This document shows positions 1-64,000 of a stretch of 64,000 bases of DNA, piece after piece. This DNA comes from an uncultured Bacteroidales bacterium (GTDB taxonomy: Bacteria; Bacteroidota; Bacteroidia; Bacteroidales; WCHB1-69): positions 143,178 through 207,177 of the forward strand of contig ONAB01000001.1 of NCBI GenBank assembly GCA_900315705.1, written 5' to 3'. The first letter of the stretch is position 1; every line of letters begins with the position of its first letter. The translations under genes were made by a program, and so were the position numbers. The notes below the pieces were generated by a model. That model had not been told where the DNA came from and made no database searches. It saw only the letters and a list, made by a program, of their open reading frames with translations.

Positions 1-36
1 AAGACTTCCAAGGGGGGACAAGTCAGAAAACCTGCC
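1..36 (+). promoter_or_regulatory. possible 3' part of a cobalamin riboswitch (B12-box-like), truncated by the window edge
   Basis: AGTCAGAAAACCTGCC at 21-36 fits the B12-box consensus rAGYCMGgAgaCCkGCc as I recall it. It lies 164 nt upstream of CDS 200..1438. A weak hairpin (85-90/96-101) plus T-rich tract to 110 could be an expression platform. The 5' aptamer is outside the window, so the fold cannot be checked. Confidence 0.35.
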
Positions 37-199
37 ATTGAATCTAAAACGTTGAAAGCTTCGGGAGATAGGCTTCTGCGAAACAATGGAGGTTTTCCAT
101 TTTGCTTTTCGTTAGAGTTTATGCTCGCCGATGCCGGTGGGAAGGATTGTTTTTTATGATTGCCGAATAAAACAACTATTTTAATAAACTATAACACAA

Positions 200-1438
200 T
201 TGCTTATGAAAAAAGTTTTATTTTTTATCGTTATCTTTTGTTCCGTCCTGATGGGTGCAAAGGCCCAGTATCAGGATGTCACCATCGCTCCCAACCGCGT
301 GAAATACTGGGTGGGCACTGGCAGCAACAGCGCCGTTTTCATCGTGAACTGGTGCAACCCCGACACCGCGCTGGCGTGGGGCTACCGCTTTGACGGCGAC
401 TCCGTGCTGGTCTCCACTATGCTGACGGACATCGTGGCCGCCGACGCCCGCCTCGGCTTCAGTGGCACGGTCAGCTGGCTGTCGGACCTCTATTATGCTG
501 AAGGTGCCGACACGTTCCGCATCTCGCCCGACTATGTGGTGTACAATGTGAGCGGCGGCTATGCCGACGTGGCCGACGCGCAGTATTTCCACTCCGGCGA
601 CTATGTCAAATTCGGTGGATACAGCTGTTCGCTGCCCGGCGACAGCGTCTGGATTGTGGACCCCACTTACGGCAACTATTGGCTGCACGCCTCTGTGTGG
701 AACACTCCCATCGAGCCGGTCGAGATTCCCGGTGTTCCTGCCGAAGACGCCACCATCAGCGCCTCTGCCATCCAATACTGGGTGGGCACGGGCAGCAACC
801 AGGCCGTTTTCATCGTTGACTGGTGCACGGCTCCCAACGCTCTGGCGTGGGGCTACCGCTTCAACGGCGAATCTGTGACCGTCGCCACGATGCTGACCGA
901 CATTGCCAACGCCGACCCTCGTCTCACTGTTGCAGGCACCCCAAGTTGGCTGACCGACTTGGTGTTCAACGATGGTGAACAGGTTTACAGTATTCTGCCT
1001 GATTATGTGGTGTACAATGTGAACGGTGGCTTTGCCGATGCCGCTGATGCCCAAACTGTAAATGCCGGCGACTATGTGAAGTTCGGCGGTTACGGCTGCG
1101 CCCAAATGGGCTCGAGCGTCTGGGTGGAGGACCCCTCCTACGGCGACTACTGGATGTATGCCTCCGTGTGGAGCACCCCTGTCGTTGCCGTTACCCCGCC
1201 GACGGGTGTTGCCGATTATGAGCAAACGGTGTTGTCGGTCTATCCGAACCCCTGCACCGGAAGTATCCGTATCCAGACCGAGGCCAACGAGACCGTTGTC
1301 CTGTACAACCTCCAGGGTGCCGAGGTGCTGCGCACTGTGGCTCAGGACGACATCACCACGTTGGATGTGAACGAGTTGCCCGCTGGCGTCTATTTCGTGA
1401 AGAGCGGTGCCCGCACGGCCAAGATCGTGAAGAGATAA
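200..1438 (+). CDS. secreted two-repeat protein with a T9SS type-A C-terminal sorting domain, function unknown (possible corrinoid-binding, see findings)
   Basis: N-terminal signal peptide (MLMKKVLFFIVIFCSVLMGAKAQ). Two ~165-aa repeats. C-terminus VYPNPCTGSIRIQ...LYNLQGAEVL...LPAGVYFVKSG..AKIVKR is typical of a Por/T9SS CTD. Confidence 0.85.
   Translation: MLMKKVLFFIVIFCSVLMGAKAQYQDVTIAPNRVKYWVGTGSNSAVFIVNWCNPDTALAWGYRFDGDSVLVSTMLTDIVAADARLGFSGTVSWLSDLYYAEGADTFRISPDYVVYNVSGGYADVADAQYFHSGDYVKFGGYSCSLPGDSVWIVDPTYGNYWLHASVWNTPIEPVEIPGVPAEDATISASAIQYWVGTGSNQAVFIVDWCTAPNALAWGYRFNGESVTVATMLTDIANADPRLTVAGTPSWLTDLVFNDGEQVYSILPDYVVYNVNGGFADAADAQTVNAGDYVKFGGYGCAQMGSSVWVEDPSYGDYWMYASVWSTPVVAVTPPTGVADYEQTVLSVYPNPCTGSIRIQTEANETVVLYNLQGAEVLRTVAQDDITTLDVNELPAGVYFVKSGARTAKIVKR
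269..1240 (+). repeat. intragenic tandem duplication (two ~165-aa modules, roughly 60% identical by eye)
   Basis: Module 1 reads YWVGTGSNSAVFIVNWC..ALAWGYRFDG..PDYVVYNVSGGYADVADAQ..GDYVKFGGY..ASVWNTP. Module 2 reads YWVGTGSNQAVFIVDWC..ALAWGYRFNG..PDYVVYNVNGGFADAADAQ..GDYVKFGGY..ASVWSTP. Confidence 0.85.
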
Positions 1439-1464
1439 GAGATTCAATTATCAGCCATTATACG

Positions 1465-1501
1465 AAAAGCCCCGCCTTGGAAAACCAAAGCGGGGCTTTT
1501 T
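1465..1501. terminator. bidirectional intrinsic terminator between convergent genes
   Basis: aaaagccccgc (1465-1475) pairs with gcggggctttt (1490-1500). An A-run lies upstream and a T-run downstream. It sits between stops at 1438 (+) and 1504 (-). Confidence 0.75.
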
Positions 1502-1503
1502 AC

Positions 1504-2712
1504 TTAATTCCCCATTTTGTACACGGGAAGCGGTTGGTCGATGACCTCGTGCCAGGGCAGGCCGTAGCCGCCGATCTCCTTCATAAACGGATCGGGGTCG
1601 AACTGTTCGACGTTGAAGACGCCGGTGCCCTTCCAGGTGCCGGTGAGGATCATCTTGGCGCAGAGCATCGCGGGCACGCCCGTGGTGTAGGAAACGGCTT
1701 GCGCGCCGATTTCCTTGAAGCATTCGGCGTGGTCGCAGTTGTTATACACATAGTAGGTGCGCTCCTTGCCGTCCTTGATGCCCTTGATCTGGCAGCCGAT
1801 GGAGGTTTGGCCGTGGTAGCCTTCGCCCAGCGAGGAGGGCTCGGGGAGCACGGCTTTCAGGAACTGCAGCGGCACGATGTCAACGCCCTGGTACTTGATG
1901 GGCTTGATGCTGGTCATACCGATTTCCTGCAGCACGTTGAGCACGGTGAGGTACTTTTGGCCGAAGGTCATCCAGAAACGGGCGCGCTTGATGGTGGGAT
2001 AGCTTCTCACCAGCGACTCCAGCTCCTCGTGATAGAGCAGATAGGACTCGCGTTCGCCGATGTTGGGGTACTCTACGGAACGGTGGATGGACATCGGGTC
2101 AATTTCGATCCACTGGCCGTTCTCCCAGTATTTGCCGCGTTGGGTGATCTCGCGGATGTTGATTTCGGGGTTGAAGTTGGTGGCGAAGGCCTTGCCGTGG
2201 TCGCCGGCGTTGCAATCGACGATGTCGAGATAGTGGATCTCGTCAAAGTAGTGCTTGGCGGCGTAGGCGGTGTAGATGCTGGTCACGCCGGGGTCGAAGC
2301 CGCAGCCGAGGAGGGCCATAATGCCGGCCTCTTTGAAGCGGTCTTGGTAGGCCCACTGCCAGCTGTACTCGAACTTGGCCTTGTCGCGGGGCTCGTAGTT
2401 GGCGGTGTCCATATAGTTGGTCTTGGTGGCCAGGCAGGCATCCATCAGGGGAAGGTCCTGATAGGGGAGGGCCACGTTGATGAGCAGGTCGGGCTTGTAG
2501 GCCTCGAGCAGTTTGATGGTTTCGGGCACGTTGTCGGCATCGACTTGTGCGGTCTGGATGCGATTTCCGCCGATTTCCGCCGCGATCTTGTCGCATTTCG
2601 ACTTGGTGCGGGAGGCGAGCATAATTTCAGAGAATACTTCCGGCACGGAAGCGCATTTGTGTGCAACCACGGCACCCACGCCGCCTGCACCGATGATGAG
2701 AACTTTTGCCAT
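1504..2712 (-). CDS. saccharopine dehydrogenase family protein, likely carboxynorspermidine/carboxyspermidine dehydrogenase
   Basis: N-terminal Rossmann motif MAKVLIIGAGGVGAVVAHK. Length (402 aa) and overall sequence resemble the Bacteroidota CANSDH-type enzymes as I remember them. Confidence 0.75.
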   Translation of the reverse strand: MAKVLIIGAGGVGAVVAHKCASVPEVFSEIMLASRTKSKCDKIAAEIGGNRIQTAQVDADNVPETIKLLEAYKPDLLINVALPYQDLPLMDACLATKTNYMDTANYEPRDKAKFEYSWQWAYQDRFKEAGIMALLGCGFDPGVTSIYTAYAAKHYFDEIHYLDIVDCNAGDHGKAFATNFNPEINIREITQRGKYWENGQWIEIDPMSIHRSVEYPNIGERESYLLYHEELESLVRSYPTIKRARFWMTFGQKYLTVLNVLQEIGMTSIKPIKYQGVDIVPLQFLKAVLPEPSSLGEGYHGQTSIGCQIKGIKDGKERTYYVYNNCDHAECFKEIGAQAVSYTTGVPAMLCAKMILTGTWKGTGVFNVEQFDPDPFMKEIGGYGLPWHEVIDQPLPVYKMGN

Positions 2713-2784
2713 ACTTAAATAGTGTTATTTATTATAAAAAGAATGCGAGTTATTTTGAGGTGCAAAAGTAACAAAAATCTTTTG

Positions 2785-2792
2785 TACTTTTG
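2785..2792 (+). promoter_or_regulatory. Bacteroidota -7 promoter box (TAnnTTTG)
   Basis: TACTTTTG lies 28 nt upstream of the ATG at 2820. It overlaps the TTG at 2790 that the ORF track used as start, which argues for 2820 as the true start. Confidence 0.55.
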
Positions 2793-2819
2793 CAGCCGTT
2801 TTTAAAAACAATTTTTTAT

Positions 2820-4667
2820 ATGGCTGAAGAAAAATTATTCACTGAATTTCCGCCTATTTCCACTGAGGAATGGGAAGCAACCATCAATAAGGATTTAAAG
2901 GGCGCCGACTACGAGAAGAAGCTGGTTTGGCGTACCGACGAAGGCTTTAATGTGCGCCCCTACTACCGGGCCGAGAATCTCAACGACCTCCAGTATCTGG
3001 ACACGCTGCCGGGCGAGTTCCCTTACACGCGCGGCACCAAGGCCGACAACAACCGTTGGGAAATCGTGCAGGAGGTGGAGGAGGCCGACCCCGCCAAGGC
3101 CAACGCCATCGCGGTAGATGCGCTGGGACGCGGTGCCACCATCATCGCCTTCAACGCCTCCCGAGTCGAGAATGCGGACGCGCTGGAAACCCTGCTCGCC
3201 GGCATCGACCTTCAGCAGACGGGCGTTCAGTTCAACCACGTGAAGAGTTACTTGGATTTGGCAACTTTGTTGACCGACTATATCCACAAACATAATATTG
3301 ATCCGGAGAAGGTTTCCGGAAGCATCAACTTCGACCCGCTGACCTATCGTTTGAAACACAACAAGTTCTATCACAGCGAGCAGGAGGATATGATGCAGGC
3401 TGTGGAGTTGATCAAGAAGATGGAGACGAAGCGGGAGTTCAAGCTGATCAATGTCAACGGCATCACATTGCACAACGCAGGCGCCACCATCGTGCAGGAG
3501 TTGGGCTATACGCTGGCATTGGCCAACGAGTACATCGCCTTCTGCACCGAGCACGGCATTGAGCCTGCCAAGGTGGCCTCCCGCATTCAGCTGACGCTCT
3601 CCGTGGGTTCCAACTACTTTATGGAGATTGCCAAGTTGCGTGCCGCCCGCTTGCTCTGGTCCACGATGGTGGAGCAATACAAGCCGGAGTGTCCGTGCGC
3701 TTACAGAGTGCGCATCAACACGGTGGCCTCCACCTGGAACAAGACCACTTTCGACCCCTACGTCAATATGCTGCGCAGCACCACGGAGGGTATGTCCGCC
3801 GTCATTGGCGGCACCGACGCCCTGTCGCTGCAGCCCTTTGACGTGACCTACAAGGAGTCTGACGAATTCTCCCGCCGCATTGCCCGCAACGTGCAGGTGC
3901 TGCTCAAGGAGGAGTCTTTCTTCGACCGCGTGGTGGATCCCGCCGCCGGCTCTTACTACATTGAAACGCTGACAAACTCCATTGCCGAGCAGGTGTGGAA
4001 ACTCTTCCAGGAAGTGGAGAGTGCCGGTGGTGCGCTCAAGGCTATCGCCGACGGCACCATCCAGGCCGCTATTGAGAAGAGCTGCCAGAAACGCGATATG
4101 GATATCGCCACCCGCCGCTATATTCTCCTCGGCACGAACAACTATCCCAATATCAACGAGAAGATGCTCGACAAGATCGAGCGTATGAAGAGTGACGACA
4201 GCGAAGGGCTGAAGAGCTATCGCGGGGCATTGGCATTCGAGGAACTCCGTCTCGCCACGGAGCGTTACGCTGCCAAGAACCACCGCCCGAAGGTCTATCT
4301 GCTCAAGCTCGGCAACCTGGCTATGCGTCAGGCCCGTGCCGGCTTCGTCACCAACTTCTTCGGCTGTGCCGGTTACGAGATTGTGGAACCCTCCGGTTTC
4401 GCCACCGTGGAAGAGGGTGTCAAGGCCATTGCCGAGGCACGTCCCGACATCATCGTGGTGTGCAGCTCCGACGAGGAGTACGCCACCCTCGGTGTGGAGG
4501 CCGCCAAGCAGTGCAAGGCCCAGTTCCCCGAACTTCCGTTCGTGGTGGCCGGCAACCCTACAGAGGCCATCGAGGCCCTCAAGGAGGCCGGCGCTGACGA
4601 CTTTGTACACGTCAGAACCAACATCCTGGAGAGTCTCCGTTCATACAATAATATTGTCTTGAAATAA
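2820..4667 (+). CDS. mutA: methylmalonyl-CoA mutase small (beta) subunit
   Basis: 615 aa from MAEEKLFTEFPPISTEEWEATINKDLKG. The mutase-family body is typical and the C-terminal Rossmann-like region lacks the DxHxxG cobalamin-binding motif, as expected for the small subunit. The large-subunit homolog is at 36107..38257. Confidence 0.85.
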   Translation: MAEEKLFTEFPPISTEEWEATINKDLKGADYEKKLVWRTDEGFNVRPYYRAENLNDLQYLDTLPGEFPYTRGTKADNNRWEIVQEVEEADPAKANAIAVDALGRGATIIAFNASRVENADALETLLAGIDLQQTGVQFNHVKSYLDLATLLTDYIHKHNIDPEKVSGSINFDPLTYRLKHNKFYHSEQEDMMQAVELIKKMETKREFKLINVNGITLHNAGATIVQELGYTLALANEYIAFCTEHGIEPAKVASRIQLTLSVGSNYFMEIAKLRAARLLWSTMVEQYKPECPCAYRVRINTVASTWNKTTFDPYVNMLRSTTEGMSAVIGGTDALSLQPFDVTYKESDEFSRRIARNVQVLLKEESFFDRVVDPAAGSYYIETLTNSIAEQVWKLFQEVESAGGALKAIADGTIQAAIEKSCQKRDMDIATRRYILLGTNNYPNINEKMLDKIERMKSDDSEGLKSYRGALAFEELRLATERYAAKNHRPKVYLLKLGNLAMRQARAGFVTNFFGCAGYEIVEPSGFATVEEGVKAIAEARPDIIVVCSSDEEYATLGVEAAKQCKAQFPELPFVVAGNPTEAIEALKEAGADDFVHVRTNILESLRSYNNIVLK

Positions 4668-4670
4668 TCC

Positions 4671-5576
4671 GTGAAAAGAATCCTCAAGATCCTTCTCATC
4701 ATCACGGTGTTAGTGGGCTCGTTGGCTGGCTGCCGCCAGGCAACGAAGGATGCTGCACCGTCTTGTTTCTTTGAGTGGACGGATTCATACGGAAGGGAAA
4801 TCGTGTTGGAGAAGGCTCCCCAACGTATCGCGTCTCTTTCCCCCGCCATCACCGAAATCTTCTATATGATTGGTGCGGAAAACAAGCTGGTGGGCGTGTC
4901 GGATTTCTGCCATTATCCGCCCGAGGTGGAGAAGATCCCCAAGATCGGCGGGATGCAGAACATCAATATGGAAGCCCTGCTGGCGCAGCACCCCGACGTG
5001 CTGCTCATCGGTTCGATGGTCTCCGAAAAGGATGTGGAAACTATCGAGAAGATGAACATTCCGGTGGTTACCATCAAGGAGGAGTCCAACATTGAGGGGA
5101 TGTCGGAAATGATAGAGGTGCTGGGGCGCATTACCGGATGCGAGCAGAAGGCCAGTGAGGAGGCGACGCGTTGGCGCCAGCGCATCGAACAACTCAAGCA
5201 GGAGAACGAGAAGCTGAAGGGTAGCGAGAAGAGCGTGTTCTATGTGGTGGGCTTTGGCGACGCGGGCGACTTCACCGCCCCGAAGGGCTCCCATATCCAC
5301 GAGATGATAGAGCTGGCCGGTTGCCGCAACATCGGTGCCGAGCTTTCCAACTGGAATGTGAGCCGCGAGTTCCTGTTCAAGTCTGACCCCGACATCATCA
5401 TCATCCGGTCGGAAGATTGCGACGCCTTCAAGTCGCAATACCCCTACACGCAGCTCAAAGCTGTCAAGGAGGGGCACGTTTATCCCATCGAGAGCGGTTG
5501 GATAGATGTGGTCTCCACCCGGAATCTGCAAGCCATCGAGTTCATACGGCAGAAAGCCCAGGAACTCGATTCTTGA
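4671..5576 (+). CDS. periplasmic-binding-protein family lipoprotein, BtuF/FhuD-like (cobalamin or siderophore ABC substrate-binding)
   Basis: GTG start 3 nt after the mutA stop. Lipobox LAGC. RIASLSPAITEIFYMIGAENKLVGVSDFCHYP resembles the BtuF N-lobe signature. Confidence 0.7.
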   Translation: MKRILKILLIITVLVGSLAGCRQATKDAAPSCFFEWTDSYGREIVLEKAPQRIASLSPAITEIFYMIGAENKLVGVSDFCHYPPEVEKIPKIGGMQNINMEALLAQHPDVLLIGSMVSEKDVETIEKMNIPVVTIKEESNIEGMSEMIEVLGRITGCEQKASEEATRWRQRIEQLKQENEKLKGSEKSVFYVVGFGDAGDFTAPKGSHIHEMIELAGCRNIGAELSNWNVSREFLFKSDPDIIIIRSEDCDAFKSQYPYTQLKAVKEGHVYPIESGWIDVVSTRNLQAIEFIRQKAQELDS

Positions 5577-5606
5577 TTTTTTGAATAACCTTTTCATCAG
5601 AAAAGT

Positions 5607-6200
5607 ATGATAAGTTATATAAAAGGAATATTAGTGGAGAAGAATCCGGCCTACGCCATCGTGGAGACGGCGGGTGGCATCGGTTTCTACATCAACATCT
5701 CCCTGGCCACCTTCTCGGCGCTGCCCCAGGAGAAAGAGGAGGTGTGCCTGCTTACCTATTTCATTGTGAAGGAGGACGCCCAGATCCTGTATGGCTTCAA
5801 GGAGGAGGAGGAGCGCGAGCTCTTCAAGTTGCTGATATCCGTGAACGGCATCGGTCCCAACACGGGGCGCCTGATTCTCTCCTCGATGAGTGTGGGCGAG
5901 GTGCTCAACGCCATCGCCACCGAGAACGTCAAGGCGATCCAGTCCATCAAGGGTATCGGGGCCAAGACCGCCCAGCGCCTGATTGTGGAGTTGAAGGACA
6001 AGACCAAGAAGACGGATTGGGCGGTGCAAACAAAAATTTCGACTGCATACAATAATAACAAATATGATGCGTTAACTGCCCTGATTGCTCTCGGTTTTCC
6101 GAAGGCGGGCGCGGAGTCTGTGCTCGACAAGGTTATCAAGGCCGAGGGTATCGACTTGTCTGTTGAGGAGTTGATAAAGAAGTCGTTGAAATTATTATAG
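5607..6200 (+). CDS. ruvA: Holliday junction branch migration protein RuvA
   Basis: MISYIKGILVEKNPAYAIVETAGGIGFYINIS. HhH motifs (VNGIGPNTGRLILS, IKGIGAKTAQRLIVELK). 197 aa. Confidence 0.95.
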   Translation: MISYIKGILVEKNPAYAIVETAGGIGFYINISLATFSALPQEKEEVCLLTYFIVKEDAQILYGFKEEEERELFKLLISVNGIGPNTGRLILSSMSVGEVLNAIATENVKAIQSIKGIGAKTAQRLIVELKDKTKKTDWAVQTKISTAYNNNKYDALTALIALGFPKAGAESVLDKVIKAEGIDLSVEELIKKSLKLL

Positions 6201-6211
6201 TAGAATCTGTT

Positions 6212-9200
6212 TTGAAAACTAACATAAAAAAGAAGATACATATTGTTGTCGCCCTGCTCTCCTTTGTGATGTGCCTATGCCTGCAAAGGGGAGAACTTTA
6301 TGCAATGCCCGAGAGGGTGGCGACACTGTCGGAGGTGGGCATTTTCCCGCCTGACACCAATCCGCCCGGCACAGTTCCCGGCACGGTCAATCCGTTGGAC
6401 AACTCTTACCAAAGTCCCTTCTGGCTCCAGAACCCGCCGGGTGTCGGCACCCAGATACAGTACGATCCGGAGACCAACACCTACAATTTCCAATATATGA
6501 CGGGCAACCGGCCCTTTGGCCCGGGTGCCTATATGGACGTGAACGAGTATGTGGGTTACGACTTGCGCCAGAGCATCAACGATTACTGGTACAACCACAG
6601 CACCTCTTACGGCGGCGGCAACCGGCGTGGCGGCGGAATCATCCCGCAGCTCCACATCGGCGGTGACATTTTCGAGAGCATTTTCGGCAGTAATACTATC
6701 GATATCCGGCCGGCCGGTAGTATGGAAATCAAGTTCGGCGTCAAATACACGCACGTCGAGAATGAGAACGTCCCCGTCAAACAGCGCCGCAATATCAACC
6801 TGGACTTTGACCAGGACATCCAGTTGAGCCTTATGGCCCGTATCGGCGAGAAGATCAATTTCAACCTCAACTACACTACCGATGAGCTGAGGTTGGACAA
6901 CAATATGGACAAAATCAAGCTGAAATACGCTGGCAAGGAGGATGAAATCCTGCAACTCATCGAGTTTGGTAACGTCACGCTGCCTTTGAACAGCACGCTC
7001 ATTACGGGTAGCCAGAGTCTTTTCGGTGTCAAGACGCAGTTGAAGTTCGGTAACTTGCTGGTGACGGCCGTGGCCTCCCAGAAGAAGAGCAACTCGGAGA
7101 CCATCACCATATCGGGCGGTGCCGAGAAGGAGGAGTTCTATTTCAAGGCTGACGAGTACGAGGAGAACCGCCACTACTTCATCTCCCAGTATTTCCGCGA
7201 CCACTACAACGAGTTCCTCAGTACCCTGCCGCTGGTAAGTTCTCCTATCGTCATCACCAAGATTGAGGTGTGGCGCACCACGATTGGCGCTGCCACCCAG
7301 GAGAACCGTAATATCGTGGCGTTCACCGACTTGGGTGAATACAACCCCTCTTTTAACGGATTTTCCTATAACCCGATGTATGGCGGAGGTCAGTATCCTG
7401 ACAATGAGACCAACAATTTGATTTTTGTGGCCGACTCCTCCATCATTCGCAATATCTCCAATGTTTCCAACAACCTGCACTCCTTGGGTCTGAAATCGGG
7501 TACCGATTATGAGAAGGTGGAGAGCGCCCGTCTGCTCTCGCCCAGTGAGTACACCTTCAACTCTAAACTGGGTTTCATCACGCTCAACTCCGCCTTGAGT
7601 TCCGACCAAGTGCTGGCCGTGGCCTTCCAATACACCATCATTGGCGACGACCACGTCTATCAGGTGGGTGAGTTCTCCAATGAGGTGGCATCTCCGAACT
7701 GTATTCGCGTCAAGTTGTTGAAGAGCACGACGCTCGACACCAAGTCGCCGTTGTGGAACTTGATGATGAAGAACGTGTACAACCTTTCGGCGTATCAGGT
7801 TTCTTCCGAGAAGTTCATCCTGAACATCCTGTACAAGGGCGATGCCGACGGTATTGCGAACGGTTTCTTCACGCAGGGTTCCAACAAGGGTATCCCCTTG
7901 ATCCGTTTGATGGGACTTGACCGTTTGAACAAACAACAGGATCCCTCCCCGGATGGCATTTTCGACTTCATTGACGGGGCGGCCACCACGGGCGGAACCA
8001 TCAACTCCCAGAACGGACGTATCTATTTCCCGACGGTGGAGCCTTTCGGCAAGGACCTCCGCAAACTCTTCCCACCCGAGGAACAGGCCCTGGCCGACCT
8101 TTACGCCTTCGACTCTTTGTACACGATGACCAAGACGATGGCGCAGCAGATCACCAACAAGAACAAGTACTACCTCGAAGGCAGTTACCAGTCTTCGTAT
8201 GGTTCTGAATACCGTTTCAACTCCACCAACATCGCGAAGGGCTCTGTCCGCGTCACGGCGGGCGGTATCACCCTGACGGAGAATGTGGACTACACGGTGA
8301 ACTACGATATGGGTACGCTCACCATCACCAACCAGGGCGTGCTCAACTCTGGCACCCCGATATCCATCTCCATTGAGAATGACAACGACTTCACGGTGAA
8401 GGACCAGATGATGTTCGGTGCCAACTTCGACTATGTCTTCTCCAAGGACTTCAGCATCGGTGCCACGATCTTGAACTTGAAGGAGCGTCCCTATACCAAT
8501 AAGGTCAACTATGGTGAAGAGCCTATCAACAACCTCTTGTGGGGTATGAATTTTGCCTACCGCACGGAGCTGCCCTTCATCACGAAGATGATCGACAAGA
8601 TCACCTTCCACAGCACGACGGCCAAGTCGAACCTTAATTTGGACGGTGAGTTCGCTCATTTTGTGCCGGGCCACAACCACGCGGTGGGCAAGAAGGGCAC
8701 CACCTACATCGACGACTTCGAGGCGGCCAAGTCCACCATCGATCTGATGACGATGTCGAACTGGGTGCTGGCCTCCACACCGCAGGGGCAACCTGACCTC
8801 TTCCCGGAGGCAGGTTCGATGTCGGTTTCCGACAATGTCCGCAAGAGGCTCTCCTACGGCTACAACCGCGCCCGTTTGTCGTGGTACATCATTGACCCGC
8901 TGTTCTATGACAACTCCAACGCCACGCCGCGCAACCTGACGGTGGAGGACCTCTCCAATGCGTACGCCCGTGCGGTGTATGAAACCGAGCTTTTCCCGTA
9001 CAAGCAGCAGGCTGAGACGCAGTTGACCACTTATATGACGGTGTTTAACTTGGCTTTCTATCCTTCGGAACGTGGCCCGTACAACTATGATGTGAACGGT
9101 GCCGAGGGCGTTTCCCGTGGTGTGGATGCCAATGGCGCGCTCAACGATCCCCAAACCCGTTGGGGTGGTATTATGCGCAAGTTCGACAATACTGACTTCG

Positions 9201-12200
9201 AAACTTCCAATTACGAGTACATCGAGTTCTGGATGATGGATCCCTTCATCGACAATCCCAACCACCGCGGCGGTAAGCTCTATTTCAATTTGGGTGACAT
9301 CTCCGAGGATGTGTTGCGCGATGGTATGAAGTTCTTCGAAAATGGCTTGCCATCTGACGGCTCCGACGAGGATGTGGAGTTCACCGTTTGGGGACGTGTG
9401 CCTACCGTGCAGTTGATTGTCAATGCGTTTGACATCGACCCCAATGCCCGCCAGCATCAGGATGTCGGTTTTGATGGCTTGCCAGATGACCGGGAGCGCA
9501 CCTATTTCCAGGATACCTATCTCAATCTCCTGGCCAACGAATTCGGCACCACATCGCAGGCCTACACCGACGCCGTGGCTGACCCGTCGTCCGATAACTT
9601 CCACTATTTCCGCGGCACCGACTATGATAATGCCGATATGAAAGTGGTGGAGCGCTACAAATATTTCAACAATGCCGAAGGCAACTCGCCCACTGATAGT
9701 CAAAGCCCCGAAAGTTATCCGACGACCGGCTCTTCGCTGCCCAATATGGAGGATATGAACAACGATAACACCCTCAGCGAGGATGAGCGTTATTATCAAT
9801 ATGTGATTGACTTGGCGCCTGAGCGTATGGTGGTGGGTGAAAACTACATCAACGACATCTACGAGGCGGTGCCCAGTCCGCTGCCCGACGGTACGCGCCC
9901 CACGACTAAGTGGTACCAGTTCCGTATCCCGATTCACAGCCCCGACAAGGTGGTCAACAATATGCAGGGTTATAACTCCATCCGCTTTATGCGTATGTTT
10001 ATGCGCGGTTTTGAGGAACCCATCATCTGCCGTTTCGCCACATTTGAGTTGGTGCGTGCCGACTGGCGGACCTACAACCTCAGTCTGCAGGAGGAGGGCG
10101 ACTACTCTCCGACGCAGGGCGATGGCGAGGGCTCTTTCTATGTAGGTACGGTGAGCTTTGAGGAGAATGCCAACCGCACGCCCATCCCGTATATGCTGCC
10201 TCCAGGCATCGAACGCGAAGAGGTGCAGGGGATCCGTCTCCGTGAAATCAACGAGCAGGCTTTGACGCTCAAGGCGGTGGACCTGCCCGATGGTGACGCC
10301 CGTGCCATCTACAAGAGTACCTCGTATGACCTGCGCCAGTTCAACAACCTCCAGATGTTTATCCACGCCGAGGACGTCCACAGCAGCGGCGACCTCCGCA
10401 AGGGCGACGTGACGGTCTTTGTACGCTTGGGCTCCGACTTTACGGAGAACTACTACGAATACGAGTTGCCCATCGAGATTACCCCGTGGTATGTGGGTAA
10501 GGACACCAACGCCATCTGGCCCGAGGCCAACCGTATGTTCGTCTATCTCGACTCTCTCGTGGCATTGAAACAGGAACGTAATATGGCGGTCCGCCACGGC
10601 CTGCATAGCAGCAACCTCGTCCCGTACACCCGTTATATGGACGACAACAACCGTATGACGGTCGTGGGTGTGCCCAACTTGAGCGATGTGACCACCATTA
10701 TGGTCGGTATTCGCAACCCCAAGAAGAAATCGCTGAACGATGACGACGATATGTTGCCGAAGTCCGTGGAGGTGTGGATTAACGAGTTACGGCTCTCCGG
10801 CTTTGACAACAAACAGGGCTTCGCGGCGCTGTTGCGCGGGCGACTCAACCTGGCCGATGTCGGCGACATCACCGTGTCGGGGCAGTACTCCACCCCGGGG
10901 TTCGGAAGCATTGAGCAGTCTGTCACGCAACGTTCAATGGAGACCAAGTACAATCTTGACGTCGCCGCCAACCTTGACGGTGGCAAGGTCTTCTTCCCCG
11001 AGAAATGGAGAATCCGCATCCCCTTGCACTATGACTACTCGCTCGGTGTCAGCACGCCCGAGTACAACCCGCTCAATCCGGATGTCAAGCTCAAGGACGA
11101 CTTGGCCACCTACGACACCCAAGCGGAGCGCGACTCCATCCGCCATCTGACCAACACGTTTGTGCAGCGCCAGAATGTCAACTTGATGAATGTCAGAAAA
11201 GAGCGCAACCTTGAAAAAGGAAGTCTGAAAATGCATCCTTGGGATATCGAGAACTTCGACCTCTCCTATTCCTATTCCGAATTGATTCAGCGTGACCCTG
11301 ACTTGGAGATGGACAACGAATTCATCCACGATGGTGAAATCGGATATACCTTCAGCACGAACCCCAAGAACTATCGTCCTTTCAACAAGGTGAAGTGGAT
11401 GAGGTCCAAGTGGCTGGCGCTGATCCGGGATTTCAACATCACCCCGATGCCCAAGAATGTTACCATCCGTACCTCCTTGCGCCGTGAGTTGCAGGAGTTC
11501 AAATATCGTCCGAAGAGCCAAGGCAACATCATTGTGGACACCAGTTTCGTGAAGACATTCGACTGGACCCGTAATTACGCGATAAACTGGGATATTTTCC
11601 AGAGCCTGCGCCTGGAGTACCGTGCCGATGCGTCTGCACGTATCGACGAGCCGCAGGGCCTCATCGACACCCGCCGTGAGAAAGACTCCGTGTGGCACTG
11701 CATTGGCCGCGGCGGACGTACTACCGATTTCCGGCAGACCTTCAACGGCACCTACCAGATACCGATCAACAAGATTCCGCTTTTCAACTGGGTGAACGCC
11801 AATGTGCGCTACAGTTCCACTTATATGTACACAGCTTCCGCCCTTTCGCTCTCCTATCTGGGCAACACTATCCAGAACTCTAACCAGATGCAAGGCAATG
11901 CCACATTGAATATGGTGAACCTCTACAACAATGTCCCTTATCTCAAGAAGATTAACCAGGGCAGGACACGTGGCGGAAAGAGCACTGGCAAAGACCAGGC
12001 CAAGACGGGCAAGGACAAGATGAAGAAGGAGGATCTGGCGGCCGATGCGACCAAGAAGAACAAGAAGGGAAGGAACGCGCAGGATTCGTTGAAGGAAAGA
12101 CCCAATGTGGGCAAAATCATACTGGACGGGACGCTCCGTGTGTTGATGCTTTTGCGCAACGTCTCTGCCAACTACTCCCAGGGCAATGGTACTATATTGC

Positions 12201-13462
12201 CGGGTTATATGGGCACGCCCAATATGCTCGGCCTTGACTTCACCGACGCTTCGCCGGGCTTCCTGTTTGTGTTCGGTGCCCAGCCGGATATCCAGGCCAT
12301 CGGCGCCCGCAACCATTGGTTGACCACCGACTCTCTGATGAATATGGCTTACAGCCGTACCAAGAATGAAGTCATCAACCTGAGAGCCACTGTGGAGCCC
12401 TTCAAGGACTTCCGCATTGATGTAACGGCAAACCGCAATTTCACCCAGAACTTCTCCGAGTATTTCAGGGTGGACGAAGCGGGCAACGTGTCGCACTTCA
12501 CCCCGCAGCGCAGCGGCTCCTTCAGTATGACCTATTGCGGTCTCAAGAACTTCTTTGCCAATCAGGAAGACATCTTCGAAGAGTTCAAGAATGTGCGTGG
12601 CATCATCGCGCAGCGTCTGGCGGAGGCCAATCCTGACTATAACGGCGAGGTGGATGAGTTCGGTTTCCCGTCGGGATACAGCCAAGTGTCGCAGGATGTC
12701 TTGATGGGTGCCTTCTTCGCCTCCTATTTGGGCAAGGATGCTTCCAAGACCAACATCTCTTCGCCTTTCTTGAAAATACCGTTGCCCAACTGGCGCCTCA
12801 ACTACAACGGCTTCTCCAAGATCAAGGGCGTGGACAAGGTGTTCCAGAGCCTCTCCTTGGTGCACAACTACACCTGTACCTATCAGATAGGCGGATACGC
12901 TACCAACGTCAACTATGTGGAGGGCGGAAACGTTCGCAACACGATGGGCGACTATATGCCCAATTATGAGTTGTCGCAGATGTCGCTGTCGGAGCAGTTC
13001 GGACCGTTGGTCGGGTTTGATATGACGCTGAAGAACAGTATGCTGCTCAAGGTGGAATACAAGAAAAACCGCAACATAGCCTTGAGTTTCTCCAACAACC
13101 AGATCACGGAAACGGCCTCTTGGGAGTTGTCCTTCGCCGGAGGTTATCGTTTCAAGGACCTCAAGCTCGGACTGATTTTCGCCGGCGAGAAACGGCAGTT
13201 TGTCAGCGACCTGAACCTGACGGCCGGTTTCGGCATCAAGGACAGCCGTACCACGCTGCGCAAGATCCAGGAGGAGGTTGACCAGGTTACGTCCGGTATG
13301 CTGACTGCCACCATCAACGTGGCTGCCGAATACCAGTTCAGCCGTATGGTGGGCTTGAAGTTCTACTATGACCAGACCATCAACCGTCCGCATATTGACA
13401 ATCAATACCGGAATATGAATTTCGAGACCGGCATTGCCGTGACCCTGAACCTTTCCCAGTAG
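6212..13462 (+). CDS. sprA: T9SS translocon SprA (Sov) giant outer-membrane beta-barrel
   Basis: 2416 aa with a signal peptide. Size and the ruvA-sprA adjacency are typical of Bacteroidota. The sequence is beta-rich throughout. The start is TTG at 6212, and an alternative in-frame ATG at 6269 would remove the signal-peptide N-region. Confidence 0.85.
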   Translation: MKTNIKKKIHIVVALLSFVMCLCLQRGELYAMPERVATLSEVGIFPPDTNPPGTVPGTVNPLDNSYQSPFWLQNPPGVGTQIQYDPETNTYNFQYMTGNRPFGPGAYMDVNEYVGYDLRQSINDYWYNHSTSYGGGNRRGGGIIPQLHIGGDIFESIFGSNTIDIRPAGSMEIKFGVKYTHVENENVPVKQRRNINLDFDQDIQLSLMARIGEKINFNLNYTTDELRLDNNMDKIKLKYAGKEDEILQLIEFGNVTLPLNSTLITGSQSLFGVKTQLKFGNLLVTAVASQKKSNSETITISGGAEKEEFYFKADEYEENRHYFISQYFRDHYNEFLSTLPLVSSPIVITKIEVWRTTIGAATQENRNIVAFTDLGEYNPSFNGFSYNPMYGGGQYPDNETNNLIFVADSSIIRNISNVSNNLHSLGLKSGTDYEKVESARLLSPSEYTFNSKLGFITLNSALSSDQVLAVAFQYTIIGDDHVYQVGEFSNEVASPNCIRVKLLKSTTLDTKSPLWNLMMKNVYNLSAYQVSSEKFILNILYKGDADGIANGFFTQGSNKGIPLIRLMGLDRLNKQQDPSPDGIFDFIDGAATTGGTINSQNGRIYFPTVEPFGKDLRKLFPPEEQALADLYAFDSLYTMTKTMAQQITNKNKYYLEGSYQSSYGSEYRFNSTNIAKGSVRVTAGGITLTENVDYTVNYDMGTLTITNQGVLNSGTPISISIENDNDFTVKDQMMFGANFDYVFSKDFSIGATILNLKERPYTNKVNYGEEPINNLLWGMNFAYRTELPFITKMIDKITFHSTTAKSNLNLDGEFAHFVPGHNHAVGKKGTTYIDDFEAAKSTIDLMTMSNWVLASTPQGQPDLFPEAGSMSVSDNVRKRLSYGYNRARLSWYIIDPLFYDNSNATPRNLTVEDLSNAYARAVYETELFPYKQQAETQLTTYMTVFNLAFYPSERGPYNYDVNGAEGVSRGVDANGALNDPQTRWGGIMRKFDNTDFETSNYEYIEFWMMDPFIDNPNHRGGKLYFNLGDISEDVLRDGMKFFENGLPSDGSDEDVEFTVWGRVPTVQLIVNAFDIDPNARQHQDVGFDGLPDDRERTYFQDTYLNLLANEFGTTSQAYTDAVADPSSDNFHYFRGTDYDNADMKVVERYKYFNNAEGNSPTDSQSPESYPTTGSSLPNMEDMNNDNTLSEDERYYQYVIDLAPERMVVGENYINDIYEAVPSPLPDGTRPTTKWYQFRIPIHSPDKVVNNMQGYNSIRFMRMFMRGFEEPIICRFATFELVRADWRTYNLSLQEEGDYSPTQGDGEGSFYVGTVSFEENANRTPIPYMLPPGIEREEVQGIRLREINEQALTLKAVDLPDGDARAIYKSTSYDLRQFNNLQMFIHAEDVHSSGDLRKGDVTVFVRLGSDFTENYYEYELPIEITPWYVGKDTNAIWPEANRMFVYLDSLVALKQERNMAVRHGLHSSNLVPYTRYMDDNNRMTVVGVPNLSDVTTIMVGIRNPKKKSLNDDDDMLPKSVEVWINELRLSGFDNKQGFAALLRGRLNLADVGDITVSGQYSTPGFGSIEQSVTQRSMETKYNLDVAANLDGGKVFFPEKWRIRIPLHYDYSLGVSTPEYNPLNPDVKLKDDLATYDTQAERDSIRHLTNTFVQRQNVNLMNVRKERNLEKGSLKMHPWDIENFDLSYSYSELIQRDPDLEMDNEFIHDGEIGYTFSTNPKNYRPFNKVKWMRSKWLALIRDFNITPMPKNVTIRTSLRRELQEFKYRPKSQGNIIVDTSFVKTFDWTRNYAINWDIFQSLRLEYRADASARIDEPQGLIDTRREKDSVWHCIGRGGRTTDFRQTFNGTYQIPINKIPLFNWVNANVRYSSTYMYTASALSLSYLGNTIQNSNQMQGNATLNMVNLYNNVPYLKKINQGRTRGGKSTGKDQAKTGKDKMKKEDLAADATKKNKKGRNAQDSLKERPNVGKIILDGTLRVLMLLRNVSANYSQGNGTILPGYMGTPNMLGLDFTDASPGFLFVFGAQPDIQAIGARNHWLTTDSLMNMAYSRTKNEVINLRATVEPFKDFRIDVTANRNFTQNFSEYFRVDEAGNVSHFTPQRSGSFSMTYCGLKNFFANQEDIFEEFKNVRGIIAQRLAEANPDYNGEVDEFGFPSGYSQVSQDVLMGAFFASYLGKDASKTNISSPFLKIPLPNWRLNYNGFSKIKGVDKVFQSLSLVHNYTCTYQIGGYATNVNYVEGGNVRNTMGDYMPNYELSQMSLSEQFGPLVGFDMTLKNSMLLKVEYKKNRNIALSFSNNQITETASWELSFAGGYRFKDLKLGLIFAGEKRQFVSDLNLTAGFGIKDSRTTLRKIQEEVDQVTSGMLTATINVAAEYQFSRMVGLKFYYDQTINRPHIDNQYRNMNFETGIAVTLNLSQ

Positions 13463-13521
13463 TGACAATGGGTTGTCTGGCCTTGTCTTAGAAAAAAAAC
13501 CGAGTGTAAAAACAATTTTAT

Positions 13522-13529
13522 TATTTTTG
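13522..13529 (+). promoter_or_regulatory. -7 promoter box (TAnnTTTG)
   Basis: TATTTTTG lies 23 nt upstream of the ATG at 13552. Confidence 0.5.
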
Positions 13530-13551
13530 CGGCTTAAAAATTATTAAGACA

Positions 13552-14019
13552 ATGGATAAGATTAGATTCTTGTTTTTGAGTTTCGCGTTGGCCGCTATGG
13601 TCCTTTTGTTTGCGCAATGTAAAAAAGACCATACCAATGTGGTAAAACTCACCTGCTATTATGTTTCCGACCAGCAGGACACAACTGGCCCGTTTGGCGG
13701 GGTGTGGGTGGAAGTGGACACCAATCGCCTGTCTCCCCACATTACGGACAGCTATGTGGTAGGTGCAAATGGCGACACAGTTTACTACTCTCGCACCAAC
13801 TACTGCAGCGAAGATGTTCGGAGAGCACGTGGTTATACCGGCTCCGACGGCTCCATCACATTCGAGTTTTATCATCCCCTGTTGATGAACATTACCGCTT
13901 TGGACACCATCTTTGATGATATGGGCAATCCCACGATGTACTACTCCGGCAGAACCGAAGTGCAGGTCAAGGATGGAGAGGACGTGGAAAAGGACATCTA
14001 TTTGTATCCTGTTTATTAA
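13552..14019 (+). CDS. small lipoprotein, beta-sandwich (carboxypeptidase-regulatory-like) guess
   Basis: Signal peptide plus lipobox (LLFAQC). The GYTGSDGSITFEF motif resembles CarboxypepD_reg-type folds. Confidence 0.6.
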   Translation: MDKIRFLFLSFALAAMVLLFAQCKKDHTNVVKLTCYYVSDQQDTTGPFGGVWVEVDTNRLSPHITDSYVVGANGDTVYYSRTNYCSEDVRRARGYTGSDGSITFEFYHPLLMNITALDTIFDDMGNPTMYYSGRTEVQVKDGEDVEKDIYLYPVY

Positions 14020-14029
14020 AATTACGATT

Positions 14030-14431
14030 ATGAAAAAGACACGTATCCTGATAACCCTCGCTTTGGTGGCGTTCTGCGCCATCTTCTTGTTTTCTGAATG
14101 TGAACGTGATTATAGTTGCACGATGAAGGTTGTGTGTCGTGTGTTTGATGGCGTGGACACTGGCAAAGTGGCCGCCAACGCACACGTCGTTGTGGGCAAG
14201 GAAGAGTATGCCGAACACGCCCGTGCGGAGGGATACACGAACGACAAGGGCATTTTCCTCCACGTATTCCCGTATCCCGCCCTGCTTGATGTCACCGTGA
14301 CTTATTATGACACGGTCCATAATGCCAGCGGTGGTGTGGACAGCGTTTTGTTCACGGGGGCCGGCCAAGTGCAGCTCTATGAGAGCGAAACCACAGAGAA
14401 ACTGATTCTTCTGATGGAAACCCAGCGATGA
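14030..14431 (+). CDS. small lipoprotein, distant paralog of 13552..14019
   Basis: Internal ATG at 14030 gives MKKTRILITLALVAFCAIFLFSEC (lipobox). The GYTNDKGIFLHVF motif parallels the upstream gene. The 5' extension in the ORF track overlaps the previous CDS. Confidence 0.6.
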   Translation: MKKTRILITLALVAFCAIFLFSECERDYSCTMKVVCRVFDGVDTGKVAANAHVVVGKEEYAEHARAEGYTNDKGIFLHVFPYPALLDVTVTYYDTVHNASGGVDSVLFTGAGQVQLYESETTEKLILLMETQR

Positions 14432-14503
14432 GCACTATCATCGCCTTGTACTCCTAATTCCCCCCGGAGTTTGTCGGTGGGGGATGTCCCTAAATAAGAA
14501 ATC

Positions 14504-15874
14504 TTGAAAAAGAAAGCCCATAGTTACATTTTCTTGCTTTTGGCAACGCTGTTACTGGCAGCGTTTGTCATTTGGAACGGGCGTGTTGTTCACCTCCCCA
14601 TTCCTGTCAAACACAAGCACGAAAAAGAGGAACCTGTCCATAGCGACACTATCACGGCTCTCATTTTCTATCACGCCGCCGACTACTTTGTGTACCACGG
14701 TTCCGTGATTGGTTACCAATACGACCTGATCAAACAATTGGGCAAGGACCTCAACCGCCCGGTGGAAATCACTGTCGAGAGCGACCCTTCGCAAGCATTC
14801 ATCAAGGCCTTCTCCAACCAGTATGACATTGTAGGGTTCGATTTCAACAAGGAGATGTTCCATCCCGAGTACATTGTGGAATCGGAGCCCCATTCCTATA
14901 CCTATCCGGTGTTGATTATGCGCAAAAACTGTCCTTTGGACTCCACCAGCAATCACGTGGTGCACGCCTCCGTCAAATATGCCAACCGCGTGGATTTCAG
15001 CATCCTGGGCGATCCCAAGAAATGGAAACTGCAACACGACTTCGATGCCAGTGTCGAGGATCTCTTCGAGATGCTGGAGGATACGCTGATTGACTATGTG
15101 GTGTGCAACTACAACGTGGCCATCACGATGCTGCCTTTCTATAAACATCTTGTCCTCGGCCCGAGAATAGGGGAGAACTTCCCGCGCACGTGGGTGCTCA
15201 ACCGCAACAATGGGGCCCTCAACGACACCATCAACCAGTGGCTGCGAGACTTCAAGACCACCAAGCAGTACGAAAAACTCTGCACCCGTTACCTGTCGCG
15301 TCATTCGCAAATCATCCAGAATTCTTTCGGTAAAAAGCGCAACAGCATCTCCTCCTACGACAAGGTGATGCAGAACGCCTGCGCCAAATATGGCCTCGAC
15401 TGGAAGTTTATGTCCTCCATAGTCTATCAGGAATCCCATTTTACCTCTGATGTGCTGGGTATGGGCGGCAGTTTCGGCATTATGCAGATGATGCCGGCAA
15501 CCTGTGAGCGCTACGGCATCACGGATACCTCCACAGTGGAGGAGCAGCTCTACGCCGGCGCCCGATACATCCATTTTTTGCACAATATTTTCAAAAACAA
15601 AGTGGATAGCACGCAAATCTACTATTTCGTGGCGGGCTCCTACAATTCCGGTCCCGGCCACATCCTCGATGCTATGGCGCTTTGTAAGAAATATGGCGGC
15701 GATGCCACGAAATGGGACGAGGTGGCCCATTATCTTATTCTGAAATCCCACCGGGACTACTATAGCGACCCCGTTGTCAAATGCGGGCACTATCCCGGCA
15801 AGCATACTGTGAACTATGTTGACGAGGTGATGACGCGTTACCTCGGTTATGTCTTAACTAAAAAGGAACAATGA
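14504..15874 (+). CDS. MltF-like membrane-bound lytic transglycosylase (solute-binding-like domain plus SLT domain)
   Basis: TTG start and an N-terminal TM helix. The SLT catalytic region is YQESHFTSDVLGMGGSFGIMQMMPATCERYG...AGSYNSGPGH. Confidence 0.8.
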   Translation: MKKKAHSYIFLLLATLLLAAFVIWNGRVVHLPIPVKHKHEKEEPVHSDTITALIFYHAADYFVYHGSVIGYQYDLIKQLGKDLNRPVEITVESDPSQAFIKAFSNQYDIVGFDFNKEMFHPEYIVESEPHSYTYPVLIMRKNCPLDSTSNHVVHASVKYANRVDFSILGDPKKWKLQHDFDASVEDLFEMLEDTLIDYVVCNYNVAITMLPFYKHLVLGPRIGENFPRTWVLNRNNGALNDTINQWLRDFKTTKQYEKLCTRYLSRHSQIIQNSFGKKRNSISSYDKVMQNACAKYGLDWKFMSSIVYQESHFTSDVLGMGGSFGIMQMMPATCERYGITDTSTVEEQLYAGARYIHFLHNIFKNKVDSTQIYYFVAGSYNSGPGHILDAMALCKKYGGDATKWDEVAHYLILKSHRDYYSDPVVKCGHYPGKHTVNYVDEVMTRYLGYVLTKKEQ

Positions 15875-17124
15875 AAATATTAGTCATCGGTCGTGGCGGC
15901 CGTGAACACGCCATCGCTTGGAAATTGGCCCAGTCGGCCCTGAAACCCCAACTCTTTTTTGCGCCGGGCAACGACGGTATGCTGACGTTGCGCAATGTGG
16001 AAACCTGCCGTGTGCCCATTGAGGAGACGGACGTGGAAGGTTTGCTTGCTTTTGTGAAAGAGAACGGCATCGACCTAACGGTCGTGGGACCGGAGGCGGC
16101 CCTGATGTGCGGCATTGCCGACGCGTTCAAGGCGGCGGGCGAGCGCATCTTCGCCCCCACCCGCGAGGCCGCCCTTATCGAGGGTAGCAAGCAGTTTGCC
16201 AAAGAATTGATGGCCAAGTACGACATACCCACCGCCCGCTTCCGCACCTTTGAGCAGTACGACGCCGCCAAGGCGTATCTCGACGAGGTGGGCGCCCCCA
16301 TCGTCATCAAATACGACGGACTGGCCGCTGGCAAAGGTGTTGTGGTGGCGCAAACTCAGGAGGAGGCTGACGAGGCCCTCCGCGATATGCTCCTTGACAA
16401 CCGTTTCGGACAGGGCAAGGTGGTGATGGAAGAGTTCCTCCAGGGACCCGAGTTCTCGCTGATGGCTATGGTTAACGGCGAGCAGGTGGTTCCCCTGTCT
16501 GTGGCGCAGGATCACAAGCGTGCATACGACCACGACAAGGGGCCCAATACGGGCGGAATGGGCGCCTATACTCCTGTGCCCGTCATCCCGAAAGCCCAGA
16601 TCGACTGGGCCGTGGAGCATATTATGAAGCCCACTGCCGCTGCTCTCGTCAAGGAGGGACGCCCGTTCTGCGGCATCCTCTACGGCGGCCTGATGCTCAC
16701 ACAGGATGGCCCTAAGGTCATCGAGTTCAACGCCCGCTTTGGCGACCCCGAGACGGAAGTGGTGCTGCCTGCCCTTGAGGGTGACTTGCTCCAGATGATT
16801 CTGGACCTACTGGAACACAAGCCCGTGGCTCCCGCGTGCTCTGCCTACAGCTACTGTGGCGTGGTGCTCGCCGCCAAGGGCTATCCCGGCAAGTATGAGA
16901 AGAAACTGCCGCTGCGCAATCTCGACAATGCCAGCCAGACCGTGTTCCATATGGGCACGCAGCGAGTGGATGGACAGTGGTACTCCAACGGCGGCCGCGT
17001 GTTGTGTGTGGTCGGCAGGGGCAACACTTTCGAGGAGGCCCGTAAGGATGCCTACGAAGGAGTGGAAAACCTCATCACCCCCGACCTTTTCTATCGAACC
17101 GACATCGGTTGGCAGGCCATTTAG
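15871..17124 (+). CDS. purD: phosphoribosylamine--glycine ligase
   Basis: MKILVIGRGGREHAIAWKLAQS. ATP-grasp body. 417 aa. ATGA overlap with the upstream stop. Confidence 0.95.
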   Translation: MKILVIGRGGREHAIAWKLAQSALKPQLFFAPGNDGMLTLRNVETCRVPIEETDVEGLLAFVKENGIDLTVVGPEAALMCGIADAFKAAGERIFAPTREAALIEGSKQFAKELMAKYDIPTARFRTFEQYDAAKAYLDEVGAPIVIKYDGLAAGKGVVVAQTQEEADEALRDMLLDNRFGQGKVVMEEFLQGPEFSLMAMVNGEQVVPLSVAQDHKRAYDHDKGPNTGGMGAYTPVPVIPKAQIDWAVEHIMKPTAAALVKEGRPFCGILYGGLMLTQDGPKVIEFNARFGDPETEVVLPALEGDLLQMILDLLEHKPVAPACSAYSYCGVVLAAKGYPGKYEKKLPLRNLDNASQTVFHMGTQRVDGQWYSNGGRVLCVVGRGNTFEEARKDAYEGVENLITPDLFYRTDIGWQAI

Positions 17125-17173
17125 CCCCTGTTTTGTATCGGTTTTTTACAGGCGGGGATATTGGTTTCTTTCG

Positions 17174-17181
17174 TATCTTTG
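17174..17181 (+). promoter_or_regulatory. -7 promoter box (TAnnTTTG)
   Basis: TATCTTTG lies 19 nt upstream of the ATG at 17200. Confidence 0.55.
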
Positions 17182-17199
17182 CGCCTTAATTTTTTGTAG

Positions 17200-27198: not shown

Positions 27199-30100
27199 AT
27201 GTAAAGGAGTCTTCCCTCCACATTTTTATAACCCATATTCCGGAGCAGGTCGCAGTAAGTGTCGATCTGCTTTTGGTATTCGGGGTGCGCTTGTCCCGTT
27301 TTGTAGTCGATGACCATCACCTTGTCGGGCAGCAATGCAATCCTGTCGGGGCGGTGTTCTGTGCCGTCAGGGGCGAGGATGGTGGTCTCGTTGAGACAAG
27401 GTGTCTCCGGGGCGAAGCAGGCTGCGAGTTCCTGGTTCCCCATAATCTTGAGGAAGGCCTCGCGCAACCGAGGGCGACGCTCCTCGTCCACTTCGGCCAG
27501 CAGCGACTCCATTTCTGCCGTATTCTGAGGGAATTTCGTCAGCTTGGCCAGAAAGTCGTGCACGAAGGTGCCGGTGAGGCGCTGTTGCGTCTCCGCCTCC
27601 TCAGTGTCCACAATCGCGGCGATGTCCTGGATGGAAAATGGCGAGCTGGTGATGGGGGGCGTGAAGGGCTTTGACACGGATGTGGAACGACAGACTTTCT
27701 TGAAACCGGGGTCGCCGGCATAGTGCAGACAGGGTTCCCCCGTATCTTGCACAAAGTGAAGCGGGTCGCTTGGGGTGGTGTGCTGCTCGTTGTTGAGGAT
27801 AAGCCGCTGTAAGGCGGCGCCGTAACCCTTCCCGTTTTGTTGCGGGGAGGTGATTATGTAGAGAATGTCGCCCGCGCGGGTATGCGCCACATACAGCAGG
27901 TTCAGCGTGTCCATCTCCTTGCTGAGAGCCTCTTCCTGATATAGCGGTTCGAAAGAGGAACCTATGCAGTCTGTTTTGCTCAATGGAATGTAGGCCACAT
28001 CGCCATTGACCGTCTGGGTCCATACGGGACGCAAAATGTTGGAGGTGGAACTGAAGGGAACTATGACCACAGGATATTCTAATCCTTTGGATTTGTGGAT
28101 GGTGTTGACTTTGATGGCGTTGAGGTCTTTGGGAAGGGTGAGGGTGAACATATTGTTGGTGTCGAGGAGTTGTTGCCACCAGAGGAGGAACTGTGCCGGC
28201 TCGCCGTTGCGGTTTTGCAGATAACTCAATACGATGTTTTCAAAATCCACGATGAAAGGGTCCTGGTTTTGTTCAAGTTTGTAGAATACAATGATTTTTT
28301 TGACCAGCAGAAACAGGGGCAGCGACAACCAGTCGGTAGGCAGGTCTTCGCCGTGAATCTCCATCATCAGGGTGTGGAAACTGGTGTCGGCGATTTGGAG
28401 TAGTCTCTTTTGAAGCAGTTCCGACTTGCCGTTTTTTTGGGCGAGATAATGCAGGATGGAGGTTTGTGCCACGCGGTCGCTGGGGTCCACAAGATGCTTG
28501 AGGGTCTGGATGATGAGGTTGACGGCCGGTGAGGCGTTGAGCACCAGGGATTGCTCCGTGACGACGGGCCAACCGTAGTTCAAAAGGAGGTTGGCCATAC
28601 GGGTGCATTTGTCGTTACCCGAATAGAGGATGGCGATGTCGCCGTAGTCGTAGCCCCTTTCCAGAGCGTCGCGCACGGCGCGGAACACTTCGGCGTCCTC
28701 GTTGGTGATGTCCTGGTTTACGGTGAAGTGTTGCTCCAATTTCTTGTCGATATGCTGGCAGGTGCGTGTCCTGTTCTCGTCGGATTTGACACTCCCGGAA
28801 AGCATCACCTCCACGAGGCCGGGCTTCGTTATGGGCACCTTTTGTTCCACGTCTTCATAGTAGTTCTCAAAGCCCAAATTCTTGCTGTATTGTTTGAAAA
28901 ACTCGTTGTTGAAAAGAATGACAGGTGTGGAGGAGCGGAAATTGTTGCCTAATGTTTCGTTGTGGTAATTGTCAGGACCGACCAGCTTGAGGTCCGGGTC
29001 GTTTTGAAGGCGGTTATAATCGATGAGATTGTAGAAGAGGTCGGCATCGCCGTTACGGAACCGATAGATGGCCTGTTTGACGTCCCCGAAGAGGGTGACT
29101 TGCCCGCCAGTGGCCAAGGAGTTGTTGGTTATCAAGGGCTTGAGGTCTCGCCACTGCATCAGGGAGGTGTCTTGGAACTCGTCAATGAAAAAGTGGGAGA
29201 AGGTAATACGGTCGAAGATTTCCGGAGAGTTTTTTCCTTTTATCTGGTCATATATAAAGGTGTTGGATTCGCTGAGTATGAAGAAATTATGCTGTTTTTT
29301 AATCTCGTTCATCTTCAGTTGCAAATCAAACAGCAACATCAGTTTGTCGGCGTTCTTGAGCAGGATTTTGGCATCCAGATAATGCGGTCGGTGTTGGTCC
29401 TGAATGTCACGGATCTGGTTGAAACAGTTGATGATTTCAGGAATTTCCTGGTCGATCAAAGCCTGCTCGTTGGCAGTGAATTTTGTTTTGCGGAAAAAAG
29501 TGCCCCTGTCGTTCAAGAAAACATCGATGGATTGCTCGTAGTTGGTGATGGGGTCATCCATCACCTTGTTGAACCATTGGGCCAGGGTGGGCTTTTGGAA
29601 GGAGATGCCCTTCAGATTCTGAATATGGCTGTTGCCTTTGGCGACGTGGTCTTTGATGGCACTCCTGATGATGTCGGGCTTCTCTTTGCGGTCTTTGCGC
29701 CATTGATTGATGACTTGTCGGTATTGTCCGGGAGTGAGTTGGTTGAGGACTTGCAAATAGTCGTAGTTTTTCTCGGCATTCTCATAGAGGATGTCAAGCA
29801 CTTGCCGCAATTCTCTGTCCACGTTGAGGTTGCCGGAGTCTTCCATACTGTCGTTGAGGAGGTCGATGATTTTATTGGCCAGTTCGGAGCCTGCCGACAA
29901 CTCGTTGAGCAGTTGGTCAACCGCTTGAATGAAGAACTCGTTCAGGTCGATTTGCACAGAGTAGTTGAGGTTGAGGTTGAGCGAAAGGGCGGAAGAGCGT
30001 ATCACCTGCTGGAAGAATTTGTCGATGGTGCTGAGCGAGAAGCGCGCGTAGTCATAGAGAATGTTGCGTAAAAGGTCGAGCGACTCGCGGCGCATAAAGT

Positions 30101-30419
30101 CCTCCATTTGTGGTGTGGCTTCTTTAACGCCGAAAAGTTGTTCGATAATCATATTGTAGATGGCCTTGGCACGGCCGGAGAAGTCGTTGTATGGGACGAA
30201 GGCAAAGTCCTGAAGCGTTTGCACAATGCGGTCCTTCATCTCGGCGGCGGCGGCATTGGTGAAGGTGATGGCCAGTATTTTGCGGAAGGTCCCGGTGTTG
30301 GGGATAGTGTTGCCCAGGTGGCGGCTGTCGTTCCGGAAACAGAGCGCGAGATAGTCGGCCACCAGATGGGTGGTCTTGCCGGAACCAGCAGAAGCAGAGT
30401 AGGTAGTGAACATAATCAC
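27195..30419 (-). CDS. UvrD/Rep-type helicase with C-terminal PD-(D/E)XK nuclease (AddA/RecB-like)
   Basis: Walker A SASAGSGKTTHL. Motif II FIDEFQDTS. TIHKSKGLEYPVVIV. VAHTRAGDILYI. C-terminal RPDRIALLPDKVMVIDYKTG nuclease motif. The stop overlaps the prfA stop by 4 nt. Confidence 0.85.
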
Positions 30420-30503
30420 AGTGTTTGTTCGCGCCCTTGGACGCGGTTATTTAAGCGAGTGCAAAGATATGATTTTTCAGATTCATCTTGCCATATTTTT
30501 GTG

Positions 30504-30511
30504 TATTTTTG
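30504..30511 (+). promoter_or_regulatory. -7 promoter box (a second identical box at 30494..30501)
   Basis: TATTTTTG lies 21 nt upstream of the ATG at 30532. Confidence 0.5.
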
Positions 30512-30531
30512 CGCCCCTAATTAAAGTTAGT

Positions 30532-31296
30532 ATGTTAAAGATAGAAAACCTGCACGTCTCCATCAAGGAGAGAGAAATATTGAAAGGCGTCAATCTGGAG
30601 GTCAAACCGGGTGAGGTGCACGCCATTATGGGCCCTAACGGCACGGGAAAGAGCACTTTAGCTTCTGTGATTGCCGGCAAGGAGGGCTATGATGTCACCG
30701 ACGGCAACATCTTCTTCAACGGCAAGAACCTGCTGAACCTGTCGGTGGAGGACCGCGCCCGCGAGGGCATTTTCATCGGCTTCCAGTATCCGGTGGAGAT
30801 CCCTGGCGTGAGCATCGCCAACTTTATGCGCACCGCCCTCAACGAGATTCGCCAGTACCGTGGCCTTGACCCGCTCAACGGCGCCCAGTTTCTCCGCCTG
30901 ATGAACGAGAAGAAGAAGGTGGTGGAACTGACCGAAAAACTCAGCAACCGCTCCGTGAACGAAGGCTTCTCCGGCGGTGAGAAAAAACGCAACGAGATTT
31001 TCCAGATGGCAATGCTTGAGCCCAAACTCGCCATCCTCGACGAGACCGACTCCGGCCTTGACATCGACGCCCTGCGCATTGTCGCCAACGGCGTCAACCA
31101 GCTCAAACGCCCCGACAACGCCACCATCGTCATCACTCACTATCAGCGCCTGCTCGACTATATCGTGCCCGATGTGGTACACGTCCTCTTCGAGGGCAAG
31201 ATTGTCAAGTCGGGTCCCAAGGAACTGGCTCTGGAGCTCGAGAAGCGTGGCTACGACTGGATCAAGGAAGAGTATGAACAAGGAAAACTAGCATAA
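30532..31296 (+). CDS. sufC: Fe-S cluster assembly ATPase SufC
   Basis: MLKIENLHVSIKEREILKGVNLEVKPGEVHAIMGPNGTGKSTL. ABC signature FSGGEKKR. Walker B LAILDETDSGLD. The 5' extension in the ORF track runs through the promoter. Confidence 0.93.
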   Translation: MLKIENLHVSIKEREILKGVNLEVKPGEVHAIMGPNGTGKSTLASVIAGKEGYDVTDGNIFFNGKNLLNLSVEDRAREGIFIGFQYPVEIPGVSIANFMRTALNEIRQYRGLDPLNGAQFLRLMNEKKKVVELTEKLSNRSVNEGFSGGEKKRNEIFQMAMLEPKLAILDETDSGLDIDALRIVANGVNQLKRPDNATIVITHYQRLLDYIVPDVVHVLFEGKIVKSGPKELALELEKRGYDWIKEEYEQGKLA

Positions 31297-32531
31297 TGAA
31301 ATCCCCATCATATATCGAAAAAATCACCCAATATCAGCAACAGGGCACTCCCGACCCCTACCGGCCGGTGGAGGAGTATTTCCAATGCCAGGTGCGCCAG
31401 ATGGGCTCCGTGATGCTGCCGATGCTGAACGGCTGGTTCGTGCAGGATGCCGACGAATTGGCCACATACCCCAACGGCGTGGTGGCCGGCAGCCTCAAAA
31501 CCGCCCTCAAACGCTGCCCCGAACTGGTACGGCCCTGCCTGTCGCGCTTTGCTCCCGAGGAGCGTGACGAGCTGATAGAGAGCAACGAACAGCAGTTCAA
31601 CGACGGCGTCTTCATCTATGTGCCCGACGACGTGAAGGTGGAGCATCCGTTCCAAATCGTCTCCCTGGTGAACTCCCGCGACAACCTGCTGGTGCAGAAC
31701 CGCCACGTCGTCCGCGTGGGACGCAACGCCAGCCTCTCGCTCATCCAGTGCGACGACTCTATCCAGAGCGGCAGCAATTTCCTGAATGTCGTCACTGAGA
31801 TTTCCCTGTCCGAAAATGCAACCCTGCATTACTATAAGACTGAGAACAAAGAGGCCGACTCGATTCTCTTCCACCATCTTTTGGTTAACCAGGAGGCCTA
31901 CTCGCTCTTCCTGTCCAATGCCATCACCTTCAATGCCGGCTATGTGGGCAACCACATTCGCGTCAACCTCAACGCGCCTTTTGCGGAGACCAGGTTGTAC
32001 GGACTCTATTTGGTGGACAAGCAGCAACATTGTGACAATCAGATCAAAGTGAGTCACAATGCGACAGACTGCAAGAGCTTCCAGCTCTACAAGGGCATTC
32101 TGGACGACGAGGCCAAGGCGGGATTCCACGGGCACGTGGTGGTGCAGCCTGACGCGCAGCGCACCAACGCCTACCAGACCAACCGCAACATTCTGCTCAC
32201 CGACAAGGCTGTGGTCAACACCAAGCCCTTCCTCGAAATTTACGCCGACGATGTGCAGTGCAGCCACGGCGCCACTGTGGGCCAACTTGACGAGGAGGCC
32301 CTGTATTATTTGCGCTCCCGCGGTATTGGCGAGCGCAGCGCCCGCAAACTGCTGATGTTCGCCTTTGCCAACGAGGTGTGCAACTACGTGGAGATCCCGG
32401 CCCTCAAGGATCGGCTGAGCGATATGGTGCAACGTCGCCTCAACGGCGAACTGACCATCTGCGACCAGTGCCTGCTCCACAACGCCAACCATAGCGACAT
32501 CATCTTCCCGATTGATGAGTCGAAATTGTAG
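31296..32531 (+). CDS. sufD: Fe-S cluster assembly protein SufD
   Basis: It follows sufC with a 1-nt overlap. The conserved C-terminal beta-helix region is FHGHVVVQPDAQRTNAYQTNRNILLTDKAVVNTKPFLEIYADDVQCSHGATVGQLDEEALYYLRSRGI. Confidence 0.9.
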   Translation: MKSPSYIEKITQYQQQGTPDPYRPVEEYFQCQVRQMGSVMLPMLNGWFVQDADELATYPNGVVAGSLKTALKRCPELVRPCLSRFAPEERDELIESNEQQFNDGVFIYVPDDVKVEHPFQIVSLVNSRDNLLVQNRHVVRVGRNASLSLIQCDDSIQSGSNFLNVVTEISLSENATLHYYKTENKEADSILFHHLLVNQEAYSLFLSNAITFNAGYVGNHIRVNLNAPFAETRLYGLYLVDKQQHCDNQIKVSHNATDCKSFQLYKGILDDEAKAGFHGHVVVQPDAQRTNAYQTNRNILLTDKAVVNTKPFLEIYADDVQCSHGATVGQLDEEALYYLRSRGIGERSARKLLMFAFANEVCNYVEIPALKDRLSDMVQRRLNGELTICDQCLLHNANHSDIIFPIDESKL

Positions 32532-32533
32532 TT

Positions 32534-33004
32534 ATGAAAATAAAATTGATATGGATAGGCCGCGCTGATGGCGACGTGTTTGATGAAGCTATCCGCCAGT
32601 ACACCAAGAAACTGCAGTTCTACACGGTGTTTGAGCCTGTGGCCATACCTTATCTTAAGAATACCAAATCCTTGTCTCAAGACGAGCAGAAGAAAAAAGA
32701 GGGCGAGTTGATATTGAAGAAGATAGAGCCCGGCGACGTGGTGGTGCTTCTCGACGAGCGGGGCAAAGAGTACACTTCTGAGAAGTTTGCCCAGTTCATC
32801 CAGCAGCAGGCCAATACGGGACAGAAGGCCCTGGTGTTTGTAATTGGCGGCGCGTATGGGTTCTCTCCCGATGTCTATGCCCGCCAGAATGCCAAGATTG
32901 CCCTCTCCCAGCTCACCTTTCCCCACATAATGACGCGGCTTATCTTCGCTGAACAGCTCTACCGGGCCTTCACCATTCTCCACGGCGAGCCCTACCATCA
33001 CTGA
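32534..33004 (+). CDS. rlmH: 23S rRNA (pseudouridine1915-N3)-methyltransferase RlmH
   Basis: 156 aa SPOUT protein. MKIKLIWIGR...VFVIGGAYGFSPDV...LSQLTFPHIMTRLIFAEQLYRAFTILHGEPYHH. Confidence 0.9.
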   Translation: MKIKLIWIGRADGDVFDEAIRQYTKKLQFYTVFEPVAIPYLKNTKSLSQDEQKKKEGELILKKIEPGDVVVLLDERGKEYTSEKFAQFIQQQANTGQKALVFVIGGAYGFSPDVYARQNAKIALSQLTFPHIMTRLIFAEQLYRAFTILHGEPYHH

Positions 33005-34053
33005 TTTTCCCTTTTTGTGGAAGTGACAATGCGGACATAGACTGGCAAATGGTCGGCGAAGCCCCCGATATAGCGTGGGCCAGAGTAAGTGCGGTAGTTC
33101 TTCACGCCACCATATTTTTCATCGGGCATCAGGAGGAAAGATTCGTTGAAAATGCGCGGCACGTTGCTGGCTATCTGCAGCCGGCCTTGTCCGTTGATCA
33201 TTCTGCCTGTGACGATGAGTTGGTCGAGGCACCCCCAGAAATCCTCGTGCTTGTGCGAGCCCACATTGTTCTGCGCCACAAAATGATACATCAGATTGAA
33301 GAGAGTGTCGTCTGCCAAAGCGGCGCTTTTCAATGGATTATGCGCCCTCAGGTGATGCTCCATACTCTCGTCGGTGGGGTAGTCGTTGAAGTCGCCCATA
33401 AGGAGGATGTTGGCGTGCGGGTGGTGCGCAAGGAGGGAGTCCACGAGGCAGCGCGCCACGTCGGCATAGAAGTTGCGCTTGGGAATGGTGGCCGCATAGC
33501 CGCCGAAGCGCGAGGTCCAGTGGTTGACGATGATGTGCAGGGAGTCGCCGCACGACAGCCGGACGAGCGCATATAGCAGGTCGCGATTGCGCGTATTCGG
33601 CTCGAAGGGAAACACCACGGGGATGGCTTTCTCTTGCAGCACGGTCACGAGGCTGTCGCGGTAGAGCAGCGCCACGTCCACGCCGCGCCGGTCGGGCGAG
33701 TCGTGATGCACGAAACTGTAGCCGAACCTCTGGAGCGGCGAGCGGCGGCACAGGTCGTGCAGCACGCGGTCGTTCTCAATCTCCGCTACACCCACGATGC
33801 CTGGCGGTGACCCTTTCCCCATCGCGATGAGGACTTTCGCGATATTGTTGATCTTTTTGAAATAACGTTTATACCCCCAATGATAGGAGCCCTCTGGAGT
33901 GAAGTCGTCGTCCGCCGTCAACGAGTCGTTGGTCGGATGAAAAAGGTTCTCCACGTTGTAAAAAGCCACGAACAGGGTGTCGGATGTCCTTTGCGCAGCT
34001 GCCCTTCCGCATAATAATGCGCATAAAGAAAATGCCAGTATCTTTGATTTCAT
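32998..34053 (-). CDS. endonuclease/exonuclease/phosphatase (EEP) family secreted protein
   Basis: The ATG at 34053 gives the signal peptide MKSKILAFSLCALLCGRAAAQ. VAFYNVENLF, LLMGDFNDYP and GGFADHLPVYV are EEP motifs. The longer ORF-track start reads through the heptamer repeat (IYDLRF..) and is rejected. Confidence 0.8.
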   Translation of the reverse strand: MKSKILAFSLCALLCGRAAAQRTSDTLFVAFYNVENLFHPTNDSLTADDDFTPEGSYHWGYKRYFKKINNIAKVLIAMGKGSPPGIVGVAEIENDRVLHDLCRRSPLQRFGYSFVHHDSPDRRGVDVALLYRDSLVTVLQEKAIPVVFPFEPNTRNRDLLYALVRLSCGDSLHIIVNHWTSRFGGYAATIPKRNFYADVARCLVDSLLAHHPHANILLMGDFNDYPTDESMEHHLRAHNPLKSAALADDTLFNLMYHFVAQNNVGSHKHEDFWGCLDQLIVTGRMINGQGRLQIASNVPRIFNESFLLMPDEKYGGVKNYRTYSGPRYIGGFADHLPVYVRIVTSTKRENQ

Positions 34054-34071
34054 AATAATTTGTTTTAAAAA

Positions 34072-34190
34072 TGCAAAGATACAATAAATAATTGAGAATT
34101 GAGAGTGGAGAATTAAGAATTTTAAGACTGGAGACTTTGGACGTAAGACTTTTTTCGTAAATCGCAAATCGTAAATCGCAAATCGCAAAT
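34072..34190. repeat. heptamer-array intergenic repeat, locus R2 (near-identical to R4)
   Basis: Modules are (tGAGAAT)x4, (nnnAGAC)x4, tttttt and (CGyAAAT)x5. By manual alignment it differs from 38277..38392 by about 4 substitutions and 2 short indels. Confidence 0.9.
34074..34081 (-). promoter_or_regulatory. -7 promoter box for the EEP gene (inside repeat R2)
   Basis: The reverse complement reads TATCTTTG, 21 nt upstream of the ATG at 34053. Confidence 0.55.
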
Positions 34191-34196
34191 TTATTG

Positions 34197-34204
34197 TATT
34201 TTTG
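34197..34204 (+). promoter_or_regulatory. -7 promoter box for gmhA
   Basis: TATTTTTG lies 23 nt upstream of the ATG at 34227. Confidence 0.55.
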
Positions 34205-34226
34205 CCCACGAAAAAAATAGTTTATT

Positions 34227-34805
34227 ATGAATATCAGAATACAAGAATCCATACGGGAGAGCATTGATGTGAAACAAAAAATCTTGTCGGACGAGGCGTT
34301 GATGTCGCGGGTGCAGGCGGCGGCCGATGCGATGGTACAGTCGCTGAAGGCCGGTGGCAAGGTCCACTTCTGCGGCAACGGCGGCAGTGCGGCGGATGCC
34401 CAGCACTTGGCAGCGGAACTCTCCGGCCGCTTCTACTTCGACCGTCCCCCGCTCAATGCCGAGGCTCTGCACTGCAACACATCCTATCTTACTGCTGTGG
34501 GCAACGACTACGGCTATGACCTGGTGTTCTCGCGACTGCTGCGCGGCACCGCCAAAAAAGGTGATGTCATCGTTGGTATCTCCACTTCCGGCAACTCCAA
34601 AAACATCCTCGAAGCTTTCAAGGCTGCCAAGGAGATGGGGCTCCATATCGTGGCAATGACCGGCGCCAGCGGCGGCCAGATGAAGGATTATGCTGACATC
34701 CTTCTCAACGTGCCCTCTACCGACACCCCGCGCATCCAGGAGTCTCACATTATGCTGGGACACATCTTCTGTGAACTGGTGGAATCCACGCTGTTCAGCC
34801 GTTAG
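34227..34805 (+). CDS. gmhA: D-sedoheptulose-7-phosphate isomerase (SIS domain)
   Basis: KVHFCGNGGSAADAQHLAAELSGRF...VGISTSGNSKNILEA...ESHIMLGHIFCELVE. 192 aa. Confidence 0.9.
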   Translation: MNIRIQESIRESIDVKQKILSDEALMSRVQAAADAMVQSLKAGGKVHFCGNGGSAADAQHLAAELSGRFYFDRPPLNAEALHCNTSYLTAVGNDYGYDLVFSRLLRGTAKKGDVIVGISTSGNSKNILEAFKAAKEMGLHIVAMTGASGGQMKDYADILLNVPSTDTPRIQESHIMLGHIFCELVESTLFSR

Positions 34806-34820
34806 CCTTTGGCTATTAAC

Positions 34821-34890
34821 TATACGATTTGCGATTTGCGAAAGTCTTACGTCTTACGTCTAAAGTCTTACGTCTTACGTCTAAACTCTC
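34821..34890. repeat. heptamer-array intergenic repeat, locus R3 (inverted relative to R2/R4/R5)
   Basis: tatacgatttgcgatttgcg aaa gtcttac gtcttac gtctaaa gtcttac gtcttac gtctaaa ctctca. The reverse complement shows the same module order as R2. The last ~10 nt overlap the 3' end of CDS 34881..36005. Confidence 0.85.
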
Positions 34891-36005
34891 AGCAAAGCAT
34901 TAAACATCTTAACTCCGATGGGGAGCAACTCGTCGGGGAAATTGAAGTGCGGGTGGTGCAAGGGCGGTTGCTCTGTGCCGGAGCCGATGCCGAAGAGTGC
35001 CCCGGGGTAGTGTTGTGTCAGCAGGCCGAAATCCTCGCCCCACGAGAAGGGCTCCTCTTTCGTCGAGTATTCCAATCCGCATTGTGCTGCGGCCTGTCGC
35101 ACTTTTTCCACTGTCTCGGGCTGGTTCTCAGAGGCGGCGAAGTACTCTTTCCATACTATATTATATTGTAATCCCGGGGTGCGGGCGGTTTCATCCTCCA
35201 CAATCTGTTGCAACTCGCGTTTGAGCCTTTGCAGTTGCTCGTCCTTTTTGGCACGCAGTGTGAATCGCAGCACGCCCTCTCCTGCCGTGACGCCGTAGGC
35301 CACCTCACCCACGCGGAACTGCACGAGCGTGAGCAGCTGGAAATCGTCGCGCGACATTTCGTAGCGGTTAAGTGCCAGCAGGCGGTCGGTGATGGCGCGG
35401 GCGGTGGGGTAGGGCGACAACGCCTTGAGGGGCTCTGCCGCGTGCGAGGTGTGCCCCGTCAGTTCTATGTCGCAACTGACCACCGAGCAGGTGAAGCTGC
35501 CGGGGCGGCACAGCACCTGCCCAAGGGGAACGCCCGGGATGTTGTGGAACGCATACACCGCATCGGGACGGTAGGTGTCGAGGATGCCAGTCTCCAGCAA
35601 TTGGCGGGCCCCGTCGCCGGTCTCCTCGGCGGCCTGGAAGAAAAGGAGCACGCGCCCGCTGGCAGGCGGTTGTTGATGCAGGGCTTGGGCCACCCCCAAG
35701 AGGATGGTGGCGTGACCGTCGTGGCCGCATTTGTGCGACACGCCCTCTGTCTGTGAGGTGTAGGGCAAGTCAATGGTCTCGGGCACACGCACCGCGTCAA
35801 AGTCGCCGCGCAGCAACAGGGTGCGTCCTGGCGCGCCTGAGTCGAAGAGAACCAGCAGGCTGTGGCTGTTCTCGAAGGTGTGGATGCGGGTGGGGTGCAA
35901 CTCCTGCAGATGCTGCAACAGGAAGTCTCGGGTATGGTGTTCTTGTCCGGACGGTTCGGCCAGTTGGTGCAAGGTGTGTCGGATTTCTTGCAACATAGTC
36001 TTCAT
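34881..36005 (-). CDS. M20-family amidohydrolase (N-acyl-amino acid amidohydrolase-like)
   Basis: The HKCGHDGH metal-binding motif and FQAAEETGDGA are typical of the M20D architecture. 374 aa. Confidence 0.8.
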   Translation of the reverse strand: MKTMLQEIRHTLHQLAEPSGQEHHTRDFLLQHLQELHPTRIHTFENSHSLLVLFDSGAPGRTLLLRGDFDAVRVPETIDLPYTSQTEGVSHKCGHDGHATILLGVAQALHQQPPASGRVLLFFQAAEETGDGARQLLETGILDTYRPDAVYAFHNIPGVPLGQVLCRPGSFTCSVVSCDIELTGHTSHAAEPLKALSPYPTARAITDRLLALNRYEMSRDDFQLLTLVQFRVGEVAYGVTAGEGVLRFTLRAKKDEQLQRLKRELQQIVEDETARTPGLQYNIVWKEYFAASENQPETVEKVRQAAAQCGLEYSTKEEPFSWGEDFGLLTQHYPGALFGIGSGTEQPPLHHPHFNFPDELLPIGVKMFNALLRV

Positions 36006-36106
36006 TGCTGCGTTTTTTGGGTTGTGGATGACATTTTTGGCAACACAAAGGGGAGCACAGATGCGCTCCCCTTCACTTTCAAATATTCATAGAGGGCAAA
36101 ACAGAA

Positions 36107-38257
36107 TTATTCGTCTTTCATAAGAATTTCGAGCATAGCGGCAGCGGAGTCGGCGATACGGGTGCCAGGTCCGAAGATGCAGGCGACGCCGCAGTCGTAG
36201 AGGAACTGGTAGTCCTGCGGGGGGATGACACCGCCCACGGTGATCATAATGTCCTCACGGCCCAGTTTCTTGAGCTCTTCCATCACCTGCGGCACAAGGG
36301 TCTTGTGGCCGGCGGCGAGGGAGGAGACGCCGAGGATGTGGACGTCGTTCTCGACGGCCTGCTTGGCGGCCTCTGCGGGGGTTTGGAACAGCGGGCCCAT
36401 ATCGACGTCGAAGCCGATGTCGGCATAGCCCGTGGCCACCACCTTGGCGCCGCGGTCGTGGCCGTCCTGGCCCATCTTGGCAATCATAATACGGGGGCGA
36501 CGGCCCTCTTTCTTTGCGAATTCATCGCACATTGCAACGGCCTTCTTGAAGGTGTCGTTGTCGTGTTGTTCTGCACTGTACACGCCGGATATCAAATTTA
36601 TTTTTGCTTTATAACGGCCGAACACCACTTCGAGGGCGTCGGAGATTTCACCTAATGAGGCGCGCACGCGGGCGGCCTTGATGGAGAGGTCGAGCAGGTT
36701 GCCGTTGCCGGTCTTGGCGCATTCGGTGATGGCGGCCAAAGCGGCTTTGACCTCCTCCTCGTTGCGGTTGGCACGCAACTCGGCGAGACGCTTGATTTGA
36801 GCCTCGCGCACGGCGGTGTTGTCCACCTCGAGAGTCTCGATGGGCGACTCCTTGGCCAGACGGTACTTGCTGACGCCGATGATGGACTCCTTGCCGGAGT
36901 CGATGCGGGCCTGCTTGCGGGCGGAGGCCTCCTCGATACGCATCTTGGGGATGCCCGTCTCGATGGCCTTGGCCATACCGCCGAGCGACTCGATTTCCTG
37001 CAGGTGCTTCCAAGCGCGGTGGGCAATCTGGTGGGTCAGCGACTCCACATAGTAGGAACCGGCCCACGGGTCGATGCTCTTGCAGATCTTGGTCTCTTCC
37101 TGGATGTAGATTTGGGTGTTACGGGCGATACGGGCCGAGAAGTCCGTCGGCAGGGCGATGGCCTCGTCGAGGGCGTTGGTGTGCAGCGACTGCGTGTGCC
37201 CGAGGGCGGCGCCCATAGCCTCGATGCAGGTGCGGGCCACGTTGTTGAAGGGGTCTTGCTCGGTCAGCGACCAGCCGGAAGTCTGGCAGTGCGTGCGCAG
37301 AGCCATAGATTTCGGGTTCTTGGGGTTGAACTGCTTGACAATCTTGGCCCACAGCATACGGGCGGCGCGCATCTTGGCAATCTCCATAAAGTGGTTCATC
37401 CCGATAGCCCAGAAGAAGGAGAGCCGCGGGGCGAAGTCGTCCACGCTCATTCCGGCGTTCACACCGGCGCGCAGGTACTCCAGACCGTCGGCCAACGTGT
37501 AGGCCAGCTCGATATCGTCGGTGGCACCGGCCTCCTGCATATGGTAGCCGGAGATGGAGATGGAGTTGAACTTGGGCATATTCTTGGAGGTGAACTCGAA
37601 GATGTCGGCGATGATCTTCATCGAGGGCAATGGAGGATAGATGTAGGTGTTACGCACCATAAACTCCTTGAGGATATCGTTCTGGATGGTACCGGAAAGT
37701 TGGTCCATACTGACACCCTGCTCCTCGGCGGCCACGATGTAGAACGACAGGATGGGGAGCACAGCCCCGTTCATCGTCATAGAGACGGACATCTTGTCGA
37801 GGGGAATCTGGTCGAACAGGATCTTCATATCGAGGATGGAGTCCACGGCCACACCTGCTTTGCCGACGTCGCCCACCACGCGCGGGTGGTCGGAGTCGTA
37901 GCCACGGTGGGTGGCCAGGTCAAAGGCGATGGAGAGGCCCTTCTGACCGGCGGCGAGGTTGCGGCGGTAGAAGGCGTTGGACTCTTCGGCGGTGGAGAAT
38001 CCGGCGTATTGGCGGATGGTCCACGGACGGAACGCGTACATCATGGAATAGGGTCCGCGCAGGAACGGCGGGATACCGGCGGTGTAGTTGAGGTGCTCCA
38101 TACCGGCGAGGTCATCGGCACCATACACCTGCTTGACGGGAATCTGCTCCGCAGTCAGCCAGTCGGCGCTGATGTGGTGTTCTTGTTCCCATTTTTTGAA
38201 ATCTTCCTGATTGTCAGAGAGTTTCTTGAAATTTACGTTGCTAAAATCTGGGCGCAT
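36107..38257 (-). CDS. mutB: methylmalonyl-CoA mutase large (alpha) subunit
   Basis: 716 aa from [40 protein letters not shown] and the C-terminal B12-binding domain ([14 protein letters not shown], DxHxxG) are present. The TTG at 38281 used by the ORF track lies inside the -7 box, so the ATG at 38257 is preferred. Confidence 0.93.
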
Positions 38258-38276
38258 AGTTTCTTTTTTAAGAGGC

Positions 38277-38392
38277 TGCAAAGATACAATAAATAATTGA
38301 GAATTGAGAATGGAGAATTAAGAATTAAGACTGGAGACTTAGACGTAAGACTTTTTTCGTAAATCGCAAATCGTAAATCGTAAATCGTAAAT
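38277..38392. repeat. heptamer-array intergenic repeat, locus R4 (near-identical to R2)
   Basis: tgcaaagatacaataaataattgagaattgagaatggagaattaagaattaagactggagacttagacgtaagacttttttcgtaaatcgcaaatcgtaaatcgtaaatcgtaaat. Confidence 0.9.
38279..38286 (-). promoter_or_regulatory. -7 promoter box for mutB (inside repeat R4)
   Basis: The reverse complement reads TATCTTTG, 22 nt upstream of the ATG at 38257. Confidence 0.55.
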
Positions 38393-38434
38393 TAGGGCCT
38401 TGAAAACGACTCGCCGACATTACCTATTTTTTTA

Positions 38435-38442
38435 TATCTTTG
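38435..38442 (+). promoter_or_regulatory. -7 promoter box for the cyclophilin gene
   Basis: TATCTTTG lies 20 nt upstream of the ATG at 38462. Confidence 0.55.
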
Positions 38443-38461
38443 CCGTTTAAATTCTGAAAGT

Positions 38462-39175
38462 ATGAAATTGACGAAATTCTTTTTTATTCTATTGAGTCTC
38501 ACGATGTTAACTGCGTGCTCCTCGCAAAAGAAGATTGAATCGGAACCTAAAAAACAGGCCGATCCTGTACAAACGGAAACTAAAAACAACAAGATGACAC
38601 AGATACTGATCAAGACCTCTATGGGCGATATCACCATTGCCCTCTACAATGAGACCCCGCAGCACCGCGACAACTTTATCAAGCTGGTGAAGGAGAACTA
38701 TTACGACGGCGTCCTCTTCCATCGCATCATCAAGGGCTTTATGGTGCAGACCGGCGACCCCGACTCCAAGACCGCGAAGCCCGGCCAGCGCCTCGGTATG
38801 GGCGGCCCCAACTACCGCGTGCCCGCCGAATTCGTGCCCTCCCTCTACCACAAACGCGGTGCCGTGGCTGCCGCCCGCGACAACAACCCCGCGAAGGCCT
38901 CCTCTGGCTCCCAGTTCTATATCGTGGACGGGGAGGTCTATTCCCAGGACAAGCTCAATATGATCGCTGCACGCACCGGCAAGACCTTCTCCCCTGAACA
39001 ACAGAAGGCCTACACCACCGTCGGCGGCGCCCCCTTCCTCGATGGCGACTACACCGTCTTCGGCGAGGTGGTGTCCGGTATGGAGGTTGTTGACAAAATT
39101 GCTGCCCAACCCAAGGACGGCGCCGACCGCCCCGTCACGGACATCAAAATCATCAGCGCAAAAATCATTGAATAA
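38462..39175 (+). CDS. cyclophilin-type peptidylprolyl isomerase, lipoprotein
   Basis: Lipobox LTAC. FHRIIKGFMVQTGDP and SGSQFYIV are cyclophilin signatures. Confidence 0.9.
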   Translation: MKLTKFFFILLSLTMLTACSSQKKIESEPKKQADPVQTETKNNKMTQILIKTSMGDITIALYNETPQHRDNFIKLVKENYYDGVLFHRIIKGFMVQTGDPDSKTAKPGQRLGMGGPNYRVPAEFVPSLYHKRGAVAAARDNNPAKASSGSQFYIVDGEVYSQDKLNMIAARTGKTFSPEQQKAYTTVGGAPFLDGDYTVFGEVVSGMEVVDKIAAQPKDGADRPVTDIKIISAKIIE

Positions 39176-39182
39176 CCCACAT

Positions 39183-39315
39183 TGTCGTAGAGACGGGGCG
39201 TGCCCCGTCTTCGCAAAATAAACGGGAAAACAATGTAGAGACGGGGCGCGCCCCGTCTCTACCAAAAAAAACGGAAAAAACAATGTAGAGACTGGGCGTG
39301 CCCGTCTCCGCAAAA
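39183..39315. repeat. three tandem ~50-bp units, each carrying a GC-rich palindromic hairpin
   Basis: Units start at 39183, 39233 and 39283. Each contains tgtagagacggggcg(t/c)gccccgtct(c) followed by an A-rich tail (caaaataaacgggaaaacaa / ccaaaaaaaacggaaaaaacaa). The third unit is degenerate (gagactgggcgtgcccgtctc). Confidence 0.85.
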
Positions 39316-39328
39316 CAGAAATCGATAT

Positions 39329-40351
39329 ATGAAAACCATAGAAGAAATACGCAAGGAAATCGAAGCCTTCCAAATTGAGAATGCGGAGGCCCTGGAACAG
39401 TTCCGCCTTCAGTTCCTGACCAAGAAGAGCGAGATACAAGCCCTGTTCGCGGAGTTGAAGAATATGCAGCCCGAAGAGCGCAAGAACTTCGGCCAGCTCA
39501 TCAACGATCTGAAGAATGCGGCCGTGGAGCGCTTCAACGCCTTCAAGGAAATCAGCGAGATGCACTCCAGCACCCAGAGCCAGGTGGCCGATGTGACGCG
39601 TCCGTCGCACAATGTCGAGGTGGGCTCTATGCACCCCATCTCCATTATGATGAACCAGGTGCGCCGCATTTTCGAGGACATCGGCTTCACGGCTGTCACG
39701 GGTCCCGACATCGAGGACGACTGGCACGTGTTCACGGCGCTGAACTTCCCCGAGGAGCATCCGGCGCGCGATATGCAGGACACCTTCTTCATTGACCTGC
39801 ACCCCGATGTGCTGCTGCGCACGCATACCTCCTCGCTGCAGGTGCGCACAATGGAGCACCAGCAGCCGCCCATTCGCGTGATTTGCCCGGGCCGCGTGTT
39901 CCGCAACGAGGCCATCACCTCCCGCGCCCACTGCATCTTCCACCAGGTGGAAGGCCTTTATGTGGCTGAGAAGGTCTCCTTCGCGGAGATGAAGCAGACA
40001 TTGCTCTACTTCGCCCAACGGATGTTCGGCCCCGACGTGCGCATCCGCCTGCGCCCCTCTTACTTCCCCTTCACCGAGCCTTCCGCTGAGATGGACATCT
40101 CCTGCAATATCTGTGGCGGCGCCGGCTGCAACCTCTGCAAGCATACCGGCTGGGTCGAGATTCTCGGCTGCGGTATGGTCGATCCTAATGTGCTCGACAA
40201 CTGCGGCATCGACAGCAAGAAATACAGCGGCTTTGCCTTCGGCCTCGGCATCGAGCGTATGACGATGCTCAAATACACCACCGATGACATCCGCCTCTAC
40301 TTCGAGAACGACGTCCGCTTCCTGCGCCAGTTCAAGGCGGCAACGAAGTGA
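39329..40351 (+). CDS. pheS: phenylalanine--tRNA ligase alpha subunit
   Basis: The class II aaRS core is HPARDMQDTFF...RTHTSSLQVR...PGRVFRNE...FPFTEPSAEMD...GFAFGLGIERMTMLKY. 340 aa. Confidence 0.95.
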   Translation: MKTIEEIRKEIEAFQIENAEALEQFRLQFLTKKSEIQALFAELKNMQPEERKNFGQLINDLKNAAVERFNAFKEISEMHSSTQSQVADVTRPSHNVEVGSMHPISIMMNQVRRIFEDIGFTAVTGPDIEDDWHVFTALNFPEEHPARDMQDTFFIDLHPDVLLRTHTSSLQVRTMEHQQPPIRVICPGRVFRNEAITSRAHCIFHQVEGLYVAEKVSFAEMKQTLLYFAQRMFGPDVRIRLRPSYFPFTEPSAEMDISCNICGGAGCNLCKHTGWVEILGCGMVDPNVLDNCGIDSKKYSGFAFGLGIERMTMLKYTTDDIRLYFENDVRFLRQFKAATK

Positions 40352-40405
40352 TAGACTTAAGACTTGAGACGTAAGACTTGAGAACGTAAATCGCAAATCG
40401 TAAAA
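40352..40405. repeat. heptamer-array intergenic repeat, locus R5
   Basis: tagactt aagactt gagacgt aagactt gagaa cgtaaat cgcaaat cgtaaaa. It starts immediately after the pheS stop and has the same orientation as R2/R4. Confidence 0.85.
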
Positions 40406-40418
40406 AAAACACACAATA

Positions 40419-43400
40419 ATGACAAAAACACAAAAAAGGATCAACAATTTGATCGGTTTGGTCATCGGTATAGTGGCTTCTGCCGTCTATATTATGACTG
40501 CCGAGCCCACCGTGTCGTGGTGGGACTGCGGTGAATACATCGCGACAACGTCAAAGTTGCTTGTGGGACACCCGCCCGGAGCACCCACTTTCCAGATCAT
40601 AGGCCGTATCTTCACCCTTTTTGCCGGTGATGATCCGACCAAGATGGCCTATTGCGTCAACTGTATGTCGGCTATCTGCAGTGGTTTGACCATAATGTTC
40701 CTCTATTTCACCATTGTCCGTCTGGGCCGCAAACTCATTGCCAAATATGGTGAGATGAACCTCCCGCGTTACATCGCCACCATCGGCGCCGGACTCGTGG
40801 GTGCTATGGCCTACTGCTTCTCCGACACCTTCTGGTTCTCCGCCGTCGAGGGTGAGGTTTACGCTATGTCGTCGTTTTTCACCGCCCTGGTGTTCTGGTG
40901 CATCCTGCGATGGGACGAGGAGTACGATAACCCGAAAAGCAACGTCAACCCCAACCGATGGATTGTGCTCATCGCCTATCTGACAGGCCTTTCCATCGGT
41001 GTCCACTTGCTGAACTTGTTGACCCTGCCTGCCGTGGTGCTGATTGTTTATTATAAACTTTCCAAAGAAGCCACTGGTATGGGTGCTGTGCTCACCTTCG
41101 CCATTATCTCCCTTTTCTTTGCCTTCTTCTGCCCGCCGTTGTGGATGTTCCTGATTTGGATTTTCATCACCATCCCGCTCTTCGTGCTTTGTGCCAAGAA
41201 AGGGACTTTCAAGTCGAAGGCCGAGTGGGGCGTGTTTCTCGCCCTGGGTGGATCCGTGGTGCTGTTGGGTCTCATTCTGTGGGGCATCATCCCGCAAGTG
41301 GTGAACCTGGCCGGCAAGTTCGACCTCTTCTTCGTCAATAGCCTGCACCTGCCCTTCAACTCGGGCACTATCTTCTTCTTCCTGGCCATCATTGCCCTCA
41401 TCGCTTGGGGACTTTGGGCCGGTTATAAGAAAAACAAGCCCGTACTGCTTACCGCTGTCTATTGCTTCGCCTTCCTGCTCATCGGCTACTCCACCTTCTT
41501 CACCCTGGTCATCCGTTCCAACGCCAACCCGACCATCGATGAGAACAACCCCGAGGATGCTGTGGCCCTGTTGGCCTACCTCAACCGCGAACAGTACGGC
41601 TCCAATCCTGTCTTCTTCGGACAAAGCTACAATACCCGCGTGGTGAATATGAAGGACGGCAACCCTGTCTATGTGAAGGACAAAGAGGCCAAGCGCTATG
41701 TGGTCTCCAACAGCCGGAAGGGTGAGCTGCCCGTTTATGACAATGCGGGTCAGATGCTCTTCCCGAGAATGTGGTCGTCCGAAAAACAGGGCGAGTATAT
41801 CAGCTGGCTCAACAATCACTACAACTCTGACAGTGCTTCCGACAAGGAGAACCGTCGTGCTTTGTCGCGCGGCGACCTGCCCAACTGGCAGCGTAACATC
41901 AAGTTTATGCAGACCTACCAGTTCGGTTATATGTACTGGCGTTACTTTATGTGGAACTTCGCTGGCCGGCAGAACGACTTGCAGGGTCACGGCGACTATC
42001 TGAACGGCAACTGGATCAGCGGCATCAACGCCATCGACAAGAAGATGGTGGGCGATCAGCGCGACCTGCCCAGGGCCATTGCACGTCCCAACCATAACAC
42101 CTACTACCTGCTGCCGCTGCTGTTGGGCCTTATCGGCCTTTTCTTCCAGGTCAAGAAGGACACCCCGAACGCCTTCATCGTGTTCCTGCTCTTCATTATG
42201 ACCGGTTTGGCCATCGCTTTCTATTTGAATATGTATGCGTTCCAGCCGCGTGAGCGTGACTATGCCTTCGCCGCCTCCTTCTATGCCTTCTCCATCTGGA
42301 TAGGCTTTGGCGTGTTGGGCATCTACAATCTCTTTGAGAAACTCAAGAGCCGCTCCGTGCAGGTGGCTGGCGCTGCCTTGACCACGGTGGTCTGCTTTGC
42401 CGCTGTGCCCTGTGTGATGGGCGCCCAGAACTGGCACGGCCACGACCGTTCCAACCGCTACACGGCATTGGCCATTGCGAAGAACTACCTCGACTCGTGC
42501 GAACCCAACGCCATCCTCTTCACGTTGGGCGATAACGACACCTTCCCCTTGTGGTACGTGCAGGAGGTGGAGGGCTACCGCACCGACGTGCGCGTCTGCA
42601 ACCTCTCCCTGCTCAGCACCAGTTGGTATGTCGATCAGATGAAGCGCAAAGCTTACCAGTCTGACCCGCTGCCCATCTCGATGACGTGGCAGCAGTACAA
42701 GGACGGCACCCGCGATGTGCTCTATCTGGAGCCGGCTGGCAACCAGTTTGTGGACCTCAACGCTTTGGTCGATTACATCAAAGATCCGCAGTTCGACAAC
42801 ACCCGTGCCCTGATGCTGCTCAACGCCGACAAGGGCTATCGCAGCAACGGCCGTGCCATCCCCGCCAGCTTCTCGCTGAAGGTGAACAAGGAGAAAGTGC
42901 TCGCCAACGGCACCGTGAAACCTGAAGATGCCGACAAGGTGGTGGACCGCCTGGAGTGGAACCTCAAGTCTGATCGTGTCAACCCGCTGGCCAAGGCTTA
43001 TATCATTATGATGGACATCTTGGCTACCAACAACTGGGAGCGCCCTGTGTACTACGCTTCCACCACGGGTTCTGAGGCTTACCTCGGATTGGAAGACTAC
43101 TTCCAGCTGGAGGGCTTCGCCTACCGTCTGGTTCCTATCCGTACCCCGCGCTCGGCCTCCTATGAGTATGGCCGCATCGGTACCGAAAGACTTTACCAGA
43201 ACCTGATGAGCACCTACAACGACCACAGCCGTGTGGACCTTGTCAACAACCCGAATGCCACGCAGAATGAGAGCTATCCCTACCTGTGGGGTGGTTTCAA
43301 CGACCCGCGCGTCTATCACAGTGACGACAACGTGCGCCTGGCTCCCCTCATCCGTCAGATGTACGCCCGCCTGAGCCGCCAGTTCAGAGCAAGTGGCGAC

Positions 43401-44069
43401 AAGGAGCGTGCCGAGAAGGTGCTCGACCAAGGCAACAAAGTGCTGCCCGACGAGGTCTTCCCCTTCACCTCCGTGATGTCCAATATGGGTGGCTATACGC
43501 AAACCTGCGTCTTCTATATGCAAGACTACTTCGACCTTCATACCCCGTCGGCCGATCAGAAAGGTATGGAAATGGCCAACAAGATTTGGGACGGCTTTGT
43601 CGAGTTGTTCGATTGGTATGACAAGGTGGATGAAAAGACCCTTGACATTCACAACGACGACATCCGCTACGACCTGATGTTTATGAACTATATGCTTACC
43701 CGTGTCAAGATGCCGGGTCAAGGCCTGAATGCCCGTCTCAAGGAACTGAAGTTCGACAAGGTGGCTGACTATTATGCCAAGTATCTGAATTCTTCGATTA
43801 GTAAAAAACTGCGCCAACCCAACTTCGACCAGCAGTCGGTGGCCAACGATTTCCAGGAGTTGCACTCTGTGATGACTCTTGCCAGCAAGTGCGGCAACAC
43901 TGCGATGGCACAGAAGGTGCAGCAGATGGCCAACACCCAGTTTGACGCGATGGAGGCCGCAGCTCCCGGTATGGGCGCCGCCTTCCGTAATTTCTTCAAC
44001 AGCATCGACAACCCTGAAGAGGCGGAAGAGGCAGAAAGCACCGAAGAACCGACTTCTGAACAAGAATAA
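40419..44069 (+). CDS. DUF2723-family giant polytopic membrane protein (glycosyltransferase-C-like/TMEM260-like)
   Basis: AEPTVSWWDCGEYIATTSKLLVGHPPGAPTFQIIGRIF resembles the DUF2723 N-terminal signature. Many TM helices are followed by a large soluble C-terminal half. 1216 aa. Confidence 0.7.
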   Translation: MTKTQKRINNLIGLVIGIVASAVYIMTAEPTVSWWDCGEYIATTSKLLVGHPPGAPTFQIIGRIFTLFAGDDPTKMAYCVNCMSAICSGLTIMFLYFTIVRLGRKLIAKYGEMNLPRYIATIGAGLVGAMAYCFSDTFWFSAVEGEVYAMSSFFTALVFWCILRWDEEYDNPKSNVNPNRWIVLIAYLTGLSIGVHLLNLLTLPAVVLIVYYKLSKEATGMGAVLTFAIISLFFAFFCPPLWMFLIWIFITIPLFVLCAKKGTFKSKAEWGVFLALGGSVVLLGLILWGIIPQVVNLAGKFDLFFVNSLHLPFNSGTIFFFLAIIALIAWGLWAGYKKNKPVLLTAVYCFAFLLIGYSTFFTLVIRSNANPTIDENNPEDAVALLAYLNREQYGSNPVFFGQSYNTRVVNMKDGNPVYVKDKEAKRYVVSNSRKGELPVYDNAGQMLFPRMWSSEKQGEYISWLNNHYNSDSASDKENRRALSRGDLPNWQRNIKFMQTYQFGYMYWRYFMWNFAGRQNDLQGHGDYLNGNWISGINAIDKKMVGDQRDLPRAIARPNHNTYYLLPLLLGLIGLFFQVKKDTPNAFIVFLLFIMTGLAIAFYLNMYAFQPRERDYAFAASFYAFSIWIGFGVLGIYNLFEKLKSRSVQVAGAALTTVVCFAAVPCVMGAQNWHGHDRSNRYTALAIAKNYLDSCEPNAILFTLGDNDTFPLWYVQEVEGYRTDVRVCNLSLLSTSWYVDQMKRKAYQSDPLPISMTWQQYKDGTRDVLYLEPAGNQFVDLNALVDYIKDPQFDNTRALMLLNADKGYRSNGRAIPASFSLKVNKEKVLANGTVKPEDADKVVDRLEWNLKSDRVNPLAKAYIIMMDILATNNWERPVYYASTTGSEAYLGLEDYFQLEGFAYRLVPIRTPRSASYEYGRIGTERLYQNLMSTYNDHSRVDLVNNPNATQNESYPYLWGGFNDPRVYHSDDNVRLAPLIRQMYARLSRQFRASGDKERAEKVLDQGNKVLPDEVFPFTSVMSNMGGYTQTCVFYMQDYFDLHTPSADQKGMEMANKIWDGFVELFDWYDKVDEKTLDIHNDDIRYDLMFMNYMLTRVKMPGQGLNARLKELKFDKVADYYAKYLNSSISKKLRQPNFDQQSVANDFQELHSVMTLASKCGNTAMAQKVQQMANTQFDAMEAAAPGMGAAFRNFFNSIDNPEEAEEAESTEEPTSEQE

Positions 44070-44085
44070 CAAGTACATTCACCAT

Positions 44086-44132
44086 CCGCACGAGTTGCCA
44101 GATCCTCTTCTGGCATCTTGTGCGGTTTTTTT
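44086..44132 (+). terminator. intrinsic terminator after the DUF2723 gene
   Basis: ccgcacgagttgccaga / tctggcatcttgtgcgg form a 17-bp imperfect stem (15/17) with loop tcctct. A 7-T run follows. Confidence 0.75.
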
Positions 44133-44144
44133 AAAAATAATGCT

Positions 44145-44795
44145 ATGAAAAAATTCGCCGTAATCTTATGTGGCTGCGGATCATTGGACGGAAGTGAGAT
44201 TCACGAGTCCGTGATGACACTCTTAGCCATTGATCGCAACGACTGCACATACAGCATCTTTGCCCCCAACGACACCCAGTATCACGTGGTCAACCACATC
44301 ACCCACGAGGAGATGCCGGAATCCCGCAATATGCTGCTGGAGGCCGCCCGCATCGCCCGCGGGCAAATACGTCCTATCGAAGAGTGTGACGTGAACGAGT
44401 TCGACGCGCTGGTGTTCCCCGGCGGCAATGGCTCTGCCAAGAATCTCTTCACTTATGCCCTCCAGGGTGCCCAATGCACCGTGAGGGAGGATGTCGCCAC
44501 CCTTATCCGCGCATTCCACGCCCAGCACAAGCCCATCGGCGCCCTCTGCATTGCCCCGGTGATGATTGCCCGAGTGCTTGGTGACGTCACCGTCACGGTG
44601 GGCACCGACGAGCGCACCATCCACGATGTCGAGAGCTTTGGCACGCACCATATCTGCAGCCAGCAGAAGGGGGTGGTCTCTGACAAGGAGCACCTGGTCT
44701 TCACCACGCCCTGCTATATGCTGCCCGCTCGCATCTCCGACATTGCCGACTGTGCCGAGAACCTCATCGAGGCCATCCTCGACAGTATAGCATAG
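44145..44795 (+). CDS. elbB: DJ-1/PfpI-family isoprenoid biosynthesis glyoxalase ElbB
   Basis: MKKFAVILCGCGSLDGSEIHESVMTLLAIDR closely parallels the ElbB N-terminus. The nucleophile elbow is IGALCIAPV. Confidence 0.8.
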   Translation: MKKFAVILCGCGSLDGSEIHESVMTLLAIDRNDCTYSIFAPNDTQYHVVNHITHEEMPESRNMLLEAARIARGQIRPIEECDVNEFDALVFPGGNGSAKNLFTYALQGAQCTVREDVATLIRAFHAQHKPIGALCIAPVMIARVLGDVTVTVGTDERTIHDVESFGTHHICSQQKGVVSDKEHLVFTTPCYMLPARISDIADCAENLIEAILDSIA

Positions 44796-44797
44796 CG

Positions 44798-45316
44798 ATG
44801 AAAAACATCGTCTTCGTTGGCTTCCCTTGTGCCGGAAAGACCACGGCGGGGAGAATCCTGGCTGCCCAACAGCACCTCTCCTTCGTGGATCTGGACGACG
44901 CCATCGAGGAACACTATCACATCACTATTCCCCAGCTTATCCAAAAGTATGGGGAATTTGCTTTTCGGCGCTGTGAGCAGTCGAGGCTGCGCGAGTTGCT
45001 CTCGCAGCACAATCTGGTCATCGCCACGGGCGGCGGCGCCCCCTGCTTTGAGGACGCGATGCAGCGCATCAATGAAAACGCCACCTCCATATACCTGAAG
45101 ATATCCGAAGAGACGCTGGTCGGTCGGTTGAAGAGCCCTTACCGAGAACGTCCCTTGGCCCCGCAGGATGACGAGGATGCTTTGAGACGATATGTGCACG
45201 AGACCCTTTCCCAACGCGCCCCTTTTTACGAGCAGGCGCATATTACCATAATGGAAAACCAGTTGGGCGATAAAGAGGGGATGGTTGACCTTTTCGCTAA
45301 ATTACATATATATTAA
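44798..45316 (+). CDS. aroK: shikimate kinase
   Basis: MKNIVFVGFPCAGKTTAGRILA (P-loop). VIATGGGAP. 172 aa. Confidence 0.9.
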   Translation: MKNIVFVGFPCAGKTTAGRILAAQQHLSFVDLDDAIEEHYHITIPQLIQKYGEFAFRRCEQSRLRELLSQHNLVIATGGGAPCFEDAMQRINENATSIYLKISEETLVGRLKSPYRERPLAPQDDEDALRRYVHETLSQRAPFYEQAHITIMENQLGDKEGMVDLFAKLHIY

Positions 45317-45317
45317 T

Positions 45318-47786
45318 ATGATTATAGACGATATTCGCCAGATTCTGAATCCTGTTGAAAGTTTCGTGAGTGCCCCGAAGGCCATTGTCACGGAACTCAG
45401 TTTCGACAGCCGGCAGATACGGAAGCCGAAGGAGACACTCTTCTTTGCTTTCAAGACTGACCGCAACGACGGGCACCGCTACATTCCCGAGTTGCTGTCG
45501 AAGGGGGTGCGCAACTTTGTCGTGACCGCGATGACCGACGCCTTGAAAAAGAGCGTCGATGGGGTGGGGGAGTGCAATGTGCTTTGTGTTAATGATGCCC
45601 TTGTCGCGCTGCAGGCCGTCGCCACAGCCCATCGTCTGCAGTTCCAAGTGCCCACTATCGGCATCACCGGCAGCAACGGCAAGACCATCGTCAAGGAGTG
45701 GCTGACCAATATGCTGGCCGAGGACAGGCACGTCACCTGCAGCCCCGACAGCTACAATTCCCAGATCGGCGTGCCAATGTCGGTCTGGCAACTCAATGAG
45801 CGCACGGACATTGCCGTCTTTGAGGCGGGCATCTCCCGTCCTGACGAAATGCAGCGCCTGGCCGAGGTGATTCGCCCCACCCACGGCATCTTGACCAACA
45901 TTGGGATGGCCCATTCGCGCTTTTTCCTGAACAACCGGCAGAAGACCATCGAGAAGCTGAAACTCTTCCAAACGGCTGATGTGTTGGTGTATCACGATGA
46001 TAACGATGAGGTGAACGCCATACTGGCCCTCCCCGAGTACGCCCATTTGCGCAAGGCCTCCTGGGGCTCTGCGCAGGCCCGCTATCCCATTCTTCGCCGG
46101 CAGGCGGAACGCAACAGCACGCTCGTCACCATAGGTGCCGATACTTATCATATTCCCTTCCTTGACGCCGCTTCTCTGGAAAACGCCACCCATTGCATCG
46201 TGATGATGCTGGAGTTGGGCATCGCACCTGCCCAAATCGACCATCGTTTGCAAAAGCTCTCGCGCGTAAGTATGCGTACCGAAATCCTGGAGGGAATCCA
46301 GCACTCCGTGCTCATCAACGACACCTACAGTTTGGATATCAACTCTCTGCGCGCCGCCCTGGACTTTATGGACACGCAGTCCCAACTGCCCCGGAAAACC
46401 CTCATCCTCTCGGATTTCGAGCAGGTGACTGAGCTGTCTGACGATGAATACAACAGTATCAACGCCTTGCTTCACGAGCATCATATTGAAACACTTATCG
46501 CTGTGGGCCACGACATTTGCAAACATATCCACTGCTTTGACTGTGCCACGGTGCTCTCTTATCCTGACACCTCCACGCTGCTTTTGCAATTGCCGGATAT
46601 GGACTTCTCCTACCAATCCATTTTGCTTAAAGGTGCCCGAAATTTCAGATTTGAGGAGATTGTTTCCCAGTTGCAGCACAAAACCCATCTCACTATCCTG
46701 AATGTGAGTCTGCCTGCGCTGGTGCATAATCTGGAATATCATCGTACTTTCCTGAAACCCGAGACCAAAATGGTGGCGATGGTGAAGGCCCATTCCTATG
46801 GATTAGGAGATGTTGAACTAGTTAATGAATTGGTTTATAGAAATATAGATTATTTGGCGGTGGCCTATACCGATGAAGGTGTGCGTCTTCGCAAGCGCCA
46901 CGTCCAGACCCCCATTATCGTGTTGGGTGCCGAGGCGCACAGTTTCGACGTGATGGTGGAACACAATCTGGAGCCGGAAATTTTTAATTTCTACTATCTT
47001 TCTGAATTAGAGAATGTTCTGAAAAAACACCCGCAAATTCAACAGTTTAATATCCATATCAAATTAGATACTGGAATGCATCGGTTGGGTTTTGATGAAG
47101 CGGATTTAACTCGATTGGTTGAGGTTGTAAAATCCAATCCGCAATTGCGAATTGCTTCGATCTTCTCTCATCTGGCCGCTGCGGAAGATGCTGCTGAGGA
47201 TAAGTTCACGCTGCAGCAAATCCATCTGTTCAAAAGGATGACAGACAAGATACTTGAAGCGTTTGACTATCCTATATTGCGTCATATCCTTAATAGTGCG
47301 GGCATTGTGCGTTTCCCGCAGTATCAGTTCGATATGGTACGTTTGGGCATTGGCCTGTATGGATTTTCCGGCATTCCGGAAGTGCAGGGCCATTTACAGA
47401 ATGTGGCTACGTTGAAGACGGTCATCACGCAGGTGAAGCGTATTCCAGCCGGCGAGACTATTGGCTATAACCGCAGCTATCGTCTTACTCGCGACACGCA
47501 GGTGGCTATTATTCCCATCGGATACGCTGACGGCTACCCGCGTGAGTTGGCCAACGGCAAGGGCACGGTCCTCATTCAAGGCCAGAAAGTGCCGGTCATT
47601 GGCAAAATCTGTATGGATATGTGTATGCTGGATGTCACTGGCCTGGCGATTCACGAGGGCGACGAGGTTATCGTGTATGGCGAAGGCAACACCGCCGCCG
47701 ATATGGCCGATGCGGCTGGGCTTATCAGCTACGAGCTGCTTACCCGCCTGTCGCAGCGCGTGCCCCGCGTCTATGTCAAGGAGTAG
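45318..47786 (+). CDS. murF/alr: bifunctional UDP-N-acetylmuramoyl-tripeptide--D-alanyl-D-alanine ligase / alanine racemase
   Basis: The ATG at 45318 lies 1 nt after the aroK stop. The N-terminal Mur ligase carries GITGSNGKTIVKEW. The C-terminal half carries the PLP site VKAHSYGLG and the alanine racemase tail (MDMCMLDV..YELLTRLSQRVPRVY). This fusion is known in Bacteroidota. Confidence 0.9.
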   Translation: MIIDDIRQILNPVESFVSAPKAIVTELSFDSRQIRKPKETLFFAFKTDRNDGHRYIPELLSKGVRNFVVTAMTDALKKSVDGVGECNVLCVNDALVALQAVATAHRLQFQVPTIGITGSNGKTIVKEWLTNMLAEDRHVTCSPDSYNSQIGVPMSVWQLNERTDIAVFEAGISRPDEMQRLAEVIRPTHGILTNIGMAHSRFFLNNRQKTIEKLKLFQTADVLVYHDDNDEVNAILALPEYAHLRKASWGSAQARYPILRRQAERNSTLVTIGADTYHIPFLDAASLENATHCIVMMLELGIAPAQIDHRLQKLSRVSMRTEILEGIQHSVLINDTYSLDINSLRAALDFMDTQSQLPRKTLILSDFEQVTELSDDEYNSINALLHEHHIETLIAVGHDICKHIHCFDCATVLSYPDTSTLLLQLPDMDFSYQSILLKGARNFRFEEIVSQLQHKTHLTILNVSLPALVHNLEYHRTFLKPETKMVAMVKAHSYGLGDVELVNELVYRNIDYLAVAYTDEGVRLRKRHVQTPIIVLGAEAHSFDVMVEHNLEPEIFNFYYLSELENVLKKHPQIQQFNIHIKLDTGMHRLGFDEADLTRLVEVVKSNPQLRIASIFSHLAAAEDAAEDKFTLQQIHLFKRMTDKILEAFDYPILRHILNSAGIVRFPQYQFDMVRLGIGLYGFSGIPEVQGHLQNVATLKTVITQVKRIPAGETIGYNRSYRLTRDTQVAIIPIGYADGYPRELANGKGTVLIQGQKVPVIGKICMDMCMLDVTGLAIHEGDEVIVYGEGNTAADMADAAGLISYELLTRLSQRVPRVYVKE

Positions 47787-47826
47787 ATGGATGCACATTT
47801 CATCTGCGGCCATTTGCTATTTTTTG

Positions 47827-47834
47827 TACTTTTG
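47827..47834 (+). promoter_or_regulatory. -7 promoter box (TAnnTTTG)
   Basis: TACTTTTG lies 18 nt upstream of the ATG at 47852. Confidence 0.55.
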
Positions 47835-47851
47835 CCACCTGTTTTGTAGAG

Positions 47852-49768
47852 ATGAATAACCCGATTAAGAAGCTATATCTGAAGATGCGGAAAATGCACA
47901 TCACCCCGCCCTGGCTGGTGATGGTCATTGACTTGTTGTGGGTGGCATTGTCCATCTTCCTGACCCTTTTTATCCGCGATAACTTCCAGTTTCCCACGCA
48001 TTTGTATTTCTCCGACTGGGTCTATACCCCGATACTGCTTTTGCTGACAAGGTTTTTCTTCTTCGAGGTTTTCGAGACTCATCATCTGGTGATTCGCTAC
48101 ACCAACACGAACGATGTGGTGAAGCTCTTCTGGTCGTGTCTGGCCGGCACGGGCGCCATTGCGGTCATCAATTTAGTGGATTACATATTGACGAAGCATT
48201 TCTTAGTGCCCACCTCTGTGCTGGTGATGGAGTTTTTCATCACGATGGTGTTCCTGGTATTCTACCGTTTCGCCTTCAAACTTTATTATTTGGAGACGAT
48301 GAACCCCTCCAAGCGGCGCAAGAACATCGTCATCTTCGGCGCGGGCGCGTCGGGTGTCACCACCAAGCGCACCATCGACCGTGACAACGCCTCCAAATAC
48401 AATGTGCTGGCCTTCTTCGACGAGGATGAGAACAAAATCGGGATGCAGTTGGAATCGCTGCCCGTGTTCGAGTTCCAACATTTGGAGGAGTTTCTCCGCG
48501 ACAACAACGTCTCCTTCCTCATCATTGCCGTTCAGAAAATTACCAATGCCAAGATCAAGGAAATCACGGAGTTGGCTTTGCCGTACAACGTGAAGGTGCT
48601 CAAGGTGCCGCCCGTGTCGCGTTGGCTGAACGGCAACCTGAGTTTCAAGCAGATCAAGAAGGTGCGCATTGAGGACCTGCTCGAGCGCAACCCCATCCAG
48701 CTGGACCTCTCCCTGCTCAACCCGGAGTTGAACGGCCAGACCATAATGATCACGGGCGCGGCGGGTTCTATCGGCAGCGAGATTGTGCGCCAGCTGCTGA
48801 AATTCTCCTATAAGAAACTCATCCTCATCGACGAGGCCGAGACGCCCTGTTTCTTCCTCGAGGGCGAGATTATGAAAATCAACGGGATGGACCGTGTGAA
48901 TATGCACATCTTTGACATCTGCGACGAGCGGCAGTTGGAGAAGATGATGCTGCTTTACAAGCCCGATGTCATCTACCACGCGGCGGCCTACAAGCACGTG
49001 CCGATGATGGAGAAAAACGTGCGCTCCGCTGTGAAGGTCAACGTGGGCGGCACCAAGTCGCTGGCCGACCTGGCCGTGCGATGCGGCACCAAGAAGTTCG
49101 TGATGGTCTCCACCGACAAGGCGGTGAACCCCACCAATGTGATGGGCGCCTCCAAGCGCATTGCCGAGATGTACGTGCAGGCCCTCAACTTCCAGCAAGA
49201 CACCACGCGTTTCATCACCACCCGTTTCGGCAATGTGCTCGACTCCAACGGCTCGGTCATCCCCATCTTCCGCCAGCAGATTGAAAACGGCGGTCCCATC
49301 ACGGTGACGCACCCCGACATCACGCGCTATTTTATGACCATTGCGGAGGCCTGCCAGCTGGTCATCACCGCCGGCGCGATGGGCAAGGGCGGCGAAATCT
49401 TCATCTTCGATATGGGCAAGTCCATACGCATCAGCGACCTGGCCAAGAAGATGGTGCAGCTCTCCGGCCTGACCCTTGACAAAGACATCTCCATACAATA
49501 CACCGGCCTGCGTCCGGGCGAGAAACTTTACGAGGAACTGCTCGCCAATGAGGAAAACACGACGAAGACCGAACATAAGAAGATTATGATTGCCAAGGTG
49601 CGCACCTGCAAGTATGATGAGTTGTTGCCAAAAGTTGAGAAACTGTTGCAGCACCAGAACGAGGACGAGTTCACCATTGTGGCCGATATGAAAGATATTG
49701 TGGAGGAGTACAAAAGCCAGAATTCCGTTTTTGAAGTCATTGACAACCAAGAGAAAAAGCCATTATGA
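47852..49768 (+). CDS. CapD/PglF/WbpM-family membrane-anchored nucleotide-sugar 4,6-dehydratase/epimerase
   Basis: The ATG at 47852 gives MNNPIKK.. followed by 4 TM helices. The first Rossmann motif is IFGAGASG. The SDR part carries ITGAAGSIGSEI and YHAAAYKHVP. Confidence 0.85.
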   Translation: MNNPIKKLYLKMRKMHITPPWLVMVIDLLWVALSIFLTLFIRDNFQFPTHLYFSDWVYTPILLLLTRFFFFEVFETHHLVIRYTNTNDVVKLFWSCLAGTGAIAVINLVDYILTKHFLVPTSVLVMEFFITMVFLVFYRFAFKLYYLETMNPSKRRKNIVIFGAGASGVTTKRTIDRDNASKYNVLAFFDEDENKIGMQLESLPVFEFQHLEEFLRDNNVSFLIIAVQKITNAKIKEITELALPYNVKVLKVPPVSRWLNGNLSFKQIKKVRIEDLLERNPIQLDLSLLNPELNGQTIMITGAAGSIGSEIVRQLLKFSYKKLILIDEAETPCFFLEGEIMKINGMDRVNMHIFDICDERQLEKMMLLYKPDVIYHAAAYKHVPMMEKNVRSAVKVNVGGTKSLADLAVRCGTKKFVMVSTDKAVNPTNVMGASKRIAEMYVQALNFQQDTTRFITTRFGNVLDSNGSVIPIFRQQIENGGPITVTHPDITRYFMTIAEACQLVITAGAMGKGGEIFIFDMGKSIRISDLAKKMVQLSGLTLDKDISIQYTGLRPGEKLYEELLANEENTTKTEHKKIMIAKVRTCKYDELLPKVEKLLQHQNEDEFTIVADMKDIVEEYKSQNSVFEVIDNQEKKPL

Positions 49769-50733
49769 CGAAGAACTTTGCCATACTCGGGGTGGGCGGC
49801 TACGTGGCCCCGCGCCATCTGAAGGCCATTGCCGACACGCAGAACACGCTGTTGGCCGCCTACGACACTTCCGACAGCGTCGGAATATTGGACAGCTATT
49901 TCCCGTCCGCTTCGTTCTTCACGGAGATGGAGCTCTTCGACCGGCACTGCACCAAGTTCAAGAGCGGTGGCGGCAATCTTGACTTTGTTTCTGTCTGCAC
50001 GCCCAACTATCTGCACGACGCGCACACGCGCTATGCGTTGCGCCTCGGCGCGGATGTGATTTGCGAGAAGCCTCTTGTGCTCAATCCGTGGAATCTGGAC
50101 GGGCTTCGTTATACCGAGGAGCAGACGGGGCACAAGGTCAACAACATCCTGCAGTTGCGTCTTCATCCCTCCATCATAGCCCTGAAGGAGAAAATTGACA
50201 AAGGGCCTCAGGACAAGATTTACGACGTGGATCTGACCTACATCACCTCCCGGGGGTATTGGTATTATGCCTCCTGGAAGGGGGATGTGCGCAAGAGCGG
50301 CGGCATCGCTACCAACATCGGCATCCATTTTCTGGATATGCTGGTGTACATCTTCGGCGGTGTGGAGCGGAGTGTGGTGCATTTATCGACCCACGACCGT
50401 GTGGCGGGGCTCTTGTTGCTGAAGCGCGCGCGTGTCCGTTATTTCCTGAGCATCAATGCCCACACGTTGCCTGAGGAGGCGGTTCGGGAGGGGTTGCGCA
50501 CCTACCGTTCCATCACCATCGGTGACGAGGCCTTCGAGTTCAGCGGCGGTTTCACAGAGTTGCACACGGAGAGTTACCGGCGCATTCTGGAGGGCCGGGG
50601 TTTTGGCCTCGACGATGCGCGTCCCTGCATTGAGTTGGCCTACGACATCCGCAATGCCGAGCCGGTGGGCCTGGTGGGCGACTACCATCCTATGGCCGCT
50701 TTGCCCACGGAGCCGCACCCGTTCGGGTGGTGA
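49765..50733 (+). CDS. Gfo/Idh/MocA-family oxidoreductase (WbpB-like sugar-nucleotide dehydrogenase guess)
   Basis: FAILGVGGYVAPRHLKAI Rossmann start and ICEKPL motif. ATGA overlap with the upstream gene. Confidence 0.75.
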   Translation: MTKNFAILGVGGYVAPRHLKAIADTQNTLLAAYDTSDSVGILDSYFPSASFFTEMELFDRHCTKFKSGGGNLDFVSVCTPNYLHDAHTRYALRLGADVICEKPLVLNPWNLDGLRYTEEQTGHKVNNILQLRLHPSIIALKEKIDKGPQDKIYDVDLTYITSRGYWYYASWKGDVRKSGGIATNIGIHFLDMLVYIFGGVERSVVHLSTHDRVAGLLLLKRARVRYFLSINAHTLPEEAVREGLRTYRSITIGDEAFEFSGGFTELHTESYRRILEGRGFGLDDARPCIELAYDIRNAEPVGLVGDYHPMAALPTEPHPFGW

Positions 50734-50896
50734 TACATTTTATGAAATCCTTTTTTTGGAATTGTTTGGGTTCTCGTTTCCACGCTGTGGTGACCTTGCG
50801 ATTTAGACAAGTTGCGTGGTTGACCGACCCCTGCGTGCCATCCCGGAAAAACTCCCCTGTGCCGAAAAAAAGTAACGAGACAATCAATCTTTTTCA

Positions 50897-50904
50897 TATT
50901 TTTG
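50897..50904 (+). promoter_or_regulatory. -7 promoter box with no ORF directly downstream
   Basis: TATTTTTG. The next credible ATG is 277 nt downstream (51181). Hairpins lie at about 50909-50927, and a terminator-like hairpin at 51111-51139 is followed by a T-rich tract. Confidence 0.4.
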
Positions 50905-51180
50905 CCCCGCTGTTCCGCAGAGAAACGGAACATCGGATTTTATTGAAAAGAAAGCGAGTTTTCGCTTATCCGTCTCGGTGAATCTGGACAATTCGCGAAT
51001 GTTAGTACGGATATCGGAAATCAAGCTTGCTTGTGAGTATTTATTGCCAAATACAAACAGGTGGGGCTTGTTCTTCAGTATCTTACTAACAGGGAGTCCA
51101 GACCCTACCGAGTGGAGACTGTAGAATGGAGGCTCCACTTTCTTTATGTGTTGTTTTGGATGAATATTGTTAAACCCGTT

Positions 51181-51471
51181 ATGAAGATTCACGCAGGCAA
51201 GAAAATAAAGGAACACTTTGTGGCATCAGGTCTGAGCGTAAGCGAGTTCGCGCGCAGGCTGAACTGCCACCGGCAAAACGTTTACGACATCTTCCGGCGG
51301 GAGGTCATTGACGTGGGGCTGCTGCAGCGCATCTCGCGTGTGCTGGAGCACGACTTCGTGTCGGAAATCTACTCCCCAAAACAGACCTCCAAAGTCACCC
51401 TTAAATTTGCCGTCACCGTGGAAATTGAGAACGGCGAACATAAAGTGACAGATGTGAAACCGCTTCCGTGA
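51181..51471 (+). CDS. small XRE-like helix-turn-helix protein
   Basis: KIKEHFVASGLSVSEFARRLNCHRQNVYDIFRRE is a classic HTH_3-like pattern. It is GC-rich like the host genes. 96 aa from the ATG at 51181. Confidence 0.65.
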   Translation: MKIHAGKKIKEHFVASGLSVSEFARRLNCHRQNVYDIFRREVIDVGLLQRISRVLEHDFVSEIYSPKQTSKVTLKFAVTVEIENGEHKVTDVKPLP

Positions 51472-51527
51472 CTAGTGTAATGGGATTTATTACATATCTG
51501 TATGGCGGAATTGTACAGTTCGGGTTG

Positions 51528-51535
51528 TAATTTTG
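51528..51535 (+). promoter_or_regulatory. -7 promoter box, candidate promoter of the AT-rich operon
   Basis: TAATTTTG lies 63 nt upstream of the ATG at 51598. Confidence 0.4.
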
Positions 51536-51597
51536 CAGGTTGAAAAAATTGAACAGAATTGGCGAATATTATTTATTAACAAACAATAGTTATTATT

Positions 51598-52701
51598 ATG
51601 AATAACAACAACTTTTTAAAAATTTTCTCAATCATCGCTTTCGTGGCGTTTATGTTGGTGAGTTGCTGGGCAACAGTGGAATCCTTGCACATGAGCCTGG
51701 TATGGCCTAAACCGTTTTTCTGGGTGGTGGCAATAGGCCTATTCGTTATTTCTTCATTGGGCACCAAACTCATTGTGGATAGTTTCAACCAGCGGATTAG
51801 AGTTGACAATAGAGGGTGGCATTTAGTCGGTGGAATAGTTCTCTTGTTGATTTTTTGGGTTATGTTTAGTTTGCCGACTAACACGCATACATTTTTCTAC
51901 AATGCCAAAATTAGAACAGTTGTTCAGGGAGATATAAAAAGAACGGAATATTATTTGCAGCAATTATCCAATAATTCTAAAGTAGAGGACGCGATTAAAG
52001 CAGCGCAAACCAATTACGAGGAAAAAGTGTGGGATGCTTTTAGAGCGTTTAAAGAAGAAATAGAGAACTCAATTAATACAGGATATGGGCCTGTTGCAAA
52101 GGAACGATTGGCCGATTTGAATGCTGTTTTAGGTGGTGAGCCTCTGAAACTTTTGTCGGGGAATTTTTCTTCGGCTATTAAAAGGCAGCAGCTTATAGCA
52201 CAATATCAATCTATGGTAAACGAGAAAGTTGAGCAAAAGAAGAAAGAGATAGCTCGTTCAATGACACCGCAAGATGTTGTTACTTTTAAGACAGATGCTG
52301 ATAAAGCTCTAAAAAAATTAAAAAAAGCGGATGAAGTGATCGCTGATTACAAATCTAAAAACAAAATGATTCCATCAAAAATCTTAAGGGAGCAAATAGA
52401 ACCAATTATCAACAATGGGTATAAAGTGATTTCTGCAAATAGAGACTATGTGGATTTCTTGAAAGATGCTAAAGGTCAATATGTTGATAGGGATGTGTAC
52501 ACAGAGAAAAGAGCAGCTAATGGTGAAGTTATAGAACCGGAAACAAAGACATTGCGCATGTTTAATGTTTTATCTGTTTGGCAAGATTTCTTTAAGGGTA
52601 AATACAAAGGTATGGGCTTTTTCTACTGGATTTTGATTGCTGTTTTGGTTGACCTCGCCGGATTCATATTCTTTGATATTGCGTTCAGAAGAACAGAGTA
52701 G
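51598..52701 (+). CDS. island gene B: 4-TM membrane protein with ~245-aa helical/coiled-coil loop, no recognised family
   Basis: Hydrophobic segments lie at about aa 8-24, 38-55, 75-92 and 340-360. The K/E-rich helical region between TM3 and TM4 includes VEQKKKEIARS and KALKKLKKADEVIADYK. Confidence 0.7.
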   Translation: MNNNNFLKIFSIIAFVAFMLVSCWATVESLHMSLVWPKPFFWVVAIGLFVISSLGTKLIVDSFNQRIRVDNRGWHLVGGIVLLLIFWVMFSLPTNTHTFFYNAKIRTVVQGDIKRTEYYLQQLSNNSKVEDAIKAAQTNYEEKVWDAFRAFKEEIENSINTGYGPVAKERLADLNAVLGGEPLKLLSGNFSSAIKRQQLIAQYQSMVNEKVEQKKKEIARSMTPQDVVTFKTDADKALKKLKKADEVIADYKSKNKMIPSKILREQIEPIINNGYKVISANRDYVDFLKDAKGQYVDRDVYTEKRAANGEVIEPETKTLRMFNVLSVWQDFFKGKYKGMGFFYWILIAVLVDLAGFIFFDIAFRRTE

Positions 52702-52740
52702 TATTTGTATAGTGCAATTTATAAAAAATAAGTATAAAAA

Positions 52741-53721
52741 ATGGAAGATAATAATTTAGAAAACAACGGTTTCGATTTGGAATTTAATGAGAATGATTCC
52801 AAAAATAATTCAACAGGTGGACAAAACGACGACAACCGCAATCCAGATAATGGATTCGACCAAGGGAAGTCAAACAACCTTGGCGAAGAACGTCCCATCT
52901 CTGGGCTAACGTTCGAAGAAGAACAGGATCCCAATAAAATTCAGGTGGTCATTTCTGATCCTACTCCGATCATTGTCTTGTTCGGGGCAAGATCATCGGG
53001 AAAAACAATGACTTTGGTGCGTTTAACCCGTTGGCTGAAAGCACACGATTACCAAGTGGAACCTGACCGTAATTTCAGACCAAGCAATTCTGAATTTTAT
53101 AAAAAAATGTGTGACTCATTTGACGAAAATGTCAATAGCGACTATGCGGCAAGTCGTAACCAAATCCTTAATTTCATGTTGGTCAAAGTGATGAATAAGT
53201 ATGGTGAGCCGATATGTCAAATATTAGAAGCACCAGGCGAGCATTATTTTGATGATAAATATCCTAACAGGGAATTCCCATTATATATTAATAAGATATG
53301 TACAACGGACAATCCTAAAACATGGATGTTTATTGTGGAACGTAACTGGAAAGATGCAAAAGACAGACTCAATTACGCAAATAAGATTATAAAAATGCAG
53401 TCATTAATCGAGCCGTCAGACAGGGTGATTTTTACTTGTCACAAATCAGACTTGCATCCTGCACTTATCAATGCTGGTCAGCCTAATGTTCCTCAATTTT
53501 TCAAAGATATTAAGAATCAGTATCCTGGGATTTTCTCAAAATATGAGAACAAAAATCCGATATCAAGATTGTGGAGGAAGTATAATTTCGACTTTGTTGT
53601 GTTTTCCGCAGGTACTTTCAATGACACTGCAGATGGAGGACAATCGTATAATCCGAGCAAAGAAAGAAACCCTGTCGCGTTATGGAAAGCTATCATGAAA
53701 ACTGTGAAAGGTGGTTGGTAA
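52741..53721 (+). CDS. island gene C: P-loop NTPase with small-GTPase-like motif order and a disordered N/D/G-rich N-terminus
   Basis: G1 LFGARSSGKT. G3-like ILEAPGEH. G4-like TCHKSDL. G5-like VFSAGT. No TM helix or signal peptide. The first ~70 aa are low-complexity. Confidence 0.65.
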   Translation: MEDNNLENNGFDLEFNENDSKNNSTGGQNDDNRNPDNGFDQGKSNNLGEERPISGLTFEEEQDPNKIQVVISDPTPIIVLFGARSSGKTMTLVRLTRWLKAHDYQVEPDRNFRPSNSEFYKKMCDSFDENVNSDYAASRNQILNFMLVKVMNKYGEPICQILEAPGEHYFDDKYPNREFPLYINKICTTDNPKTWMFIVERNWKDAKDRLNYANKIIKMQSLIEPSDRVIFTCHKSDLHPALINAGQPNVPQFFKDIKNQYPGIFSKYENKNPISRLWRKYNFDFVVFSAGTFNDTADGGQSYNPSKERNPVALWKAIMKTVKGGW

Positions 53722-53743
53722 TACAGAATAGGAGGAAAGAACG

Positions 53744-55501
53744 ATGGAATTTGTCATAAGAATATATGGCGCTCCGTATGGTTTTGAATTGTATGAAGGC
53801 TCAGAACAGGAGTTGAATTATTTCCAGGTTTTTGACAACGGGAGTTTAGAACCCGTAAAAATGACTGTTCACCGTTTGAACAACAATCAAATTTCATACA
53901 ATTACTTGCGATACGGCTATGTCACGAGCGGAGGACGAACTGGCTCTTTCTTTGGCATGTCGGTTGTGTTTAACAAGTCCTATTGCTCGGAGTTTACAAG
54001 AATGTATCAACTTTTCGAGGCAGTTTATGGTACAATAGTTAAAAATGCGATTCTATTTGAAGAGCTGACGACTGAACAATGGCAAGCGAGGTACAAGATA
54101 GGTAAGTTTTCAGAAGCAGAGGATGAAATTAGGCGAATTAAGGGTGTTTTAAGTCAAAATATACAAGGGACTCTCGCAAGCAGTATTCGGTCAATAGACT
54201 TTTCATCCTCCGTTTCACGTGACAAGGAACTGCGCCTTTCTGCCAATGTGGGTAATGAATTGGTTTCCAATGCTGTAAACAAGTATAGCATTGTGACTAT
54301 TTCACCAGCATACGGTTCTAATGGTGGAGATGAAGTTGAACGAATTCCTGTTGAGGAATTGGTGAAATTTCCAATCGAAAAAAATGCCATTCTTATCAAA
54401 GCTACAGAATGGTCAAATAAGGTGAGTGCTTTCCTGATCAATTTACGTGCTCATCAAGATAACAAAAGAGATGTAAGTCCTCTTTTCCCCCAGTACAAGT
54501 CCATGATGAGCGAACTTGACGGATTTGCTGTGAAAATGGAGACGTTTTTGTCTAAAATTCAAAGATGTCATAACATTGAACCGTCTCATTCGTATTTCAG
54601 GGAGGAAGTACAAAAAGAGGTAGCTACGGCAAAAGATAACGTAAACACCCTCTTAGGATCGTTGCGATTATATAAAGATTCATTTGAAAAAGGTGATGGT
54701 CCAAAAGGCGAAGGTGGTGGAACAGATAAACCTGATGGACCTTCTGCTTTTGAAAAATTTATTCACAAAAATCAAAAGCTGCTAATATCGTTAGGTGTTT
54801 TTTTGTGTTTGATTGTAGGAGGAGTTACAATCTACAACATTTCGCGGAATGATAATCCGGAAGGTTCCAAAGGCCCTATTATAGATACGACAGTAGAAAC
54901 TCCAGAACAGGAGCCCCCCGTAACTCTGAATAAAGATTCTCTTAAGCAAAAAGCATTAGAAAAGTTTAATGCTGGGGAATATGGTGAAGCGTATAAGGAT
55001 TATGTTGAAGCAAATGAAATAACGCTGGCGACAGATTGCAAAAATGAATGCATGAAGGAAGCAAAGAAAAAAAATACTAAAGACGCTGCTATAAAGTATT
55101 TTAAGGATGAAATGGCGAAAGGCGGTTATACTATGACTGATCAAGACCAGAATGTGATAAAAAATGCTTTCCCTGCCAACGCCGTAGATAAAACCTCCGC
55201 CTCCCAGAATCCTAATGAACAAAAAGTTAGTTTTACAGTAAAACAAAAGGGAATAGGAGATATTACCAAATCAAAAGAAGTCGTTTTAGGAAAGAAAGAA
55301 ACAAATTTGGTTACCATAGAATATAATCCAAAAGATGCAAATGTGACATGTAAGGTTAATGGTGTTTTCAAAACAAAAGATCCTGGTCAGGAACGCTACT
55401 CTTTCAGAGTGGGTGAAGCCGTCAAATACGAAATTGAATGTTTTGTCGATGGGCGTTCTGTGTTCAAGAAAACTTATACACGTCAAGATGCTATACAATA
55501 A
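53744..55501 (+). CDS. island gene D: single-TM membrane protein with N-terminal domain shared with gene H, central TM, TPR-like plus beta-rich C-terminal part
   Basis: The N-terminus is MEFVIRIYGAPYGFELYEG... The TM is LLISLGVFLCLIVGGVTIYNI at about aa 345-365. The C-terminal region carries ALEKFNAGEYGEAYKDYVEA. Confidence 0.7.
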   Translation: MEFVIRIYGAPYGFELYEGSEQELNYFQVFDNGSLEPVKMTVHRLNNNQISYNYLRYGYVTSGGRTGSFFGMSVVFNKSYCSEFTRMYQLFEAVYGTIVKNAILFEELTTEQWQARYKIGKFSEAEDEIRRIKGVLSQNIQGTLASSIRSIDFSSSVSRDKELRLSANVGNELVSNAVNKYSIVTISPAYGSNGGDEVERIPVEELVKFPIEKNAILIKATEWSNKVSAFLINLRAHQDNKRDVSPLFPQYKSMMSELDGFAVKMETFLSKIQRCHNIEPSHSYFREEVQKEVATAKDNVNTLLGSLRLYKDSFEKGDGPKGEGGGTDKPDGPSAFEKFIHKNQKLLISLGVFLCLIVGGVTIYNISRNDNPEGSKGPIIDTTVETPEQEPPVTLNKDSLKQKALEKFNAGEYGEAYKDYVEANEITLATDCKNECMKEAKKKNTKDAAIKYFKDEMAKGGYTMTDQDQNVIKNAFPANAVDKTSASQNPNEQKVSFTVKQKGIGDITKSKEVVLGKKETNLVTIEYNPKDANVTCKVNGVFKTKDPGQERYSFRVGEAVKYEIECFVDGRSVFKKTYTRQDAIQ

Positions 55502-55553
55502 TTATGAATATTAACAGATTTTTATTAATTATGAATATTAACAGATTTTTATT
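55500..55553 (+). repeat. perfect 27-bp tandem duplication spanning the start codon of gene E
   Basis: aattatgaatattaacagatttttatt occurs at 55500-55526 and again at 55527-55553. This gives two in-frame ATGs (55504, 55531) and the peptide repeat MNINRFLLI/MNINRFLLC. Confidence 0.95.
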
Positions 55554-56223
55554 GTGCATAGTATTAATAGGCATGTTTTTCCCTATTTCAGCCCAAACAA
55601 CAGACACAATTCTGAGGTATGAAATATGCTTAGATACAGTTTTGGCGAAAACTAATCTCAAAATGGTTACATACAGAGATAGGAAGGTCTATAAAGCACC
55701 TGTCCATGCGGTGGATTCTGTATGGTTTAAGGAGGGGGCTCTATTTGTGAGATGCATGAATAGTCCGGATGTTATAGAGAATATTTCAAAAAAAATTGCT
55801 CAAGCTGTAACGGTCTGTGAGTTTAGCAATGTAACAACGAAACATTATCAGGTAGAGTCTTCATCACCTCAATTATCAAAATATGATGTCTCTATTGATG
55901 AGTTTTTAAATATCGAAGATTCCACAATTTTTACTTCAAAATTCAGGGCTTTAGAAAAAAGTCAGATTCATCCGCGCAGCTATAAATACTACTGCTTGAT
56001 TGCTGAAATCCATCAAATATATGTAAAAATGGAATCTTTAAGTCAATTAAATTGGACAGAAAAAAATAAGGCTGATAAAGTGATGGATGAATTATATACC
56101 CTTTTTGAAAACATCACAAACAAGTTTAAAACCGAACGAGAAGAATATTTGACACCCTCCCAAAAGACGTTTTATGAGAATAAGCTCAAACTTTTTAAGA
56201 AATTGTACTATGCGGACAATTAA
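55504..56223 (+). CDS. island gene E: secreted hypothetical protein
   Basis: The signal peptide is ..LLCIVLIGMFFPISAQ. The alternative start at 55531 removes the duplicated 9 aa. No motif was recognised. Confidence 0.65.
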   Translation: MNINRFLLIMNINRFLLCIVLIGMFFPISAQTTDTILRYEICLDTVLAKTNLKMVTYRDRKVYKAPVHAVDSVWFKEGALFVRCMNSPDVIENISKKIAQAVTVCEFSNVTTKHYQVESSSPQLSKYDVSIDEFLNIEDSTIFTSKFRALEKSQIHPRSYKYYCLIAEIHQIYVKMESLSQLNWTEKNKADKVMDELYTLFENITNKFKTEREEYLTPSQKTFYENKLKLFKKLYYADN

Positions 56224-56734
56224 ATGGTGTTTCTTTTTTCTCTTCTTTTTCTTTCTATCTTGCCATTCGAATCAGCAGGATTATTCCTGGTCATACTTCG
56301 ATTACGAAGAAACAGAAGAGGTTGAGCAAAACGAAAAGGTAGATTACATCCCCGTGCCTTACAAAGAATCCTTCGACAACACGATTGTGATTCCTGTGAA
56401 GATCAATGGCGTAGGGTTGGATATGATATTCGATACAGGAGCGTCTTCTACATGCATAACAGTGGCAGAAGCACAATATCTGTACGACAAAGGACGCCTT
56501 TCCGATGAGGATATTTTGGATCTTCAGGCTTATCAAACTGCCGATGGAAATATCAGCGTGGGCTTACGTATTATTTTAAGAGAGGTTGCCATTGGAGAAT
56601 CTATTCAGTTAAATAATGTGGAAGCACTTGTGGTAGAAGACCAACTGGCACCACTTCTTCTCGGCCAATCAGTTTTGAAGAACTTTAAAGAGGTATCGGT
56701 TGACAGAAAAAATAGAGTTGTTAAATTCTATTAA
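56210..56734 (+). CDS. island gene F: lipoprotein with retropepsin-like (clan AA) aspartic protease domain
   Basis: The ATG at 56210 gives MRTIKWCFFFLFFFFLSC (lipobox). VKINGVGLDMIFDTGASSTCITVAEAQYL is followed by ..LLLGQSVLKNF, typical of bacterial gag-type aspartyl proteases. Confidence 0.75.
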   Translation: MRTIKWCFFFLFFFFLSCHSNQQDYSWSYFDYEETEEVEQNEKVDYIPVPYKESFDNTIVIPVKINGVGLDMIFDTGASSTCITVAEAQYLYDKGRLSDEDILDLQAYQTADGNISVGLRIILREVAIGESIQLNNVEALVVEDQLAPLLLGQSVLKNFKEVSVDRKNRVVKFY

Positions 56735-56742
56735 TTAGTATT

Positions 56743-57954
56743 ATGCGTAAGATATTCCTGTTAATAATGGTCTTTGGCTCGTTATTAGGAGCTTGCCACA
56801 ATAAAGCAGAAGAGGATGCGATAGCCGCTATTCTTAATTCTGACGATGAAGAGGTGATTCTTGAAGAACAAGGTGGCAATTCCGAAACAAGTTGCCTTTC
56901 CTTGTCCCCATCTTTTGAAGGAACAAAAACGGTGACATCCGATTATCAAACACGTCTTGCTGATTTGGGTCGGGAGGTTTACCCAGAATTGATTCCAATA
57001 GAAAATGATGCTATAGGAGGTATAAAGTTATGTGCCGAAATGTCTGCGGATAGAAACGGCAATTATCGTTCCAATACACAAGGAGATAATCCGACCACTT
57101 TTTACTCGTACGAACTATTAGGACTGACCCTTCTCGATGTTTCCGATTGCGATGGTATTCCAAATATTTTGAGCAGAGTAATTGGAGGAGATGTTACAGT
57201 TGAATTGGGAACTGTTTGTGACAACCCAGATGCCTTTTGGGGAAATGGACCATCTTTCCAGGTTCCTATTACCATCACCAACAATCGTCCTGAAGGTACT
57301 GACGTGGATATTCCGCAAGGAACTATGTTGGAAGCAGAAAATGATAATGTTCAGAATATTGTTGTCGCAAAATCTGTGTCCACAAAATTATCTCCTTCTG
57401 AAACAAAGACCGTTACAGTAAAAGCAATGTGCGCATCTCGTAAACGTGGAGATCCCAAAAGGTCTAAGGTAAAGCTAACCCCATTCCTACTTAATGTACC
57501 ATCCAATGCCTACCAGGCACAAACTCAGCTGTGGGACCAAATTGAATCAAATCATCAATCAAGGAAAGAATATACCATCACATTCTACTCATGGGGCGTT
57601 GGAGATCCTAATGGACAAGGTGAACCGAGTCAAACTGGTCATGCATTCGTGGACATTCCCGGGATAGGTTTGGTAGGGTATGGTGGAACAGTGTTTGACC
57701 ATTCGCGTCTAATTCAAAATGCTACCAGATTGGCATCTGTAAGGGTGAGCCAAAGTGATTTGGATAACGCCCAAAGAAAGTATTATGAATGGTTGAATGA
57801 TACAAGGGGTTACGAATTGGCCCGTCACGACTGCACGTCATTTGTGATGGATATTGCAGATGCTGCGCACATTAAATATGGTACCCGATGGACTATTCAG
57901 TTCCCTGCAACATTTGTACGTGCTGTGAATTATTATAACAAATGGAATAATTAG
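56743..57954 (+). CDS. island gene G: lipoprotein with C-terminal LRAT/NlpC-P60-like (permuted papain-fold) motif pair
   Basis: Lipobox LLGAC. The His segment TGHAFVDIPGIGLVGY is followed about 60 aa later by YELARHDCTSFVMDIA. The latter resembles the Y-x-L-x3-NCEHFV Cys motif of LRAT/H-rev107-type enzymes. Confidence 0.5.
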   Translation: MRKIFLLIMVFGSLLGACHNKAEEDAIAAILNSDDEEVILEEQGGNSETSCLSLSPSFEGTKTVTSDYQTRLADLGREVYPELIPIENDAIGGIKLCAEMSADRNGNYRSNTQGDNPTTFYSYELLGLTLLDVSDCDGIPNILSRVIGGDVTVELGTVCDNPDAFWGNGPSFQVPITITNNRPEGTDVDIPQGTMLEAENDNVQNIVVAKSVSTKLSPSETKTVTVKAMCASRKRGDPKRSKVKLTPFLLNVPSNAYQAQTQLWDQIESNHQSRKEYTITFYSWGVGDPNGQGEPSQTGHAFVDIPGIGLVGYGGTVFDHSRLIQNATRLASVRVSQSDLDNAQRKYYEWLNDTRGYELARHDCTSFVMDIADAAHIKYGTRWTIQFPATFVRAVNYYNKWNN

Positions 57955-57956
57955 AC

Positions 57957-59069
57957 ATGAACTTTAGCTTATATGTGATTGGCACTCCTAACGGCTATGA
58001 CCAATATCCGTTAGACTCAAACAGTTCAAAATTTCAAGAAATATTGACTTCTTGCAACTCGGAATCCCAACTGTCCGTTTTGCGAGACAACCAACTTATC
58101 CAATATGTCTATGTGCGGAAAATCTCAAGTGACGACGGTTTTTGTTGGGGATTTGGCTTTGCGCTTGTTGTGACAGGGGTCTATTGCTTAAATTGCCATA
58201 CACTGAACGATTTGTTTGAAACCGCTTTTTATGATGTTCTGCTGAAAGGAAAACTATTTCGTTATCAGGGGAATAGCTTTAGTTACCAAGTGTCAAAATT
58301 CGCGGATGATATCAATGAAATCAAACGTATCAATACGTTTTTCAAGTCAAAATTGGAGTATGAATTAGGTGATTTGTTCGTTACGATTCCAGCTTCTTTT
58401 TCGATAGGAAATGGTCAGACATCCATCTCAATGAAAGAATCTGCTTCGGATATAAATTTTGCCGTTAAAAATTTTGATGTCGTTCATATCACAAATAATG
58501 AAAAAAAAAATCCAGGATCAAAACCACCTCCCCCTAAACCCAAACATTGGGTGTTTTGGCTTTTGATTACGGCGGTGCTTTTGGCGGGGACGGCGATAGC
58601 TATCTCTATGTTTTTTCATCGAAATCCAACTGGGCCAAAAATAGAAAATGCTTCTATTCAAAATCTTAAAACCATTTACGACGAGGCAATTCTCGAATTT
58701 AACGTTAAGAGTGAATTAATTGTCAATGGCAAAGATAAGGGCGTTGGGGATAAAGGTTATGTGATTGATGCGTTAAGAGCGATAAAAACAATAGAACGAT
58801 GTGAAAGAAAAGACCCGTTGTATCCCCAATTGGGTACAGACACTGTTTTCCAGAACAAACTCCAACAATATCGGAAAGAATTATTTAAAGCCAGAACAAA
58901 AATCATAAGTGAAAATGAGAAACAATTATACGACCCAGGAGATAGCTCTGGATACATTACATTAATGCGAGAACGCTTGAAATATATTGACTATGTAATA
59001 GAACAAACGAATGGGAATAGTGTCTTGGATGTCCAAATAAGACCACCGTATGAAAAGGATTCGGAATAA
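57957..59069 (+). CDS. island gene H: single-TM membrane protein, N-terminal domain paralogous to gene D
   Basis: The N-terminus is MNFSLYVIGTPNGYDQYP... A proline run (KPPPPKPK) precedes the TM WVFWLLITAVLLAGTAIAISMFF. The C-terminal part is ~150 aa. Confidence 0.7.
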   Translation: MNFSLYVIGTPNGYDQYPLDSNSSKFQEILTSCNSESQLSVLRDNQLIQYVYVRKISSDDGFCWGFGFALVVTGVYCLNCHTLNDLFETAFYDVLLKGKLFRYQGNSFSYQVSKFADDINEIKRINTFFKSKLEYELGDLFVTIPASFSIGNGQTSISMKESASDINFAVKNFDVVHITNNEKKNPGSKPPPPKPKHWVFWLLITAVLLAGTAIAISMFFHRNPTGPKIENASIQNLKTIYDEAILEFNVKSELIVNGKDKGVGDKGYVIDALRAIKTIERCERKDPLYPQLGTDTVFQNKLQQYRKELFKARTKIISENEKQLYDPGDSSGYITLMRERLKYIDYVIEQTNGNSVLDVQIRPPYEKDSE

Positions 59070-59104
59070 ACTGTCAGATTTTTTAATGAATATAAATATT
59101 AGTT

Positions 59105-60052
59105 ATGAAAAGAGTATGTTTGGTGATAGCTGTTAGCTTTTGTTTTATAGCTTCATATGCTCAATGTGTCCAAATATTGAAAGATGCACGTGAGTTCAAG
59201 AAAAACGGAGACTATGAGCGTGCTGCTGATTATTATGAAAAATTAAATACTCAGTGTCCAAGTTATGTGGACCAGAATGTGCAAAAAGAATGGGCTGCAT
59301 GCAAGAGCAAACAAAATAAAACTTTGCAAAAGAAGCCTTCAAGCAATTACGTCGCAAAACAACCACGGTCAACGGAGTGGCTTTATAATATGGACTTGTA
59401 TTTCGATGAAACAGGTAAATGTCTCAACGAAATTTGTCGTACGGAAGTGACTTACAGGGGAGATTGGTTTTTTTTAGTCCCCGATGCCAGCAAAAACTGG
59501 TTACATGTTGTGCAGTATGGAAACTCCTTGGATGTGAGTTGTGATCCTAACCTTACATCAATAGACCGTATTGATACAATTGATTTTGTTGCCAATGCCC
59601 CTCAAGGAACGCAAACCAGTATGATCATTGTCCACCAAGAAGCAAAAGGAACTTCTTCTGGCGCTACTAAACGAAAAAGGTCTCCCGCACAAAGTAATTC
59701 TTCAGACTCAATGGATGACTATCAGTCCATCACGGTTAAGGTCACTTTTGAAAAAGGGAAGGCGAAACCAACTTTTGAGAATGTTGGCAAATTACTTGGA
59801 TTATTGGAAGACAACAAAAATCTCGGTTTGCAGATTGAAATACCATGGTGCAGCGAGCGAAAAATAGAGGTGGGGATTTTTAATAAATATCCTATGTCAT
59901 TAATGAAAAAACGAATCAAAAACATAACGAATTATTTCGTTAATTCAGGAATTGCTAAAGAAAGAATTTCATGGTCCATGAATGAAAGCACTATAGATTG
60001 TGATTGTGCTTATGCTTATGCTAAAGTAACTGAACTAACGAAACAAAGATGA
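59105..60052 (+). CDS. island gene I: secreted protein with TPR-like motif, BACON-like beta domain (tentative) and degenerate OmpA-like C-terminus
   Basis: The signal peptide ends SYAQC. A TPR-like segment is KKNGDYERAADYYEKL. WFFLVPDASKNWLHVVQYGNSLDVSCDPN..RIDTIDFVA resembles BACON. The C-terminal LMKKRIKNITNYFVNSGIAKERISWSMNES resembles the OmpA_C helix. Confidence 0.55.
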   Translation: MKRVCLVIAVSFCFIASYAQCVQILKDAREFKKNGDYERAADYYEKLNTQCPSYVDQNVQKEWAACKSKQNKTLQKKPSSNYVAKQPRSTEWLYNMDLYFDETGKCLNEICRTEVTYRGDWFFLVPDASKNWLHVVQYGNSLDVSCDPNLTSIDRIDTIDFVANAPQGTQTSMIIVHQEAKGTSSGATKRKRSPAQSNSSDSMDDYQSITVKVTFEKGKAKPTFENVGKLLGLLEDNKNLGLQIEIPWCSERKIEVGIFNKYPMSLMKKRIKNITNYFVNSGIAKERISWSMNESTIDCDCAYAYAKVTELTKQR

Positions 60053-60101
60053 ATGTAAAATCTAGACAAATAGTATATCGCCCAAGAAAAATCAATCAAG
60101 T

Positions 60102-60518
60102 ATGAGAAAAAGAATCATTTTGGCAATCATTGCCTGCATTTGTTTTGTCGCATCATACGCGCAAAGCGGAAGTTCAGATGTCGTGTCAAAAACCAAAATT
60201 TCGTTTGCAAAGAACAAAGATGTTCCAAAGATTAAGGATGAGGATGGTAACATTGACAAGACGGTTGCGATTTTGAAAAAGAATCCGGGACTTAAACTTA
60301 TTGTGGAAGCATACTCTTGTGGCCGTGGCTCGGAACAACATAATCGGGATCTCGCCCAAAGAAGAGCAAACAATGTTCGCAATATCTTCATTGAGAAAGG
60401 GTTGAACCCAGATCAAATCGAAACCGCTTCTTATACGGAGAATGATCCTCAGAATAGCCAAGAGGACAAGATTCCCAAAGAGTGTAATTGTGCTGTCTTT
60501 AAAATCGTAAAAAGATAA
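60102..60518 (+). CDS. island gene J: small OmpA-family peptidoglycan-binding protein
   Basis: The signal peptide ends SYAQS. The OmpA_C pattern is ILKKNPGLKLIVEAYSCGRGSEQHNRDLAQRRANNVRNIFIEKGLNPDQIETASYTEN. Confidence 0.75.
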   Translation: MRKRIILAIIACICFVASYAQSGSSDVVSKTKISFAKNKDVPKIKDEDGNIDKTVAILKKNPGLKLIVEAYSCGRGSEQHNRDLAQRRANNVRNIFIEKGLNPDQIETASYTENDPQNSQEDKIPKECNCAVFKIVKR

Positions 60519-60551
60519 GTACTAAAAAATGTGCTTGCTAATCGTAGTCCT

Positions 60552-61832
60552 ATGCGTTTTAAGAAGAATCTTTTTCTGGTTGTAGTATCCGTCATTTCCT
60601 GCATCCTTCCCATACTGCTTTTATTCAAGCCTTCCATACTCTCCGCCCAACCCACTACCCAGACCTCTTCTCAAGTCACCCTCGAAGGCACCATCACCAT
60701 GTACAAGGTCACGCGATATGGAGATAGCCTGCAGGAAATCGACCGTTATCGCAGGACTACCAAGGAGGGTGAGTTTGTTGCTTTTATCCTGAAAACGGAT
60801 GAGAAATTGGATATGGCCCAATATCTTGAAGTAGATGAGTTGGCACCACTCTTGGAATATGACGAAACCATGCAGTCCGAGTTTTTGATGGTGCAGGATT
60901 TCGAATCAAACGAACCTTTCTCGGGAAAGAAATTCGCTGCCCAATATGCCAACAAACGCGTCCGCGTCACTGGCACTCTCTTTTTCCCCATGGCTGGCTG
61001 GCATTACGTGACACCCGTGGCGATGGAGTATAGTAGGGTGGAGGTAGTGGAGCCTAGAATGCCCAAGTATAAACAGAAATTCCCCCAAAAGAACATCCAG
61101 GTTAACGATTCCGTTGAACTGACCTTCTCCTCTATGGAGGAAGCGGAATGGAAGTTGTTGCATCGGGTTCCGTATGAGGCGTTCTATGACGCTTTTGAGG
61201 AGGTGCTTCAGTCTGACCCCTCGTCGATGGATTATCCGTTCGATTCGCTCACCTTTTTTGATCCGTCCCAAAGCGCCCCTCAGCTGACATCGGTCGTTTG
61301 GTCGGAGGATCGCAACATGCGCTGTATTGGCTTGACGTATTACACCCCGTCATTACTTGTTCAGTACAGGGCTGATGGCGAAGTGCGGCTGGCGGAAGAT
61401 AAGCTGGACGATAACAGCTACTGGTGCCAATGTCCAGACACCGTTTATACTCTTACAACCGGCCATTCCACCCTGTATCTGGTTCGGGGATACGACGGTT
61501 CTGTGGGCGGCGAGCGCAATTACTGCTTGCAGGCTTACGAATTGGACGAAACGGGTTTCCATCCGGCATCCGTTTTTGAAGAGAGCGACACCCCGAACCC
61601 AAACAGCACCAAACAAAACATCTACATGACAATTTGTGACAATGAGGAAATGATCAATACGGTTTTTAATGACGGCATCAGCTCCTTAGTCTATTTTGAC
61701 GGAAAAGAGAGCGCTGTCTATGTCCGGGTTTTCAAGGAAAAAGATCCGGACGCGGACGGCTGCACGTTCGAGATGACTAACCGCTACCGGAAATACGTAT
61801 GGGATGGGATGAGGTTTGTGCTGAGGGAGTAG
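60552..61832 (+). CDS. gene K: secreted/anchored protein whose N-terminal ~150 aa are paralogous to 62645..63202
   Basis: The ATG at 60552 (MRFKKNLFLVVVSVISCILPILLLF) is preferred over the GTG at 60531. The shared block is ..RVRVTGTLFFPMAGWHYVTPVAMEYSRVEVVE. The extra ~260-aa C-terminal region has no recognised motif. Confidence 0.65.
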   Translation: MRFKKNLFLVVVSVISCILPILLLFKPSILSAQPTTQTSSQVTLEGTITMYKVTRYGDSLQEIDRYRRTTKEGEFVAFILKTDEKLDMAQYLEVDELAPLLEYDETMQSEFLMVQDFESNEPFSGKKFAAQYANKRVRVTGTLFFPMAGWHYVTPVAMEYSRVEVVEPRMPKYKQKFPQKNIQVNDSVELTFSSMEEAEWKLLHRVPYEAFYDAFEEVLQSDPSSMDYPFDSLTFFDPSQSAPQLTSVVWSEDRNMRCIGLTYYTPSLLVQYRADGEVRLAEDKLDDNSYWCQCPDTVYTLTTGHSTLYLVRGYDGSVGGERNYCLQAYELDETGFHPASVFEESDTPNPNSTKQNIYMTICDNEEMINTVFNDGISSLVYFDGKESAVYVRVFKEKDPDADGCTFEMTNRYRKYVWDGMRFVLRE

Positions 61833-61839
61833 AGACGTT

Positions 61840-62489
61840 TCAGGAAACCACCCTGATGCCGTTGGCTTTCAGCTGCGCAAAAGCCCGTTCCAGGGTCTCC
61901 GCCTGCTCGAATTTCACATTGGCGTTCCCGTCGCGGTTCTCGATGTAGAAGGGATGCAGGTTGATCTGCGCGATGCCCGGGAAGTAGCCGAAGGCCTTCT
62001 TGTAGGAGTAGGTCGCATCGTATTTCTCGGCCTTGACGAATTGGTTGTCGTAATCGAACGTCACAGGCTGTTCTTTGTCCACCATGCCGAGTTGTATCAA
62101 TCCGTTGAGCAGTAGGCCGTTCAGCCTGTCGTTGATGTTGAACTGGTAGGTCTTCCCGCTCTCTACCGCCTGGAATTCGGCGTTCTCCACGGACAGTTTC
62201 TTCAGGTCGCGGGCAATGGTGTCCGCGCTGCAGAAGCAGTAGTCCGGATTTTCCTTGAAAGCCTCCTGGCGGAAAAAGTGCACATCTTCCAGAACCTCAC
62301 CGCCGCTGAGATAGACGGAGGTCAAGTTCTCCACGATATTGGAATATTTGTATTTTGAATTCAACCCTTTGACACCCAGCGTGTTGTCAACAAGATGGGC
62401 GAACCCTGAAGCCCGGAATTGGTCGATTGCGAAAAAAATTCCGCCGAAACTGTTGATTCTGTCGTTTTTAATTTGTATTTTGCTGCCAT
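61840..62489 (-). pseudogene. DDE transposase remnant (IS1380/IS4-like N-terminal part, tentative), 5' frameshifted and 3' truncated
   Basis: The open frame reads ..KIQIKNDRINSFGGIFFAIDQFRASGFAHLVDNTLGVKGLNSKYKYSNIV...GYFPGIAQINLHPFYIENRDGNANV.. and ends after about 225 codons. The only ATG (62489) is in the +1 frame relative to it. A -7 box (forward strand caaaaata at 62525..62532, reverse complement TATTTTTG) lies upstream. Confidence 0.6.
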
Positions 62490-62550
62490 ATTTCTCGTCT
62501 ATTGTTTGTTGACTTAATCAATCGCAAAAATAGGTGAAAAATATGAGAAA

Positions 62551-62590
62551 AGCAAGTCATTGCTAATTTATTTATTAACAATGACTTGCT
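62551..62590 (-). terminator. perfect 12-bp hairpin upstream of the IS remnant promoter (read-through insulator type)
   Basis: agcaagtcattg (62551-62) pairs with caatgacttgct (62579-90) around a 16-nt loop. On the minus strand it is followed by tttctcatattttt. Confidence 0.5.
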
Positions 62591-62644
62591 GATTTATCAA
62601 CAACTAAAATTGAAGTTAGTTTACGGAATTAAAGTTAAAAAATT

Positions 62645-63202
62645 ATGCCCAATATAACAACACAATTAAAGAGAATGCTCCTTTGGAGACGTATGAAAGG
62701 CTTAGTGTCCACACTAATATCATTTTTGACATTAGGCCTACTTTTATTCGCCAGCAACATCGCAACCCTTTATGCCCAAACATCAACACACCAAGTTGTC
62801 ATACCAGATACGCAACCCACTACCCTCTCCGGCACCCTCCACCTCTACTATGTCTCCGAATACGGTGACAAAATATCCGAGGTGGACTCCTACCGACTGG
62901 CCGCGGGCGACGGCGAGTACCTCGCCTTCGTCCTCAAGACCGTCACCCCCGTCGATGTGTCGCTCTTCCTCGACCGCGACGAGCTGCAGGCACTCGTGGA
63001 CATCGAAGGCTCTGTGATGCAGTCGGAGTTCATGCTGGTACCCAACCACGACCTGTTCGAGACCTTCTCGTGGAGAGACTACGCGGAGCGTTTCGCCCAC
63101 AAGCGCGTGCGCGTCTCCGGCACCCTCTTCTTCCCCATGGCTGGCTGGCACTACATCACCCCCGTGGCGGTGGAGTTCGGCAAGGTGGAGGTGGAGGAGT
63201 AG
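62645..63202 (+). CDS. secreted/anchored protein, short GC-rich paralog of the gene K N-terminal domain
   Basis: The hydrophobic N-terminus ends ATLYAQ. The shared block is ..RVRVSGTLFFPMAGWHYITPVAVEFGKVEVEE. 185 aa. Confidence 0.65.
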   Translation: MPNITTQLKRMLLWRRMKGLVSTLISFLTLGLLLFASNIATLYAQTSTHQVVIPDTQPTTLSGTLHLYYVSEYGDKISEVDSYRLAAGDGEYLAFVLKTVTPVDVSLFLDRDELQALVDIEGSVMQSEFMLVPNHDLFETFSWRDYAERFAHKRVRVSGTLFFPMAGWHYITPVAVEFGKVEVEE

Positions 63203-63485
63203 GGCTGTGCCATCGGTGCCGTGCCCCGGGAAAATGTGGCGGTTTCGGAGAATGGCCGCACAAGGCGACCGGTGCGCAGGCGGTGAAATGAATGTATTGC
63301 GAATGCTGTGAATTATTGCTGTTCATCGTGGTTTCTCGGAGAATGCCACCTATGGCCATGGCCTGAAAATATACTTTTTCTCTGTTTTTCATCAAGAAAA
63401 AGTACGTTTTCAAGCCTTGTTAAAAAATATCGCTCACTGTCCCCTGCTCGTTGCAGTGCCCGTTTTTTGCAACGTCTTTGCCCAT

Positions 63486-63510
63486 AAAAAAACACCCGCT
63501 TCTGCGGGTG
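63486..63510 (-). terminator. intrinsic terminator downstream of rplT
   Basis: cacccgc ttct gcgggtg (63493-63510) forms the stem-loop. On the minus strand it is followed by a T-run (forward A-run 63486-63492). Confidence 0.8.
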
Positions 63511-63556
63511 CTTTCTATGCGGTAAACACTGGTTACTAATTTAAAATCGGTGGCTA

Positions 63557-63901
63557 CTATTTCACTAAGTTCACAATAGCCTTGAATGCCTCAGGATTGT
63601 TCATCGCGAGGTCGGCGAGGGCTTTGCGGTTGAGGGCGACACCCTTCTTGGCCAAACTGCCCATCAGGACAGAGTAGGACATACCGTATTCGCGAGCACC
63701 CGCGTTGATACGGGTGATCCACAAACTTCTAAAGTTTCTTTTCTTTGCTTTTCTGTCGCGGTAGGCATATTGCTGGCCCTTTTCCCACGAATTTACTGCA
63801 ACGGTCCAAACGTTTTTACGTTTGCCGAAGTACCCACGGGTACGTTTCAAAATCTTTTTTCTTCTTGCTCTTGAAGCAACGTGATTTACTGATCTTGGCA
63901 T
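63557..63901 (-). CDS. rplT: 50S ribosomal protein L20
   Basis: [30 protein letters not shown]...[23 protein letters not shown]. 114 aa. Confidence 0.95.
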
Positions 63902-64000
63902 AATTTAATTCCTTTCATTTCCCGTCAGCGGTTTGTCTTTCAAACTCTTTGATAGCTGAACGTGAAGATTTGTTTTTAGTTAATAATCGGGTTTATTAGC

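What the first reader, a model, noticed from the sequence alone, without database searches (positions are those of the whole stretch)
51528..61832. AT-rich 10-11 gene one-strand operon built around a GTPase-like protein, membrane anchors and envelope hydrolases: candidate undescribed envelope-associated system
ORFs from 51598 to 61832 are all on the + strand with gaps of -14 to +49 nt. The block up to about 60.5 kb is visibly AT-rich: hand counts of two sample 60-nt lines gave 32% and 42% GC, against 72% for one sampled line in the flanking housekeeping DNA, which looks clearly GC-richer by eye. The block sits between GC-rich host-like genes (HTH 51181..51471 and 62645..63202) and ends at a dead transposase. 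Its content is: a 4-TM protein with a long helical loop (B); a cytoplasmic P-loop protein with G1/G3/G4/G5-like motifs (C); two single-TM proteins sharing an unrecognised N-terminal domain (D, H); a secreted protein (E); a retropepsin-like lipoprotein (F); a lipoprotein with an LRAT/NlpC-P60-like His..Cys motif pair (G); a TPR/BACON-like/OmpA-like secreted protein (I); a small OmpA-like protein (J); and a large secreted protein (K). I do not recognise this gene set as any named secretion, conjugation, fimbrial, PUL, T6SS or anti-phage system. The layout is a cytoplasmic nucleotide switch, inner-membrane anchors with periplasmic domains, periplasmic or outer-membrane hydrolases and peptidoglycan anchors. 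That suggests a trans-envelope machine or an envelope-targeting conflict or defence module acquired horizontally.
Basis: partly seen in the sequence, partly recalled or inferred. Interest (0 to 1): 0.88.

Follow-up and report, generated by a model that had tools for sequence, protein, structure and literature searches.

The report
Mobile GTPase-centred envelope module in Bacteroidota
This is a horizontally acquired operon whose four-to-six-gene core recurs in more than a hundred Bacteroidota species and matches no named system. The core is a distinctive GTPase, a four-pass membrane protein, two paralogous membrane-anchored partner proteins and usually a periplasmic protease, and it most likely acts as an envelope-embedded anti-invader switch.

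Summary
Genes B to J (51598-60518) form one tight + strand operon with GC3 of 0.33-0.41, against 0.55-0.80 in host genes.

Across 80 loci from other species the collinear core is:
- B, a 4-TM protein with a long helical (coiled-coil-like) loop
- C, a GTPase
- D
- E, in 27 of the 80 loci
- F, a lipoprotein retropepsin, in about 75%
- H

G, I, J and K are lineage-specific.

D and H are ancient paralogues, one of each per locus. Each has a cytoplasmic N-terminal module of about 185 aa, one TM helix and a hypervariable ectodomain. The modelled D module weakly resembles TagF and longin/DENN GTPase regulators; sequence tests did not confirm this.

C has a GTPase fold but belongs to an isolated family (497 clusters among 1.84 billion proteins). 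The same GTPase occurs fused to TIR domains as stand-alone genes, and fused to a metallophosphoesterase inside a type I restriction-modification operon. This points to an immune or conflict role.

Pfam, NCBIfam, PADLOC, PHROGs and the literature searches give no name for the core. The closest described kind is the predicted DO-GTPase conflict systems, but membership tests fail.

Verdict: a real, undescribed candidate system whose function is inferred, not shown.

The parts
51181..51471 (+). A: small Xre/Cro-type HTH protein. Host-like composition (GC3 0.68), but a homologue lies directly upstream of B in several other loci. Possible regulator; membership uncertain.
   Evidence: Pfam HTH_3 E 9.7e-5. 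PHROG HTH E 7e-7. A-like gene upstream of B in L005, L053, L062 and L069. GC3.
51528..51535 (+). TAATTTTG, which fits the Bacteroidetes -7 promoter box TAnnTTTG, 62 nt upstream of the B start codon. Candidate operon promoter (inference only).
   Evidence: Sequence read. The consensus is from my own knowledge of Bacteroides promoters. Not tested statistically.
51598..52701 (+). B: core. Inner-membrane protein with three N-terminal TM helices, a helical (coiled-coil-like) loop of about 230 aa that is probably periplasmic, and a fourth TM helix. It has invariant polar residues at the membrane: SCWAT.ES at the end of TM1, PTNTHTFFY after TM3, and an Asp in TM4. Candidate membrane effector or scaffold.
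   Evidence: Hydropathy. 62-sequence alignment A6 with its invariant columns. Found in 81 of 83 loci next to C. Only coiled-coil noise in PDB. The family consensus weakly hits DUF4407 (E 4.9e-4, below the cut-off).
52741..53721 (+). C: core. Cytoplasmic GTPase of an isolated TRAFAC-like family. It has a disordered N-terminus of about 55 aa. Motifs: G1 GARSSGKT, G3/Walker B LEAPGEHYF with invariant Glu163, G4 CHKSD, G5 FSAG, and a conserved C-terminal KGGW.
   Evidence: Alignments A1 and A3. AlphaFold model with pLDDT 82. Foldseek hits to eEF1A/EF-Tu, Rab, Nog1, GPN-loop and Gtr1 GTPases at E 1e-6 to 1e-4. 497 clusters at 50% identity among 1.84 billion proteins.
53744..55501 (+). D: core, D-type paralogue. 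Residues 1-141 form a cytoplasmic longin-like alpha+beta domain and 148-199 a small alpha/beta domain. Long helices span 203-315 and a TM helix 346-364. The periplasmic part is a helical region (397-473) followed by a beta-sandwich (496-580). Conserved G9-x-P11-x-G13 and Arg65.
   Evidence: Model m8b9124ef2cd1, pLDDT 79.5. Foldseek hits to TagF, FNIP2 and GATOR1 at E 0.02-0.9. Conservation counts. Exactly one D-type protein per locus in 60 loci.
55499..55552 (+). Perfect 27-nt tandem duplication spanning the D stop codon and the E start codon. It gives two alternative in-frame E starts.
   Evidence: the repeat finder family D2.
55504..56223 (+). E: frequent core component. Secreted helical protein of about 215-240 aa with a conserved C-terminal motif (LSxxQxxYF...YNxF). 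Present in 27 of the 80 other loci (28 with the window) and fused to the periplasmic end of D in L062.
   Evidence: Iterative HMM search. Fusion seen. Signal-peptide-like N-terminus.
56210..56734 (+). F: frequent core component. Lipoprotein retropepsin-like aspartic protease (clan AA), with catalytic DTGAS.
   Evidence: PF13975 E 1.2e-15, 58.3 bits against cut-off 28.2; TIGR02281 E 8.6e-14, below its cut-off. Asp87 and Gly89 invariant and the lipobox Cys nearly invariant in 56 sequences. Present in 58 of 80 other loci.
56743..57954 (+). G: lineage-specific accessory lipoprotein of unknown function. The His...Cys hydrolase idea is not supported.
   Evidence: No Pfam, NCBIfam, PADLOC or PDB hit. 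The family occurs only in L005 and L008 besides this species.
57957..59069 (+). H: core, H-type paralogue of D. Cytoplasmic N-terminal module (1-181) with a conserved QYPxD motif and Arg43, a TM helix at 202-220, and an ectodomain of about 150 aa.
   Evidence: hhalign of D-type against H-type, probability 99.6%. Reciprocal best hits 60 of 60. Conservation counts. TM helix.
59105..60052 (+). I: lineage-specific accessory secreted protein, with weak BACON-like and OmpA-like C-terminal similarities.
   Evidence: BACON E 4.8e-4, below the cut-off. C-terminal region of the PorE model E 8e-7. Found only in L005 outside this species.
60102..60518 (+). J: lineage-specific accessory small secreted OmpA-family peptidoglycan-binding protein. 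Last gene of the AT-rich block.
   Evidence: OmpA PF00691 E 1.3e-14, 54.8 bits against cut-off 27.2. GC3 0.40.
60552..61832 (+). K: adjacent secreted or anchored protein with host-like composition. Its N-terminal part is paralogous to ORF 62645-63202. Probably not part of the acquired block.
   Evidence: GC3 0.61. 142-nt repeat at 75% identity. Weak DUF4431 hit.
61840..62364 (-). Truncated IS1380-family transposase (N-terminal 174 aa only).
   Evidence: tblastn: 42-45% identity over 97% of the ORF to annotated IS942, IS612 and ISBf12 transposases.

Best explanation
B to J is a horizontally acquired island. It carries a self-contained, Bacteroidota-restricted module whose universal core is B-C-D-H, usually with E and F.

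Proposed mechanism:
- D and H sit in the inner membrane, probably as a heterodimer of ancient paralogues.
- Their hypervariable periplasmic ectodomains detect an event at the envelope, most plausibly phage attack or another invader. The secreted protein E and the lipoprotein aspartic protease F assist, perhaps by regulated cleavage.
- Their conserved cytoplasmic TagF/longin-like modules then change the nucleotide state of the dedicated GTPase C. The D-type conserved Arg65 may act as an arginine finger.
- C in turn controls the 4-TM protein B, whose conserved polar intramembrane residues suggest a channel-like or enzymatic output at the membrane.
- In sister lineages the same GTPase domain drives other effectors to which it is directly fused: TIR or a calcineurin-like phosphoesterase.

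Shown: the gene set, its conservation, mobility and compositional foreignness; the GTPase fold and intact motifs; the intact protease active site; the D/H paralogy and topology; ectodomain hypervariability; and the fusions.

Inferred: the D-H heterodimer, the GAP/GEF role, the direction of signalling, B as effector, and the anti-phage role.
For: Conservation:
- 108 GTDB species encode a C relative.
- Among the 80 loci fetched, B lies directly upstream of C in nearly all (81 of 83 sources, counting three same-species contigs). D, F and H follow in the same order, while the flanks are unrelated.
- Exactly one D-type and one H-type protein occur per locus in 60 loci, with 60 of 60 reciprocal best hits. 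The duplication is therefore old and both copies are kept.

Mobility:
- The core is AT-richer than its flanks in 55 of 58 loci, by 8.9 GC points on average.
- A tyrosine integrase is the most frequent neighbour and sits directly upstream of B in several loci.

Switch:
- C has a GTPase fold and invariant G motifs.

Partner module:
- The D model shows longin-like secondary-structure order.
- Its best PDB matches are TagF (probability 0.93), FNIP2 and GATOR1 subunits.
- There is a faint Pfam C9orf72-like hit.
- G-x-P in the strand 1-2 loop and Arg65 in the strand 4-5 loop are conserved in the D-type only. [quoted passage not shown]

Sensor-like variability:
- 55 of 60 D-type and 55 of 60 H-type proteins have a single TM helix.
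- The ectodomains fall into 31 (D) and 13 (H) unlinked sequence groups.

Conflict role:
- About 12 of the best 150 family representatives carry N-terminal extensions. TIR_2 was found in 9 of 9 tested, and a metallophosphoesterase in one.
- One TIR-GTPase gene stands alone between housekeeping genes.
- The metallophosphoesterase-GTPase gene lies between hsdS and hsdR of a type I R-M operon.
- Kaur et al. 2020 predicted conceptually similar GTPase-centred conflict systems.

Protease:
- The catalytic Asp is invariant.
- L004 and L064 lack F and carry an S8-like lipoprotein family instead: after H in L064, and between the second and third D/H-family genes in L004.
Against: - No experiment or phenotype is available.
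- The core has no PADLOC hit.
- Flanks show only a weak defence-island signal: about 5 of 124 proteins, mostly candidate single-gene entries.
- The longin/TagF similarity is weak (Foldseek E at or above 0.019). Sequence tests fail: hhalign probability is below 2% against C9orf72 and FLCN, and profile searches of PDB find nothing.
- No canonical toxic effector domain is present in the operon form.
- F is absent from about a quarter of loci, including the closest relative L005, so proteolysis is not essential to the core.
- All 24 same-species contigs examined carry the island, so no presence/absence polymorphism was seen.
- Recurrent downstream genes (GH25 muramidase, S8 protease, OmpA, BACON) fit an envelope-remodelling or antagonism role equally well.
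Confidence: 0.42

Rival explanations
1. An envelope machine for antagonism or controlled lysis. B, D, H and E form a trans-envelope conduit or activation platform, gated by the GTPase C. It exports, positions or activates the variable downstream secreted enzymes (peptidoglycan hydrolases, proteases) against competitors or the cell's own wall.
For: - All components except C are membrane or periplasmic proteins.
- Variable downstream same-strand genes include GH25 muramidases (3), S8 peptidases (2), OmpA (2) and BACON proteins (4) among 81 scanned.
- B has a long, probably periplasmic, helical loop.
- TagF, the best structural match of D, is a regulator of a secretion machine and is tethered to a single-TM protein with a variable periplasmic domain.
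Against: - The hydrolase genes occur in only a few loci, and most downstream genes differ between loci or are housekeeping.
- No outer-membrane channel or secretin-like component is conserved.
- The TIR and phosphoesterase fusions of the same GTPase are cytoplasmic immune-type architectures and do not fit a secretion role.
Confidence: 0.2
2. A divergent member of the DO-GTPase/GAP1 'GTPase-centric conflict systems' predicted by Kaur, Burroughs, Iyer and Aravind (2020). C would be a DO-GTPase, and D and H would be unrecognisably diverged GAP1 proteins with C-terminal TM helices and extracellular domains.
For: - The Walker B acidic residue is Glu (E163, invariant), which is a stated hallmark of DO-GTPases.
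- Two TIR-fused relatives and 1 of 41 C-clade members give sub-threshold DO-GTPase1/2 hits (E 1.4e-5, 1.3e-4 and 7.6e-3).
- That paper describes membrane-proximal systems, GAP1 with C-terminal TM helices plus extracellular domains, rapidly evolving FNIII components, and calcineurin and TIR effectors.
- The periplasmic beta-sandwich of D matches FN3-like modules (probability 0.99, E 0.077).
Against: - Window C itself has no DO-GTPase hit at E up to 0.1, and 40 of 41 clade members have none.
- D and H give no GAP1-type hit. No GASH, GAAD or FNIII-repeat protein is recognisable.
- The Glu is specific to the operon clade; the TIR and metallophosphoesterase fusions have Asp there.
- That paper never uses the words 'aspartyl' or 'retropepsin', so it does not appear to describe this protease component.
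Confidence: 0.15
3. A non-conflict signalling or envelope-homeostasis module. It would be a Bacteroidota-specific analogue of MglA/MglB-type GTPase switches, coupling periplasmic cues through regulated proteolysis to membrane or surface organisation such as capsule, vesicles or polarity.
For: - It pairs a GTPase with longin/roadblock-like partners, as in MglA-MglB.
- Periplasmic retropepsins are known to process bitopic polarity proteins. PerP acting on PodJ in Caulobacter is an example from my own knowledge.
- A gene that reads like a UpxY/NusG-type antiterminator lies upstream in several loci, as in Bacteroides capsule operons. This is my reading of the sequences and was not tested.
Against: - Distribution is sporadic: 108 of 185,579 GTDB species.
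- The module is consistently AT-rich, is linked to integrases and is inserted at unrelated sites.
- The ectodomains are hypervariable.
- The GTPase has immune-type fusions.
Confidence: 0.13
4. A function serving the mobile element itself, such as superinfection exclusion, lysis, or an addiction cassette of a small integrative island or degraded prophage.
For: An integrase lies directly upstream of B in L076, L078, L082, L061 and L084. One instance is in an IMG/VR 'viral' contig.
Against: - Only 1 of 2.9 million viral contigs carries a C homologue, and none of 50,697 phage genomes or 72,556 plasmids does.
- The core has no PHROG match.
- Most loci have no integrase or phage gene nearby.
Confidence: 0.05

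Closest known systems
DO-GTPase / GAP1 GTPase-centric conflict systems (Kaur, Burroughs, Iyer and Aravind, eLife 2020; computational prediction, PMC7159879)
   Same: - Mobile operons built around a TRAFAC GTPase with Glu in Walker B.
- Membrane-proximal partners that carry C-terminal TM helices and rapidly evolving extracytoplasmic domains.
- The same effector repertoire (TIR, calcineurin-like phosphoesterase) attached to the GTPase lineage.
- Weak Pfam DO-GTPase1/2 hits for some relatives.
   Different: - Window C and 40 of 41 clade members do not match the DO-GTPase models.
- No GAP1, GASH, GAAD or FNIII-repeat component is recognisable.
- The constant partners here are different: B, the D/H paralogue pair, E, and a lipoprotein retropepsin.
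- Here the TIR and phosphoesterase domains are fused to the GTPase itself in stand-alone genes, not to GAP1 or GAAD adaptors.
Longin-domain GAP heterodimers for Rag/Arf GTPases (FLCN-FNIP, NPRL2-NPRL3 of GATOR1, C9orf72-SMCR8) and the prokaryotic MglA-MglB pair
   Same: - A dedicated GTPase is encoded together with two paralogous partner proteins.
- The partners' N-terminal domain has longin-like secondary-structure order.
- One paralogue (D-type) keeps G-x-P in the first loop and a near-invariant Arg in the strand 4-5 loop. [quoted passage not shown]
- C-family members give weak G-alpha, SR-beta and Gtr1/RagA hits.
   Different: - No significant sequence similarity: hhalign probability is below 2%, and Pfam C9orf72-like E is 0.013-0.16.
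- Foldseek E-values are 0.02 or worse.
- The partners here are bitopic membrane proteins with periplasmic domains.
- The GTPase is not of the MglA, Arf or Rag family by any curated threshold.
TagF, post-translational regulator of type VI secretion (PDB 6iz8, 9t0n)
   Same: - It is the best structural match of the cytoplasmic module of D, which has an alpha+beta domain followed by an alpha/beta domain.
- TagF works at the inner membrane and binds a single-TM protein (TagZ) with a variable periplasmic domain. That arrangement resembles the fused architecture of D and H.
   Different: - The match is weak: E 0.019, with TM-score 0.41 on the TagF length.
- No TagF model in Pfam or NCBIfam is hit.
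- No type VI secretion genes are conserved nearby.
- No GTPase is mentioned in the TagF paper read here.
Bacterial retropepsin-like aspartic proteases (clan AA, Pfam PF13975/PF13650; TIGR02281-like)
   Same: F matches the Pfam family above threshold and keeps the catalytic DTG motif.
   Different: F is a lipoprotein embedded in a conserved GTPase operon. Its substrate is unknown, and it is missing from about a quarter of the systems.

Membership tests
DO-GTPase/GAP1 conflict systems (Kaur et al. 2020) | GTPase matching the DO-GTPase1 or DO-GTPase2 family models | tested here: not met
   Window C has no hit at E up to 0.1. Only 1 of 41 C-clade members hits DO-GTPase2, at E 0.0076. Two TIR-fused relatives give sub-threshold hits of 24.9 and 22.2 bits against a cut-off of 27.
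DO-GTPase/GAP1 conflict systems (Kaur et al. 2020) | Conserved glutamate in the Walker B motif of the GTPase | tested here: met
   E163 in LEAPGEHYF is invariant in alignments of 12 and 41 sequences. The feature is stated in the paper. The fused relatives have Asp instead.
DO-GTPase/GAP1 conflict systems (Kaur et al. 2020) | GAP1 protein (GAP1-N1 or N2, GAP1-M, GAP1-C) encoded next to the GTPase | tested here: not met
   No GAP1-type Pfam hit for D or H at E up to 0.1, and none among the 22 families hit when 58 D-type N-domains were scanned at E up to 1. That Pfam holds these models is my own knowledge. A profile-profile test was not possible.
DO-GTPase/GAP1 conflict systems (Kaur et al. 2020) | GASH helical protein or FNIII-repeat protein as third component | tested here: inconclusive
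   There is no Pfam hit. The single C-terminal beta-sandwich of D matches FN3-like modules by Foldseek (probability 0.99, E 0.077). It is not repeated and has no homologue in other loci.
Longin/DENN GAP heterodimers (FLCN-FNIP, GATOR1, C9orf72-SMCR8) | Longin fold of the partner domain | tested here: inconclusive
   The model shows strand-(strand)-helix-strand-strand-strand-helix-helix order over residues 1-141, at pLDDT mostly 63-95. Foldseek hits are FNIP2 (6ulg_N, E 0.066) and GATOR1 entries (7t3b_B, 9v0j_A, E about 0.8-0.9). No coordinates were available for superposition.
Longin/DENN GAP heterodimers (FLCN-FNIP, GATOR1, C9orf72-SMCR8) | Detectable sequence homology to a family member | tested here: not met
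   hhalign of the D-type profile against C9orf72 and FLCN, and of the H-type profile against C9orf72, gave probabilities of 0.2-1.3%. Pfam C9orf72-like was hit by only 2 of 58 members (E 0.013 and 0.07) and by the consensus at E 0.16.
Longin/DENN GAP heterodimers (FLCN-FNIP, GATOR1, C9orf72-SMCR8) | Two distinct paralogous subunits, one carrying a catalytic arginine | tested here: inconclusive
   Two paralogue classes are always co-encoded (60 of 60). Arg65 is conserved in 56 of 58 D-type proteins and is absent at that position in the H-type. Neither physical dimerisation nor a catalytic role is testable with these tools.
MglA/MglB polarity switch | Ras-like MglA-family GTPase with a Roadblock/LC7 partner | tested here: not met
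   No Ras, Roc or MglA-type model appears for window C or among the 25 families most often hit by C-clade members. No Roadblock or LC7 model appears for D or H.
TagF / type VI secretion accessory | TagF family membership and linkage to type VI secretion genes | tested here: not met
   There is only a weak fold match (E 0.019). No TagF model in Pfam or NCBIfam is hit. No conserved type VI secretion neighbours are present.
Known anti-phage systems (PADLOC-DB 2.0) | Any core protein matching a defence-system model | tested here: not met
   Only noise-level hits were found (E at or above 0.0035). The ZorB hit for J is due to its OmpA domain.
Retropepsin-like aspartic protease (clan AA) | Family model above threshold and catalytic D-T/S-G motif | tested here: met
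   PF13975 scores 58.3 bits against a cut-off of 28.2. Asp87 and Gly89 are invariant in 56 homologues.
P-loop GTPase (TRAFAC class) | GTPase fold with G1, G3, G4 and G5 motifs | tested here: met
   Motifs are invariant or nearly so. 109 PDB matches have E at or below 0.001, and all 50 listed are GTPases or GTPase-containing complexes.

The most novel reading that the evidence does not exclude
This would be an undescribed class of bacterial immune or surveillance machine spanning the Bacteroidota envelope. Two membrane-anchored TagF/longin-like paralogues form a heterodimeric GAP/GEF for a dedicated GTPase, and one of them supplies an arginine finger. That would make it a bacterial counterpart of the FLCN-FNIP, GATOR1 and C9orf72-SMCR8 logic. 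It would convert a periplasmic recognition or proteolysis event into a membrane-level response through the 4-TM protein B.
Probability: 0.17. Interest if true: 0.85.

Novelty: new variant of a known kind. Interest (0 to 1): 0.66.

Why it matters
If the inference holds, this is a phylum-specific defence or surveillance system of gut and environmental Bacteroidota. These bacteria host the abundant crAss-like phages, and their immune repertoire is poorly charted.

Its design is unusual. Sensing appears to take place in the periplasm, through hypervariable ectodomains and a lipoprotein protease. The signal would then be relayed through a GTPase switch, rather than through the cytoplasmic nucleic-acid sensing typical of known systems.

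The same GTPase fused to TIR domains gives a simpler single-gene candidate that is easy to test.

The possible longin/TagF-like regulator pair would add a bacterial example of a GTPase-regulator logic so far discussed for eukaryotes and Asgard archaea. It could also shed light on what the TagF fold does.

Four protein families (B, C, D/H, E) currently have no model in Pfam, NCBIfam or PADLOC.

Tried and rejected
- **Named-system assignment.** Pfam, NCBIfam, PADLOC and PHROGs scans of all ten proteins gave nothing for B, D, E, G or H.
- **Sequence relatives with solved structures.** Profile searches of PDB with the C, D-type, H-type and B profiles, and with G alone, gave only P-loop or coiled-coil noise.
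- **Phage or plasmid origin.** One IMG/VR contig carries a C homologue, and no phage or plasmid record does. BFVD fold search of D gave nothing.
- **Homology to C9orf72 or FLCN.**
  - I compared them with the D-type and H-type profiles, and also built a C9orf72 family alignment.
  - All hhalign probabilities were below 2%.
  - The last homologue search returned only vertebrate orthologues, so this profile was shallow.
- **Attachment sites or tRNA targets.** No flanking direct repeats were found in the window, and no consistent tRNA adjacency in ten loci.
- **Presence/absence polymorphism in this species.** All 24 contigs carrying the identical flanking gene also carry the island.
- **Defence-island enrichment.** Only about 5 of 124 flank proteins hit PADLOC models.
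- **Structured RNAs.** Rfam finds only tRNA-Asp in the window.
- **Literature.** Searches on retropepsin, GTPase and Bacteroidetes; on TagF, DENN and longin; on DUF4407; and on Bacteroidota defence discovery found no description of this gene set.
- **Homologues of D's periplasmic beta-sandwich in other loci.** None were found.

Full report
**1. Observation**

The window contains a run of + strand ORFs from 51598 to 61832. With the most likely starts (E 55504 or 55531, F 56210, K 60552) the gaps are -14 to +49 nt.

Composition:
- GC per kb falls from about 0.50-0.60 in most of the window to 0.35-0.42 between 51 and 61 kb.
- Third-position GC is 0.33-0.41 for genes B to J, against 0.55-0.80 for four flanking housekeeping genes.
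- The upstream HTH gene A (GC3 0.68) and the last gene K (GC3 0.61) are host-like. The compositionally foreign block is therefore B to J, about 51.5-60.5 kb.

The minus-strand ORF 61840-62364 is 42-45% identical to the N-terminal third of annotated IS1380-family transposases. The 'dead transposase' is therefore real. ORF 62645-63202 is a paralogue of the N-terminal part of K, and no HTH match was found for it. The source organism is an uncultured Bacteroidales bacterium, judged from the names of near-identical flanking proteins.

**2. The individual proteins**

Curated libraries recognise only F and J.
- F is a retropepsin: PF13975, 58 bits against a cut-off of 28.
- J is OmpA: 55 bits against a cut-off of 27.
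- C gives generic sub-threshold P-loop hits.
- I gives weak BACON and OmpA-like hits, and K a weak DUF4431 hit.
- B, D, E, G and H match nothing in Pfam or NCBIfam. No core protein gives a meaningful PADLOC or PHROGs match.

**C, the GTPase**
- It has a disordered N-terminus of about 55 residues followed by a well-predicted GTPase domain (pLDDT 82).
- 109 PDB chains match at E at or below 0.001, and all 50 listed are GTPases or GTPase-containing complexes. They include eEF1A/EF-Tu, Rab, Nog1, GPN-loop, Toc33 and Gtr1/Rag, and none stands out.
- The motifs are invariant or nearly so (GxxxSGKT, LEAPGEHYF, CHKxD, FSAG). The Walker B acidic residue is a glutamate.

**D**
- The model has pLDDT 79.5.
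- Residues 1-141 form an alpha+beta domain whose strand and helix order is that of a longin domain.
- Residues 148-199 form a small alpha/beta domain, followed by long helices (203-315).
- One TM helix follows, then a periplasmic helical region and a beta-sandwich.

**H, B and F**
- H shares the first 185 residues or so with D (hhalign probability 99.6%) and has one TM helix.
- B has three N-terminal TM helices, a helical (coiled-coil-like) loop of about 230 residues, and a fourth TM helix. Charge distribution suggests the loop is periplasmic.
- Invariant polar residues sit at the ends of TM1 (SCWAT.ES) and TM3 (PTNTHTFFY), and in TM4 (Asp).
- F keeps the catalytic DTG motif and a lipobox cysteine.

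**3. Is the gene set conserved elsewhere?**

Yes, but only part of it.
- The C family has 899 clusters at 90% identity in the word-indexed search. None carries a functional name beyond 'hypothetical protein' or an automatic label such as 'GTPase SAR1 family protein'.
- It has 497 clusters at 50% identity among 1.84 billion representatives, of which 274 score E at or below 1e-30. It is a small, sharply bounded family.
- 108 GTDB species genomes encode a relative. Nearly all are Bacteroidota: Bacteroidales, including Parabacteroides distasonis, Porphyromonas uenonis, Xylanibacter and Hallella, plus Saprospiraceae.

In the 80 loci fetched:
- tblastn and all-against-all clustering show the collinear order B - C - D - [E] - F - H, with unrelated flanks.
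- B was found in 81 of 83 sources. D/H-family proteins occur in 74, F in 58 and E in 28 of the 81 sources clustered (the 80 loci plus the window). These are lower bounds, because many contigs are cut.
- G, I, J and K occur only in the closest relative or two.
- The N-terminal module occurs exactly twice per locus in 60 loci. The upstream (D-type) and downstream (H-type) copies form two clades with 60 of 60 reciprocal best hits.
- E is a secreted helical protein with a conserved C-terminal motif, and in L062 it is fused to the periplasmic end of D.
- L004 and L064 lack F and carry an S8-like lipoprotein family instead: after H in L064, and between the second and third D/H-family genes in L004.

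**4. Signs of mobility**
- The core is AT-richer than its flanks in 55 of 58 loci, by 8.9 GC points on average.
- The most frequent neighbour is a tyrosine integrase: 7 of 124 sampled flank proteins. It lies directly upstream of B in several loci. The remaining flanks are mostly housekeeping genes that differ between loci.
- The module is essentially absent from phage and plasmid collections.
- In this species, all 24 contigs examined carry it at the same site.

**5. Evidence on function**

(a) *Fusions of the GTPase.*
- Among the best 150 family representatives, about 12 carry N-terminal extensions of 140-330 residues.
- Nine of nine tested are TIR_2 domains (E 1e-24 to 3e-8), and one is a calcineurin-like metallophosphoesterase.
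- The metallophosphoesterase-GTPase gene is 53% identical to C in the GTPase part. It sits between hsdS and hsdR of a type I restriction-modification operon (L010).
- One TIR-GTPase gene stands alone between housekeeping genes (L089).
- TIR and calcineurin-type domains attached to an NTPase switch are typical of prokaryotic immune proteins (established knowledge).

(b) *Variable ectodomains.*
- The cytoplasmic modules of D and H form one family.
- The ectodomains fall into 31 (D) and 13 (H) sequence-unrelated groups.
- The beta-sandwich of window D has no homologue in the other loci.
- This is the pattern expected of a diversifying recognition surface.

(c) *The partner module.*
- The best PDB matches of the D model are TagF from two species (E 0.019-0.043, probability up to 0.93), FNIP2 in the FLCN-FNIP2-Rag-Ragulator complex (6ulg_N; FLCN is chain L), and GATOR1 entries.
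- All of these are two-domain or longin-type regulators.
- Two of 58 D-type domains, and weakly the family consensus, hit Pfam C9orf72-like, another longin/DENN family.
- D-type proteins conserve G-x-P-x-G in the loop after strand 1 and Arg65 in the strand 4-5 loop (56 of 58). H-type proteins instead conserve QYPxD.
- A 2025 study describes a GP motif in the strand 1-2 loop, and an arginine finger in one subunit, of the FLCN-FNIP, GATOR1 and C9orf72-SMCR8 heterodimers.
- In FLCN the finger, Arg164, lies in 'KDSLARGFQRW' between two predicted strands. I read this on the verified sequence; that Arg164 is the finger is my own knowledge.
- The parallel is suggestive, but every statistical test is weak or negative. 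Foldseek E-values exceed 0.01, hhalign probabilities are below 2%, and PDB profile searches are empty. I treat it as a lead, not a finding.

(d) *Accessory genes.* Same-strand genes downstream of H differ between loci but recurrently include BACON proteins, GH25 muramidases, OmpA proteins and S8 peptidases.

(e) *Defence-island signal.* It is weak: about 5 of 124 flank proteins match PADLOC models.

**6. Most likely mechanism**

I propose a membrane-embedded GTPase switch used in biological conflict.
- D and H pair in the inner membrane.
- Their variable ectodomains, with E and the protease F, register an envelope event.
- Their cytoplasmic modules set the nucleotide state of C.
- C acts on B, the only other universally conserved component. 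B's invariant polar intramembrane residues suggest a channel-like or catalytic output.

The sister TIR and phosphoesterase fusions would be single-polypeptide versions that use a different output.

The anatomy, conservation, mobility, intact active sites and fusions are shown. The pairing, the direction of signalling, the GAP/GEF role, B as effector and the anti-phage role are inferred. I put about 0.4 on this reading, and about 0.5-0.55 on 'conflict or defence system' in general.

Rivals are:
- a gated machine for deploying envelope hydrolases;
- a very divergent DO-GTPase/GAP1 system;
- a non-conflict envelope signalling module;
- a function serving the mobile element itself.

**7. Comparison with known systems**

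The closest described kind is the DO-GTPase/GAP1 'GTPase-centric conflict systems' predicted by Kaur et al. 2020.

Shared features:
- A TRAFAC GTPase with a Walker B glutamate.
- Membrane proximity, and partners with C-terminal TM helices and extracellular domains.
- TIR and calcineurin effectors, and mobility.

Membership fails:
- Window C and 40 of 41 clade members do not hit the DO-GTPase models.
- No GAP1, GASH, GAAD or FNIII-repeat component is recognisable.
- The partners B, D/H, E and F appear to be undescribed: that paper never uses the words 'aspartyl' or 'retropepsin'.

Membership also fails for MglA/MglB, longin GAP heterodimers and TagF. For these, resemblance is at the level of logic or weak fold similarity only. 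Literature searches found no description of this gene set.

**8. Verdict**

The finding is real. The system is conserved, mobile and unnamed. Its true core is four to six genes, not ten or eleven.

It is best filed as a new variant of the NTPase/GTPase-centred conflict systems, with four protein families that have no model in current libraries. Function remains an inference.

Candidate defence systems are now numerous, which tempers surprise. The periplasm-facing architecture, the protease and the possible longin/TagF-like regulator pair make this one more interesting than average.

Noticed in passing
window 55499-55552: A perfect 27-nt tandem duplication (TAATTATGAATATTAACAGATTTTTAT, two copies) covers the stop codon of D and the start of E. 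E can therefore start at either of two in-frame ATGs and begins MNINRFLLI-MNINRFLL.
   Followed up: partly
L089 818-2188; proteins P0321, P0355, P0406, P0429, P0433, P0434, P0435, P0442, P0465: Stand-alone TIR-GTPase fusion proteins carry the same GTPase domain as C. In L089 the gene sits alone between housekeeping genes. This is a simple single-gene defence candidate in its own right.
   Followed up: partly
L010 8642-10501: A calcineurin-like metallophosphoesterase is fused to a C-like GTPase (53% identity). The gene lies between hsdS and hsdR of a type I restriction-modification operon that also contains a gene I read by eye as DUF1016/YhcG-like.
   Followed up: partly
L004 and L064 (genes after D and H); L055 15431-17155: L004 and L064 lack the retropepsin F and carry an S8 subtilase-like lipoprotein family instead: after H in L064, and between the second and third D/H-family genes in L004. 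This may be non-homologous replacement of the periplasmic protease. L055 has both.
   Followed up: partly
window 60552-61832 and 62645-63202: The N-terminal part of K (about 130 aa) and the 185-aa ORF downstream are paralogues (142 nt at 75% identity). Both give a weak DUF4431 hit and have host-like GC3. They flank the IS1380 remnant.
   Followed up: partly
window 61840-62364 (-): Truncated IS1380-family transposase, N-terminal 174 aa only, 42-45% identical to IS942, IS612 and ISBf12 transposases of Bacteroides plasmids.
   Followed up: yes
window 45318-47786: An 822-aa protein fuses a Mur-ligase middle domain with a complete alanine racemase.
   Followed up: no
window 19001-23000: A second compositional dip (GC 0.43-0.50) lies next to tRNA-Asp at 19749-19826. 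It may be another acquired segment.
   Followed up: no
L005, L017, L032, L034: Some loci encode a second, shorter C-like GTPase paralogue (254-282 aa), either in tandem with C or downstream of H. This recalls the paired 'double' GTPases of the DO-GTPase systems.
   Followed up: no
L029 10079-14565, L063 and L078: A caspase-like, CHAT/TPR and sigma-factor-like gene trio recurs a few genes downstream of the module in three loci. CHAT was confirmed by Pfam in one member; the rest I identified by eye. It may be an independent conflict system sharing the island.
   Followed up: no
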